From contig CAZIZE010000102.1 of NCBI GenBank assembly GCA_964543655.1, positions 1 through 55,050 of the forward strand: 55,050 nt of DNA, in the 5' to 3' direction. This stretch comes from an uncultured bacterium. Its GTDB lineage: Bacteria; DYJV01. The notes beneath the pieces are model-generated. The model was not told the DNA's origin. It did no database searches and saw only the letters and a list, made by a program, of their open reading frames with translations. Below are positions 1 to 55,050 of this stretch, in pieces (positions within the stretch are counted from its first letter, which is position 1; each line of letters begins with the position of its first letter). A program made the position numbers and the translations under genes.

Positions 1-405
1 ATGGCAAAATTTATTAGAAAAACAAAACAACGAGAAATTATTTTAGAAGAGCTATGCAAATTAACTTCCCATCCAACTGCTGATGAGCTATACTTTATTG
101 TAAAAAAAAGATTACCTAATATTAGCCTTGGCACTGTTTACAGGAATCTTGAGTATATGTCGCAAGAGGGTATGATTAAGAAAATTGAAATCAGAGGTAA
201 GTTAAAGAGATTTGATGGTAACACAGAAAAGCACTTACATATGAGATGTATAAAATGCGACAGAATTTTTGACCTGTTCTTAGATGATTATAGTGAAATT
301 GATTCAATTTTTTCAACCTTTAAAATGAATGATAAAAATTTTCAGGTTCTTGATTATGAATTTGAAATAAAAGGTATCTGTGAAGAGTGCCAGAATAAAG
401 AATAA
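1..405 (+). CDS. Fur/PerR family transcriptional repressor
   Basis: HPTADELY, SLGTVYRNL helix, HLH motif and two CxxC (CIKC, CEEC). Confidence 0.92.
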   Translation: MAKFIRKTKQREIILEELCKLTSHPTADELYFIVKKRLPNISLGTVYRNLEYMSQEGMIKKIEIRGKLKRFDGNTEKHLHMRCIKCDRIFDLFLDDYSEIDSIFSTFKMNDKNFQVLDYEFEIKGICEECQNKE

Positions 406-420
406 ATTAGAGAGGTTTAT

Positions 421-1473
421 ATGAAAATTCCAGAGCTGAGACTTGTTGCATGGGAAGTTACAAGGAGCTGCAATCTTAACTGCATCCATTGTAGGGCTGC
501 TGCTGAAAAAGGCCCCTATGAAGGAGAGCTCTCTACTAAAAAAATTTTATCTGTTATGGATGAAATAGCAAAAGTTAGTAAGCCTATAATTATTCTTACA
601 GGTGGAGAGCCGTTGCTCAGAGAGGATATTTTTGAGATAGCAAAATATGGTAATGATATAGGTTTTAGAATGGTAATGGCACCTAATGGTACCCTTGTTA
701 ATGAAGAAAATTTAAAGAAGATGAAAGACTCAGGTATTCAGAGAATCAGTTTAAGCATTGATGGTTCAACTGCTCAGTCACATGATAATTTTAGAAAAGT
801 TAAAGGAGCATTTCACAGTGTAATGAATGCAATTGAGCTTTGTAAGAAGTTTGATATGCCTTTTCAAATCAATACCACAATTACCAAAATTAATATAGAA
901 GAAATACCTAAAATTCTTGAATTATCTGTTGAAAAAGGGGCAGTTGCTCTTCATATTTTTTTACTTGTTCCAACTGGAAGAGGCAAAGAACTTGCCGAGC
1001 AGGAAATTCCACCAGAGGAATATGAAAGGATATTAAACTGGTTTTATGACCAGCATAGGAAGGTTCCATTACAATTAAAAGCAACATGTGCACCTCACTT
1101 TTACAGAATTTTAAGGCAGAGGGCAAAAGCTGATGGTATTAAGGTTGATTTTAAAACTTTTGGTCTTGATGCTGTTACCAAAGGTTGTCTTGGTGGAAAG
1201 GGTTTCTGCTTTATATCATTTGATGGAATAGTGCAGCCGTGTGGTTATCTTGAGCTTAACTGTGGTGATGTAAAAGTAGACTCTTTTGATAAAATATGGA
1301 GAGAGAGTAAAATATTTAATGAACTGAGAAATGAAGATGGATATGATGGGAAATGCGGTATCTGTGAGTATAGAAAAGTTTGCGGTGGTTGCAGGGCAAG
1401 AGCCTATGAAGTTACAGGCAATTACCTTGCAGAGGAACCGTACTGTATTTATACACCAGCTAAATTAAGCTGA
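421..1473 (+). CDS. ahbD: radical SAM/SPASM heme b synthase of the alternative (siroheme-dependent) heme pathway
   Basis: LRLVAWEVTRSCNLNCIHC (CxxxCxxC), TGGEP, LKATCAPH, C-terminal SPASM cysteines CGICEYRKVCGGCRAR. Confidence 0.85.
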   Translation: MKIPELRLVAWEVTRSCNLNCIHCRAAAEKGPYEGELSTKKILSVMDEIAKVSKPIIILTGGEPLLREDIFEIAKYGNDIGFRMVMAPNGTLVNEENLKKMKDSGIQRISLSIDGSTAQSHDNFRKVKGAFHSVMNAIELCKKFDMPFQINTTITKINIEEIPKILELSVEKGAVALHIFLLVPTGRGKELAEQEIPPEEYERILNWFYDQHRKVPLQLKATCAPHFYRILRQRAKADGIKVDFKTFGLDAVTKGCLGGKGFCFISFDGIVQPCGYLELNCGDVKVDSFDKIWRESKIFNELRNEDGYDGKCGICEYRKVCGGCRARAYEVTGNYLAEEPYCIYTPAKLS

Positions 1474-1498
1474 TAAAAAAATTATGGGGGGGAGAGAA

Positions 1499-2629
1499 AT
1501 GAGAAAAATGAAAAAATTAATTTTAGGAATTGTTTCATTATGCTTTCTTTTTACATCATTATTAAATGCTAAAATTATCAGAACCTGTGATAGTTTTCTA
1601 TTTTTAGTTGATGAATCTGCTTCAATGCAGGAATCGTATTTAAATGTTAAAAAGATAGAAATAGAAAGAGATTTAATAAAAAAAATCTCTGAAAATGTTC
1701 CAGATATATCATATTTAAGTGCAATGAGAGCTTTTTCATACAAAGCAGCATACAAAACCAAGCTTTTATACCCTGTTTCAGAATACAATGCTTCAAAAAT
1801 GATTAGTGCAGGTGAGAAGATTAAAAGCTACCACCAATGGACATCAATAGGGTATGGGCTTTACAAAACTGAGCAGGACCTTAAAAAAATGAAAGGTGTT
1901 AAACATCTTGTTATATTCTCAGATGGTAATGAGAATGCAACATATAGAGCACCAGATTTAATAGCATCTGAGCTTCACAGCAAATTCCCAAATCTATGTA
2001 TTTATGCTGTTCAAATAGGTGATAGCCATTATGGCAAAAGAGTTCTTTCAAAAATTGTTGATGCAGCAGGTTGTGGGAAATTATATAATGCAGATTCATT
2101 AAATAGTGCAGATGGGCTTAACAATTTTATTAAAGAAGTTTTTGGATATGTAAAAGTTGAGCAACCAAAACCAGCTCCAAAACCCAAGCCAGTGGTAAAA
2201 ATAGCTCCAAAGGATAGTGATAAGGATGGTGTTTATGATGAATATGATAAATGCCCAGGTACTCCAATTGGTGCTCCTGTAGATTCAAATGGTTGCTGGA
2301 AAATTGCAAATGTATATTTTAATTTTGACAAATATACAATTATTCCAAAATATAAATCTCTAATTAGAGAGATAGCAATGGTTATGAAAAAGAATCCAGG
2401 TATAAAATTGATTATTAAAGGATATACTGACTCTTTTGGAACTCAAAAGTATAATTTAAAATTATCAAAAGAAAGAGCTGAAATGGTTAAAAAAGAGTTT
2501 ATTAGAGATTCAATTTGTCCATGCAGGTTAATAGTTAAATATTTTGGTGAAAAATACCCAGCTGCTTCCAATAAAACAAAAGAGGGTAGAGCTCTTAATA
2601 GAAGAGTTGAATTTGAAGTTTTAAAATAG
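1499..2629 (+). CDS. secreted VWA + thrombospondin type-3 repeat + OmpA-like domain protein (start may be 1499 or 1508)
   Basis: signal peptide, MIDAS DESAS, Pro/Lys linker, DSDKDGVYDEYDKCPGTP, OmpA motifs GYTDSFG and NRRVEF. Confidence 0.88.
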   Translation: MRKMKKLILGIVSLCFLFTSLLNAKIIRTCDSFLFLVDESASMQESYLNVKKIEIERDLIKKISENVPDISYLSAMRAFSYKAAYKTKLLYPVSEYNASKMISAGEKIKSYHQWTSIGYGLYKTEQDLKKMKGVKHLVIFSDGNENATYRAPDLIASELHSKFPNLCIYAVQIGDSHYGKRVLSKIVDAAGCGKLYNADSLNSADGLNNFIKEVFGYVKVEQPKPAPKPKPVVKIAPKDSDKDGVYDEYDKCPGTPIGAPVDSNGCWKIANVYFNFDKYTIIPKYKSLIREIAMVMKKNPGIKLIIKGYTDSFGTQKYNLKLSKERAEMVKKEFIRDSICPCRLIVKYFGEKYPAASNKTKEGRALNRRVEFEVLK

Positions 2630-2632
2630 TAC

Positions 2633-2667
2633 AAATAAAAGCCGCTTTTTTTAAGCGGCTTTTATTT
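2633..2667. terminator. bidirectional intrinsic terminator
   Basis: AAATAAAAGCCGCTT-ttttt-AAGCGGCTTTTATTT between convergent genes. Confidence 0.9.
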
Positions 2668-3660
2668 TTTTAAAATAGTACGTAATTCATTTACAATATT
2701 TTTAATACCCTGTTTATTAACTGATGAAACAGGAAAGATTTTTTTATTGAGTTTTTCTGATAACTCTCTTCTTATTTTGCTTATCATATTTTTGTCAACA
2801 ATATCTATTTTAGTTAAACATACAAGCTCTTCCTTTTTTAAAATTTCAGTGTTAAATTTGGAAAGTTCATTCCTGATTTTTATATAATTATCAAAAATTT
2901 TTTCAACACTTAATGAGGTGATTTCAATTAAATGTAGTAATACTTTAGTCCTTTCAATATGTTTTAAAAATTGTATACCAAGCCCCTTCCCATCAGCAGC
3001 ACCTTCAATAAGTCCAGGTATATCTGCAATAACAATACTCTCACCATTTTCAAGGTCAATTACACCAAGATTTGGAGTTAATGTAGTAAATGGATAATCT
3101 GATATTTTTGGCTTTGCATTTGATACAACAGATATAAAAGTGGATTTTCCAGCATTAGGAAGACCAACCAACCCAACATCAGCAAGAAGTTTAAGCTCTA
3201 AAACAAGCTCTTTCTCTTCACCTTCCTGACCTTCCTCTGCAAAGTATGGTGCTCTATTAGTGGAAGTTGCAAAATGTTTATTACCTCTGCCACCTTTTCC
3301 ACCTTTTGCCACAAGGACAGTTTCTCCATCTATTGTTAAATCAAATAAAATTTCTCCACTTTTTTTATCACGAACAATTGTGCCAACAGGTACTTTAATG
3401 TAAACATCTTCCCCCTTTTTTCCATACCTATCTTTGCCTTTGCCAGATTCACCATTTTGAGCTTTTATAATTTTTTTATATCTTAAATCAGACAGAGTGG
3501 ATAATTGGCTTGTTGCTACAAAGTAGATGTTGCCACCTCTTCCTCCATCACCACCATCTGGTCCACCTTTAGGAATAAACTTTTCTCTTCTAAAACTAAC
3601 GCATCCATTTCCACCTTTACCTGAAATTACAGTAATATCAACTTCATCAATAAATCTCAT
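2662..3660 (-). CDS. obgE: GTPase ObgE/CgtA
   Basis: Gly-rich Obg domain GGPDGGDGGRGG, P-loop GLPNAGKS, YPFTT, DIPG. Confidence 0.97.
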   Translation of the reverse strand: MRFIDEVDITVISGKGGNGCVSFRREKFIPKGGPDGGDGGRGGNIYFVATSQLSTLSDLRYKKIIKAQNGESGKGKDRYGKKGEDVYIKVPVGTIVRDKKSGEILFDLTIDGETVLVAKGGKGGRGNKHFATSTNRAPYFAEEGQEGEEKELVLELKLLADVGLVGLPNAGKSTFISVVSNAKPKISDYPFTTLTPNLGVIDLENGESIVIADIPGLIEGAADGKGLGIQFLKHIERTKVLLHLIEITSLSVEKIFDNYIKIRNELSKFNTEILKKEELVCLTKIDIVDKNMISKIRRELSEKLNKKIFPVSSVNKQGIKNIVNELRTILKK

Positions 3661-3672
3661 TTTATACCTTTA

Positions 3673-3708
3673 AATAAAAAAAGCCCCTTTTTAAGCAAAA
3701 GGGGCTTT
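3673..3708 (-). terminator. intrinsic terminator after rpmA
   Basis: AAAGCCCCTTTT-taagc-AAAAGGGGCTTT with a U tract on the minus strand. Confidence 0.85.
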
Positions 3709-3730
3709 ATACAAATTTTGTAAAAAAATT

Positions 3731-3991
3731 TTAAGCAGCTGAGGGATAAACACTAACTTTTTTTCTTTTTTTATCTTTTCTTTCAAATTTCACATAACCA
3801 TCTATTAAAGCAAAAATTGTATAATCCTTGCCAAGACCAACATTTTCTCCTGGATGAAATTTGGTGCCTCTCTGTCTGATAATAATATTTCCAGCTTTAA
3901 CAAATTCACCACCAAATTTTTTTACTCCAAGTCTTTTGCTGATACTATCTCTACCATTTTTACTACTTCCACCAGCTTTTTTATGTGCCAT
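3731..3991 (-). CDS. rpmA: 50S ribosomal protein L27
   Basis: [26 protein letters not shown]. Confidence 0.99.
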
Positions 3992-4000
3992 AGTTGCCTC

Positions 4001-4312
4001 CTATGCTATAATATCTTTAATTTTTAATTTTGTGTAAAATTGCCTATGACCTTTTTTCCTTTTATAATTTTTTCTCCTTTTAAATTTAAAAACAATAACT
4101 TTTTTATCTTTTTTTGTCTCAAGAATCTCACCAACAACTTTAGCATTTTCAATGTAAGGTGTACCAGTAACAATTTCTCCATCTTTATTTACCATAAGAA
4201 CTCTGGTAAATTCAAAATCAGATCCTGTTTCTGCATTTAGTTTTTCAACTTTAATAATATCATTTTCTGTAACTTTATACTGTTTGCCGCCTGTCTCTAT
4301 TATTGCATACAT
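4001..4312 (-). CDS. rplU: 50S ribosomal protein L21
   Basis: MYAIIETGGKQYKV, GHRQ. Confidence 0.99.
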   Translation of the reverse strand: MYAIIETGGKQYKVTENDIIKVEKLNAETGSDFEFTRVLMVNKDGEIVTGTPYIENAKVVGEILETKKDKKVIVFKFKRRKNYKRKKGHRQFYTKLKIKDIIA

Positions 4313-4345
4313 ATTTTATCCTCCACTTTAATTTAAGGGAGAAGC

Positions 4346-4374
4346 ACATTAAACAAAATTCCTCTTAATGTCAA
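4346..4374 (-). promoter_or_regulatory. sigma70 promoter of rplU-rpmA
   Basis: TTGACA-17 nt-TAATGT on the minus strand. Confidence 0.7.
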
Positions 4375-4449
4375 GCTTTTTTTGTAAAAACTATTATAAA
4401 AAAGTAGTCGCATTAATACATTTCTAATATTTGAAATAAGGTTTCTTTT

Positions 4450-4890
4450 GTGATATCAAAAACAGTTATGGATATATTGAAAAATGGATGTAAAAATGGT
4501 TTGAAAATTAGTTTTAAAATAGTGCCATATATTATCCCCCTCTATGTTTTTGTTGATTACTTTAAAAATACTACTATGTTTGCAAAAATAGCAGAATTTT
4601 TCAATCCATTAATGTCATTGCTTGGATTACCAGGGAAAGCTTCCATTGTTATTTTGTCAGGTTTTTTAATTAACCTTTATGCTGCAATTGGGGCAATGAT
4701 GCCAATAAAATTAACAGCAAAACAGATAACAATTATAGGATTGGTACTTGGTATTGCACATAACCTTATAATTGAATCAATTATTCTCTCTAAGTCAGGT
4801 GTAAAAGCATATATTACAGTTAGTTTTAGAATAGTAATAGGAATTTGTGTAGGGATTTTGGTGAACTTATTATGGAATTTAATTTCTTAA
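4450..4890 (+). CDS. nucleoside-recognition (Gate) domain membrane protein, first half
   Basis: hydrophobic, PLMSLLGLPG, AHNLIIE. Confidence 0.75.
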   Translation: MISKTVMDILKNGCKNGLKISFKIVPYIIPLYVFVDYFKNTTMFAKIAEFFNPLMSLLGLPGKASIVILSGFLINLYAAIGAMMPIKLTAKQITIIGLVLGIAHNLIIESIILSKSGVKAYITVSFRIVIGICVGILVNLLWNLIS

Positions 4891-5306
4891 TTTCTTTAAA
4901 AAAGGCATCTATTTTATCAGTGAAGATGGTTTTTATTATTACCATTGTAATGATTTTGTATGAACTTTTTGAAAATTCTAAATATTATAAAAAAGTAGAA
5001 AAGCTATTTAATAGACCTTTAAAATATATTGGTTTTAGCACTAATTCTTCAATAACAATGGTTGTTGGTATTATCCTTGGGATTGCATATGGTGCTGGTA
5101 TTTTGATAAACAATGCTGTAACTGGTAATATGAGTAAAAAGGAGATTATATTATCCTGCCTTTTTTTATCACTCTGTCATGCAGTTTTTGAAGATACTCT
5201 GATATTTGTTGCTGTTGGTGCTAATGGGTTTATTATTCTTGGTACAAGAATTTTGTTGGCATTAAGTGCCATATATATTTTGAAATTAATTATAAAAGAG
5301 CATTGA
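4872..5306 (+). CDS. nucleoside-recognition (Gate) domain membrane protein, second half
   Basis: GIILGIAYGAG, CHAVFEDTLIF; ATG at 4872 overlaps the upstream gene. Confidence 0.75.
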   Translation: MEFNFLISLKKASILSVKMVFIITIVMILYELFENSKYYKKVEKLFNRPLKYIGFSTNSSITMVVGIILGIAYGAGILINNAVTGNMSKKEIILSCLFLSLCHAVFEDTLIFVAVGANGFIILGTRILLALSAIYILKLIIKEH

Positions 5307-6426
5307 AATTAGTAGCCACAGTTAAGCTAATTCTTAACCTGCACATCCCCTCCGGGACAGTAGGTGGCCTGATACCCTGTATAAAAATCCCTTTTTCAAG
5401 AAGTTGCTGAGAAAGCTCCATGGTAGTTTCTTCATCTCCAATTAATAGAGGAATTATTTGAGTCTGGCTATTTAATGTATTAAGCCCATGTTTATTTAAA
5501 GTTTCTCTTAATAGACCTGCCATTTTTAATAAATATTCTCTCCTCCTCTTTCCTTCCTCTGATTGAACAATTTCTAATGCTTTTATTGTAGCACCAATAG
5601 TGCCTGGTGGCATTGCTGTTGTATAGATAAGAGGTCTTGATTTATTAATAAGAAAATCTATTAACTCTTTTCTGCCGGCAACATAGGCTCCAAACGTGCC
5701 CAATGCTTTTCCAAATGTGCCCATCTGAATATCTATTTTATCTTTTAAATTAAAAAATTCAGCACTTCCTGAGCCGTTTCTTCCAAGTATCCCTGTAGCA
5801 TGGGCATCATCAGTCATAATAAAAGCATTATATTTTTCTGCAAGAAAAACTATATCTGGCAAAGGGGCAATATCACCATCCATACTAAATACAGAGTCAG
5901 TTACTATTATCCTGTTTCTAAACTTTGAAGCTTTTTTTAATAAAGATTCAAGATGCTCCAGATTGCAGTGAGAATAGATAAATTTGGTTGCTTTTGACAT
6001 TTTGCAACCATCAACTATACTTGCATGATTGTATTCATCAGAGAAAATAGCATCTTTTTCATTTGTTAAAGATGTCAAAATCCCAATGTTGGCCATATAT
6101 CCTGTGTTAAATAGAATAGCTTTTTCACAATTTTTAAACCTTGCTACTTTTTCTTCAAGTAATGTATGTAACTCCATTGTACCTGTAATTAATCTTGAGC
6201 CAGTGGAGCCAACACCATATTTTTTACATGCCTCAATTTCAGCTTCTATTAACTGAGGATGACCTGCAAGTCCAAGATAATTATTGGAGCAAAGGTTTAA
6301 AACTTTTTTACTATTGATGGTAATGGAAAAATCAGGTTTTGATGAAATTGTTCTTAAAAATCTATATCTTTTCTTTTCCTTTATAATGTCAAGCTCATTT
6401 TTTAAAAATTGAACAAATTTTTCCAT
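5290..6426 (-). CDS. bioF: 8-amino-7-oxononanoate synthase (C-terminus looks short)
   Basis: SNNYLGL, NHASIVDG, DDAHATG, PLP lysine TFGKALG, IRPPTVP. Confidence 0.92.
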   Translation of the reverse strand: MEKFVQFLKNELDIIKEKKRYRFLRTISSKPDFSITINSKKVLNLCSNNYLGLAGHPQLIEAEIEACKKYGVGSTGSRLITGTMELHTLLEEKVARFKNCEKAILFNTGYMANIGILTSLTNEKDAIFSDEYNHASIVDGCKMSKATKFIYSHCNLEHLESLLKKASKFRNRIIVTDSVFSMDGDIAPLPDIVFLAEKYNAFIMTDDAHATGILGRNGSGSAEFFNLKDKIDIQMGTFGKALGTFGAYVAGRKELIDFLINKSRPLIYTTAMPPGTIGATIKALEIVQSEEGKRRREYLLKMAGLLRETLNKHGLNTLNSQTQIIPLLIGDEETTMELSQQLLEKGIFIQGIRPPTVPEGMCRLRISLTVATNFNALL

Positions 6427-6427
6427 T

Positions 6428-7357
6428 TTATAATTCTGAAAATTGTAATCCCATCTCTTTAATCATTTTTAAGTCGTCTTCAACCTGTCTTCCTTTAGTA
6501 GTCAGATAATTGCCAATCATCAGTCCATTTGCACCTGAAGGGATTAAGAAAGCCTGTAAATCTCCAAGATTAAATTCTCTGCCACCACAAATTCTAATAT
6601 CTTTATCTTGATGTAAAACTCTAAAAAGAGCAACAATTTTCAAACATTCTAAAGGAGTTATAAATTGTGCAGATTCCAGTATAGTGCCTTTAATAGGAGT
6701 CAAAAAATTTATGGGGATTGAATCAACATTGAGTTCTTTTAATGTGTTTGATAGCTCTATTCTATGCTCCCAATTTTCACCAAGGCCAAAAATACCGCAG
6801 CTACAAACATAAAGCCCATTATCTTTTGCTCTTTTTACTGTATCCACATCATCTTGATAATCATGGGTTGAGCAGATATTTGAGAAAAAACTTTCTGAAG
6901 TTTCTAAATTATGATGATATGCGTTAAGTCCAGCTTTTTTTAAATCTTTGAAAAAATCATCATCAATAATCCCCAGAGATGCACAACATTTAAGTGATGT
7001 TTTTTCTGTAATCAATTCAACAGATTTTAATATAGATGATTTGTCCTTTTTACTTTTAATTGCTGTACCACTTGTAACTATTGAAAATCTATGGGCACCC
7101 TTTTCCTCCATAAGTTTAGCTCTATCTAAAATTTCCACTGGTTTTAGTAGAGGAAAAACATGAATATCTGTATGGTGATGTTTTGATTGAGCACAGAACG
7201 CACAATTTTCAGGGCATTTGCCAGATTTTGCATTAATAATTGAACATAGCTTAATGTTATTTCCTTTATGTTTAACTCTAATAGAATTTATCTCTGGTAA
7301 AAGGGAAATAAACTGGTTAAAATCAGAATCAATAATTTTATTAACTAAACTCTCCAT
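6428..7357 (-). CDS. bioB: biotin synthase
   Basis: CPENCAFCAQS, YHHNLET, SIPINFL, GNYLTT. Confidence 0.96.
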   Translation of the reverse strand: MESLVNKIIDSDFNQFISLLPEINSIRVKHKGNNIKLCSIINAKSGKCPENCAFCAQSKHHHTDIHVFPLLKPVEILDRAKLMEEKGAHRFSIVTSGTAIKSKKDKSSILKSVELITEKTSLKCCASLGIIDDDFFKDLKKAGLNAYHHNLETSESFFSNICSTHDYQDDVDTVKRAKDNGLYVCSCGIFGLGENWEHRIELSNTLKELNVDSIPINFLTPIKGTILESAQFITPLECLKIVALFRVLHQDKDIRICGGREFNLGDLQAFLIPSGANGLMIGNYLTTKGRQVEDDLKMIKEMGLQFSEL

Positions 7358-7386
7358 AAATCACCTGTTATCACAATAAATATCAT

Positions 7387-7415
7387 TTGACAAGTTTTTG
7401 AAAAAAGATTATACG
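7387..7415 (+). promoter_or_regulatory. sigma70 promoter of ahcY
   Basis: TTGACA-17 nt-TATACG. Confidence 0.55.
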
Positions 7416-7438
7416 AGTTAATAGGTGAATTGGTTTAG

Positions 7439-8821
<1,383 letters not shown>

Positions 8822-8836
8822 ATAATTCACATTAAA

Positions 8837-8867
8837 TTTCAGGATAGTTCTATATACTATCCTGAAA
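8837..8867 (+). other. 12-bp-stem hairpin between ahcY and pal (no U tract on the + strand)
   Basis: TTTCAGGATAGT-tctatat-ACTATCCTGAAA. Confidence 0.7.
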
Positions 8868-8883
8868 CAAAAAGGGGGATAGT

Positions 8884-9483
8884 ATGAAAAGGTTTATTCT
8901 TTTGATTATTACACTTTTTTTAGTATCTTGTGCCTCTCAGAAGAAAGTTGTTGAACAACCAGTATTTAATCCTGAAAATGGTAAAGTTGCACAAGGTGCC
9001 ACAACATCTGTTCAAGAGGGAAAATCTGTTACCAAATGGGATAGAAACGGAGTATCTAAAGAGAATATTGGAGAAAGCAATCTCACTGAGCAACAGATTA
9101 AAGAAAGGGCAATGAAACAGCAGGAGCAATTAAAAGAAGATATTGCCAAATTTGAAAATCATGATATTCATTTTGATTTTGACGATTATAAAATTAAAGC
9201 AGATGATATTCCATATCTTGAATCTCTTGCATCATGGCTAAAAGAGCATCCGGGGTTGAGAATTATAGTGCAGGGACATTGTGATGAAAGAGGTTCAGAT
9301 ATGTATAATCTCGCACTTGGAGAAAAAAGAGCAACAGCAGTTAAAGATTTTTTAGTTACAATGGGAATTTCACCTAATAGAATTACATGTATTAGCTATG
9401 GAGAGGAGAGACCTATTGACCCAAGGCATAATGAAGACGCATGGGCAAAAAATAGGCGATGCCACTTTGTTATAGTTAGATAA
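8884..9483 (+). CDS. pal: peptidoglycan-associated lipoprotein
   Basis: lipobox LVSC, IHFDFD, GHCDERG, YNLALGEKRA, SYGEERP, KNRR. Confidence 0.92.
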   Translation: MKRFILLIITLFLVSCASQKKVVEQPVFNPENGKVAQGATTSVQEGKSVTKWDRNGVSKENIGESNLTEQQIKERAMKQQEQLKEDIAKFENHDIHFDFDDYKIKADDIPYLESLASWLKEHPGLRIIVQGHCDERGSDMYNLALGEKRATAVKDFLVTMGISPNRITCISYGEERPIDPRHNEDAWAKNRRCHFVIVR

Positions 9484-9490
9484 TTTGAAT

Positions 9491-10336
9491 ATGGAGCAGG
9501 ATAGAGAGAAATTTTTCAAAAAGATAAATCAGTTACTTGATGAATTTTTTCCTGAAAAATTTGATTTTCAAAGTATAGAAAAATATCAATTTTTTAAGTG
9601 GGAAAAGAAAGTTTTTACATATTATTTAAAGCATATTTTAAACCCACAAATAATAGACTTTGAAGACCTTATTGGCATAGATGCCATTAAAGAGCAAGTT
9701 TATAACAATACCTTACAGTTTGTTAAAGGCTATCCAGCTAATAATGTTTTGCTATGGGGGGAGAGAGGCTGCGGCAAATCCTCCCTTATAAAAAGTATTG
9801 TTAAAAAATTTTCAAATAGCAACCTAAAGTTAATTGAAGTTAGAAGAAGAGATTTTCAAAGTCTTGAAGAGCTATTTGATTTAGTAGTGAAAATTAATTA
9901 TAAATTTATAATCTTCCTTGATGATATTTCATTTTCAACAGAAGATGTTGAATACAAAGCATTAAAATCAATTCTTGATGGAAGTGTAATTTCCTCTCAT
10001 GAAAATATTCTCATATATGCAACATCAAATAGACGTCATATGGTAAAGGAGCATCATATTTCTGAAGATGAAATACATAAAATAGATGTTATTTCAGAGA
10101 GAGTCTCATTAAGTGATAGATTTGGTATATCTCTGGGTATATATAAACCAAACAAAGATGTGTATCTTAAAATAGTTAAAAACTACATTAGAAAATTTAG
10201 TGTTGAAAATTTTTACACAGAGCAGGATGCTCTTAATTTTGCAATGTATAAGGGTGGTTTTTCAGGAAGAACAGCATATCAATTTGCCATTAATTTAATT
10301 GGAAAAAGATTAGAAAATGGAAATAGCACTTTTTGA
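9491..10336 (+). CDS. DUF815-type AAA+ ATPase
   Basis: PANNVLLWGERGCGKSS, FLDD, YATSNRRH, SLSDRFG. Confidence 0.88.
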   Translation: MEQDREKFFKKINQLLDEFFPEKFDFQSIEKYQFFKWEKKVFTYYLKHILNPQIIDFEDLIGIDAIKEQVYNNTLQFVKGYPANNVLLWGERGCGKSSLIKSIVKKFSNSNLKLIEVRRRDFQSLEELFDLVVKINYKFIIFLDDISFSTEDVEYKALKSILDGSVISSHENILIYATSNRRHMVKEHHISEDEIHKIDVISERVSLSDRFGISLGIYKPNKDVYLKIVKNYIRKFSVENFYTEQDALNFAMYKGGFSGRTAYQFAINLIGKRLENGNSTF

Positions 10337-10775
10337 GCCAGAAATTCCTCAAAATAGCGGAAATATTGCAAGGTTATGTGCAGCTACAAATAGTAATCTT
10401 CATTTTATTGGTAAACTTGGTTTTTCCCTTTCTGATAGATATTTAAAGCGAGCAGGACTTGATTATTGGAAATTTGTTAATTATTTTGTGTGGCAAACAT
10501 TTGAAGAATTTTACAATCATTTTAAAAACAGGAATTTCTATCTTGCTACAAGTAGAGGAAAAGTTTTTTATAATAAAGTATCTTATACTTTAGATGATGT
10601 CATAATGTTTGGCAGTGAGACAAGGGGATTGCCAGATTTTATTTTGAAAAATTTTTCTGATAAATTCAAAATAAAGATTCCTTTTGTAAATGTTAGGTGC
10701 TTAAATCTTGCAAACTCAGTTAGTATTATTCTGTATGAAGCTTTGCAGCAAAATGATTTTAAAGGAATAGTTTAA
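10317..10775 (+). CDS. trmL: tRNA (cytidine/uridine(34)-2'-O)-methyltransferase
   Basis: EPEIPQNSGNIAR, RAGLDYW, FGSETRGLP, LNLANSV. Confidence 0.95.
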   Translation: MEIALFEPEIPQNSGNIARLCAATNSNLHFIGKLGFSLSDRYLKRAGLDYWKFVNYFVWQTFEEFYNHFKNRNFYLATSRGKVFYNKVSYTLDDVIMFGSETRGLPDFILKNFSDKFKIKIPFVNVRCLNLANSVSIILYEALQQNDFKGIV

Positions 10776-12310
10776 ATTCTATTTTTCCTGTCAAGTGTTC
10801 TGTATTGAATTGCTTCAAGAATATGTTTATCTTGAATCTGCTCTGAATTGTCAAGGTCAGCAATTGTCCTTGCAACTTTTACTATTCTTGAATATGCTCT
10901 TGCTGAAAAGCCCATTTTTTCAATAGCCATTTTAAGCAAACCCAAACATTTAGAATCAAGATAACAATATTTTTTTAATTCTTTTTCACCCATCTGAGCA
11001 TTGCAGAAAAAGCTTTCATTTTTAAATCTATTAATTTGAATATTCCTCGCTTCAATAACTCTTTCTCTAATGGTTTTTGAATTTTCAGAATAAGAGGAGC
11101 TCACAAGATCACTATGTTTCACTGCTGGTACTTCAATTTGAATGTCTATTCTATCCATAAGAGGACCAGATATTCTTGATTGATATTTTTTTATTTCATT
11201 AGGTGTGCAGGTGCATTCTCTATCAGGGCTACCATAATAGCCACATTTGCAAGGATTCATAGCTGCAACAAGCATGAATTTTGCAGGAAATGTTAGGGTT
11301 GTTGATGCTCTTGAAATAGTAACTTTACCATCTTCAAGTGGTTGTCTTAAAACTTCAAGTACAGATTTTTTAAATTCAGGGAGTTCATCTAAAAAAAGGA
11401 CACCATTTGTTGCAAGAGAAACTTCTCCAGGTCGAGGATAACTACCACCACCAATTAATGCAATGTCTGAAATAGTGTGGTGTGGGGTGCGGAAAGGCCT
11501 TGTTGTAATGAGAAAATTTTTGCTGTGCAATAATCCAACAACAGAGTGAATTTTTGATGTTTCAAGAGCTTCATCAAAGGTCATAGGTGGTAGTATTGAT
11601 GGCAACCTTTTGGCAAGCATTGTTTTCCCGGCACCAGGAGGACCTACCATTATAAGGTTATGCCCTCCAGCAGCAGCTACCTCAAGAGCTCTTTTAATGT
11701 GAAACTGACCTTTAACTTCATTAAAGTCCGGAAGATTTTCCAAAGGATGATTTAAAATTTCTGTAACATCCATCTTGTATAAAAATTTCTCTTTTTCAAC
11801 TTCATTATTTAAAAAAGCTATAACCTCTTTTAAATGTTTAAATCCAAAAACATTAACTCTGTCAACAACAGCTGCTTCAAAACCATTGGATGCAGGGATT
11901 ATTATATTTTTACATGTCTCCTCTTTTATTTTTAATGTAATTGGCAGTACTCCCTTTATCTCCTTGATTTCTCCATCAAGAGACAATTCACCAAGCACAA
12001 AATAATCTGCAAGGGCTTCTCTTTTAATAATCCCCATATTTGCAAGTATGCCAAGAGCTATTGGCAGGTCATATGCAGAACCTTCTTTTTTAAGGTCTGC
12101 TGGAGCCATATTAACAACAATTTTCCCCTGTGGAAATTTGAAACCACAATTTTTTATTGATAATTTAACTCTCTCTTTGCTCTCCTTTACTGCATTATCT
12201 GGCAAACCCACTATGGTAAAGGTGGGAAATCCTTGAGATGTATCAACTTCAATTTCTAAAGATAAGCCTTCAATGCCAATAAGAGCTGCTGACTTAACTT
12301 TGGTAATCAA
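10772..12310 (-). CDS. comM: YifB/ComM family Mg-chelatase-like AAA ATPase
   Basis: IVGLPD, GELSLDG, GPPGAGKT, GEVSLA, FLDELPEF, NPCKCG. Confidence 0.93.
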   Translation of the reverse strand: MITKVKSAALIGIEGLSLEIEVDTSQGFPTFTIVGLPDNAVKESKERVKLSIKNCGFKFPQGKIVVNMAPADLKKEGSAYDLPIALGILANMGIIKREALADYFVLGELSLDGEIKEIKGVLPITLKIKEETCKNIIIPASNGFEAAVVDRVNVFGFKHLKEVIAFLNNEVEKEKFLYKMDVTEILNHPLENLPDFNEVKGQFHIKRALEVAAAGGHNLIMVGPPGAGKTMLAKRLPSILPPMTFDEALETSKIHSVVGLLHSKNFLITTRPFRTPHHTISDIALIGGGSYPRPGEVSLATNGVLFLDELPEFKKSVLEVLRQPLEDGKVTISRASTTLTFPAKFMLVAAMNPCKCGYYGSPDRECTCTPNEIKKYQSRISGPLMDRIDIQIEVPAVKHSDLVSSSYSENSKTIRERVIEARNIQINRFKNESFFCNAQMGEKELKKYCYLDSKCLGLLKMAIEKMGFSARAYSRIVKVARTIADLDNSEQIQDKHILEAIQYRTLDRKNRI

Positions 12311-12677
12311 TTCAATGTCCTTTTAATGCTGTTATGAAATTATTTTTCAACCTTGAGATAACCTGTTATAACTTATCAAAAAATTTAAAATGTTTCAAAT
12401 AAAATTTATTTTATATTTTGACAGAATAGATAGTTGGAGTTTTTTTTGTGAAAATTTTCTATTTAATATAAAAACAACCCTAAGAGAGGAGATTTTTCAG
12501 ACTAAAACTCTCACAATAAATGCTTTTGTGGTGAATAAGAAATTGTTGTTAAATTTTACATCTTGTTTTGTATAATATATAGTTCTCTATTAACTTTACC
12601 ATAGTTAAAATTAATTGAAAAATTTTTCTGTTTTTGTTAGCTGAATTACTTAAAATAAAATTTAGGAATGATAATGA

Positions 12678-13787
12678 ATGAATACCATTAAAAAAGGCAA
12701 ATATTATAAAGCTGATTTATTAGTTAGTATGAGTGGTAAAATATATAGAAATAAAATTTTTAAAATTTTTAATGGTAGATTAGAATTTGTTAATAAAACT
12801 AAAGATGAGGTTATTGAGCTTGAAAAATCTTTGGTTTATCCATCTCCTGTAAATGCTCATACCCACCTTGAGTTAACTGAGTTAAATAAAGAAGAACTTA
12901 ACTTTTCATCATTTGCAGAGTGGGTAGTTTCTATTATTAAACTTAAAAGAGAATGCTCAGAGAAATTTTTATTAAAATCTTATGAAAATGGGAAAAGATT
13001 ACTGAGCAAATATAATACATTGGTGTATGGCAATATATTATCACCATTTTTATATAATTTGATTCCAGAAAAAGAGAGAAATTTAAATTTTGTTGAAATA
13101 ATTGAATATAGAGAGGAAAACATAGGAAGTGTAAATATAAATTATCCAAAAATTTCACCACATTCTTTTTATAGTGTCCATCCTAAATTAATTTTGAAAA
13201 TTTTAAATATGGATATTCCTAAATCTATGCATTTTTTTGAATCAAAAGATGAGTATGAATATTTGATAAACAACAGGGGAGGCATTATAGAGAAAATTTA
13301 TAAATTTGTTGGACTTAAACCAATAAAATATAGCTTTGATTTTTTTGAATCTTTTTTAAAAAAAACAAGTAATATACAGTTAATACATTTAAGTAATCTT
13401 CCGGAAAAGTTAAAACCAATAATTCTGTATAGAAAAGATAAAATTTTTTACACTCTATGCCCAAGAAGCAATTCAAAATTTGGCTCAAAATCTCCCTACT
13501 ATTTTTTTGTAAAGAATAGCATTCCTTTTTCTCTTGGTACAGATAGCTTATGCTCAAATGATGATTTAAATGTGATTAATGAAGCTAAATATATTTATAA
13601 TGATTTAAAAGATTATTTCCCAAAAGAGGAATTATCCAAAATATTATTTTTTTCATTAACTAAATGGGGATACAGGGCAATTTTTAAGAAATTTCCAGAA
13701 TATACCTATATAACAAATATAGAAAGCAAAAATATAGAAACATTTTCTGATATTATGAAATTGCTTTTTGAAAATATTGACACATAA
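12678..13787 (+). CDS. amidohydrolase-superfamily deaminase (aminofutalosine deaminase-like)
   Basis: metal ligands NAHTHLE, PHSFYS, HFFES, CPRSN, GTDS. Confidence 0.75.
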   Translation: MNTIKKGKYYKADLLVSMSGKIYRNKIFKIFNGRLEFVNKTKDEVIELEKSLVYPSPVNAHTHLELTELNKEELNFSSFAEWVVSIIKLKRECSEKFLLKSYENGKRLLSKYNTLVYGNILSPFLYNLIPEKERNLNFVEIIEYREENIGSVNINYPKISPHSFYSVHPKLILKILNMDIPKSMHFFESKDEYEYLINNRGGIIEKIYKFVGLKPIKYSFDFFESFLKKTSNIQLIHLSNLPEKLKPIILYRKDKIFYTLCPRSNSKFGSKSPYYFFVKNSIPFSLGTDSLCSNDDLNVINEAKYIYNDLKDYFPKEELSKILFFSLTKWGYRAIFKKFPEYTYITNIESKNIETFSDIMKLLFENIDT

Positions 13788-13829
13788 AAAATAGATTTTA
13801 TATTTTTAAGAAAGAGGAGGTAATTAAGA

Positions 13830-15212
13830 ATGAAGAGAGTAATAGGTTTGTTCATGGTTTTATCTATTTTCTGGCTCTTTTCAGTTAATATTTTTGCAAA
13901 TTCAACAATTCCTATTTCAAATTCCACAACAGCAATGTATGGTTGTTCAGGTGATGATTCATCATGTTATTACACAGATGGAGTTGTTTTGGATAATTAC
14001 TTGTATGCATTTAAAGATCAATATGGAATTGATATTTTTTCAGTAAGTGGAGATAATTTGAATCTCTTAAATAAAAATATTTTAGATATTAAACCATTAG
14101 GTGCTTTTACAACCTATGAAAATTATATTATTACAGGGACAAATGGCCAAAATTTTATAGCAATAATAGATGTTTCAAACAGAGAAAATCCTGTTTTAAA
14201 AACAAAGATAATCCTCGAAAATAGGTACAATACAGTTTTATCTTTATCTGTATATGGTGGTTACCTTTACATCTATCAATACGGCTCTAATAAAATATAT
14301 TTTGCAAATTTTAATAATTTAATAAACTCAGGAGCTGAGGTAAATATTACAAATACAACCCTTTTCCACACTGTTGATAAAAAGGGACCATTTTTCCTTG
14401 TAAAAAATTTTCTTGTTGTGCCATATATTGCAGGAGCTTATAATTTTTATAACCTTGATGAGGATAATGAGTTAAATAAATCTTCATTTAGCTTTACACC
14501 AGAAATTGATGTATCAAAAATATACTCCCTCAGTAACAAACTTGTTGTTACAGGCATTTCTTACACAGCAGGTGGGGGAAAATGGACATATATTTACAAT
14601 TTTAATGGAGAAAATAATATAGAGTTGGTTAATAAATTTCATGATGAATTAAAATATGTTGAAAATGGCTATTTTTATTCTACTTCAAATAGCTCAGATT
14701 ATAAAAATGGCTATATTGACTTTTATAATGAAAATCTTGAAAAAGTTTTACAAATTGAATTTTCATATGATAGTTCATATCCCGGGATTTTAATGAATCT
14801 AATTAAACTTGATTCAAGTCATGTAATAGGTTTTTTTGGAACCAATGGTATAAGAATTTTAAAAATAGATGTTGGTGATATTTCTCCAATAGATTCTGAA
14901 AATAATTGCTCATACTTTGATGCAAATTTATACAAAGTGGTTGTGCCATGTCTGGAATTTGCGGGTAAATATTATAAATTTAACCTGAATCTATTTGCAA
15001 CAATGCCAGAAATTATACTTAATCTTGATACTAATTCAATTTCTGAAATTTATCCTGATTCCACAGAAGAGTGTGCAACATTTGATGCAGGTACATATAT
15101 TATGAGTTTTCCATGTTTAAAAGTTGGAGATAGCAACCTGTATATGGATTTATATTTGTTCAACCCTGAAGCATTGGAATTTAATATTAAAGATTATCAT
15201 CTGAATAATTAA
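13830..15212 (+). CDS. secreted beta-rich protein with an LVIVD-like repeat and a duplicated Cys-containing C-terminal domain
   Basis: signal peptide, IAIIDVSNRENP, two C-x2-FD-x8-PCL repeats. Confidence 0.7.
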   Translation: MKRVIGLFMVLSIFWLFSVNIFANSTIPISNSTTAMYGCSGDDSSCYYTDGVVLDNYLYAFKDQYGIDIFSVSGDNLNLLNKNILDIKPLGAFTTYENYIITGTNGQNFIAIIDVSNRENPVLKTKIILENRYNTVLSLSVYGGYLYIYQYGSNKIYFANFNNLINSGAEVNITNTTLFHTVDKKGPFFLVKNFLVVPYIAGAYNFYNLDEDNELNKSSFSFTPEIDVSKIYSLSNKLVVTGISYTAGGGKWTYIYNFNGENNIELVNKFHDELKYVENGYFYSTSNSSDYKNGYIDFYNENLEKVLQIEFSYDSSYPGILMNLIKLDSSHVIGFFGTNGIRILKIDVGDISPIDSENNCSYFDANLYKVVVPCLEFAGKYYKFNLNLFATMPEIILNLDTNSISEIYPDSTEECATFDAGTYIMSFPCLKVGDSNLYMDLYLFNPEALEFNIKDYHLNN

Positions 15213-15969
15213 TGAAATTAAGGGAGTTTTGATAAATAGTTTCCTCAATATCAGACTCTTTACTATTTCTCAAACAAGCTATTTTTTTAAGGGTTTCCCT
15301 TATATAAAATGGCTTGTTTTTTTCTCCTTTATATGCATGTGGTGTCATGTCTGGAGAGTCAGTTTCAATGACCATGGAGGTAAGTGGTAATTTTTGTGCA
15401 AGAATTATTGGCTTTTTTGCATTAGGATATGTGACACTTCCTGAAATGGAAATAAAGAACCCTAATTTTATAAAATTTTCAGCCATCTCTATACTACCTG
15501 AATAGGCGTGCATTATTCCGGGTATATTCTTATTCCAATATTTTTTTAAAATAGTATATACTTTATAAAATGCTCTTCTGCAATGTATAAGTATTGGGCA
15601 ACTCATGTCAACAGCAAGTTTAACCTGCTCTGTAAAGCATTTCACTTGACTCTCTCTATTAGGAGAATCATATTTAAAATCAAGTCCGATTTCTCCAATG
15701 GCAATGGCTTTTTTATTGTATTTTATAAAGCTTTCTATGCTAATTAGAGAATTTTTAGAAAATTCATCTGCATTTAAAGGATGGAGTCCATATGCAGAGT
15801 AGATGCATGAGAACTTTTTACTAATTGCTTCTATTTTTTGAAAATTTTTTTCTGAAATAGAAGGATTAATAATTTTAGTAATACCAGAATTTAGAGAGGT
15901 TTCTATTATCTCATCTCTTATCCCATCAAAACAATTATCATCTATGTGAGCATGGGTGTCAATTATCAT
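15187..15969 (-). CDS. tatD: TatD family hydrolase
   Basis: IDTHAH, GLHP, IGEIGLD, IHCR, HAYSG, ETDSP. Confidence 0.92.
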   Translation of the reverse strand: MIIDTHAHIDDNCFDGIRDEIIETSLNSGITKIINPSISEKNFQKIEAISKKFSCIYSAYGLHPLNADEFSKNSLISIESFIKYNKKAIAIGEIGLDFKYDSPNRESQVKCFTEQVKLAVDMSCPILIHCRRAFYKVYTILKKYWNKNIPGIMHAYSGSIEMAENFIKLGFFISISGSVTYPNAKKPIILAQKLPLTSMVIETDSPDMTPHAYKGEKNKPFYIRETLKKIACLRNSKESDIEETIYQNSLNFINYSDDNL

Positions 15970-16588
15970 AATTATAACATTTCCAGATTTTAGAGTTTTT
16001 TGATGGAGAGACTATTTTTTCAACATTATTGAAATATTTTTCAAGTAGCTCCTTTTCCTTTTTTAAAATAGTAAATGCTTTTTTAAAACCCATTGATAAC
16101 ATTCTTACATAAAATAGTAATCTAATAAGAAACTTTTCAGGAACTTCATGCTCCATCATAAAAAATGAACCATTTTTTTTCAGTAATTTTACTATTAAAT
16201 TTAAGGTTGTATCAACTTTATCACCTTTAAGCTCATAAAAAGCAAAAGTGCAGGTGATTCGGTCAAATGTCTGCTCTTTAAATGGAAGCATAGAGACATC
16301 ACCAACAATAAAATTAACATCAGGATATTTATCTTTTGCCTTTTGAATCATTCCAGGTGAAAAGTCAAGACCAATAACAATACCGTTGTTTTTTAAAATA
16401 TTATAAATAGCTCCTGTTGTAGCTCCTGTACCACAGCAAATATCAAGAACAGTATCTTTATTACTTAAGTTAAGCTGTTCTACAAAGAATTTTCTTAATT
16501 GCTCCTGTTTATCACCAGAATGTAATTTGATAAAATTGTCATAAAATTTTGAAAATAGATTATAATATTTCTGACGAAATGTCCCCAT
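15959..16588 (-). CDS. class I SAM-dependent methyltransferase (UbiE/MenG-like fold)
   Basis: VLDICCGTG, GLDFSPGM, GDVSMLPF. Confidence 0.85.
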   Translation of the reverse strand: MGTFRQKYYNLFSKFYDNFIKLHSGDKQEQLRKFFVEQLNLSNKDTVLDICCGTGATTGAIYNILKNNGIVIGLDFSPGMIQKAKDKYPDVNFIVGDVSMLPFKEQTFDRITCTFAFYELKGDKVDTTLNLIVKLLKKNGSFFMMEHEVPEKFLIRLLFYVRMLSMGFKKAFTILKKEKELLEKYFNNVEKIVSPSKNSKIWKCYNYDN

Positions 16589-16589
16589 T

Positions 16590-17501
16590 TTAGCAGAATG
16601 CTAATTGAAGTTGCTCAAATGGATTAAACTTCTCTAATAAGGTATCATCAAGTTCTATTAATTCCCAGCACTCTTTATGTTGTAACAATTTTTTGCAAAG
16701 TCTATTGTTTAATGCATGACCAGCTTTAATTCCCCTGTAATGGCCTATAATTGGGTAACCAATAAGGTAGAGGTCTCCAAGGGCATCTAAAATTTTGTGC
16801 CTAACAAATTCATCTTTATATCTTAAACCTTCTTTATTCAATACTTTATCTTTATCTATTACAACTGCATTTTCAAGTGTACCGCCAAGTGCCAGGTTGT
16901 TGGCTCTTAACATTTCAACTTCATGCAGAAAACCAAAAGTTCTTGCTTTGCTAATATGCTCCAAATATGATTCTTTGCTAAAATTTATTGAAAAGAATTG
17001 CTTATTAATTAACTGGTGGTTGTAATCAAGGTAAAAGGATATTATAAAATCATTTGCAGGCTCTAAAACAGCAGACTTATCTTCACAAGATACTTTAATA
17101 AGTTTTTTTATTTTTAAATATTTTTTCTTTTTATTTAATGTGCAGATACCTGCTTCTTTGAGTATATATAAAAAAGGAGCTGAACTGCCATCCATAATGG
17201 GCATTTCTTCTCCACTAACAAAAACAAACAGATTATCAATGCCTGCTGCTGCAACAGCAGATAAAAAATGCTCAACAGTTTTAATAAGAATGCCATCTCT
17301 GCCTAATGTGGTGCATAAAGTGGTATCAACCACATTTGAAACAGTAGCTTCTATTTGAAAATTATTAAGATCTTCTCTAATAAAAATGATTCCTGTATCA
17401 GCAGGAGCAGGTGCTATTCTTACTGTGACTTTTTTGCCACTATGCAGACCAATACCTGTAAACTTTTCTACACGGTTAATAGTATTCTGGTATTTATACA
17501 T
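16590..17501 (-). CDS. lpxC: UDP-3-O-acyl-N-acetylglucosamine deacetylase
   Basis: GIGLHSG, TVEH, PIMDGS, ARTFGF, HKILDALGDL. Confidence 0.97.
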   Translation of the reverse strand: MYKYQNTINRVEKFTGIGLHSGKKVTVRIAPAPADTGIIFIREDLNNFQIEATVSNVVDTTLCTTLGRDGILIKTVEHFLSAVAAAGIDNLFVFVSGEEMPIMDGSSAPFLYILKEAGICTLNKKKKYLKIKKLIKVSCEDKSAVLEPANDFIISFYLDYNHQLINKQFFSINFSKESYLEHISKARTFGFLHEVEMLRANNLALGGTLENAVVIDKDKVLNKEGLRYKDEFVRHKILDALGDLYLIGYPIIGHYRGIKAGHALNNRLCKKLLQHKECWELIELDDTLLEKFNPFEQLQLAFC

Positions 17502-17553
17502 ATGTAATATCCTTTGATTTTTTGTTATAGCTTATTTATTGTTAACAATTAAA

Positions 17554-17570
17554 AGCAATAGTATTGCCAA
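17554..17570 (-). promoter_or_regulatory. sigma54 (-24/-12) promoter upstream of lpxC
   Basis: TTGGCAATACTATTGCT on the minus strand with exact GG-N10-GC spacing. Confidence 0.75.
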
Positions 17571-17644
17571 AAATAGTATATTTTTTCTTGATTTAATTTC
17601 CACTATATTTTACTTTATTACTGACAAATCTTCAGGAGGGATTT

Positions 17645-17995
17645 ATGACATTTGAGAATTTTGTTAAAAATTTCAAAAAAATGCTTGATTACAATAAGGT
17701 AGGGATGGTTCTTTTTCATAATGGTATTGTTAGAGGTACTTCAAGGAATGGCAATAAAGTAAATAAGATTAAAGTAAAGGTTAATTTTAACAAGATAGAC
17801 AATATTATAAAAGAATTTTCAAATAAAAAAGGGATTTTCAAAGTAGATGTTTTTGCATTTCAGGGAGAGTTTCAGGCTGGGGATAATCTCCTCTTTGTCG
17901 CTGTTGCAGGTGATTATAGAGAAAATGTTTTTCCAGTTCTTGAGCAACTTGTAAATAGAATTAAAATAGAAGCTGTTGAAAAAATAGAATTTTAA
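17645..17995 (+). CDS. moaE: MoaE-like molybdopterin synthase large subunit (short form)
   Basis: VGMVLFHNGIVRGTSR, VAVAGDYRENVF. Confidence 0.75.
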   Translation: MTFENFVKNFKKMLDYNKVGMVLFHNGIVRGTSRNGNKVNKIKVKVNFNKIDNIIKEFSNKKGIFKVDVFAFQGEFQAGDNLLFVAVAGDYRENVFPVLEQLVNRIKIEAVEKIEF

Positions 17996-18004
17996 GAGGT
18001 TGAA

Positions 18005-19558
18005 ATGAATAAAATAGAAAAATTAAGAGAGTTAAAGCAAAGGGCAAAATTAGGTGGTGGCATAGAAAAAATAGAAAGAGAACATAATAAAGGGAAATTA
18101 ACAGCTCGTGAAAGGATAGAGTTACTTTTTGATAGTGGCTCGTTTCAGGAATTTAATATGCTTGTTAAACATAAGCTCAATGCACCAGGTGATGGTATTA
18201 TTATTGGGCATGGACTTGTAAATGGCAGGCGAGTTTGTGCTTTTGCACATGATACAACAGTTTTTGGAGGCTCTCAGGGTTATTTTCATGGGAAAAAGCT
18301 TTATAAAATTTATGAATTTGCCTATGAAAATAGAGTGCCTATTATAGGTCTTAATGATTCGCCAGGTGCAAGGGTTTTAAGACCGGAAATAGCTGGTAGT
18401 GATGATCCTTACAGGGTTAGTGATGAGAAACATGCAGGTGTGGTATTTTTTATGAATGCAAAATGTTCAGGTGTGATTCCTCAAATTTCCGCAATACTCG
18501 GGAATTGCACAGGTGGTTCTGTTTATTCCCCGGCTTTAACTGATTTTATATTTATGGTTGAAGATATATCGAGGATGTTTATTACAGGTCCAAGGGTTAT
18601 TGAATCTGTTACAGGAGAAAAGGTTAGTATGGATGAACTTGGAGGTGTTGATATTCATTGCAAAAGAACAGGGATTGCAGATAAAAGGTGCAAAAATGAA
18701 AAAGAATGTTTTTCTCTTATTAAAAATTTACTTTCATACCTTCCATCAAATTTTGAAGAATCTCCAGTTAGAATAGATTCAGATGATTCTTCTGAAAGAT
18801 TGTGTAATATCATTGAATCTATTGTTCCTGAAAATCCTCATAAAATATATAATATGAAACAGGTAATTGAAGAAATTGTTGATAATAAAGAGTTTTTTGA
18901 AATTAAAGAAGAGTTTGCCAGAGAGATTATTACTGGATTTGCAAGGATTAATGGCCATGTTTTTGGTATTGTTGCAAACCAGCCTCTTGAAAAAGCAGGA
19001 TGCATGACTGTTGACAGCTCTTGGAAACAAGCTCGGTTCATTAGGTTTTGTGATGCTTTTAATATTCCATTACTCCTTCTTGTTGATACACCAGGTTATC
19101 TACCAGGTAAAAATCAAGAATATGAAGGGATAATCAGGCATGGTGCCAAAACTTTATATGCTCTTTCAGAAGCAACTGTGCCTAAAATAGCTGTTGTTTT
19201 TAGAAAAGTTTATGGAGGAGCTGCCCTTGGAATGGGAATTTTACCAGGCTTTGGCACTGATATAGTTTTTGCATTGCCATATGCTGAAATTGGAGCTATG
19301 GGAGCAGAGCAGGCAGTTAATCTTTTTTACAGAGATGAAATAATACAACAGGAAAATAGAACTGAATTTATAAAAGAAAAAGTAAAAGAGTATAGAGAGC
19401 ATTATGCTGATACTTTTTCACTTGCATCTGAAGTTACTTATATTCATGATATTATTGAGCCAAATGAAGTAAGAAAAGAGATAATTAGAGCGTATAGTTT
19501 ACTAAAAAGTAAAAAAAAGAAGAAGCTATTTAAATTTCATGGAAATATTCCTCTTTAA
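18005..19558 (+). CDS. acyl-CoA carboxylase/decarboxylase carboxyltransferase subunit
   Basis: GKLTARERI, DSPGAR, YSPALTDF, MFITGP, VDTPGYLPG, GIIRHGAK, HGNIPL. Confidence 0.92.
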   Translation: MNKIEKLRELKQRAKLGGGIEKIEREHNKGKLTARERIELLFDSGSFQEFNMLVKHKLNAPGDGIIIGHGLVNGRRVCAFAHDTTVFGGSQGYFHGKKLYKIYEFAYENRVPIIGLNDSPGARVLRPEIAGSDDPYRVSDEKHAGVVFFMNAKCSGVIPQISAILGNCTGGSVYSPALTDFIFMVEDISRMFITGPRVIESVTGEKVSMDELGGVDIHCKRTGIADKRCKNEKECFSLIKNLLSYLPSNFEESPVRIDSDDSSERLCNIIESIVPENPHKIYNMKQVIEEIVDNKEFFEIKEEFAREIITGFARINGHVFGIVANQPLEKAGCMTVDSSWKQARFIRFCDAFNIPLLLLVDTPGYLPGKNQEYEGIIRHGAKTLYALSEATVPKIAVVFRKVYGGAALGMGILPGFGTDIVFALPYAEIGAMGAEQAVNLFYRDEIIQQENRTEFIKEKVKEYREHYADTFSLASEVTYIHDIIEPNEVRKEIIRAYSLLKSKKKKKLFKFHGNIPL

Positions 19559-19693
19559 AATTACACTTATCCTATTGAAATGAGATTATATATTGAAATA
19601 TCAGTTTGAATAAAACTTGTTTTGACTTGATTTTGTTTTGTGGAAAGTTTATTTATAAAATGTAAAAAAATTTTTTAAAAACCTGAGGTTATT

Positions 19694-22555
19694 TTGAAAC
19701 AGAGAAAATTTAAAAACAGAATTCAAAATTCTATTTCATTGACTTTCTTAATTATTATTCTTGTATCTTGCATAGTTACCTACTTTACCATTAAAAAAAT
19801 AGCATATCCAATACTTTTAAAAAAAGAGAGAGAAAGCATACAAAATATTGGAAATAGCATAGTTCTTGAACTTAGAAACAAAATAAAAAATGCAGAAACC
19901 ATTTCTCTTTCAATTGCGAATATTTATAATTCTTTACCAAAAAAAAGAGAAATCTTTATGAAAGTTATTCCTGATTTTTTTAATTTACCAGGGTATAAAA
20001 GTATAATAGCAGGTGGCGGTGTATGGCCTGAGCCTTATACTTTCAACAAAAGAAACTATTACAATAGCTTCTTTTGGGGAAGAGATAGCAATGGCGATTT
20101 AAAATATTACGATAATTATAATAATCCCCATGGTAAGGGATATTTTCATGAAGAGTGGTACGTTCCTGTAAAATATCTTGAAAAAACCAAAGTTTACTGG
20201 TCTCGCTCCTACATTGATCCTTATTCAAAGCAACCAATGGTTACATGCTCATCTCCTATTAAAATTAATAAAAATTTTTTAGGAGTTGCAACTGTTGACT
20301 TAAAATTAGAAGGTCTTGCAAAGCTTTTCTCCATTTATGCAAAACAGATTAATGGCTACATTTTTGTGTTGGATAGGGAAAACAACTTTCTCTATTTTCC
20401 AAAAGAAAATCTAATAATTGAGAAAAAAGGATTTGCTAAAAAGTATATTAATTTTAAGAGATTTGCAAAAAAATTTCCTCAGTATTCTTCTGTTGAAAAG
20501 GAGTTGTTTTCAATTGATAAAAGGCTGATAAAAATTGCAAAAAGAAAAAATCTAAAATTTGATAAAATTGTAGATAAAATTTCAAATAATTCTTATCAGA
20601 TTACTAAAAATGAGGCAATTTTAATCACTACAATCATTTCAGCCCCTCTTAAATCAATATTAAAAACTTCAATTAATACAAAACTTGGTTCAGCTGAAAT
20701 AAAAAACGATTTAATCTTTCAAGAAAGTTCAACATGCTCTATTTTTTATATGCCTGGCACATATTGGAAAATAGGTGTTGTGGTTCCTAATAGTTTACTG
20801 GTAAAACTTGTAAACAGCATTTCATGGAATATTATCTCTTATCTTTTAATTTCATTAATAATTATTCTTTTATGTGGATACATGATTATTAGAAAAAATT
20901 TTTTAATACCATTAAAAGATATAACCAAACAATTATTAACCTCTAAAGAAAAAGATGATAATCTGCTGATTAAGTATAGTAGTGATGATGAACTTGGACG
21001 GTTAGTTTACTATTTAAATGAAAGGACATTAGAATTAAAAGAGAGTGAGGAGTATGCTAATGCAATTTTTGAGCAATCTCCAATTTCAATTCAAATTTTT
21101 GATAAAAATGGAGTTGCTATAGATTCAAATAAAGCCTGGGAAGAGCTATGGAAAGTAGATAAAAAAGATTTTAATGGGAAATATAATATATTTAAAGATA
21201 AAATTTTTAGAAATACTACAGAATTTCAATATATTAAAGATGTTTTTAATGGGAAAACAGCAATTATTAATAATTTCGAATACAACTTAAAAACAGTTTC
21301 AGGTTTTGGTAGGGATAGAATTTTAAATGTTATAATGTTTCCTATAAAAGATAACAATAATAATGTTGTCAGAGTGGTTATTATTCAGGATGATATTACT
21401 GATAAGGTGAAGATGGAAGAAACTATGAAAAGATTTGGACAATTAGAAGCACTTGGAGAGCTTTCTGCTGGTATTGCACACGATTTTAACAATATCCTTA
21501 CAGGGATGCTCCTGAATATAGAAATGCTTGAAATAACTTTTTCTGATAATGAAAAGGCAATGAAATTTATCAGTAAAGTTAAAACAAGTATAAACTCAGC
21601 AAAAGAATTAATAAATAAAATAAAAATGGTTTCCCAGAGAGAAGAATTTAAATTTTCACCATTTAAATTAAATAATGTTTTAAAAGAAGCAATAGAAATA
21701 GTGAAGCCAGCAATACCTTTTAATATTAAAGTAAAAGTAAGTGTTATAGGTAAAAATTTCTGGATTAATGGTGATAAAAATAGCATAAATCAGGTAATTA
21801 TGAATATTTTAATAAATGCAAAAGATGCAATTAAAGCAGCTAATAGGGAGAAAGGATTAATAGATATTACTTTATCTGAGGATGGTCAAAATGCAATTTT
21901 AAAAATTTCAGATAATGGAGTTGGCATACCAAAGGAAATTCAGGATAAAATATTTGAGCCCTTTTTCTCCACAAAACAGAAAACAGAGGCAAGAGGAACA
22001 GGGCTTGGATTGTCCATTGCACATAACATTATTCTATTACACAATGGTATAATCAAAGTGGAATCCACAGTTGGAAAAGGGACAATATTCACCATAGAAT
22101 TACCCTTAATTAGAGAGAAAAGCAGGAATGAAAGTAAAGATGCTTCAGAAAGTGTTGAACTTTACAAAGAGTTAAAGGGAAAAATAATATTATTGGTTGA
22201 AGATGAGGAGAATATTAGAAATGCAGAAATTGAAATTTTGAAATATTTTGGTTTTAAAGTATTAGTTGCTCAAAATGGAAAAGAGGCTCTTGAAATTTTT
22301 AAATCTGCTCCAAAAGTAGATATTATTTTCATAGATTGGTATATGCCAATAATGAATGGAGAAAAAACTATTTTAGAAATCAGGAAAATAGATAAAAAGA
22401 TTCCTATTTTCATTATTTCAGGAGCTATTAGTGAGAAAATTAATAGATTTAAATCAGAAAACATGGTGATTGATATTATTTCAAAACCTTTTAATAAAAA
22501 TGAAATTATATTGAAATTAAACTTATTAAAAAAATTTTGGAGGGAAAATGATTAA
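19694..22555 (+). CDS. hybrid sensor histidine kinase (Cache-like periplasmic domain, HAMP, PAS, HisKA, HATPase, receiver)
   Basis: two TM helices, AHDFNN, NAKDA, DNGVG, FFSTK, GTGLGL, receiver VEDE...DWYMP...KP. Confidence 0.92.
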   Translation: MKQRKFKNRIQNSISLTFLIIILVSCIVTYFTIKKIAYPILLKKERESIQNIGNSIVLELRNKIKNAETISLSIANIYNSLPKKREIFMKVIPDFFNLPGYKSIIAGGGVWPEPYTFNKRNYYNSFFWGRDSNGDLKYYDNYNNPHGKGYFHEEWYVPVKYLEKTKVYWSRSYIDPYSKQPMVTCSSPIKINKNFLGVATVDLKLEGLAKLFSIYAKQINGYIFVLDRENNFLYFPKENLIIEKKGFAKKYINFKRFAKKFPQYSSVEKELFSIDKRLIKIAKRKNLKFDKIVDKISNNSYQITKNEAILITTIISAPLKSILKTSINTKLGSAEIKNDLIFQESSTCSIFYMPGTYWKIGVVVPNSLLVKLVNSISWNIISYLLISLIIILLCGYMIIRKNFLIPLKDITKQLLTSKEKDDNLLIKYSSDDELGRLVYYLNERTLELKESEEYANAIFEQSPISIQIFDKNGVAIDSNKAWEELWKVDKKDFNGKYNIFKDKIFRNTTEFQYIKDVFNGKTAIINNFEYNLKTVSGFGRDRILNVIMFPIKDNNNNVVRVVIIQDDITDKVKMEETMKRFGQLEALGELSAGIAHDFNNILTGMLLNIEMLEITFSDNEKAMKFISKVKTSINSAKELINKIKMVSQREEFKFSPFKLNNVLKEAIEIVKPAIPFNIKVKVSVIGKNFWINGDKNSINQVIMNILINAKDAIKAANREKGLIDITLSEDGQNAILKISDNGVGIPKEIQDKIFEPFFSTKQKTEARGTGLGLSIAHNIILLHNGIIKVESTVGKGTIFTIELPLIREKSRNESKDASESVELYKELKGKIILLVEDEENIRNAEIEILKYFGFKVLVAQNGKEALEIFKSAPKVDIIFIDWYMPIMNGEKTILEIRKIDKKIPIFIISGAISEKINRFKSENMVIDIISKPFNKNEIILKLNLLKKFWREND

Positions 22556-23846
22556 ACACCTATTTTTTACTTTAATAATTTCACTTTTTTCAACATATTT
22601 ATATTCAGCTAACATTTTCATATATTTAAACATTGAAAATAATTTATCACAGAATTTTAAAATAGATATTAAAAAATTGTCTTTTTATAATAATCATAAT
22701 AAAATAGTAACCTATAAAATAGATAAAATTTTTACATCCAAATCAGATTTTAACCAGGAATTTGTTAAAAAAATTAATATTAATGAAGGGGTTTACAATA
22801 GAGTAATGATTACTACTGAAAAAGGTATTTTAAACATACCTGCAAATATTAAAATCAATAATGAAACAGGTTCTATTTATCTTGTATGGGATATTAGGAA
22901 TTCTTTTACAAATGGTAAGTTTTCACCTAAAATTACAGTTAAAAATCAAAAAGTCCCTTTACGTGGGGAGTTGCTTTTTGTTACCTCAAAAGAGGAAAAT
23001 GCGCTTTTCTTTATAAGAGTTGACAAAAATCAGGTATGCTCAGTAATGGGAATAAATGGTAGCCCGGTGGAATTTGTACTTTCCTGTATTAATGATAAAC
23101 TTAAAATTCTTTGTGAAAATTCAAAAGATATTAAAATAATAGAAGTTTCAACTTTTAAAAGGTCAGATGAGTTTATTTTACCCTTTGTTATAGAGCCAGA
23201 TTTGCTGGAAACTGCAGATGATTATCTAATTATTGGAGATAGTAGCAATAATAGATTGATTACTGTTAATTCTGCTAATGGTGCATTTGAAAACTCAGTT
23301 GAAGTTGGAGAGAATTTATCAGATATTATTTATTGGTCAGATGAAAAAAAGATAATAGTTGCTTCTAAAAATGAACAAATAATTTACATTCTTGATAAAA
23401 ATCTACAAATTTTAAAAAGTAAGAAATTAAATTGCAGCCCAGATTCTTTATATTTAAAAGATAATTTTCTATTTATTTCAGAAACTGATTGTAATACATT
23501 GGTAAAATTAAATTTAAAAAATTATTCTTTTGAGAAAAGATATAGAATTGTTTCACCATATAAAATAACAATTTTTAAATCAACAATATTTATCACAAAT
23601 TTTTTTCAAAAATTTATCAGTTTAATTGATGAGCAGCAATCTTTTTCTTCAAAAAAAATAACTTTAACTTTTGTGCCATCAAGGTTAGCAATGTGTGAAA
23701 GAAGGGGATGGTTATATGTTTCAGCTAAATTTTCAAAAAAAATAGGAGTTATTGACCTGTTTGGAGAAAGGGCAACTGGAGTGATAGATATTGGAGCAAA
23801 ACCTTATGACTTACAAGTTGGAAGAAGTTTAAATAAATGTTATTAA
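22548..23846 (+). CDS. secreted YncE/YVTN-like beta-propeller protein
   Basis: signal peptide, repeated blades such as LYVSAKFSKKIGVID and IDIGAKPYDL. Confidence 0.65.
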   Translation: MIKHLFFTLIISLFSTYLYSANIFIYLNIENNLSQNFKIDIKKLSFYNNHNKIVTYKIDKIFTSKSDFNQEFVKKININEGVYNRVMITTEKGILNIPANIKINNETGSIYLVWDIRNSFTNGKFSPKITVKNQKVPLRGELLFVTSKEENALFFIRVDKNQVCSVMGINGSPVEFVLSCINDKLKILCENSKDIKIIEVSTFKRSDEFILPFVIEPDLLETADDYLIIGDSSNNRLITVNSANGAFENSVEVGENLSDIIYWSDEKKIIVASKNEQIIYILDKNLQILKSKKLNCSPDSLYLKDNFLFISETDCNTLVKLNLKNYSFEKRYRIVSPYKITIFKSTIFITNFFQKFISLIDEQQSFSSKKITLTFVPSRLAMCERRGWLYVSAKFSKKIGVIDLFGERATGVIDIGAKPYDLQVGRSLNKCY

Positions 23847-23856
23847 TTTTTTAAAA

Positions 23857-23878
23857 AAATGTGATTTTGCTCACATAC
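23857..23878 (+). promoter_or_regulatory. CRP/FNR-family operator
   Basis: AAATGTGA-ttttgc-TCACATA, perfect TGTGA-N6-TCACA core. Confidence 0.7.
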
Positions 23879-23945
23879 TTTGTGAAAAAAATCTATTATA
23901 TGCTGATAGTAGTATTTCAAATTAAAAATTAAAAAGGAGGGGAGT

Positions 23946-24428
23946 ATGAAAAAATTTTTAGTAATTTTAGCTCTATTTAGTGCAACAACTTTATGGGGAG
24001 CTACAGGTGTGGGATTGATTAATTTAGATCAGAGTATTCCATGCCCAGGTGGTGGAGAAATTTATTTACAAGGTGGTTATTCTGTGGTGACTTTGAATAT
24101 TACTGCTGACCTTACTTTTAAAAACTGTATGTATGTTGATGATGAAGATTCAATTACTCTTAATGGCTCTGCTTCAATTACAGGTACACTTCCAACAACT
24201 GCTGGAGATTTAAATCTTGAAGTTAAATTTACAGATGTTCAGTTTGATACTAAAAGCAGTAATGAAACCATGAGTGAAAAATGTTCTGGTGATATGACTT
24301 TTACAGGTACAATTACAAATGGCGCAGGTAAGGTTACCCGTACTGGAAATTTAAATTGCTCCGGTACAAGCACAGGCCAGCTTTCAATAGATTCTCTTAT
24401 TAAAGATCTCCTATATTTAAACTTTTAA
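23946..24428 (+). CDS. secreted hypothetical protein, Thr/Gly-rich, four Cys
   Basis: strong SD AAGGAGG, signal peptide, own terminator. Confidence 0.8.
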   Translation: MKKFLVILALFSATTLWGATGVGLINLDQSIPCPGGGEIYLQGGYSVVTLNITADLTFKNCMYVDDEDSITLNGSASITGTLPTTAGDLNLEVKFTDVQFDTKSSNETMSEKCSGDMTFTGTITNGAGKVTRTGNLNCSGTSTGQLSIDSLIKDLLYLNF

Positions 24429-24431
24429 TTT

Positions 24432-24458
24432 AAAAAACTCCCTTTATGGGAGTTTTTT
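24432..24458 (+). terminator. intrinsic terminator
   Basis: AAAAAACTCCC-tttat-GGGAGTTTTTT. Confidence 0.9.
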
Positions 24459-24490
24459 CCACAAAAATACCTTAAATATCCTTTTAATTC

Positions 24491-24519
24491 TTGTAAAAAA
24501 AAAATAAGAATGTTATAAT
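24491..24519 (+). promoter_or_regulatory. sigma70 promoter with extended -10
   Basis: TTGTAA-17 nt-TATAAT, with TGn before the -10. Confidence 0.7.
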
Positions 24520-24547
24520 AGAACAGAATAAAAATTTGGAGGTTGTA

Positions 24548-25330
24548 ATGGTTCATATTGCTGATATTATGGCGTATGCTCTTGCAAAAGAGGTAAGAAA
24601 TGGAGAAATTTTTTTACAAGGATTATCATCACCATTACCAATGCTTGCTGCTCATATTGCTAAAAAATTTCTTGCACCTGATGCAACATATATTAATGTT
24701 GCAGATTCTATTGATCCTGAAACAGAAAAATTGCCAGCATCCACTGCAGATATACTTTTAACAAATAGACCTGTTGCTTTTTGCAATTTATACGATGCTT
24801 TTGATCTTGCTCAAAGGGGAAAGCTTGGTATGATTTTTCTTGGAGCAGCTCAAGTAGATAAATTTGGTAATACCAATTTAAGTGCCATTGGTGATTATTT
24901 TAAACCAAAAGTTAGGTTACCAGGTGGAGCAGCGTCTTCATTTTTATGTGCTATTGCCCAGAGAACAGTGCTTTGGGTTACAAATCAATCTTCAAGAATA
25001 TTTGTTGAAAAAGTTGATTTTATTACAGGCCAAGGTTATCTTACAGGTGGTAATGCAAGAAAAGAACTTGGACTTATAGGGAGTGGTCCTGCTAAAATTA
25101 TTACAAACATTGCAACATACGACTTTGACGAAGAAACCAAGGAAATGAGATTGGCTACAATTCATCCAGGTATTAAATTAGAACAGGTTAAAGAAAACAC
25201 TGGTTTTGAACTTATAATACCTGAAAATATTGAAGAGACAGAGGTTCCTAATGAGGAAATAATAAAATTTATAGAAGAGATTGATCCTGACGGAGTTAGG
25301 AAGCTTGGGGTAAAAGATATCAGAGGATAG
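24548..25330 (+). CDS. CoA-transferase beta-subunit fold protein (GctB/AibB-like)
   Basis: [31 protein letters not shown]...ENTGF; SD GGAGG before the ATG at 24548. Confidence 0.85.
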
Positions 25331-25331
25331 T

Positions 25332-25982
25332 ATGATAAAAATAGCTCCTTCAATCCTATCTGCAGATTTTTCAAAACTTGGAGAAGAAATAGCCAACCTT
25401 TCAAAAGATGGTGCAGATTATATTCATATTGATGTAATGGATGGAAGATTTGTGCCGAATATTACCATTGGCCCACTGGTTATTAATGCTATTAGAGATA
25501 TTACAGATATTCCATTTGATGTTCATTTGATGATAGTAGAGCCTGAAAAATATATTAAGAATTTTGCAGATGCAGGTGCTGACATTATTACAATACATTA
25601 TGAAGCTACAGTGCATTTACATAGGGCAGTTGAACAGATAAAAAATCTTGGTAAGTGTGCTGGTGTTTCCATCAATCCTGCAACACCTGTTGAGGTTTTA
25701 ACTGAAATATTGCCATATGTTGACCTTGTGTTAATAATGTCAGTTAACCCTGGATTTGGAGGCCAAAAATTTATTGAGTCATCATTGTCTAAAATTAAAA
25801 GGCTTGTTAATTTAATGGATAATTTACCAATTAAACCGCTCATTGAAATTGATGGGGGAGTTACTGAGAGAAATGCAGCTGCTATAAAATCAGCAGGAGC
25901 CAATATTCTTGTTGCTGGTTCCACCATTTTTAAATATAATAATTATTCAGAAATTATAAATTTGCTTAAAAATGTTAATTAA
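25332..25982 (+). CDS. rpe: ribulose-phosphate 3-epimerase
   Basis: [36 protein letters not shown]. Confidence 0.97.
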
Positions 25983-26694
25983 TGATTTTTTTCAATTAAA
26001 AGCAATTATATTTAAGCTATTTGCAGCAGCTATTCTTGGTAGTTTCATTGGTCTTGAAAGAGATAAAAAGGGTAGGGCAGCTGGTTTGAGGACTCATATT
26101 TTAGTCTCTCTTGGTTCAGCTCTTTTTATGATTATTTCAATTGAGATTTTTCAATTATATAAACTTCACAATGCAAACTCTATTTTAAGAATAGATCCTG
26201 CCAGAATTGCTGCACAAATTATTACAGGAATCGGTTTTATTGGTGCTGGTGCAATTATCAGAAGCAGATTTGATATAAGGGGGCTAACTACAGCAAGTAG
26301 TATATGGGTATGTGCAGGTATTGGAATGGCTGTTGGTATTGGATATTATATCCCTGCAATTATTACTTCTTTTATTGCTCTTTTTACTCTCATTTTCCTC
26401 CATAAACTTGAGCTACTATATTTCAAAGATGCCTATGTTCAAATTGACCTTTTAATGAATGATGAAGATAAATTACTTGAAAAAGTTAAAGATTTTATTA
26501 AAAGTTCAAAAGTTGATTTAAGGTTATTTACTTTTAAAAGAGATTTTGAGAAAAATAATTTAAAAATAAGTATAATTATAAAATTAAAATATAGATCCAG
26601 AAAAAATTTTTACTCAAAAGATTTAATTTCAAATTTTGAAAAAAATTTTAAAAATAATTTAAAAAAATTATCTTGGAAAGAGCCAGATATTTAA
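25972..26694 (+). CDS. MgtC/SapB family membrane protein
   Basis: [38 protein letters not shown]. Confidence 0.92.
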
Positions 26695-26758
26695 TATTGA
26701 ATAAGATTTATCAATATGATAAAAGAAAATAAGCTAATAAATTTAAAAGGAGGCGAAA

Positions 26759-28603
26759 ATTAACAATTTAAAGAAACCACAGGATCCAGGCAATTTTTTT
26801 AGAAGTATTTCTCTTTGGCTTGTGATTGTTTTAATAGTTATTATGGTATTTAATGCTTTTAACAACCCAACAATTATGGAAAAAGAGATAACATACACTG
26901 ATCTATTAAATGAAATTAAAAATGGTAAAATATCCACTGTAATAATTCAAGGCAACAAGATAAAAGCAAAAACTCTTGATAATCAATATGTTATCTGTTA
27001 TGTCCCAGCTGATCCTTCATTTATACCTTTGTTAAAGAAAAACAAAGTATTGATTAAAGTCAAACCTGCTGAAAAAACTTCTCTATGGCAATCTATTTTG
27101 ATTTCTTGGTTTCCAATGCTTCTATTAATTGCAGTGTGGATATTTTTTATGCGCCAGATGTCTTCAGGTGGAGGTAAAGCATTTAGTTTTGGCAAAAGTA
27201 AAGCTAAGCTTTTAAATGAATCAGAGAATAAGGTTACATTTAAAGATGTTGCAGGTGTAGAAGAAGCAAAGGAGGAAGTTGGAGAAATAATAGATTTTCT
27301 CAAAAATCCAAAGAAATTTACAAAGCTTGGTGGGAAAATTCCTAAAGGAGTGCTTCTTGTTGGACCACCTGGTACCGGGAAGACACTTCTTGCAAAGGCA
27401 ATTGCAGGAGAAGCTGATGTTCCTTTTTTCAGTATAAGTGGCTCTGATTTTGTAGAAATGTTTGTAGGAGTTGGTGCTGCAAGGGTTAGAGATCTATTTA
27501 CTCAGGGTAAAAAAAATGCACCTTGTATAATTTTTATTGATGAAATTGATGCTGTTGGTAGGCATAGAGGAGCTGGTCTTGGTGGTGGCCATGATGAGCG
27601 TGAGCAGACATTAAATCAGCTACTTGTAGAAATGGATGGATTTGAGTCAAATGAGGGAGTTATTATAATAGCAGCAACTAATAGACCTGATGTGCTTGAT
27701 CCAGCGCTTCTCAGACCAGGAAGATTTGATAGGCAGGTAGTTGTTAATAATCCTGATGTTAAAGGAAGAGAAGGTATATTAAAAGTTCATGTTAGAAATA
27801 AACCTCTTGCTGATGATGTTGATTTGTCTGTTATAGCAAGGGGTACACCTGGTTTTTCAGGAGCAGATCTTGCCAATCTTGTTAATGAAGCAGCCTTGCT
27901 TGCTGCAAGTAAAGGGAAAAATCAGATAGAAATGGAAGATTTTGATGAAGCTAAAGATAAAGTTTTATTGGGCAAAGAGAGAAGAAGCATGATTATTAGC
28001 CCTGAAGAGAAAAAAATTACTGCATATCATGAAGGTGGCCATACTCTTGTTGCCAAATTTTTACCAGAAGCAGATCCTATTCATAAAGTTACAATTATTC
28101 CAAGGGGTAGAGCATTAGGTTTAACCCAGCAATTACCAATAGATGATAGACATACATATAAAAAGGAGTATCTGCTTGCGCAAATTTCTATACTTATGGG
28201 AGGTCGGGTAGCTGAAGAAATAGTGTTAGGTAGTATTACAACAGGTGCTGGTAATGATATAGAGAGAGCCACAGAGCTTGCAAGAAAAATGGTATGTGAA
28301 TGGGGTATGAGTAGCCTTGGGCCTCTTGCTTATGGTCAGAAAGATGAGCAGATATTTCTTGGTAAAGAACTTGTAAAGCATAAAGATTATAGTGAAAAAA
28401 CTGCTATAGAAATAGATGAAGAGATAAAAAATATAGTTATGGAGTGTTACAATACAACTAAAAAAATTCTTGAAGAAAATATTGATAAATTACACGCACT
28501 TGCAAATGCTTTACTTGAGAAAGAAACTCTATCTGGAGATGAAATTGATAAAATAATATTTAATCACAAAGAGGATGATTCTGAAAATGGAGAGGAAATT
28601 TAA
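26759..28603 (+). CDS. ftsH: ATP-dependent zinc metalloprotease FtsH (probable ATT start at 26759; the ORF track uses GTG at 26822)
   Basis: [47 protein letters not shown] 5 nt before an in-frame ATT. Confidence 0.97.
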
Positions 28604-29816
28604 AACAAGGATTTTAACAGTTGATCAAGCTAAATTAAAAGAAGAAATTTTATTACAGGTTGGTTCCACTGAAATTGGCGCTACTAAAATTGCAAATAAA
28701 GGGAAAATTTTTTATATTTTAATAGAAGATGTTAAGCCAGTTATTGCAAATGTTATTAAGCAGGAGATGCTCTCAATTGGAGCAGATGCAGCTGTTGCCA
28801 GAGGTGCTCTTGATCTTTCAGTTGATAAATGTAATGTTTTACTTGTAGGAAATTTAAAACAATACAAACAGCTTGCTATTAAAATAAAAGCACAACCGTT
28901 TTCTCTAAAATACCTTGGAAAAGAAATTTTAAAATTAATAGAAGATTTTAATAAAGATAACTTTACACTTTTTTCAAAAGATAGGGTAATAGAGCTTGAA
29001 AATAAATCTTATGTTATGGGTATTTTAAACACTACTCCAGATTCATTTTCAGATGGAGGTGAATTTTTAGATATTAACAAAGCTCTTAAAAGGGCTGAAA
29101 TTATGTTAGAAGAGGGTGCTGATTTTATAGATATAGGAGGGGAATCTACAAGACCTGGAGCTTTGAAAGTATCTCTTGATGAGGAGTTAAAAAGAGTAAT
29201 TCCAGTAATAGAAGCAATAAAGAGAGAATTTCCTGAGTCAATTGTTTCAATTGATACGTACAAATCAAAAGTTGCGTTAGAGGCTGTTAATTGTGGAGCT
29301 GATATAATTAATGATATTTCAGGATTAAAATTTGACTCTAATATGGCAAAAACAGTTGTGGAAAAAAGAGTGCCAGTTATTATTATGCATATAAAAGGTA
29401 CTCCTGAAAATATGCAGAAAAATCCTGTTTACAAGAATCTGTTAAATGAAATATCTGATTATTTTAGGGAAAGTTTAAATATTTTAAAAGAAAAAGGTGG
29501 AAATGCAAAGAATGTTATCATAGATCCTGGAATAGGATTTGGTAAAACATTTGAGCATAATTTGACAATTTTAAACAGATTAGGGGAGTTTAAGTCATTT
29601 GGCTGCCCATTATTAATAGGAGCTTCAAGAAAATCTTTCATTGGAGCAATTTTAAATAAAGATAATGCAAAGGAGAGATTGTTTGGTTCAATTTCCGCTG
29701 CTGTAATATCAGCAATAAAAGGCGCTAAAATTATAAGGGTTCACGATGTTAAAGAAACAGTGGAGGCAATTAAAGTTGCAGAGGCTATAAAGAACGAGAA
29801 TATTGGTCTAAAATAA
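28575..29816 (+). CDS. folP: dihydropteroate synthase with a long N-terminal extension
   Basis: [42 protein letters not shown]. Confidence 0.95.
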
Positions 29817-30601
29817 TGTGGAATGATTTAATATCAGTTTTAAGCTTAATTAGGTGGCGTGATGTTGTAGATATTCTAATTGTCAGTTTTATAATATACA
29901 GAATACTTATCTTTATCAAAGGTAGTCGTTCTGCTCAAATAATCGTCGGTTTTTTCTTCATATTCATTGTTTATCAACTTTCCAATATATTTGGGTTACT
30001 AACTTTAAATTGGCTTTTAAGTAATTTTTTAAGCTCAATTATAATTATCATTGTTATAATTTTTCAAAATGATATCAGGGTTGCACTTTCCAATTTTGGT
30101 CAGGGATTGTTTTTCAAAGGAGAATATCAATTTACAACAAAAGAAGTAATAGAAGAGGTAACCAAGCTTTGTATTACATTATCTTTTAGAAGAATAGGTG
30201 CCTTAATTGTTTTTCCAAGGAGGACAGGCCTTAAAAATCTTATTGAGTTTGGACAGAAAATTGATGCTATTGTATCAAAGGAGCTTCTTGAAAGCATATT
30301 TAATACTAAATCACCTCTGCATGATGGTGCTGTTTTAATACAAAATGAAAGAATTACCCATGCAGGATGCTTTCTCCCTTTATCAACTAATTCAGAAATT
30401 AGTAGTCAGCTTGGAACAAGGCATAGAGCTGCAATTGGTATTACGGAGGAGACAGATGCTATCTCTTTAATTGTTTCAGAAGAAACAGGAAATATTTCAA
30501 TAGGTGTTAATGGTAAACTTACTCGTAATCTTGACTCAGATGCATTAAGAAAAGTTCTTATTAATTTATTAATAGGCACAAAGGATATTAAAAAGAAATG
30601 A
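29816..30601 (+). CDS. cdaA: diadenylate cyclase
   Basis: three TM helices, PLHDGA and GTRHRAA motifs. Confidence 0.95.
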   Translation: MWNDLISVLSLIRWRDVVDILIVSFIIYRILIFIKGSRSAQIIVGFFFIFIVYQLSNIFGLLTLNWLLSNFLSSIIIIIVIIFQNDIRVALSNFGQGLFFKGEYQFTTKEVIEEVTKLCITLSFRRIGALIVFPRRTGLKNLIEFGQKIDAIVSKELLESIFNTKSPLHDGAVLIQNERITHAGCFLPLSTNSEISSQLGTRHRAAIGITEETDAISLIVSEETGNISIGVNGKLTRNLDSDALRKVLINLLIGTKDIKKK

Positions 30602-31545
30602 AATTCAGTATTAAAGATGCAATTTTCAACAACTTCTGGTATAAGGTATTTTCTGTAATTTGTGGTTTTTTATTGTGGTTTATGGTTATTGGACAGCAAA
30701 ACTCTGAAATAACAGTAGAATTGCCACTTGAATATAAAAATGTTCCACAAGATTTCATTATTACCAAATCTGTTGTAAATAAAGTTAATGTGCTTTTTAG
30801 TGGCCCAAGTACTTTAATCAAACTAATTGCCAAAAAAGAGATGTCTTTTCCTGTGGATCTATCCCATGTTCATAAAGGAAAAAATGAAATAGTTCTTTAT
30901 CCTGAAATGTTAAACCTTCCACATAAAATTAATATTAAAATTATTACGCCATCTACTATTACTATTTATGTTGATAAAATTGTTACACAGACCAAGACTA
31001 TTGTACCGCAGATTATTGGAAAGGTTGCACATGGGTTTGAAATAAAAAGTTTAAGTATAGAACCACCATATGCATCTATTACAGCAGCAGAAGATGAGCT
31101 AAATTTAATTCAAACAGTTAAAACAGATGTGATAGATATTACAGGTAAGAAGGAAAGTTTTGAAGTTAAAGTTCCATTAATAACCAACTTGAGATATTTA
31201 AGATCCATTACACCTCTTGAAGCAAAAGTGAAAATAGATATTCAGGAAAAATTTATAAAAAAGGTTTTTAAACATATAAAAATTTCAATAAAGAGTCAGC
31301 TTGATTTAAGCAACTATATAATTAAATTAAAGCCAGATTATGTTAATATTATAGCTGAGATTAGTGAAAATTTTAAAAATATTATTAGAAAAGAAGATTT
31401 TAAAGCATTTATTGAAATCGATGATATACATAAAAAAGAGTTTAAATTAAAGCTGGAGTATCCTTCAGAGCACACAAAAATAGATAATATTTCTACAATG
31501 TACATTAATGCTACATTTAAAGCAAAACTGAGGAGTATAAAATGA
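30598..31545 (+). CDS. cdaR: CdaR/YbbR regulator
   Basis: N-terminal TM helix, YbbR-like repeats, position between cdaA and glmM. Confidence 0.85.
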   Translation: MKFSIKDAIFNNFWYKVFSVICGFLLWFMVIGQQNSEITVELPLEYKNVPQDFIITKSVVNKVNVLFSGPSTLIKLIAKKEMSFPVDLSHVHKGKNEIVLYPEMLNLPHKINIKIITPSTITIYVDKIVTQTKTIVPQIIGKVAHGFEIKSLSIEPPYASITAAEDELNLIQTVKTDVIDITGKKESFEVKVPLITNLRYLRSITPLEAKVKIDIQEKFIKKVFKHIKISIKSQLDLSNYIIKLKPDYVNIIAEISENFKNIIRKEDFKAFIEIDDIHKKEFKLKLEYPSEHTKIDNISTMYINATFKAKLRSIK

Positions 31546-32894
31546 GAAAATTATTTGGCACAGATGGTATTAGAGGCAGGGCTAATGTTTATCCAATGGT
31601 TACAGAAATAGCCCTTGCACTTGGAAAAGCAATTTCTTTGGTATTTAGGGACAATTCAAAGCAAAAAATATTAATAGGTAAAGACACAAGGCTTTCAGGA
31701 TATATGATAGAAAGTGCGCTTGTTTCTGGTATTTGTTCAATGGGTGGAGATGCATATCTTGTTGGTCCTTTGCCAACACCTGGTATTGCTTTTCTCACAA
31801 GTAATATGAGAGTTGATGCAGGTGTTGTAATATCAGCTTCTCATAATCCATATGAAGATAATGGTATTAAAATTTTTTCATCAAATGGTTATAAATTACC
31901 TGATAAAAAAGAGGAAGAAATTGAAGATTTTATATTCCAAAATAATTTTGATGAGTATTTACCAGAAAGTGATGAAATAGGTAGAGCATATAGAATTGAT
32001 GACGCTGTTGGTAGATATGTTGTATATTTGAAAACAACTTTTCCTAAAGATCTTGACCTGAAGGGTTTGAAAATAGTTCTTGATTGCGCAAATGGTGCTA
32101 CTTATAAAGTAGCACCTGAGGTTTTTTATGAATTAGGTGCTGATATTATCACTATAGGTACCAACCCTGATGGTAAAAATATTAATAAAGATTGTGGTTC
32201 TACAAATACAAGAAAATTAAGAGCTACTGTAATTTCTAAAGAAGCTGATCTTGGTATTGCATTTGATGGAGATGGTGATAGGGTTATTGTTGTGGATGAA
32301 AATGGTGAAGAGATAGATGGAGATTTTATAATTGGTTTATGTGCTAAATTTTTAAAAGATAATAATCAATTAAAAAACAATGGAGTTGTTATTACTCCAA
32401 TGAGTAACCTTGGTTTTGAAAAATTTTTAACAAAAAATAATATTAAAGTTATAAAAAGTGGAATTGGTGACAGATACGTTGTTGAAGAGATGCTAAAGGG
32501 AGATTATATTTTAGGTGGAGAGCCATCTGGACATATAATTTTTAGAGAATACAATACCACAGGAGATGGCATTTTAACAGCCCTCCAATTATTAAAAGTA
32601 ATGCTTATCTGTAATAAAAAGGCAAGTGACATTAAGAAATTGTTTATAAAATATCCTCAGATTTTAAAAAATGTTCCTGTTAAAGATAAGATTCCATTGA
32701 AAAATATTACTAATTTTGAGCAGAAGGTAAAAGAATTTGAAAAAGAACTTGGTGATAAAGGGAGAATTTTAGTAAGATATTCAGGTACAGAGAAAAAACT
32801 TAGAATAATGCTTGAAGGTGAAGATAATAGCTTGATAAAGAGTATGGGTGATGAGCTTGAAGCTATTGTAGTTAATTATTTTCAAGATAAGTAG
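31542..32894 (+). CDS. glmM: phosphoglucosamine mutase
   Basis: FGTDGIRG, ISASHNP, DGDGDR, GGEPSGH, RYSGTE. Confidence 0.97.
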   Translation: MRKLFGTDGIRGRANVYPMVTEIALALGKAISLVFRDNSKQKILIGKDTRLSGYMIESALVSGICSMGGDAYLVGPLPTPGIAFLTSNMRVDAGVVISASHNPYEDNGIKIFSSNGYKLPDKKEEEIEDFIFQNNFDEYLPESDEIGRAYRIDDAVGRYVVYLKTTFPKDLDLKGLKIVLDCANGATYKVAPEVFYELGADIITIGTNPDGKNINKDCGSTNTRKLRATVISKEADLGIAFDGDGDRVIVVDENGEEIDGDFIIGLCAKFLKDNNQLKNNGVVITPMSNLGFEKFLTKNNIKVIKSGIGDRYVVEEMLKGDYILGGEPSGHIIFREYNTTGDGILTALQLLKVMLICNKKASDIKKLFIKYPQILKNVPVKDKIPLKNITNFEQKVKEFEKELGDKGRILVRYSGTEKKLRIMLEGEDNSLIKSMGDELEAIVVNYFQDK

Positions 32895-32932
32895 GCACTA
32901 TCAGTTTGAACTTTTACTTTGTGCCTACTTAT
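32887..32932. repeat. 12-bp perfect inverted repeat overlapping the glmM stop
   Basis: ATAAGTAGGCAC-22 nt-GTGCCTACTTAT. Confidence 0.75.
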
Positions 32933-32999
32933 TGAATTTGAAAAAAATGTTTAGTTTTTTGCAAAACTACTTATAAATAAATAACTTAGCAGGTTGATA

Positions 33000-33140
33000 C
33001 TATTTACCTAAAATTGAATTAAAAATTTTATTAATACCTTTTTCAATTACCTTATCCACCTCTTTGTCAGCTCTATTTTTAATTTTATTTTCTGATTTTT
33101 TCTCTTTTTTTTGAATATAGCTCTCAACAGGTTTTTTCAT
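33000..33140 (-). CDS. putative 46-aa small protein or gene remnant
   Basis: ATG overlaps the cytochrome TGA (ATGA); MKKPVESYIQKKEKKSENKIKNRADKEVDKVIEKGINKIFNSILGK. Confidence 0.45.
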   Translation of the reverse strand: MKKPVESYIQKKEKKSENKIKNRADKEVDKVIEKGINKIFNSILGK

Positions 33141-35227
33141 TTTTTAAGAAACATTTTATAAATATGTTGGAAGTTATTTTTTTTGATTAAATTATAGTAG
33201 TAAGGGAAGTTGTTTTTCTGGTAGATTTTGTCATTATAGCTGTTGTGGCAGGGAGTGCATCTGCCAACTTGTAAAATTTTTAATATTTCCTCTCTTTTAA
33301 ACACTTTTACTCCAATATTTGATGTGCTTTGAAATTGAATCTTTCCATCTTTTGACACCACTGATTCAAATGGGAAAGTTACAGCAATTCCTGCTTTTTT
33401 CATATTGTACAGAGGTTTAAAAATAATGCTGTTATTATCTGTTAATTTTAAATACCCTCTTCCAATTCCAACTGCCATTGGGTTATTGTGACAATCAGAG
33501 CATCTTTTACTATACTTTGTTACTGTGTGTGGTTGGACCGGTGCAACAACGTAAGATGTTGTATTGTCTCTATGAATAAAAACCTTGTTAAAATAATTTT
33601 TTTCAGGAAAAGTAACTTGGCTCTGGCAATATTGCATTGGTGAAATTTTACCACGTCTATTAATACCAAGTAAAATATCGTTGTATCTTGTATAGCTTCT
33701 TGCTTCATACCAGTGACCATCTGATTTGTAATTAGTGAGAAAATCTCTTTGGGGATATTTAGCATTATATCCAATGTGGCAACCAAAACAGTACATTGTC
33801 CATGAAAAATGGCACGTATAGCATTCCATATTTTTGTTGCAATTGTTTATTATATGATTTTTACTTCCATATATAATTGTTATAGGTAATTTTTTATTTT
33901 CTATTTTTGTGTGCAGAATCAATTTACCACCTTCATCTTTAACATTATAGAAGATTTCACCTTTATCATTTTTTAATAAAGTATCTCCAAGATTAACTGA
34001 TTTAAATTTTGATAAAAAAATATCAGAAATTTTGTTTACCTTAATTAACTCTGGTTTTTTATTGAATGAGCCGTGGCAATCTTCACATTTGATCTTTACT
34101 GCTTCATCCATTTTATCATAAATTTTTCCATCACCCATTATTTCATTTTTAGTATGACAATCTATACAATCCATACCTTTTTTAAAATGTATATCAGAAT
34201 TGAGATGATAGTAGTAACGTCCGCCAATTAGTCTATTTTTACTTAACATCCCATTTTTATATGGAGTGCCATAGAAATCATTTTCTCCTATGCCAATGTA
34301 AGAGGTGCCATACCTATTGCTTCTGTTGTGGCAATGTAAGCATTGCTCTGTTGGAATCTTTGAAGTTATAACATGGTATGGTGGATGACCATTTTCATCT
34401 TTTGGAATAGTGGGATCATCTCCTAAATATTTACTGTTATTTCGATAAATTACATGACATGCAGCACAACCAGATGCATGATTGCTTGTTGAATTAATAT
34501 TTTTCACACCAACATGGCACATACTGCAAAATTTTCTAAAATGGCTGTCAGCAATTTTACCAGAAATATCAAATTTACCTTGATATTTAGGTGGGACATC
34601 TTTTTTTTCATAAAAAGGAATCTGTTTTAAAATTTTTCCTGAGCTATCTTTTATTGTATGAGTAGCATAAATGGCTTTTTTGGTTTTTTGAGCATTCCAT
34701 TGATACCGTAAATCAGCAATAACTCCAGCCATACTATACATTAATGAAGTTTTTACTTTTTTAATATCACTACTGTGGCATTTTGTGCCATCAGGAGCTG
34801 TTTGACCGCAGGAAAGAGAAGCATACTTTAAATCAGATGGATTGCTTTTGCCTATTAATCCTTTATGAGCCTCTTTAACATCTAAACTTAAAGGATCTCC
34901 ACCATGGCAAATAACACATCCAAAAATTTTGCTTGGATGAGACGAGCTAATATCTTTTATTCCAATATGGCAGGTTAGGCAATATTCCACTCTTTTCCAT
35001 TTGGTAACATAGATTCCTATTTTTCTAATTTTGAAATTTTTAACTTTTTCTATTTCAGACAAAATTTTTTTATTGCCACTTTTTTTATATTCGTAATAAA
35101 GTTTTTTCAGTTTTTCCTCTTTCCACTTTTTCTGAAAGGTTTCCCACTGTTTTTCAGGATAAAAATAAAAAAATATAAATATAAAAGATAGGATTAAGAT
35201 AAAAAAATTAATAAAAAACTTTATCAT
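33137..35227 (-). CDS. membrane-anchored multiheme cytochrome c (11 CxxCH plus one Cx9CH), ExtM-like
   Basis: N-terminal TM; CLTCH, CVICH, CSMCH, CAACH, CLHCH, CIDCH, CEDCH, CYTCH, CFGCH, CSDCH, CTPCH. Confidence 0.9.
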   Translation of the reverse strand: MIKFFINFFILILSFIFIFFYFYPEKQWETFQKKWKEEKLKKLYYEYKKSGNKKILSEIEKVKNFKIRKIGIYVTKWKRVEYCLTCHIGIKDISSSHPSKIFGCVICHGGDPLSLDVKEAHKGLIGKSNPSDLKYASLSCGQTAPDGTKCHSSDIKKVKTSLMYSMAGVIADLRYQWNAQKTKKAIYATHTIKDSSGKILKQIPFYEKKDVPPKYQGKFDISGKIADSHFRKFCSMCHVGVKNINSTSNHASGCAACHVIYRNNSKYLGDDPTIPKDENGHPPYHVITSKIPTEQCLHCHNRSNRYGTSYIGIGENDFYGTPYKNGMLSKNRLIGGRYYYHLNSDIHFKKGMDCIDCHTKNEIMGDGKIYDKMDEAVKIKCEDCHGSFNKKPELIKVNKISDIFLSKFKSVNLGDTLLKNDKGEIFYNVKDEGGKLILHTKIENKKLPITIIYGSKNHIINNCNKNMECYTCHFSWTMYCFGCHIGYNAKYPQRDFLTNYKSDGHWYEARSYTRYNDILLGINRRGKISPMQYCQSQVTFPEKNYFNKVFIHRDNTTSYVVAPVQPHTVTKYSKRCSDCHNNPMAVGIGRGYLKLTDNNSIIFKPLYNMKKAGIAVTFPFESVVSKDGKIQFQSTSNIGVKVFKREEILKILQVGRCTPCHNSYNDKIYQKNNFPYYYNLIKKNNFQHIYKMFLKK

Positions 35228-35238
35228 ATTGATAATTG

Positions 35239-35265
35239 AAAAAGAGGCTCTGTTTTAACAGAGCC
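35239..35265 (-). terminator. intrinsic terminator after the nitroreductase/PHA cluster
   Basis: GGCTCTGTT/AACAGAGCC stem followed by TCTTTTT on the minus strand. Confidence 0.75.
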
Positions 35266-35271
35266 ACAATT

Positions 35272-35313
35272 TTAGTTATTAGTTATTAGTTGTTGGTTGT
35301 TAGTTGTTAGTTA
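35272..35313. repeat. six tandem heptamers TT(A/G)GTT(A/G)
   Basis: ttagtta ttagtta ttagttg ttggttg ttagttg ttagtta. Confidence 0.9.
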
Positions 35314-35864
35314 AATGAAGAGCCATATTTATCTTTAAAAACAAACTCTTTAACTTCTTTTCTTGGTGGACATTTGGAATCTTTTGCAGGATAGCCAATA
35401 GGAGTCATAGCAACAACTTCCACACCTTCTGGAGCATCTATAATTTGACCTGCTTTTTCTGCATCAAAAAGTCCCAAAATTACAGTACCAAGCCCCATAT
35501 CATGAGCAACAAGCGATAATGTTTGCATTGCAACCCCTACGTCAAACATGTACCAATTGTCACCTTTGTTGGTCATAGGCTCGCCTTTTTTAAAACCAGA
35601 GAGTCCTTTTTTGCCAAGTGCAACTATTAAAACAGGTGCATCCATACAAGCTTTTCTTGCAGGGTTTCTTTCTGGCATTGTATTAACAAGCTCTTCTTTA
35701 ATCTTGGTATCTCTAACAACAACAAATTCCCAGCACTGAGTGTTTGCCCAGGAAGGCGACATTTTTACAAGCTCAAAAATCTCATTTAACAACTCATCTG
35801 AAACATCATCACTTTTATAATGCCTGATACTTCTCCTTGTTTTAACAGCTTCCTTTAAATTCAT
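35307..35864 (-). CDS. nitroreductase family flavoprotein
   Basis: RRSIRHY, SPSWANTQCWEF, GLGT, PIGYP. Confidence 0.92.
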   Translation of the reverse strand: MNLKEAVKTRRSIRHYKSDDVSDELLNEIFELVKMSPSWANTQCWEFVVVRDTKIKEELVNTMPERNPARKACMDAPVLIVALGKKGLSGFKKGEPMTNKGDNWYMFDVGVAMQTLSLVAHDMGLGTVILGLFDAEKAGQIIDAPEGVEVVAMTPIGYPAKDSKCPPRKEVKEFVFKDKYGSSFN

Positions 35865-35881
35865 TAAAATCCCTCCTATCC

Positions 35882-37741
35882 TTATTTCACTTCTTTATTC
35901 ATATACATTGATTTAAACAGCCATTCATAAAAGTTGTCTCTAAATTCTCTGTAAGAATCAAGAGTAGTTACTATATTGTTAGAAAGTTTTTTTTCTGTTA
36001 TTTTAAAGAAATTGTTATCATCAACCTTTTGCCTGTTATTTCTTATATACTCTCCCATATATTCATAAAACTTCATAAATGGATTTATCTTTTCAGAATA
36101 GATTAATCTGAAAAATCTATCAGGATGCAACCATCTCATAATCTCAGCAGTTGTTTCATTAATAAAAGGCTTAATGTAAGGTCTTACATAATTTTCATAA
36201 AAATATTTATTAGCCTTTGACACAAACCTTACATATTCAAAATCTTCTTTTTCATAATTTAATTTAATATCATCAATCTCTCTTTCTATAAAATCAACTA
36301 TAAATTGAGGTTTTTTAGGGTCTTTTTCCTTGGTTTCTCCTACTATTTTCATTTCATAAAGACCAGGTGGAAGTTCTCTTATTCTTTCAATATTTTCAAT
36401 AATAGCTCTATGCTCTCTATTAGCAACTTTTCCTGATACAAAGATTCCAAGATGCCCAATATTGGGATGTATCATATAAATTATTCGCTGTTTATGCTTT
36501 TTCAACTCCTCTGTTGTTTTGTAAACCTCACAAATCCACTGCATCCCTTGCTCAGGTGGAGAGATATTATCACCTTCTGAGGCAAATATCACCATAGGCT
36601 CTCTGATTTTTCTTAAATCTATTACATTGCCGTCTGGATCAAGCATTTCTCCTTTTTCAAGTTTATTACCAATAAAGAGATTGTTCACAATAGCAACCAT
36701 CTCTTCTTCATTAAAGAAATGGAACCCTGTCCACCATTTTTCAAAACCAAGGTACCTTTTTTCCTCTTTATCAACATTATGAAAAACATTAAACTCTTTT
36801 TTCCAGAATGTATTAGCAGGATTTAACATTTCAAAATTATAAACAAGCCATGCACCATCAAATTTACCATTACCAAGGTCAGAAAGAAACATTGTCATCC
36901 ATACACCACCAGTAAGCCCTCCAGCAACTCTCATAGGATTTACAAGTTCTCTACCAGCCCAATATGATAAAGGTGTACCATTAATTACAAGAGGACCTGT
37001 TATTTCAGGACGGGATGCTGCGATCATACTAACTAACCATCCAGCCTGGCAATTTGCATATATAACAGGTGGATTATCAGGATGTAAATCGTGCATAACA
37101 TCTATAAATGTCAAAATTGCTTTGCCAACATCATCAAGAGTTTGACCTTCGCATGGTTCTGGGAAAAAACCAATGAGATAACACTGGTGACCTTCCTGCA
37201 TTGCAATACCAGCTTCAGAATCTCGTTTAAATGCACCAATCCCGGGACCATGTCCAGCACGTGGATCAAATATCATTATAGGTCTCTTATTAGGATCTAT
37301 CTTTACACCTTCTTCAGGAAGCAATTTGTAAAGAATATAATTTGCTGGCCTTTCAAAACCTCTTGCATCTATTACCTCTTCATATTTAAAATGAATTAGA
37401 GGCGGCATCCCATTTTGATAATGTTCTATCATAATATTCGCACGTTTTCTAAGAACATCAATAAATAGAAAGTATCGTTGCCAGAAATCTATTAGATACT
37501 CTACAAATTCATGATAATCATCAAAGAAATCTTTAAAGCTATCTGAAAATATTTTGCTGTAATATTCTCTTAGAAGTTGGTCATTAAAAGGAGTTTTTGT
37601 TAAATTAGTGAGGAATTTTGAGAAACTTTCAGCATCCATAAAGTTGTAATTGAATTTTTTGGTATATTCATTAAAAAAATTAAAAGATCTGGCATAATTT
37701 TGCCATAAATTTTCTGTGAGTTTAAACCAGTTGTTTAACAT
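35882..37741 (-). CDS. DUF3141-type PHA-associated alpha/beta-hydrolase-fold protein
   Basis: DPRAGHGPGIGAFK, NCQAGW, PLSYWAG, GDNISPP, GHLGIFVS. Confidence 0.85.
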   Translation of the reverse strand: MLNNWFKLTENLWQNYARSFNFFNEYTKKFNYNFMDAESFSKFLTNLTKTPFNDQLLREYYSKIFSDSFKDFFDDYHEFVEYLIDFWQRYFLFIDVLRKRANIMIEHYQNGMPPLIHFKYEEVIDARGFERPANYILYKLLPEEGVKIDPNKRPIMIFDPRAGHGPGIGAFKRDSEAGIAMQEGHQCYLIGFFPEPCEGQTLDDVGKAILTFIDVMHDLHPDNPPVIYANCQAGWLVSMIAASRPEITGPLVINGTPLSYWAGRELVNPMRVAGGLTGGVWMTMFLSDLGNGKFDGAWLVYNFEMLNPANTFWKKEFNVFHNVDKEEKRYLGFEKWWTGFHFFNEEEMVAIVNNLFIGNKLEKGEMLDPDGNVIDLRKIREPMVIFASEGDNISPPEQGMQWICEVYKTTEELKKHKQRIIYMIHPNIGHLGIFVSGKVANREHRAIIENIERIRELPPGLYEMKIVGETKEKDPKKPQFIVDFIEREIDDIKLNYEKEDFEYVRFVSKANKYFYENYVRPYIKPFINETTAEIMRWLHPDRFFRLIYSEKINPFMKFYEYMGEYIRNNRQKVDDNNFFKITEKKLSNNIVTTLDSYREFRDNFYEWLFKSMYMNKEVK

Positions 37742-37750
37742 AACTCTACC

Positions 37751-38038
37751 CTATTTTTCTTCATTTTTTTTTGATGCCATTTTCATCATTCTGTTATAAT
37801 TGTCTTCTAAATAATCTAACCCTTTAATTACCATATTTTTATACTCATTTAAAGCTATTTCAGAATTTTTTAACCATTCTTTATATGACTTCATCAAATT
37901 TTCCCTGTAAATATCAGGTTGAGTTTGTAGAAAAAATTCAACCATGTTTTGCTGCTGATTATTTATTAGATTAAAATTTTCTATAGCAAGTTCATAGAAA
38001 TTTTTCAAATTTTTAAATATATTTTGGTTGTAAGGCAT
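37751..38038 (-). CDS. small helical protein, putative phasin (paralog 2)
   Basis: SD AAGGAGG, lies inside the PHA cluster, paralogous to 38055..38309. Confidence 0.7.
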   Translation of the reverse strand: MPYNQNIFKNLKNFYELAIENFNLINNQQQNMVEFFLQTQPDIYRENLMKSYKEWLKNSEIALNEYKNMVIKGLDYLEDNYNRMMKMASKKNEEK

Positions 38039-38054
38039 AATATCCTCCTTTATT

Positions 38055-38309
38055 TTACTTAGTTGACTTGTTTAAATTATCTGACATATAGTCAAGCCCC
38101 TTTAAAACAACATCTTTAAAATCATCAAGAGCTTTTTCAGTTGTAGCAAGCCACTCTGAATAGAGTTTTAACATAGCATCAGCATTTGGTAATTGGCTAT
38201 TTTTTAAAAATAATTCTACAAAATTCTTTTGCTGTTCAGTAACAATTTTGAAATTTTCAAATGCCAAGCTATACACATTTTTTAATCCTTCAAATACATT
38301 TTCTTTCAT
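38055..38309 (-). CDS. small helical protein, putative phasin (paralog 1)
   Basis: SD AAGGAGGT, directly downstream of phaC, amphipathic pattern. Confidence 0.7.
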   Translation of the reverse strand: MKENVFEGLKNVYSLAFENFKIVTEQQKNFVELFLKNSQLPNADAMLKLYSEWLATTEKALDDFKDVVLKGLDYMSDNLNKSTK

Positions 38310-38334
38310 GATTCATACCTCCTTTAATAGTTTT

Positions 38335-39384
38335 TTATGACCTTTCCATTATCCATTTTGCAACTGTTGGAGCAAGCTCCTTTTGCGATCTTGAGCTAAC
38401 ATATATACCAATATGACCACCTTTAAATGATAGTAAAGTCTTATCTTTAGAACCAACAAGATCATTTAAAGGCTTAGTTGATGCTGGAGGCACAAGGTGA
38501 TCCTGCTCTGCATAAACAGTAAGAATAGGCATGGTAATTTTTTTAAGATTAACTTTTCTACCACCAAGTTTAAACTCTCCTTTAGCTAATTTGTTTTGCT
38601 GATAAAGTTCTTTGATAAATTTTCTAAAAGTTTCTCCTGCTTGATCAGGACTATCAAATATCCACTTTTCCATTCTTAAGAAATTTTTCAAATCTTCAAG
38701 CTGATTTGTGCTTTTTATAAAATTGTAATATTTCTCAAAGTTCAATTGAAATGGCTTTAACATCAGATAACCAATATTCATAAAATCACCAGAAATATTA
38801 CCATAAGCATCAACAAGCTTATCAACATCAATATATCTTGACCATACATTTAAGAGTCCATCATCAGTATCAAAATCTACAGGAGTAACCATTGTAACAA
38901 GATTTTTAATTTTTTCAGGATAGAGAGCAGAGTAAATTACTGAAAAAGTTCCACCCTGGCACACTCCAAGTAAATTAATTTTATCAAGTTTATGTTTCTC
39001 TCTAATATAATCAACACAATCATTAATATACCCATCTATATAATCTTCCATTGTTCTATATCTATCAGCTCTCTCTGGATAATCCCAATCAATAATATAA
39101 ATATCAAGACCATTTTCAAGGAGTTTGCTAATAAAACTTCTATCTTTTTGCAGATCCATCATATAGTATCTATTTACAAGAGCATAAACTATGAGTATAG
39201 GAGTAGGGCATTTTTTTCTTTTACTCTGTTTGTAATGATAAAGCTTAACATTGTCAAAGGTTGTTTCAAGCTCCTTAGGGCTTGGCTCTGTGTCAATTTC
39301 ATTTACCTCTTTTAACTGGTCAAAGATATTGTAAAGCTTATGATTTATATCAAAAAGGTCAGTCCAAAATTTTTCTCCTATCAT
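38335..39384 (-). CDS. phaC: class III PHA synthase catalytic subunit
   Basis: YALVNR, lipase-like box GVCQGG, RMEKWIFDSPD, DHLVP, GGHIG. Confidence 0.95.
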   Translation of the reverse strand: MIGEKFWTDLFDINHKLYNIFDQLKEVNEIDTEPSPKELETTFDNVKLYHYKQSKRKKCPTPILIVYALVNRYYMMDLQKDRSFISKLLENGLDIYIIDWDYPERADRYRTMEDYIDGYINDCVDYIREKHKLDKINLLGVCQGGTFSVIYSALYPEKIKNLVTMVTPVDFDTDDGLLNVWSRYIDVDKLVDAYGNISGDFMNIGYLMLKPFQLNFEKYYNFIKSTNQLEDLKNFLRMEKWIFDSPDQAGETFRKFIKELYQQNKLAKGEFKLGGRKVNLKKITMPILTVYAEQDHLVPPASTKPLNDLVGSKDKTLLSFKGGHIGIYVSSRSQKELAPTVAKWIMERS

Positions 39385-40313
39385 TTATTTTCCTCCCTTT
39401 TTTTACTAATTTTTGATTCTAATTCGTTGATTTTATTTTTCATATTTTTTAATTCTTTTTTTAATGTATAAATTTCTTTATATGCTCTGTCTAATTCAAA
39501 TTTAGTGGCAATATTTGATTCTTTTAAAATTTGATACGTATATTTATCAATTGAGGTTTTCAAATTAGTACCAGCTTTTAATAAATTGCCAAGTAATTCC
39601 CCATATTCTTTACTTTTAAAAAAGTCGTGAAAGATTTTTTCATTGGAATTAATCCATTTTTTGAAAAATTCGTCAAAATCGTTAAGCTGAGGCTGTTTTT
39701 TTATCTCTTCTAAGAATATTTCAAAACCTTTATTTGTTTGTTTGCTAATAACTTCCCTAAATTCTTCTACTTTTTTTGTATATTCCAAAAGGTTATTAAT
39801 AACTTCTTTAATTAAGTCATTTATTTCTCTTGTTAACCAGAAAGAGGGCATTTTTAGAAAAGTTTCAAACGTACCCAAATTATTACTATAAAAATTTTCA
39901 AAAAGTTTATTAAAGTCATTCAATTTTAAGGCATCCTGAATTGGTCCAAAAAGCTCTAATCCTGAGTATTGTTTGGTAAAATTTTCAAGAATTTTAGCAG
40001 GTGTAATCTCGTCTAATCCCATGATTTTTAAAATTATATTAGAATAATTATCTTGAAACGATGAGAAAAGTTTCTGAAAATTTGCAAAATTATAATTGTT
40101 TTCAGGTAGCATAAAAGATTTTTGAAAATTTTCATAAAAATTAAAGAAATCTTTGTAAATTTCAGAAGATTTACTCATTTTCAAAAAAGGATTAGCAACA
40201 TCCTGAGGTAGAAAAAAAGGATTAATATTGGTAGATGGTTCACTACTCTTTTGAAAAAAGTTTTGCCACATTTCAAACATCTTTTTTTGATTTTCCATTA
40301 AATTTTCAAACAT
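39381..40313 (-). CDS. phaE: class III PHA synthase subunit E
   Basis: ATGA overlap with phaC; PxxxLTRE, F..WI...E, ATKFELD followed by a coiled-coil tail. Confidence 0.85.
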   Translation of the reverse strand: MFENLMENQKKMFEMWQNFFQKSSEPSTNINPFFLPQDVANPFLKMSKSSEIYKDFFNFYENFQKSFMLPENNYNFANFQKLFSSFQDNYSNIILKIMGLDEITPAKILENFTKQYSGLELFGPIQDALKLNDFNKLFENFYSNNLGTFETFLKMPSFWLTREINDLIKEVINNLLEYTKKVEEFREVISKQTNKGFEIFLEEIKKQPQLNDFDEFFKKWINSNEKIFHDFFKSKEYGELLGNLLKAGTNLKTSIDKYTYQILKESNIATKFELDRAYKEIYTLKKELKNMKNKINELESKISKKREENK

Positions 40314-40324
40314 TTTTACCCTCC

Positions 40325-41083
40325 TTAAATTCTTAAACCTCCATCAACTTCTATTGTTCTGCCGGTTATATAGTCATTTTCTATTATAAATTGCAATGTT
40401 TTGGAAATTTCCTCTTTTTTACCAAATCTTCTAAGAGGTATCATTTTTATAATTTTATCTTTAATATTATCTGAAATTGCTTCTGTCATCTCTGTTTCTA
40501 CATAGCCAGGAGCTATTGCAACAACTCTAATGCCAAATCTACTAAGTTCTTTTGCCCAGGTAACAGTCATTGCAGAAACACCAGCCTTTGTTGCAGTATA
40601 ATTTGTCTGTCCCATATTTCCATGCCTGGATATTGAAGACATTGAAATAATAATCCCTCTTTTTTCATATTTCACCATTTGATACGCTGCTTCTCTTGTG
40701 CATAAAAAAACACCAGTTAGGTTAACATTAATAACATTTTGCCAATCTTTAAGAGGAAATTTAAATATATTTTTTTCATCTTTTTTTATTAATAAATTAT
40801 CTTTTGTAATTCCTGCATTATTAACACTAATATCAATTCCATTATACTTTTGCGAAACAGTAGAGTACAAATTCACCACACTATCTTCATTGGTTACATC
40901 AGTTTCAAAAATATCAATATTGAGATTATCTTTTGCAAATTCTTTTTTTACAGCAACAAGATTGTCATAATTAAGATCACAAATAACAACTTTTGCTCCT
41001 TTTAATGCAAGATCATGAGCAAACTGTTTACCAATTCCCCTTGCACCACCTGTTATCACTGCAACTTTATCTTTTATTTCCAA
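40325..41083 (-). CDS. SDR 3-ketoacyl(-CoA) reductase, probable PhaB function
   Basis: TGGARGIG, NNAG, GQTNYTATK; TTG start after SD GAAGGAGG; first gene of the PHA cluster. Confidence 0.88.
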   Translation of the reverse strand: MEIKDKVAVITGGARGIGKQFAHDLALKGAKVVICDLNYDNLVAVKKEFAKDNLNIDIFETDVTNEDSVVNLYSTVSQKYNGIDISVNNAGITKDNLLIKKDEKNIFKFPLKDWQNVINVNLTGVFLCTREAAYQMVKYEKRGIIISMSSISRHGNMGQTNYTATKAGVSAMTVTWAKELSRFGIRVVAIAPGYVETEMTEAISDNIKDKIIKMIPLRRFGKKEEISKTLQFIIENDYITGRTIEVDGGLRI

Positions 41084-41158
41084 GATAGCCTCCTTCTATT
41101 GAAATGTTTGTCAAAAAAATGATAGGACTACAACCGGCTATTATTGAATTACATTATA

Positions 41159-41187
41159 ATATTAGGTATGAACTTCTCTTTTGTCAA
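41159..41187 (-). promoter_or_regulatory. sigma70 promoter of the PHA cluster
   Basis: TTGACA-17 nt-TAATAT on the minus strand. Confidence 0.7.
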
Positions 41188-41445
41188 GTAAAATTATTTT
41201 AATCTTTAGCTTTTTTTGTAAAACAGAGTTTCTTTTAAAGGAGATGATTTTAAAAATTCTTATAAAAAAAATTTAATATTTGATTTAAAAGTTATCCTAT
41301 TATATAAACCTATTATAAACCTATTAAAAATATTAAACTTTTACATTCAAGATAATAATAATTATTAATTTTTAATAGATTTATGTTTAAACATTGTTTA
41401 GATTTATAAATAGCTATAAAATATTAAAAAATATTTATTTTTTAA

Positions 41446-42819
41446 CTATCCTACTACTATTTCAGGAATTCTCAAAGTAGGCTGAGCATCGCTAACTGGA
41501 ACACCCTGGCCATCTTTGCCACAGGTACCTATAGAAAATCCAAGGTCAGTTCCAACCATATCAATTTTATTTAAGATTTCAGGTCCATTGCCAATTAAGG
41601 TAGTATCCCTGACTCTATCACCTATTTCACCATTTACAATTTCATAACCTTCTGTAACCTCAAAAACAAAGTCTCCTGTAGTAGTATTTACCTGTCCCCC
41701 ACCCATTTTTTTTACAAAAATTCCTTTATCCACGCTCCTAATTATTTGTAGGGGATCTTCTTTTCCTGGTGCAATGTAGGTATTAGTCATCCTTGGTATA
41801 GGTTTGAATCTAAAAGATTCTCTCCTGCCATTACCAGTTGGCTTAGCACCATCTTTTAATGCATTAAGTACATCATAAATATAATTTTTCAATATCCCTT
41901 TTTCAACAAGGATATTTTTTTGGCATCTATTCCCCTCATCATCGTAAATTTGAGTACCTCTTTTAAAAGGAATTGTGCCATCGTCAATAACTGTAATTTT
42001 CTCTGAGGCAACCTTTTTACCAATTTTATCTTTCGTGTACACACTCATTCCATCATTTACAATATCTGCTTCTAATCCATGGCCAATAGCCTCATGAATC
42101 ATTGTACCACCTGCATTGCTTGATAAAACTACAGGCATTGTCCCACCTTTGATTTTTTTAGCTGTTAGATTGTTTACCGCTCTATCTGCTGCAAGTTTAC
42201 ACGTTTCTTCAACAACATTATTATTAAAAAATTCAAAACCTAAAGCTCCTCCTTGAGCTTCATAACCTGTTTGTATTAACTCATCTTTAGCAGCAATAAC
42301 ATGTGATAAAAATAAGATTTGAGGTCTTAAATCTTTTATAAAATTTCCATTTGAATTTATAATTTCAACTTCCTGAATTGAATCACTATATACAATTTTA
42401 AATTGCACAATTTTTGAACTGTATTTTTCAAGGAAATACTTTCCTTCCAAAACTTTATCAATCTTTTGTTGTAAACTAACTTTTTCTGGCAGTATAATAT
42501 TCTCTGCTAATATAGCTGAGCTTTTAAATAGTGATAAAGTATAATCAGACTTTGAAGATTTAGTAAATTCTGATAATTTTTGAGCTATTTCTATTAAAGA
42601 TTTATCAGTAAACTCAGTTGTAAAACCATAAAAAGTTTTATTATCATGCAGCAACCTTATTCCTATTCCAGAATCGTTTCCTGATTGGACTTTTTCAATT
42701 TTGCCATTTTCAAAAACTATATTACATGTATTTTTATTCTCAAAAAAAATATCTGCATAATCACCACCATTGGAAAAGAGGATTTTGAAAATTTTTTCAA
42801 TATTAAACCTGTCAAGCAT
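41446..42819 (-). CDS. tldD: TldD metalloprotease
   Basis: HEAIGHGLE, TGNGRRES, PRMTNT, CGKDGQ. Confidence 0.93.
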   Translation of the reverse strand: MLDRFNIEKIFKILFSNGGDYADIFFENKNTCNIVFENGKIEKVQSGNDSGIGIRLLHDNKTFYGFTTEFTDKSLIEIAQKLSEFTKSSKSDYTLSLFKSSAILAENIILPEKVSLQQKIDKVLEGKYFLEKYSSKIVQFKIVYSDSIQEVEIINSNGNFIKDLRPQILFLSHVIAAKDELIQTGYEAQGGALGFEFFNNNVVEETCKLAADRAVNNLTAKKIKGGTMPVVLSSNAGGTMIHEAIGHGLEADIVNDGMSVYTKDKIGKKVASEKITVIDDGTIPFKRGTQIYDDEGNRCQKNILVEKGILKNYIYDVLNALKDGAKPTGNGRRESFRFKPIPRMTNTYIAPGKEDPLQIIRSVDKGIFVKKMGGGQVNTTTGDFVFEVTEGYEIVNGEIGDRVRDTTLIGNGPEILNKIDMVGTDLGFSIGTCGKDGQGVPVSDAQPTLRIPEIVVG

Positions 42820-42932
42820 CAATTCCTCCAGAAAAAAGTTTCAATCTTTTAAACATAGAATGGAAGAAAAGTCAATTAGTGGATTATCATTATAACAATT
42901 CCACATTACCAGAGCTGAGTTTCATTTTTAAT

Positions 42933-42961
42933 AAAAAAAGCAGGCAAAAGCCTGCTTTTTT
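42933..42961 (-). terminator. intrinsic terminator of the Rieske/cytochrome b/octaheme operon
   Basis: AAAAAAGCAGGC-aaaa-GCCTGCTTTTTT. Confidence 0.92.
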
Positions 42962-42965
42962 AGTA

Positions 42966-44579
42966 TTAATGAGGTGCATCCATTAAATTTGGAGATGGAA
43001 GTTTCAAATTAATAGCTTTTTTGAGACTTACACCATCTTTTTTAAGTCTTTCTTTGTATGCTTTATATACTGGATGTTCTGGGAATTTAGTACCAAGATA
43101 GTAATCTTTGTTTTTATATCTTTTCATCCAGAGATCCCATTCATCTTTTGTTAAAAATCCTTGTTTATAAAGTTCTTCTACATTAGCTTTTACCATTTCC
43201 CAGTAATTAGGTACAAGTTTATAAGCTACTGGGCTTCTATATTTTTCAACACCAATACTCCACTCATTACCAGGAACATCATAAATTTTGTATGGGAAGA
43301 ATTTCAAAGGATCTGTGCTTTCTACGATTTTTTTAGCTTCTTCATCACCATGCTCTGCAGCATAGGTTATAATTTCCTGTAAATTATGTTGCATTTCCCA
43401 TACACCATGCCATTGAGTATAATCAGCAGCCATCATCTCAGCTCCCATTCTGAACCTTCTACCTTCGTGATGCCAATCATTATACATTAAATGTTCAGGT
43501 TTTTCATCCCAACCATTTATAACAGGATTTGAGTAAAATTTACCCTTATATTCAAGTCTGTGTAAAATACCTTCTTTGGTCATTTTCTTTGTCCAGTAAA
43601 CATTAGCTCTTCTCATTTCATTATATTGGAAATTAACAAGATCAAATGTTAAGAAATACATATCAACAAAGCTTCTTGCGTGGCAATTATAACATATGTT
43701 TTTCATTCTCTTTCTTTTATCCTTCCATGTACCAAGTTTTTCTTCAAACCATACAGTTCTAAATGACCATGGAGCCTGTGATTCAGTTGCAAGTCGTGCA
43801 CTTACATTATGTGTAGGTTTCACACCTGGTGCTCCATCCATATGACATGTTGTACAAACAGGAGCTGGAATTGGTATAGGTTTTTCATCACTACTTCTAT
43901 AAGAAAGATTCCATTTTGCACCTTCTGCTTTAAAAATATTACCATGTTTAGATTCAATATATTCTTCAATATGAGGATGATCAGGACCCACATGACATTC
44001 ACCACATGTTTCTGGCTGTCTTGCTACTCTTATGCTAAATGTATGTTTTGGATGACAAATATCACATTCACCTACACTGCCGTCAGGCCAAAAAGTAGTT
44101 AAGTTATGACATTCTTCACAACCATGCTTTGTGCCTATAATAGGCTCAAATACAGATCTATCTGCGTTTTTATATTGCCAGAAAGGAAAAGCATGTTTAC
44201 TTTCTGTGTATTCCTGCACTTGCTGCTTATGACATTTTGCGCAATCATTAGGAGTTGGATGTTTACCAATAATTATACTGGAACCTGGGCAGGTAAAAGC
44301 ATCAAAATCACTCTTTTTAGCTTCATGACATTTAATACAATCAATACCTTTTTCAGCATGAAGACTTGCTTCCCAGTGATCGATTACTTTAGGAGCAACA
44401 CCTTTTCTTTTATGACATTCAATACATTGTTTACTAACATCTCCTACATGAACTTTATGCGGTTCAACTCCCATTTTTTTTGCAAATCTTACAGACTCAT
44501 TTTTGGCAACTAAAAGAAGTGCAGCAAGAAAAAATATAGAAACTATAAAAACCAGCCATTTTTTTGCTTTTAAATCCAT
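42966..44579 (-). CDS. octaheme cytochrome c, hydroxylamine oxidoreductase (HAO)-like
   Basis: N-terminal anchor, eight CxxCH (CIECH, CIKCH, CAKCH, CEECH, CDICH, CGECH, CTTCH, CYNCH), GPDH...Y..SKHG, WHHEGRR.RMG. Confidence 0.9.
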   Translation of the reverse strand: MDLKAKKWLVFIVSIFFLAALLLVAKNESVRFAKKMGVEPHKVHVGDVSKQCIECHKRKGVAPKVIDHWEASLHAEKGIDCIKCHEAKKSDFDAFTCPGSSIIIGKHPTPNDCAKCHKQQVQEYTESKHAFPFWQYKNADRSVFEPIIGTKHGCEECHNLTTFWPDGSVGECDICHPKHTFSIRVARQPETCGECHVGPDHPHIEEYIESKHGNIFKAEGAKWNLSYRSSDEKPIPIPAPVCTTCHMDGAPGVKPTHNVSARLATESQAPWSFRTVWFEEKLGTWKDKRKRMKNICYNCHARSFVDMYFLTFDLVNFQYNEMRRANVYWTKKMTKEGILHRLEYKGKFYSNPVINGWDEKPEHLMYNDWHHEGRRFRMGAEMMAADYTQWHGVWEMQHNLQEIITYAAEHGDEEAKKIVESTDPLKFFPYKIYDVPGNEWSIGVEKYRSPVAYKLVPNYWEMVKANVEELYKQGFLTKDEWDLWMKRYKNKDYYLGTKFPEHPVYKAYKERLKKDGVSLKKAINLKLPSPNLMDAPH

Positions 44580-44603
44580 AATTACCTCCTTTCTATATAT
44601 ATT

Positions 44604-45611
44604 TTATGCTGATTCTAAAATCATTAATATGGTAATAATAATCATACCTGCTAATCCTATCAATACTGGCAATGACTCTGATTTGAATGTTTTTACAAGC
44701 CAGCTATCAACAAATGGCCAGAAAAAGAACAAGCCTATTACAAGAACAGGCACATATAGTCCTATCCATTGTGAGGTTAATTTTATCCATTTAAACATTG
44801 GATAAAAATACCATTCAGGCTTAATATGAAGAGGCGTAACAAGAGGATTAGCCTTGACTCCTGGTTCTAAAGGAAAAACAATAGCAAGAATAGTCATGAA
44901 AAAAAGAAGCATTAAACCAATTATAACCTCTGTCATAATATGATCAGGGTAAAATTTGTAGGTTTTGCCTCCTCCATTTAATTCACTAACACCTACTTTT
45001 CTTAAAATCACTATGTGGATAAAAATTAATATTCCAATAACAGCTGGGACTATTGCTCCATGAAGAATCAAAAATCTGCTAAGTGTAAATTTATTAAATG
45101 AATCACCTGCAATTAACAATTTTCGAAGAAGAGGACCGATAATTGCAATTTTCCCTGCTAAATTTGTACCTGCTGTAACAGCCCAATAAGATTTTTGAGT
45201 GTATAGCAATGAATATCCTGTAAATCCTGCAAAAAGGGTCATAAGTAGCAATAAAACCCCTGTCATCCATACATATTCTCTTGGTTTTGTATATGCTCTG
45301 GTGAAAAAAACTCTAATAATGTGTAATGATACTGTTACTACCATTAATTCAGCTGACCATTTATGAATTGCTCTAATCCACCAGCCAAATCTTATATTAT
45401 TGGTGATGTAATTTACACTTTCATATGCTCCGTCAATTGTGGCAGAGTAATTCATTGCAAGAAGGATCCCTGTAACAATTAATATTATAAAGAGAATAGC
45501 TGGTACTCCGCCAAGGCACCACCACCATATTTTCATATGTTCTGGCAGATCTTCATCAAGAACTACTGACTTGAATTTCTCCCATGTACTCATATTTTGA
45601 GCATTAATCAT
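44604..45611 (-). CDS. cytochrome b of a Rieske/cytochrome b complex (b6-like, fused to subunit IV)
   Basis: WWCLGG, two His pairs, GFTGYSL, KPEWYF. Confidence 0.93.
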   Translation of the reverse strand: MINAQNMSTWEKFKSVVLDEDLPEHMKIWWWCLGGVPAILFIILIVTGILLAMNYSATIDGAYESVNYITNNIRFGWWIRAIHKWSAELMVVTVSLHIIRVFFTRAYTKPREYVWMTGVLLLLMTLFAGFTGYSLLYTQKSYWAVTAGTNLAGKIAIIGPLLRKLLIAGDSFNKFTLSRFLILHGAIVPAVIGILIFIHIVILRKVGVSELNGGGKTYKFYPDHIMTEVIIGLMLLFFMTILAIVFPLEPGVKANPLVTPLHIKPEWYFYPMFKWIKLTSQWIGLYVPVLVIGLFFFWPFVDSWLVKTFKSESLPVLIGLAGMIIITILMILESA

Positions 45612-45627
45612 ATTGTATTCACCTCCT

Positions 45628-46080
45628 TTACACTATTAAAGTGACAAAAACATAGTTATCCTTTACCTCAACCTTAAACTGATCAAGAGGACGAGGTGGA
45701 GGACCTGCAATGTTTTTTCCATTTGCATCAAATTTACCTAAGTGACATGGACAGAAAAAGATATTTTCTTCTGGTTTCCATTCTACTTCACATCCAAGAT
45801 GAGTGCAAATTTTAGAAAAAGCTTTGATTTTACCATTTTGATTTACTAACAGTGCTTTTCTGCCTTGGCCATCAAGAAATTCTTTTGCTTCTCCAGGCTT
45901 AATTTCGTTGACTTTAGCCATAAGAACTTTGATTTCTTTTTTCTTTTTAGATGGTGGCACAAGGTACTTGAAGCCATAAACAGCAGAGGTAACGCCAACT
46001 GCTGCAATGCCAATGCCTGCGGCAAAATTAGACATAAAATCTCGTCTTGATAAATCTTCTTTTTTTTCTTCATCAGCCAT
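45628..46080 (-). CDS. Tat-anchored Rieske [2Fe-2S] protein
   Basis: SRRDFM, CTHLGC, CPCH, GPPPRPL; SD AAGGAGGTG before the ATG at 46080. Confidence 0.95.
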   Translation of the reverse strand: MADEEKKEDLSRRDFMSNFAAGIGIAAVGVTSAVYGFKYLVPPSKKKKEIKVLMAKVNEIKPGEAKEFLDGQGRKALLVNQNGKIKAFSKICTHLGCEVEWKPEENIFFCPCHLGKFDANGKNIAGPPPRPLDQFKVEVKDNYVFVTLIV

Positions 46081-46119
46081 TTTATACACCTCCTTTGCTT
46101 TAAAATTTTTGGAATTAAT

Positions 46120-46187
46120 ATTATATACATCTAATAGAAGTAAATTTGGGGTTAAAATGTGTAAATATTCTGTAAAGGTTTTGTAAA
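46120..46187 (-). promoter_or_regulatory. activator direct-repeat array plus -10 box of the Rieske operon
   Basis: minus-strand TTTACA at 46187, 46176, 46165 (11-bp period), TTAACC, TTTACT, then TATAAT at 46125-46120. Confidence 0.8.
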
Positions 46188-46261
46188 TTTATTTTTTGCA
46201 ATTGACTTAATAAAAACTTTTGTTTATTTTTATAATAATTAAGAAAAATGGGGAGGATTTG

Positions 46262-46846
46262 ATGAAAATAAGATTTATTTTTTTGATGTTTTTTTTATCA
46301 ATAATTATGAGTTTAAGTTTTCTTTATGCGTCAGTAGCCAAAAAAGAAGATAAAAGCAATAAGTTATCAGTAAAATCTAATGATAAAATTATTGTAGCAA
46401 AAATTGATAATTTAAATATTACGTATCAGGATTATCTTGATTTTCTTGATTTATTCAATAAAAAACCATCTACCAATGAAGAAAAATTAAAAATGTTAAA
46501 TCATTTAATAGAAAGGACTTTAATTATAGAAGATGCAAAAGAAAAAGGTTATTTTGGTAGAAAAACAATGAAAGAAAATATAAAAAAACATCGTTTTTTG
46601 GAAAAAAAAGATAACTCATATCAAACAACCATTATATTAAGACAATACTTTATTGAAAATATCTCAAAAAAGGTTAATGTTACAACTTTAGACATTGATA
46701 ATTATGTAAAAAAACATAAAAATATTGATAGAGCAACTGCAAGAGATTATATTGCTCTTGAAAAAGAGAAAAAATTATATAAAAAACTTATTGAAAAATT
46801 AAAAAAAGGTAAAAAAATAATAGTTTATAAAGAAAATTTAAAATGA
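46262..46846 (+). CDS. exported SurA/PrsA N-terminal-domain-like chaperone
   Basis: signal peptide, IVAKIDNLNIT, LNHLIERTLIIEDAKEKG, LKKGKKI; no parvulin domain. Confidence 0.7.
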   Translation: MKIRFIFLMFFLSIIMSLSFLYASVAKKEDKSNKLSVKSNDKIIVAKIDNLNITYQDYLDFLDLFNKKPSTNEEKLKMLNHLIERTLIIEDAKEKGYFGRKTMKENIKKHRFLEKKDNSYQTTIILRQYFIENISKKVNVTTLDIDNYVKKHKNIDRATARDYIALEKEKKLYKKLIEKLKKGKKIIVYKENLK

Positions 46847-47180
46847 TACAATATACAAGTGCAGGGTTCAACATTAGTCTTAGTCGATAGAGATTGTAAT
46901 TTATGGTTATTCGTAGTTATTAAAAACCACTAAATCCTAACAACTATATCCTAAATCCCAACTATACAAAACCAACCTTGAAGCAAGAGATTTTACGGGA
47001 TAGAGCCCTTAGGATAGTTTACAGTTATCAGTTCAAAATTCAAGGTTCAAATTTTATGTTATTTCAAATGAAAAAGCATATTATTGGCAAATATAAAGCC
47101 TTTTAAAAACTTTATATCGTATTTTAAATTTGTTTTTGTATTAAATCTTAATTTCTAATTACAAAATTCTAATTTCTTTT

Positions 47181-47247
47181 TTTACAAAAACTTTACAAAA
47201 AAGTTACACCATATTTACAGCAAATTTACTTAATTATAATGTATAAT
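47181..47247 (+). promoter_or_regulatory. activator direct-repeat array plus -10 box of the molybdoenzyme operon
   Basis: TTTACA 47181, TTTACA 47192, GTTACA 47203, TTTACA 47214, TTTACT 47225, TATAAT 47235 and 47242. Confidence 0.85.
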
Positions 47248-47291
47248 ATATACAATAATTTCTCATCATTATATTTATAAGGAGGAGGGGA

Positions 47292-50200
47292 ATGTCAGGA
47301 AACAGTAAAAAAATTACAAGACGTAAGTTTTTAGGCTCAGTTGCTGGTGGATTAGCAGGACTTACCACATTACCTCTTATTGCAAAAGATCTTAAAATGG
47401 GTAAGTTTGTTGGAGGGAAATTGCATAAGGTTAGCGAGGATAAGCTGAGAAAAGTTTTTGACTATGACAAAGTTATTAGAAGTGTTTGTTCCGCAAATTG
47501 TACTCAGGCATGTGGTTGGAATGCTTTTGTAAAGGGAGACAAGTATATTGTAGAGATTACTCCTGCTGCAGACTATGATACTTATGATAAAGTTATGGGT
47601 AAGTACTATAATCCAAGAGGATGTTTGAGAGGAGCAAGTTATCTCAGGTATGTTTATGGAGATATGAGATTGAAACATCCATTGATCAGAGTGGGAAAAA
47701 GAGGTGAAGGGAAGTTCAGAAGAGCTACTTGGGAAGAGGCAATAGACTTAATATCTAAAAAATTTACTGATATTGCAAGAAAACATGGTTCAGATGAGAT
47801 TGTATTTTTCTCTGCAATACCAGCTTATAGTTATGTTTCTGCAGGAGCAGGATACAGACTTTGCAAAATTATGGGAGCAAGTGGTCCTCTTAGTTTTTAT
47901 GACTGGTACTGTGATTTGCCTCCAGGTGAACCTATGACATGGAGTGTGCAGACTGAAGAAAGCGAAGAAGCTGATTGGAAAAATGCAAAGCTACTGATTT
48001 TCTGGGGTGCCAATGTTGCTGAATCACGTCTTGCAGCAGCCCATTTATTGCAAGAGGCAAAATATAGAGGCACAAAAGTTTATACTATTATGACAGATTA
48101 TAATGCTACTGCAAGAATGGGAGATGTTTTTATTTCTCCAAAACCTGGCACTGATGCTGCTTTTGTAAATGGAGTTATTAATTATCTTATATCAAATCAC
48201 AGTTTTGATCATGATTATGTAAAAACTTTTACAGATCTACCTTTTATTATAAGAAAAGACAATGGAAAATTCTTAACTGAAGCTGATGTAAAGTCTGGAG
48301 GCAATGCATTTAAACTGTTTGTTTTTGATAATAATTCTAATAAGTTTGTTATGCCTCCTGGAACTCTCGGAGACAACAGAGATACTCTTGATTTGAAAAA
48401 ATATAATATAGATCCTTCTCTTTTTTATGAAGGAGAAGTTACTTTAAAAAATGGCAAAAAAGTAAAAGTTGAAACTGTTTTTAATAAGTTAAGAAAAGAA
48501 GTTTCAAAATTTACTCCTGGAAAAGTTTTTCAAATAACAGGTATTGGAGAGCAAACATTAAAACAATTTGCCCTTGATTTAGTTACTAAAAAACCAGCAA
48601 TGATTATTGGTGGTGGCGGAGTAAATCACTGGTTTAACAATGATATTAACAATCGTTCCATGATTCTTATGCTTGCACTTACTGGAAATGTAGGTAAAAC
48701 AGGCTCAGGATTTAGTCAATATACAGGTCAATATAAAGTATGGTTAAGTGGGCTTGGAAAATATGGAATGATACTTAAAGCAAGACCACAAAATGCTACC
48801 TTATTTGTATGGTCTCATTATGATGCAGAATTATATAAACTTGGTAAAACATATCCTGAATTAGTAAAAGATATAGAAACAGGTAAGTTGAAAAGGCTCC
48901 CAAATGGATTGCCTGTTAGCGCCAACAAAGAGGATGGTTGGGCATACAACTATTATTTACTTTTAAAATCCTTATCAAAAAAATGGATTCCTGTATATCC
49001 TAAGCCACCAAAGAGACCAAGAGCAATGATGATTTGGAGATCCAATTTTCTTAATCAAGGCAAGGGTGGATATAATACATTAAAATGGTTTGAAAATCCT
49101 GATAAGTTGGAATTTACTGTAACAATAGATTTTAGAATTAACTCAACAGCACTTTATTGCGATGTGGTGCTTCCTGCTGCAACCTGGTATGAAAAATTTG
49201 ATATAGAAACTACACCGATGCATGTTTACTTACAGGCATTTAACCCTGTTATTAAACCTTTATATGAATCTAAAACAGACTATGAAATTTTCAAATTAAT
49301 TGCAAAAGGCATACAAAATTATTCTCATAAATTAGTTGCAACAGGCAGGTGGGATGGAAAATGGAAAGATACAGAGAAAAAGCAAGTTATTGATTTTACT
49401 AAGGTATACAATGTGTTTACCGCAGGCGGCAAAATGGATACTGACGTTAAATCTGCAAAATTTATTTTGACTAAAAGCCCTATAATTTATCCTGATCCTG
49501 ATGAATATAGAATGAACAAAAAGAACTATGTGCCTGAACTTCAGAAAATAATAGAAAACAATCTGTTTAAAGGAGATGTAAAAGGATATATTGATGGCAT
49601 AGTAAAGTTGATTAGAAAAGCTCCTGTTCCATTTCCAGCTGCTCAGAGCAGAAGACCTCTTACACCATTTGTTGAAAATGTTGACAAAATGCTCCCATGG
49701 CCAGGAGGAGGAAAGCTTGCAAAAGAAAAAATTACAATTGGAGGTAAAGTAAAGGTTCCCAAATTTTTTGGTAAAAAATATCTTGGAATGATAGGGTCAA
49801 AAACATTAACAGGAAGACAACAGTTTTATATTGATCATTCATATTTTTTAGATTTAAATAATGAATTACCAATATATAAAGAGCCTGAATTTGATAGATT
49901 ACCAGATAAGAAAACCAAAGCACCTTTAAAATTAAATACACCACATGGTAGATGGGGAACTCATTCAACATTTAGAGATGTGGATATTCTTTTAAGACTC
50001 CAGAGAGGAGAGACAATTGCATTAATGAGCAAGGCAGATGCAATGAAAAGGGGAATAAAAGATGGAGATAAAATTAAAATATTCAATGAGTTTGGTGAAA
50101 TGATTTGTAGAGCAAAAGTTATGGCAGGAATAAAAGAAGGTGAAGTTAGAGTTGCAAATGGAGCTGAGATGTTCACCACAATTAAAGGATGGTTTAATGG

Positions 50201-50348
50201 TATTACTCCAATTAGACCTAAACCTACCCAATCAGTAAAATATCCTGAAGTTAAAGCACCATCTTATCACTTAAAATATGGATGGAATTTTTGGGGTGTT
50301 ACAGGTAATGAATGTGACACATCAGTTGAAATAAAAAAGATTATGTAA
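47292..50348 (+). CDS. Tat-exported type II DMSO-reductase-family molybdoenzyme alpha subunit (periplasmic NarG/PcrA-like)
   Basis: TRRKFL, CSANCTQAC...NPRGC, SFYDWYCDLPP, DVVLPAATWYEK, TLTGRQQFYIDH, TPHGRWGTHS. Confidence 0.93.
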   Translation: MSGNSKKITRRKFLGSVAGGLAGLTTLPLIAKDLKMGKFVGGKLHKVSEDKLRKVFDYDKVIRSVCSANCTQACGWNAFVKGDKYIVEITPAADYDTYDKVMGKYYNPRGCLRGASYLRYVYGDMRLKHPLIRVGKRGEGKFRRATWEEAIDLISKKFTDIARKHGSDEIVFFSAIPAYSYVSAGAGYRLCKIMGASGPLSFYDWYCDLPPGEPMTWSVQTEESEEADWKNAKLLIFWGANVAESRLAAAHLLQEAKYRGTKVYTIMTDYNATARMGDVFISPKPGTDAAFVNGVINYLISNHSFDHDYVKTFTDLPFIIRKDNGKFLTEADVKSGGNAFKLFVFDNNSNKFVMPPGTLGDNRDTLDLKKYNIDPSLFYEGEVTLKNGKKVKVETVFNKLRKEVSKFTPGKVFQITGIGEQTLKQFALDLVTKKPAMIIGGGGVNHWFNNDINNRSMILMLALTGNVGKTGSGFSQYTGQYKVWLSGLGKYGMILKARPQNATLFVWSHYDAELYKLGKTYPELVKDIETGKLKRLPNGLPVSANKEDGWAYNYYLLLKSLSKKWIPVYPKPPKRPRAMMIWRSNFLNQGKGGYNTLKWFENPDKLEFTVTIDFRINSTALYCDVVLPAATWYEKFDIETTPMHVYLQAFNPVIKPLYESKTDYEIFKLIAKGIQNYSHKLVATGRWDGKWKDTEKKQVIDFTKVYNVFTAGGKMDTDVKSAKFILTKSPIIYPDPDEYRMNKKNYVPELQKIIENNLFKGDVKGYIDGIVKLIRKAPVPFPAAQSRRPLTPFVENVDKMLPWPGGGKLAKEKITIGGKVKVPKFFGKKYLGMIGSKTLTGRQQFYIDHSYFLDLNNELPIYKEPEFDRLPDKKTKAPLKLNTPHGRWGTHSTFRDVDILLRLQRGETIALMSKADAMKRGIKDGDKIKIFNEFGEMICRAKVMAGIKEGEVRVANGAEMFTTIKGWFNGITPIRPKPTQSVKYPEVKAPSYHLKYGWNFWGVTGNECDTSVEIKKIM

Positions 50349-50371
50349 AATATTAATTTTAGGAGGTTATC

Positions 50372-51289
50372 ATGTATGGTATGGTGATAGATTTAAATAA
50401 ATGTCTTGGTTGTCAAGCATGCAGTATTGCATGTAAAATGTTATGGAGCAACAGAGACGGTGCGCAACATATGTGGTTTACCATTGTGGAAACTCGTCCA
50501 GGTCAGGGATATCCTTATAACTGGCTTGAGAAAACAAAGAAAAAAGCAGGTATGGATGATAAAGATTATGAAAATGTTCCTAAATTTGATTATAGTAAAC
50601 TTCATAATAATCCTGGAAAAGGATTGCCTAATATTGGGATAAATCTTAAAAATGGTCCCAATTACTATGAGGACATGGGTAGAGGTAAGAATGTTAATGA
50701 TGAATGGTTTTTTTATTTGCCAATGATATGTATGCATTGTGAGGATCCTGCATGTATGAAAGCATGTCCTGCAAAAGCAATATACAAAACCAGAGAAGGT
50801 TTTGTGCTTATTGATAGCGAAAAGTGTGAAGGTGCTGGAGAATGTATTGATGCATGTCCATACAAAAGAATATTTTTTAATAAAAATATGGATAAAGCTG
50901 AAAAATGCATATTTTGTTTTCCTCGTCTTGAAAAAGGCGAGCCCCCAGCTTGCGTTATTACATGTCCGGGAAAAGCAAGATTTTTTGGTAAATTAAATGA
51001 CAAAGACTCTCCTGTTTATAAACTTGTTAAAAAATATAAAGTTGCTGTTCCTCTGCTGTCAGAATTTAATACTAAACCTAAAGTTTTTTATATTCCTCCT
51101 GTTATGGTGGCTGAAAATAAAATTGATGATAAAGGGAACAGTTCTGGTGAAAGAATAGATTATACTTATCTTGAAGAACTTTTTGGAAAGAAAGTTAAAG
51201 AAATCAAAAAAATTCTTGATAATGAAAGAAATAAATCTCATTCTGAATTAATTGATGTATTAACAGGCTTTCCAACATGGAAGCTTTAA
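50372..51289 (+). CDS. Fe-S beta subunit (NarH/PcrB-like, 3x[4Fe-4S] + 1x[3Fe-4S])
   Basis: CLGCQACSIAC, CMHCEDPACMKACP, CEGAGECIDACP, CIFC...C...CP, WFFYLP. Confidence 0.93.
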   Translation: MYGMVIDLNKCLGCQACSIACKMLWSNRDGAQHMWFTIVETRPGQGYPYNWLEKTKKKAGMDDKDYENVPKFDYSKLHNNPGKGLPNIGINLKNGPNYYEDMGRGKNVNDEWFFYLPMICMHCEDPACMKACPAKAIYKTREGFVLIDSEKCEGAGECIDACPYKRIFFNKNMDKAEKCIFCFPRLEKGEPPACVITCPGKARFFGKLNDKDSPVYKLVKKYKVAVPLLSEFNTKPKVFYIPPVMVAENKIDDKGNSSGERIDYTYLEELFGKKVKEIKKILDNERNKSHSELIDVLTGFPTWKL

Positions 51290-51299
51290 ATTAATTTTG

Positions 51300-51327
51300 A
51301 AGGGCGTATCTATACGCCCTTTTTTTT
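51300..51327 (+). terminator. intrinsic terminator between the beta subunit and chaperone genes
   Basis: AAGGGCGTAT-ct-ATACGCCCTT followed by a T run. Confidence 0.9.
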
Positions 51328-51348
51328 ATAAAGCTTAAGGAGCTAACA

Positions 51349-51882
51349 ATGGAGGATAAAATTATTGGTTACAAACTTTTGTCAATGGCTATAAGTTATC
51401 CTGAAAAAGAAATAGCAGAAGCAATAGATACAGGTTGGTTATTCACAAATTTAAAAGAGGTTTTTAATAATTTAAATAATAAAAAGAATTTAAATTTAAT
51501 TGATAATCTTGAAGATGAATATACCTCTATTGAAGATCTTCAGGTAATTTATACATCTATTTTTGATTTAAAAATTCCACTTTATGAATCTCATTATGTT
51601 GTAAAAAGTGATAAACCTGAAGATAGAGCTAAATTTTTGCTTTTACTTGAAAAATTATATCTTGAAGAAGGAGTTGCCCTTGCAGACAGAGATATGCCAG
51701 ATTATCTTCCAACAGAACTTGAATTTGCTCATTATTTAAGTTCTGAAAAAAAACTTGAAAAATTGAAATATTTTGAAAATACTCATTTAAAAAATTGGCT
51801 CCCTGAATTAAATAAAAAGATTGAGAAAGAAGATATAAAATTTTATAAAAATATTCTTAAAATTATACAAAATTTTGTATAA
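51349..51882 (+). CDS. TorD/NarJ-family molybdoenzyme maturation chaperone
   Basis: YTSIFD, PLYESHY, MPDYLPTELEF, HLKNW. Confidence 0.88.
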   Translation: MEDKIIGYKLLSMAISYPEKEIAEAIDTGWLFTNLKEVFNNLNNKKNLNLIDNLEDEYTSIEDLQVIYTSIFDLKIPLYESHYVVKSDKPEDRAKFLLLLEKLYLEEGVALADRDMPDYLPTELEFAHYLSSEKKLEKLKYFENTHLKNWLPELNKKIEKEDIKFYKNILKIIQNFV

Positions 51883-51900
51883 ATTATTTTTGATTATAAT

Positions 51901-51929
51901 TTGACATTTTAAAAAAAATACTCTAAATT
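51901..51929 (+). promoter_or_regulatory. sigma70 promoter of the two-component operon, probably leaderless
   Basis: TTGACA-17 nt-TAAATT, with the ATG 7 nt downstream and no SD. Confidence 0.65.
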
Positions 51930-51935
51930 TTTTTT

Positions 51936-53525
51936 ATGCAAGCATTAAAAAATTTTTGTTTTTCCCTTAGTTTTAAATACCTGATTGGTATTATTACTGT
52001 TCTTTCAATTATTTTAGGTGGAATATTTTATATTTTTTTTAAACAAGAGAAAAAATTTTTATACGAAGAAGTTTATAAACAAGCTGAAATTTTAATTGAT
52101 CAAATAATCCTTACAAGAAAATGGGTTGCTGATGTAGGAGGCATTTATGTTTTAAAGAGAAAAGGATTATATATCAATCCATATTTGAATAAACCTTTTG
52201 TAAAATGTGGGGATAAAACTTTTTTAAAAAGAAATCCAGCAATGGTCACACGGGAGTTATCAAATTATGCTTTTAAAAATGGAAAATATTTTTTTAAATT
52301 ATCAAGTAATTTTCTAATTAATCCTGCTAATGCCCCTGATGAAACGGAAAGTTATGCATTAAGAGTTTTTGACAGAAAAAAAGCAAAAGAAATAGTTGAG
52401 GTAGAATTTTTAATGCATAAAAAATTTTACAGACTAATTAGACCTCTTTATATTAAAAAATCTTGTTTAACCTGTCATATGTATCAAGGATACAATATTG
52501 GAGAGTTAAGAGGTTGTATAAGTGTATTACTACCTTTAACTGATGTTGATAAAAAATTGTGTATCATGAAAAAATATTATTTTTTTTCATATTTAATTAT
52601 AATATTTTTTACAATTTTAATCATTTATCTTTTAAATTATTTTCTTGTTATTAAACCTGTGAATATTATTAAAGAAAACATAGAAAAATTTGAAAAAAAT
52701 TATTTAACTGATTTTAAAAAATCTTCAAGAAAAGATGAGATTGGGGATTTAAAAAATAAATTTTTTAATATGGCAAACATAATTAAAAATAATCATGAAA
52801 TAATGCAAAAAGAGATTGAAAAAGCTACTGAAGAATTAAAAAGAAAAGATAAATTAAAAACAGATTTTCTTGCTACAGTTTCTCATGAATTAAGAACTCC
52901 TCTCACTACAATACAAGGTGGAATTGAATATCTTTCCAAAGTGCTTACAAAAAAAGAAAATAAAGAATTTATTGAGATTATAGACAAAAATATTAAAAAT
53001 TTGATTTTAATGGTTAATAACCTTATAGATATAGCTCGCATTGAAATAGGCAAATTAGAGCTTGACTTAAAAGAGGAAAATCTTAAAGAAATTATTGAGG
53101 AAATTCTTATTTTTTTCAAAGGATATTCTGATGAAAAAAATATAAAATTTGAAAAAATAAATTTTGAAAAAGATTATTATGTTTATGTTGATAGAAAGAG
53201 AATTAATCAGGTGTTAATTAATATTTTGCATAATGCAATAAAATTTTCTCCAAGAGATGATAAAATAACTATATCAATTAATGAAACAGAAAATAATATT
53301 AAGTTATCAATTATAAACAATACTGAACATAAAATAGATGAAAAAAATATTTCAACTTTTTTCTTAAAATATAAACATCTTAAATCATCCAAAGAAAAAG
53401 GAAGCGGACTTGGCCTTGCAATTGCCAAAGGCATTATGCTTGCCCACAAAGGTAATATAACTGTTGAGTTAATTAATGAAAAAAAAGTAAAATTTACAAT
53501 TTTTTTTAATAAAAATTTTGCCTGA
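51936..53525 (+). CDS. sensor histidine kinase with a periplasmic heme c (DUF3365/Tll0287-like) domain
   Basis: NPAMVTRELS, NPANAPD, CLTCH, GELRG, HAMP DEIG, SHELRTPL, NAIKF, GSGLGL. Confidence 0.92.
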   Translation: MQALKNFCFSLSFKYLIGIITVLSIILGGIFYIFFKQEKKFLYEEVYKQAEILIDQIILTRKWVADVGGIYVLKRKGLYINPYLNKPFVKCGDKTFLKRNPAMVTRELSNYAFKNGKYFFKLSSNFLINPANAPDETESYALRVFDRKKAKEIVEVEFLMHKKFYRLIRPLYIKKSCLTCHMYQGYNIGELRGCISVLLPLTDVDKKLCIMKKYYFFSYLIIIFFTILIIYLLNYFLVIKPVNIIKENIEKFEKNYLTDFKKSSRKDEIGDLKNKFFNMANIIKNNHEIMQKEIEKATEELKRKDKLKTDFLATVSHELRTPLTTIQGGIEYLSKVLTKKENKEFIEIIDKNIKNLILMVNNLIDIARIEIGKLELDLKEENLKEIIEEILIFFKGYSDEKNIKFEKINFEKDYYVYVDRKRINQVLINILHNAIKFSPRDDKITISINETENNIKLSIINNTEHKIDEKNISTFFLKYKHLKSSKEKGSGLGLAIAKGIMLAHKGNITVELINEKKVKFTIFFNKNFA

Positions 53526-53539
53526 GAAAGAGGCGAAAA

Positions 53540-54226
53540 ATGGAAGAAAATAAAATCCTTGTTTTAATAATTGATGATGATGAAGATATACTTAAAGTTA
53601 TTTCAGCAAATTTAAAACTTGAAGGTTATGATATTATAACTGCGCAAACAGGAGTTGATGCTTATGATTTAATATCAGGTGCTGAGCCTGATATTATTAT
53701 TCTTGATCTTAATCTTCCTGATATGGATGGAATTCAATTATGCAATAAAATAAGAAAGGAAAATATTGATATTCCTGTAATTATGCTCACTGCAAGGGAT
53801 ACAGTTTCTGATAAAGTTTTGGGGCTTGAATGTGGTGCTGATGATTATATTGTGAAACCATTTAATTTTCTTGAGCTTGCAGCAAGGATAAAGAGCTGCT
53901 TGAGAAGATATAGTGATTCAAATATTGGTAAAAAAGGTAAAATAACATTAGATAGAGTTACAATTTATCCTGAAAAAAGAGAAGTGTATATTGATGATGT
54001 TGTTCCAGTAAATTTGACGAGAACTGAGTATAATCTTTTGCTATTTCTAATTAATAATAGAAACAAAGTTTGCTCAAGAAAAGAGATAAAGAATAATTTG
54101 TGGAAAGAGAAAGATATTTATAATTGGTCAAGAACAATTGATGTGCATATTAATCATTTAAGAAAAAAATTAGGTGACTTTATTAATATAGAAACTATTT
54201 CAGGTATTGGCTATATTTTAAAATAA
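53540..54226 (+). CDS. OmpR/PhoB family response regulator
   Basis: IIDDD, LDLNLPDMDG, GADDYIVKPF, LTRTEY, SRTIDVHINHLRKK. Confidence 0.95.
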   Translation: MEENKILVLIIDDDEDILKVISANLKLEGYDIITAQTGVDAYDLISGAEPDIIILDLNLPDMDGIQLCNKIRKENIDIPVIMLTARDTVSDKVLGLECGADDYIVKPFNFLELAARIKSCLRRYSDSNIGKKGKITLDRVTIYPEKREVYIDDVVPVNLTRTEYNLLLFLINNRNKVCSRKEIKNNLWKEKDIYNWSRTIDVHINHLRKKLGDFINIETISGIGYILK

Positions 54227-54254
54227 AAAAAGCAGGCCTTTTGGCCTGCTTTTT
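54225..54254. terminator. bidirectional intrinsic terminator
   Basis: AAAAAGCAGGCC-tttt-GGCCTGCTTTTT between convergent genes. Confidence 0.92.
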
Positions 54255-54261
54255 AAATATG

Positions 54262-55050
54262 TTAGAAATCAAGCTGTCTTCTATCTTCCATATCAAAGAG
54301 TTTTCTTTCAACCTGTCCAGCAATACCAAGTTTTTCTCTTTGCTTGTCAATGTGAGCAATCATTTTCTGTGCCATTTCATAAGGATCAGCAGCAAAATCC
54401 CATTTACCAAGACCCCATTCAGATTCAAGACCTTCCATAAGTAGTTTATGGAATTTAGTGCCTTCAATACTTGGGAAGGAAACACCAAAAATAGTGTAAA
54501 CTCCTGATGATACAAAATAGTGGCCAATTGATATAGCTTTTTCACTCATCCATTCTGGTGCAGCACCTGCTGCTGGTAAATCTGCAATTGATTCACCAAG
54601 TCCACCAATTCTAACCATCTCTGTAGCTGCAATTAAAATTCTTGAATTGTCAACACAAGAACCAACATTTAATACAGGTGGCATACCAACTGCTTCACAA
54701 ACTTCTTTCAATCCTGGACCACAGAGATCTTTAGCTGATGGATCCATAAGTCCTGCTTTAGCAAGAGAAATTGCAGAACAACCAGTTTGTAATACAAGTA
54801 CATCATTTTTAATAAGTTCTTTAACAAGCTCAACATGAACCCAGTCATGCTTAACTCTTGGATTGGTACAACCAACAACTCCTGCAACTCCTCTAATTCT
54901 TCCATTAATAATATTATCATTTAATGGTTGATATGTGCTTCTGAAACTACCACCAAGCATATAATTTACATATTCGTGAGAAATACCATGAATTCCAAGC
55001 TTTTTATTTTTAGGAATTTCAATTTTAGCTTTTCTACCATTTTTAAATCT
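54262..55050 (-). CDS. cooS: anaerobic Ni-Fe carbon monoxide dehydrogenase catalytic subunit, 3' part (runs off the window)
   Basis: GRIRGVAGVVGCTNP, TGC, GSCVDNSR, APEWMSEKA; frame stays open to the window end. Confidence 0.95.
   Translation of the reverse strand, partial: RFKNGRKAKIEIPKNKKLGIHGISHEYVNYMLGGSFRSTYQPLNDNIINGRIRGVAGVVGCTNPRVKHDWVHVELVKELIKNDVLVLQTGCSAISLAKAGLMDPSAKDLCGPGLKEVCEAVGMPPVLNVGSCVDNSRILIAATEMVRIGGLGESIADLPAAGAAPEWMSEKAISIGHYFVSSGVYTIFGVSFPSIEGTKFHKLLMEGLESEWGLGKWDFAADPYEMAQKMIAHIDKQREKLGIAGQVERKLFDMEDRRQLDF

Follow-up and report, generated by a model that had tools for sequence, protein, structure and literature searches.

Hao-type nitrite reduction beside nap genes has been proposed for nitrate ammonifiers without NrfA (PMC5317091; PMC6896113; PMC5276818), and Hao-enabled ammonification has been put forward for Deferribacter, Thermosulfurimonas, and Nautilia (PMC6896113; PMC5276818). 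In Caldithrix abyssi, the nap-Rieske/cytochrome b-εHao cluster comprises Cabys_2564–2556, and its authors proposed that electrons flow from quinol through Rieske/cytochrome b to the octaheme, where nitrite is reduced to ammonium (Kublanov et al., 2017; PMC5317091). The periplasmic Nar of haloarchaea consists of NarGH with the Rieske protein NarB, the cytochrome b NarC, and the gamma-like protein Orf7, and the Nar of Methanoperedens is described with a Rieske/cytochrome b complex (PMC4683180). The arrangement considered here is thus less new than first thought: its Nap variant has already been published for Caldithrix (PMC5317091), and a Rieske/cytochrome b-linked periplasmic Nar (pNar) is already known from haloarchaea.

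The window (the whole stretch of DNA analyzed, 55,050 nucleotides) belongs to an uncultured hydrothermal-vent bacterium whose genome (G000) is 94% complete. Nine genes were identified at the locus (Table 1): the octaheme, cytochrome b, and Rieske genes on the minus strand, and the genes for a chaperone-like protein, alpha, beta, delta, a kinase, and a regulator on the plus strand. Gene calls and family assignments indicate that all nine are real and in the correct reading frames, bearing out the identities given in the earlier note, and the nine-gene span holds no additional genes.

Table 1. Genes and candidate regulatory elements of the locus, with positions in the window.
Feature	Position	Strand	Basis or remark
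HAO-family octaheme cytochrome c, 537 aa	42966..44579	-	eight CxxCH motifs; PF13447 and related families
Cytochrome b, b6 type, subunit IV fused, 335 aa	44604..45611	-	PF00033, PF00032
Rieske [2Fe-2S] protein, Tat motif and membrane anchor	45628..46089	-	PF00355
Array A, three TTTACA units, 11-bp spacing	46160..46187	-	candidate OmpR-type operator
Secreted SurA-core-like chaperone without PPIase domain, 197 aa	46253..46846	+	predicted structure
Array B, five units (TTTACA, TTTACA, GTTACA, TTTACA, TTTAC), 11-bp spacing	47181..47229	+	
Tat-exported molybdopterin alpha, 1018 aa	47292..50348	+	type II DMSO-reductase family; TRRKFLG Tat motif
Iron-sulfur beta subunit, 305 aa, 15 Cys	50372..51289	+	TIGR03478, 330.7 bits (cut-off 480.7)
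Terminator-like hairpin and T run between beta and delta	51299..51322	+	10 pairs, 5 G-C
NarJ/TorD-family assembly chaperone (delta)	51349..51882	+	PF02613
Sensor histidine kinase	51936..53525	+	PF11845, HisKA, HATPase_c
OmpR/PhoB-family response regulator	53540..54226	+	PF00072, PF00486
Bidirectional terminator-like hairpin closing the plus-strand unit	54227..54254	.	12 pairs, 6 G-C

As in the Caldithrix cluster as published, the Rieske, cytochrome b, and HAO-type octaheme genes follow in the same order beside a periplasmic nitrate reductase, here a likely one, and the Caldithrix-type layout was also seen at many metagenome loci. The two differ in the molybdoenzyme, which there is NapA with NapM, NapG, and NapH and here is a NarGH-like enzyme of type II, exported by Tat and encoded with a NarJ-like delta; since NapM and NapGH are missing, the octaheme is the sole cytochrome c in the operon. 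With the ε-Hao systems of Campylobacterota and the Hao-enabled ammonifiers, as they are described, the locus shares an HAO-family octaheme gene beside nitrate reductase genes and the lack of NrfA, a comparison of family and gene context. In those accounts, however, the nitrate reductase is Nap and the electron donors are NapC/NrfH-type or unknown, not Rieske/cytochrome b.

Among solved structures, the octaheme matched IhOCC (4qo5, E 7.5e-26) best, followed by the Kuenenia HAO-like protein 6h5l (E 1.1e-18), and HAO itself was matched with E 2.5e-15 (1fgj). Asp200-His201 of the octaheme, a pair shared with 6h5l, aligns with Asp267-His268 of HAO, where the pair has a catalytic role, and is invariant across the family alignment. 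The protein starts with a hydrophobic helix that could either anchor it in the membrane or be a signal peptide that is cleaved off, and is 57–59% identical to the proteins named Calditrichia in the homologue list. In a quick tree, the octahemes linked to pNar formed two neighboring clades with no Nap-linked member inside. The cytochrome b carries His83/His97, His184/His199, CLGG at 32, and PEWY at 265, and scored 185.6 bits as cytochrome b6 and 196 bits as ExtP, both under the NCBIfam cut-offs; the Rieske protein carries CTHLGC at 95, CPCH at 113, and the Tat motif SRRDF (RRDF at 15).

HAO-like octahemes encoded with Rieske and cytochrome b genes are also found in anammox genomes, where the R/b-2 and R/b-3 complexes of Kuenenia contain an HAO-like octaheme subunit and their operons are not known to contain a molybdoenzyme; organism type and pathway differ from those considered here, and sequence similarity is low. 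Such complexes, the best NCBIfam match of the octaheme (hydrazine dehydrogenase, weak at 65 bits where the cut-off is 900), and the presence of Nxr among type II enzymes (7b04, 193 bits against alpha) would fit an oxidative system like those of nitrifiers or anammox bacteria, in which alpha/beta would be a dehydrogenase such as a nitrite oxidoreductase, the octaheme would oxidize hydroxylamine or hydrazine, and electrons would move towards quinone. This direction is very improbable, as Rieske/cytochrome b complexes normally oxidize quinol and reduce cytochrome c, the cluster in the host is adjoined by a gene for an anaerobic CO dehydrogenase, and close relatives of the octaheme lie in nap clusters described for nitrate ammonifiers (PMC5317091).

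The chaperone-like protein gave no match in the Pfam search. Its structural model (pLDDT 85.4) adopts a SurA chaperone-core fold, and a structure search with this model retrieved SurA (8pz2_F, E 3.5e-4, TM 0.49/0.59), with PrsA and PEB4/Cj1289 also among the matches. Homologues were detected in 23 of 80 octaheme loci, and at those loci whose gene order was examined the gene lay immediately 3' of the octaheme gene, Nap-type loci included. The protein is thus the predicted partner of the octaheme and not, as had been assumed, of the molybdoenzyme. Its counterpart is possibly the small protein of unassigned function, exported or membrane-bound, that is described 3' of hao in Deferribacter.

Sequence comparison places the alpha subunit in the type II DMSO-reductase family, within a clade that has no name. 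It passes no curated NCBIfam cut-off (TIGR03479, 714 bits against 985; narG, 438 against 1084). The 15 cysteines of beta would fit three [4Fe-4S] clusters and one [3Fe-4S] cluster, and delta scored below the cut-offs of TIGR03482 (52.9 bits) and narJ (46.5 bits). With haloarchaeal and Methanoperedens Nar, as described, the locus has in common a Tat-exported NarG-like alpha with an Asp ligand, a NarH-like beta, and Rieske and cytochrome b genes, the latter lying upstream in the haloarchaeal locus L016; however, those systems have a gamma-like heme-b protein or pentaheme cytochromes instead of an HAO-type octaheme, and the haloarchaeal alpha is only 37% identical. A sister clade at 37–43% identity (L006, L009, L010) differs in having a hexaheme cytochrome and a weak EB_dh-like protein. 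At the first FS0 ligand, alpha has Cys66 (an all-Cys FS0 motif), whereas canonical NarG, haloarchaeal pNarG, and the sister clade have His; at the gate, it has Tyr481, whereas these three have Glu. Since alpha departs from Nar enzymes at both positions, it is context only that points to nitrate as the substrate.

The closest solved relative of alpha is the perchlorate reductase PcrA (4ydd, 516 bits, against 393 for NarG), and PcrAB (4ydd, 5e7o) is likewise a periplasmic type II enzyme with an aromatic residue, Trp461, at the gate position occupied by Tyr481. Together with the scores below every Nar cut-off, this would be compatible with reduction of (per)chlorate, selenate, or another oxyanion by alpha/beta, the octaheme serving as a relay or detoxifying a by-product; a Nar-like enzyme of a thermophilic archaeon reduces perchlorate without chlorite dismutase. 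We nevertheless consider another oxyanion improbable. PcrA has His at FS0 and YGDHPT around its Asp ligand, whereas alpha has YCD208LPP, as in NarG; no chlorite dismutase was found in the 94%-complete host genome; and the neighborhoods of octaheme and alpha relatives also speak against it. A NapA-like gene occurs in 36 of the 80 octaheme-family metagenome loci and a pNar alpha in three; of the 24 loci flanked by 8 kb or more on each side, NapA was present in 20 and neither enzyme in four. NapA, NapG, and NapH were confirmed at representative Nap-type loci, at which NapA is accompanied by its own NapM and NapGH. No NapA-like match was found in any of the 10 pNar-type genomes (the host and nine others, E ≤ 1e-60 for the nine). 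The molybdoenzyme therefore takes the place of Nap beside the octaheme, which argues for nitrate, and alpha is likely a nitrate reductase. In L183, moreover, the gene immediately 3' of delta encodes the hydroxylamine reductase Hcp (835.8 bits). An Hcp-like gene is also present elsewhere in the host genome.

The alpha clade was surveyed in 301 sampled genomes from the phylum of G041, a phylum other than that of the host, and was present in nine. Eight loci were fetched in addition to L005; in all seven with an alpha of at least 55% identity an HAO-type octaheme gene adjoins alpha, and in the eighth (L186, 37% identity) no octaheme ORF was seen. L181 and L183 carry Rieske, cytochrome b, octaheme, chaperone, alpha, beta, and delta on one strand, and L005 has the same order up to beta, where the contig ends. 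In L185, the partners of alpha are an NrfH-like tetraheme and an HAO-type octaheme of another kind (31% identity). Within the order of the host, 2/2 genomes of the genus have both alpha and octaheme, on two separate contigs in the second, and 4/4 others have neither. The two operons thus co-occur in other genomes, contrary to what the earlier note named as refuting its reading, often as one colinear operon, and their link is evidently not chance.

Whether they are electrically connected is a further matter. The two could be neighboring but separate systems, Rieske/cytochrome b/octaheme acting as a self-sufficient quinol:nitrite reductase and alpha/beta fed by another donor, e.g., a NapC/NirT-type cytochrome or a soluble carrier; nitrate would still be reduced to ammonium, with the octaheme being no relay. 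We judge this unlikely, though it deserves the most weight of the alternatives. L089 and L095, both with full 10-kb flanks, hold kinase, regulator, Rieske, cytochrome b, octaheme, and chaperone genes and no molybdoenzyme nearby, so the octaheme module can stand alone and the description of the locus as "self-contained" was too strong. No relay by the octaheme is required in Nap-type loci, where NapM and NapGH accompany NapA. The claimed absence of NapC/NrfH and NrfA holds for NrfA, with no match over the cut-off in the 94%-complete genome, but a 345-aa multiheme NapC/NirT-type cytochrome on host contig C73 could serve alpha/beta. This gene, however, adjoins a Rex-like gene and has no reductase gene beside it. 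The colinear pNar operons have, from Rieske to delta, no cytochrome c other than the octaheme and no other quinol dehydrogenase. The reported lack of a gamma subunit was also confirmed: no EB_dh gamma was found in the host genome, and its sole NarI-like match lies within a 640-aa frame on a separate contig.

Common regulation is suggested by the kinase, regulator, and repeat arrays. The Tll0287-like domain of the kinase, located between two hydrophobic segments, carries a single CxxCH (CLTCH at 177), and the protein is therefore probably a periplasmic heme-c sensor; homologous kinases with one CxxCH occur at both Nap-type and pNar-type loci. The earlier note had both promoters sharing one repeat array. 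The same operator-like repeat is indeed found at both operons, but as two arrays in inverted orientation: array A lies between the Rieske operon and the chaperone-like gene, 71 and 66 bp upstream of their respective starts, and array B ends 62 bp before the alpha start. In 55 kb, TTTACA-N5-TTTACA was found three times where 0.14 would be expected (0/100 shuffles reach three), and arrays of at least three units are limited to A, B, and one other site in the host genome. Array A is kept in the same-genus genome, where an array resembling B precedes alpha; TTTAC[AC] is repeated four times upstream of the Rieske gene of more distant relatives (L005, L090, L092, and L093), and TTAACA-type variants occur in L089, L091, and L095. 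The hairpin between beta and delta may cause partial termination.

Taken together, the locus is on balance probably a co-regulated module of periplasmic nitrate respiration, most likely leading on to ammonium. Menaquinol would be oxidized by the b6-type Rieske/cytochrome b complex, as family knowledge suggests, and the complex, having no mono- or diheme cytochrome c, would pass electrons to the octaheme encoded directly downstream, an acceptor indicated by gene order and by the lack of another cytochrome c in the operon. With its HAO-pocket Asp-His pair, the octaheme may act as an ε-Hao-like reductase of nitrite (and hydroxylamine). The gamma-less, Tat-exported alpha/beta, filling the position that in most other organisms NapA occupies beside this octaheme family, would produce the nitrite from nitrate, probably drawing electrons from the octaheme because the operon has no other donor; this transfer is the weakest step of the path, and we advance it only tentatively. 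The SurA-core-like chaperone would serve the octaheme and the NarJ-like delta would serve alpha, while the sensor kinase and OmpR-type regulator probably activate both operons via the TTTACA direct repeats. Energy would be conserved by a Q cycle, and a nitrate/nitrite transporter would not be required. Reduction of nitrate to ammonium, as suggested earlier, fits the family-wide pairing of octaheme and NapA, the finding that pNar-type genomes have no NapA-like gene, and the proposals made for Caldithrix (PMC5317091). Of the earlier overall reading, operon co-occurrence, the repeated operator-like arrays, and the fit to this pathway were retained, whereas the chaperone placement and self-containment were not. 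The locus would thereby join an unstudied nitrate-reductase-like molybdoenzyme to a quinol-oxidizing complex that has an eight-heme relative of HAO as its cytochrome.

The locus (42930–54254) comprises nine genes and no others, arranged in two divergent operons with their putative control elements. It is real and conserved, and its function throughout is what we infer. Given the hairpin between the beta and delta genes, the kinase and the regulator may be expressed below the level of alpha and beta.

Table. Genes, terminator-like element and repeat arrays of the locus
Feature	Position	Strand	Characteristics
Octaheme c-type cytochrome	42966–44579	-	eight CxxCH motifs
Cytochrome b	44604–45611	-	b6 type
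Rieske protein	45628–46089	-	SRRDF Tat motif; CTHLGC and CPCH boxes
Array A	46160–46187	-	three units; intergenic region common to the Rieske operon and the chaperone gene
Secreted 197-aa chaperone-like protein	46253–46846	+	
Array B	47181–47229	+	five units; ends 62 bp before alpha
Molybdopterin alpha subunit	47292–50348	+	Tat-exported, 1018 aa
Iron-sulfur beta subunit	50372–51289	+	15 cysteines
Terminator-like hairpin and T run	51299–51322	+	separates the beta gene from the delta gene
NarJ/TorD-type chaperone (delta)	51349–51882	+	
Histidine kinase	51936–53525	+	Tll0287-like domain with one CxxCH, flanked by two hydrophobic segments
OmpR-type regulator	53540–54226	+	

To judge by its motifs, the alpha/beta core is a member of the type II DMSO-reductase family (Nar/Nxr/Pcr/Ebd group), with scores under the curated cut-offs. 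The top model of alpha is the type II DMSO-reductase alpha subunit TIGR03479 (714.1 bits, cut-off 984.75) and that of beta is TIGR03478 (330.7 bits, cut-off 480.7), while alpha scores 438 bits against the narG equivalog (cut-off 1084). Among solved structures, alpha is closest to perchlorate reductase (516 bits), followed by NarG (393), EbdA (257), and Kuenenia NxrA (193). Its Mo-ligand motif, FYDWYCD208LPP, is that of NarG and keeps the Asp ligand of Y-x-D, whereas PcrA has YGDHPT at this place. The FS0 motif, C66-x3-C70-x3-C74 ... C111, is an all-Cys variant of (H/C)-x3-C-x3-C ... C, and the first ligand, Cys66, is replaced by His in canonical NarG, haloarchaeal pNarG, PcrA, and a sister clade of 37–43% identity. 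Residue 481 is Tyr, in contrast to the Glu of the H-Y-V-G-Q-E motif in Nar types and the gate Trp461 in PcrA. The cysteines of beta are grouped 4, 4, 3, and 4 and are all invariant in the beta alignment, which fits three [4Fe-4S] clusters and one [3Fe-4S] cluster. Identity with NarG or the archaeal-type pNarG was rejected on the narG score, Cys66, and Tyr481, and identity with PcrA on the Tyr in place of the gate Trp and the absence of any chlorite dismutase match in the host genome (94% complete). Relatives of alpha at 50–93% identity are few, the named ones including Ammonifex degensii, Syntrophomonas erecta, Korarchaeota, Methanodesulfokora, and Pyrodictium. Strain KC4 of A. degensii is a nitrate ammonifier available in culture.

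The Rieske protein and cytochrome b together bear the features of a Rieske/cytochrome b6-type quinol oxidase, namely the Rieske boxes, four haem-b His (pairs 83/97 and 184/199, separated by 13 and 14 residues), PEWY at 265, and the CLGG-motif Cys at 32. We take the His spacings and the CLGG Cys as marks of the b6 type and haem ci. No mono- or dihaem cytochrome c1, f or c subunit is encoded in the operon, where the octaheme is the sole cytochrome c gene. With its eight haem motifs and its homology to HAO, IhOCC, and HDH, the octaheme falls by sequence within the HAO family, though at a distance. It scores 73 bits against PF13447, and its homologues among solved structures include IhOCC (4qo5, E 7.5e-26), a Kuenenia protein (6h5l, E 1.1e-18), and HAO (1fgj, E 2.5e-15). 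Octaheme Asp200-His201 aligns with Asp267-His268 of 1fgj and is invariant across the family alignment; the distal Asp-His pair presumably acts at the catalytic haem of HAO. Since this pair is matched to HAO and invariant, the octaheme looks like an enzyme rather than a wire alone. The cross-link tyrosine is present in oxidising HAO and missing in reductive members, and the HMMER alignments between the octaheme and HAO stop before this region. The length of the N-terminal hydrophobic run did not separate cytochrome b-linked octahemes from cytochrome b-less ones, and classical signal-peptidase sites at the end of this run were seen by eye only in the latter.

The co-occurrence of the two operons in other genomes, on which the earlier note had staked its case, was borne out. 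A scan of genome contigs with the alpha alignment picked a generic FYDWYCD pattern and filled with canonical NarG, the sole close relative being L005, a locus in a genome (G041) of another phylum than the host; the alpha-side synteny was therefore taken from a genome search in the phylum of G041. The alpha clade is present in nine of the 301 sampled genomes of that phylum. Eight loci were fetched, and an HAO-type octaheme gene adjoins alpha in all seven with an alpha of at least 55% identity. Two of them (L181 and L183) are colinear on one strand, with the kinase (and regulator) followed by Rieske, cytochrome b, octaheme, chaperone, alpha, beta, and delta. The same order is found in L005 through beta, where the contig ends, with a gap of only 60 bp between chaperone and alpha. 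In L180, the order is alpha, beta, delta, regulator, Rieske, cytochrome b, and octaheme, and delta is followed in L183 by a gene for the hydroxylamine reductase Hcp (835.8 bits). Locus L185 (G119:C43) carries an alpha-clade enzyme of 55% identity with a different HAO-type octaheme (464 aa, 31% identity), which together with an NrfH-like tetrahaem cytochrome replaces Rieske and cytochrome b. A 158-aa His-rich membrane protein is encoded there between beta and a delta-like gene. In the order of the host, alpha and the octaheme are both present in the two genomes of the genus and both missing in the other four, and the window alpha shares 84% identity with its counterpart in one genome of a different phylum. 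This distribution and the cross-phylum identity point to transfer as a unit.

The absence of a gamma subunit was also upheld, as none is encoded in the operon and no EB_dh match was found in the 94%-complete genome, where a NarI-like match was obtained only within a 640-aa protein (contig C9). In contrast, a weak EB_dh-like protein is retained in the sister clade (L006, L009, and L010), which has a hexahaem cytochrome after Rieske and cytochrome b. Hosts of this clade, to which L007 also belongs, include Ignavibacteria and Acidobacteriota MAGs (L007, L009). The order in L006 and L009 is a GltD-like NAD(P)H oxidoreductase with FeS clusters, Rieske, a long cytochrome b, the membrane-anchored hexahaem cytochrome, alpha, beta, the EB_dh-like protein, and a chaperone, and the GltD-like gene resembles the NAD(P)H-oxidoreductase subunit of the anammox Rieske/cytochrome b complexes. 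A further arrangement was seen in L073, a Deltaproteobacteria MAG locus, where genes for an Hcp-like protein, a tetrahaem cytochrome, and an octaheme of HAO type (30% identity) lie directly 5' of those for a cytoplasmic-type NarG, NarH, and a probable NarI. Among other candidate redox genes, the host genome encodes a NapC/NirT-type 345-aa cytochrome (contig C73) and an Hcp-like gene (contig C40), and nothing in it scored over the cut-off for NrfA.

Seen from the octaheme, the neighbourhood is dominated by Nap. Among 80 metagenome loci, the octaheme ORF was found in 77, cytochrome b in 51, Rieske in 45, a NapA-like gene in 36, and the pNar alpha (the present clade) in three. When the count is restricted to loci flanked by 8 kb or more on both sides (24), 20 have NapA and four have neither molybdoenzyme; the identities of NapA, NapG, and NapH were confirmed on representative loci. 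The Caldithrix-type cluster places napMADGH beside Rieske, cytochrome b, and octaheme, whereas the window has alpha, beta, and delta of the pNar type instead, and no NapA-like gene occurs in the window or elsewhere in the host genome. Because NapA is missing from all 10 pNar-type genomes, the Nar-like enzyme and Nap appear as alternatives beside one octaheme family. A quick tree placed the pNar-linked octahemes in two neighbouring clades that hold no Nap-linked sequence. It is chiefly this replacement of NapA beside the octaheme that makes alpha/beta a putative nitrate reductase. To call the module self-contained, as had been proposed, goes too far, for L089 and L095, both with full flanks, hold kinase, regulator, Rieske, cytochrome b, octaheme, and chaperone with no molybdoenzyme within 10 kb.

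The 197-aa protein matched no Pfam family, even at E 0.1. A model built from 20 homologues (pLDDT 85.4) was matched in a fold search to the SurA chaperone core (8pz2_F, E 3.5e-4, TM 0.49/0.59), and also to PrsA and Campylobacter SurA-like proteins. Its gene had been grouped with the molybdoenzyme, but its partner is the octaheme instead: homologues occur in 23 of the 80 octaheme loci, including loci with Nap or without any molybdoenzyme, and lie directly 3' of the octaheme gene wherever gene order was read. A cytochrome b-less arrangement was also observed in L135, L137–L139, and L146–L148, where Rieske is missing as well and an octaheme gene is followed by a SurA-like gene and a second octaheme gene (31–34% identical); L147 and L148 continue with a NapC-like tetrahaem, a NapM-like tetrahaem, and NapA.

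TTTACA repeats indeed stand before both operons, not as the one shared array first described but as two, A and B. In the window, three copies of the pattern TTTACA-N5-TTTACA were counted where 0.14 would be expected. Genome-wide, arrays of at least three units are limited to A, B, and one further site, TTTTTTACAAT x3 (G000 contig C13:2314-2340, L168). The latter lies 84–110 bp upstream of the gene for the small subunit of a [NiFe] hydrogenase, in the opposite orientation, and may be a regulon member or a mere tandem repeat. Both arrays are present in the genome of the same genus, four copies of TTTAC[AC] at 10–11 bp lie upstream of Rieske in L005, L090, L092, and L093, and TTAACA-type variants in L089, L091, and L095. 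The kinase has HisKA and HATPase domains, the regulator has receiver and winged-helix domains, and the repeats recur about every 11 bp, as in OmpR/PhoB two-component systems; the arrays are thus a candidate OmpR/PhoB-type operator of the expected pattern. Colinear relatives have one array and one operon, and the window layout looks like an inverted Rieske, cytochrome b, and octaheme block with a second operator copy. A Moco riboswitch was considered and dropped, as Rfam gave no match in 45900–47400. A sigma-70 promoter scan of this AT-rich DNA found 12 sites against 10.5 expected. The 445-bp gap before alpha also contains an 80-bp dispersed repeat (46963–47043) with 52 other blastn hits across the contigs of the genome. 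In three metagenome runs, its depth was 143–523 against about 8 elsewhere, with many loose ends, and unitigs break there; this repeat is no part of the system.

Several other genes of the window may be recorded. A 696-aa multihaem c-type cytochrome (33137–35227, minus strand) has ExtM as top model (372 bits, cut-off 800), a component of the Geobacter selenite/tellurite-reduction operon, and the window cytochrome b likewise has its best score with a component of this operon, ExtP (196 bits, cut-off 290). A class III PHA synthase PhaC (497.7 bits, over the cut-off), a PhaE-like protein, and a 3-ketoacyl reductase are encoded at 38335–41083 (minus strand), with a second PhaC-like gene (619 aa) at 35882–37741. 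An anaerobic CO dehydrogenase gene (54262–55050, minus strand; CooS/prismane family, 193.6 bits) is cut by the window end so that only its C-terminal part is present, and the remainder is probably on contig C51.

Rieske/cytochrome b complexes oxidise quinol, and quinol would here be oxidised by the b6-type complex. Electrons would then pass to the octaheme, as the operon encodes no other cytochrome c, and the octaheme would reduce nitrite, an activity that has been proposed for its relatives in Caldithrix, Deferribacter, and Thermosulfurimonas (PMC5317091, PMC6896113, PMC5276818). In the last and weakest step, the octaheme would probably also serve as donor to the gamma-less alpha/beta, which would produce nitrite from nitrate. 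Both operons would be switched on by the haem-c kinase and its regulator. We lean slightly toward the module as a whole being a co-regulated nitrate-to-ammonium system. Direct electron transfer from the octaheme to beta is a tentative proposal, to which we give somewhat less than even chances. The most far-reaching version, which we consider rather unlikely in full, would have the HAO-type octaheme as both the built-in cytochrome c subunit of the b6-type Rieske/cytochrome b complex and the gamma replacement for an unstudied periplasmic Nar-like clade with an all-Cys FS0. One membrane-bound, Q-cycle-coupled assembly would then reduce nitrate to nitrite and on to ammonium, an eight-electron reaction, with no need of Nap, Nrf, NarI, or a transporter, and would have been passed on as one unit among vent thermophiles of different phyla.

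HAO-like octahemes on Rieske/cytochrome b complexes are known in anammox bacteria, and NrfA is missing in many nitrate-ammonifying thermophiles. To our knowledge, ammonium formation in NrfA-less thermophiles is still argued from genomes alone. The Nap version of the cluster is described for Caldithrix (PMC5317091), and a Rieske/cytochrome b-linked periplasmic Nar is known in haloarchaea and proposed for Methanoperedens (PMC4683180). What is new here is the combination in one operon of a gamma-less, unstudied Nar-like enzyme with Rieske, cytochrome b, and an HAO-type octaheme; full-text searches of openly accessible articles (main text) turned up no description of a Nar-type enzyme clustered with these three. 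As alpha lies under every curated cut-off, marker surveys based on NarG or NapA at such cut-offs would miss this clade. The locus offers a compact set of proteins for testing: the Nar-like enzyme that lacks gamma and is unusual at two residues of its active site or clusters, the octaheme, its SurA-like helper, and the haem-c sensor, for which there is a clear candidate operator. A second, independent, and putative nitrate-reductase type is found in one operon with the same Rieske, cytochrome b, and octaheme module, which strengthens the case for the module as a quinol:nitrite reductase and points to possible Q-cycle coupling in dissimilatory nitrate reduction to ammonium.
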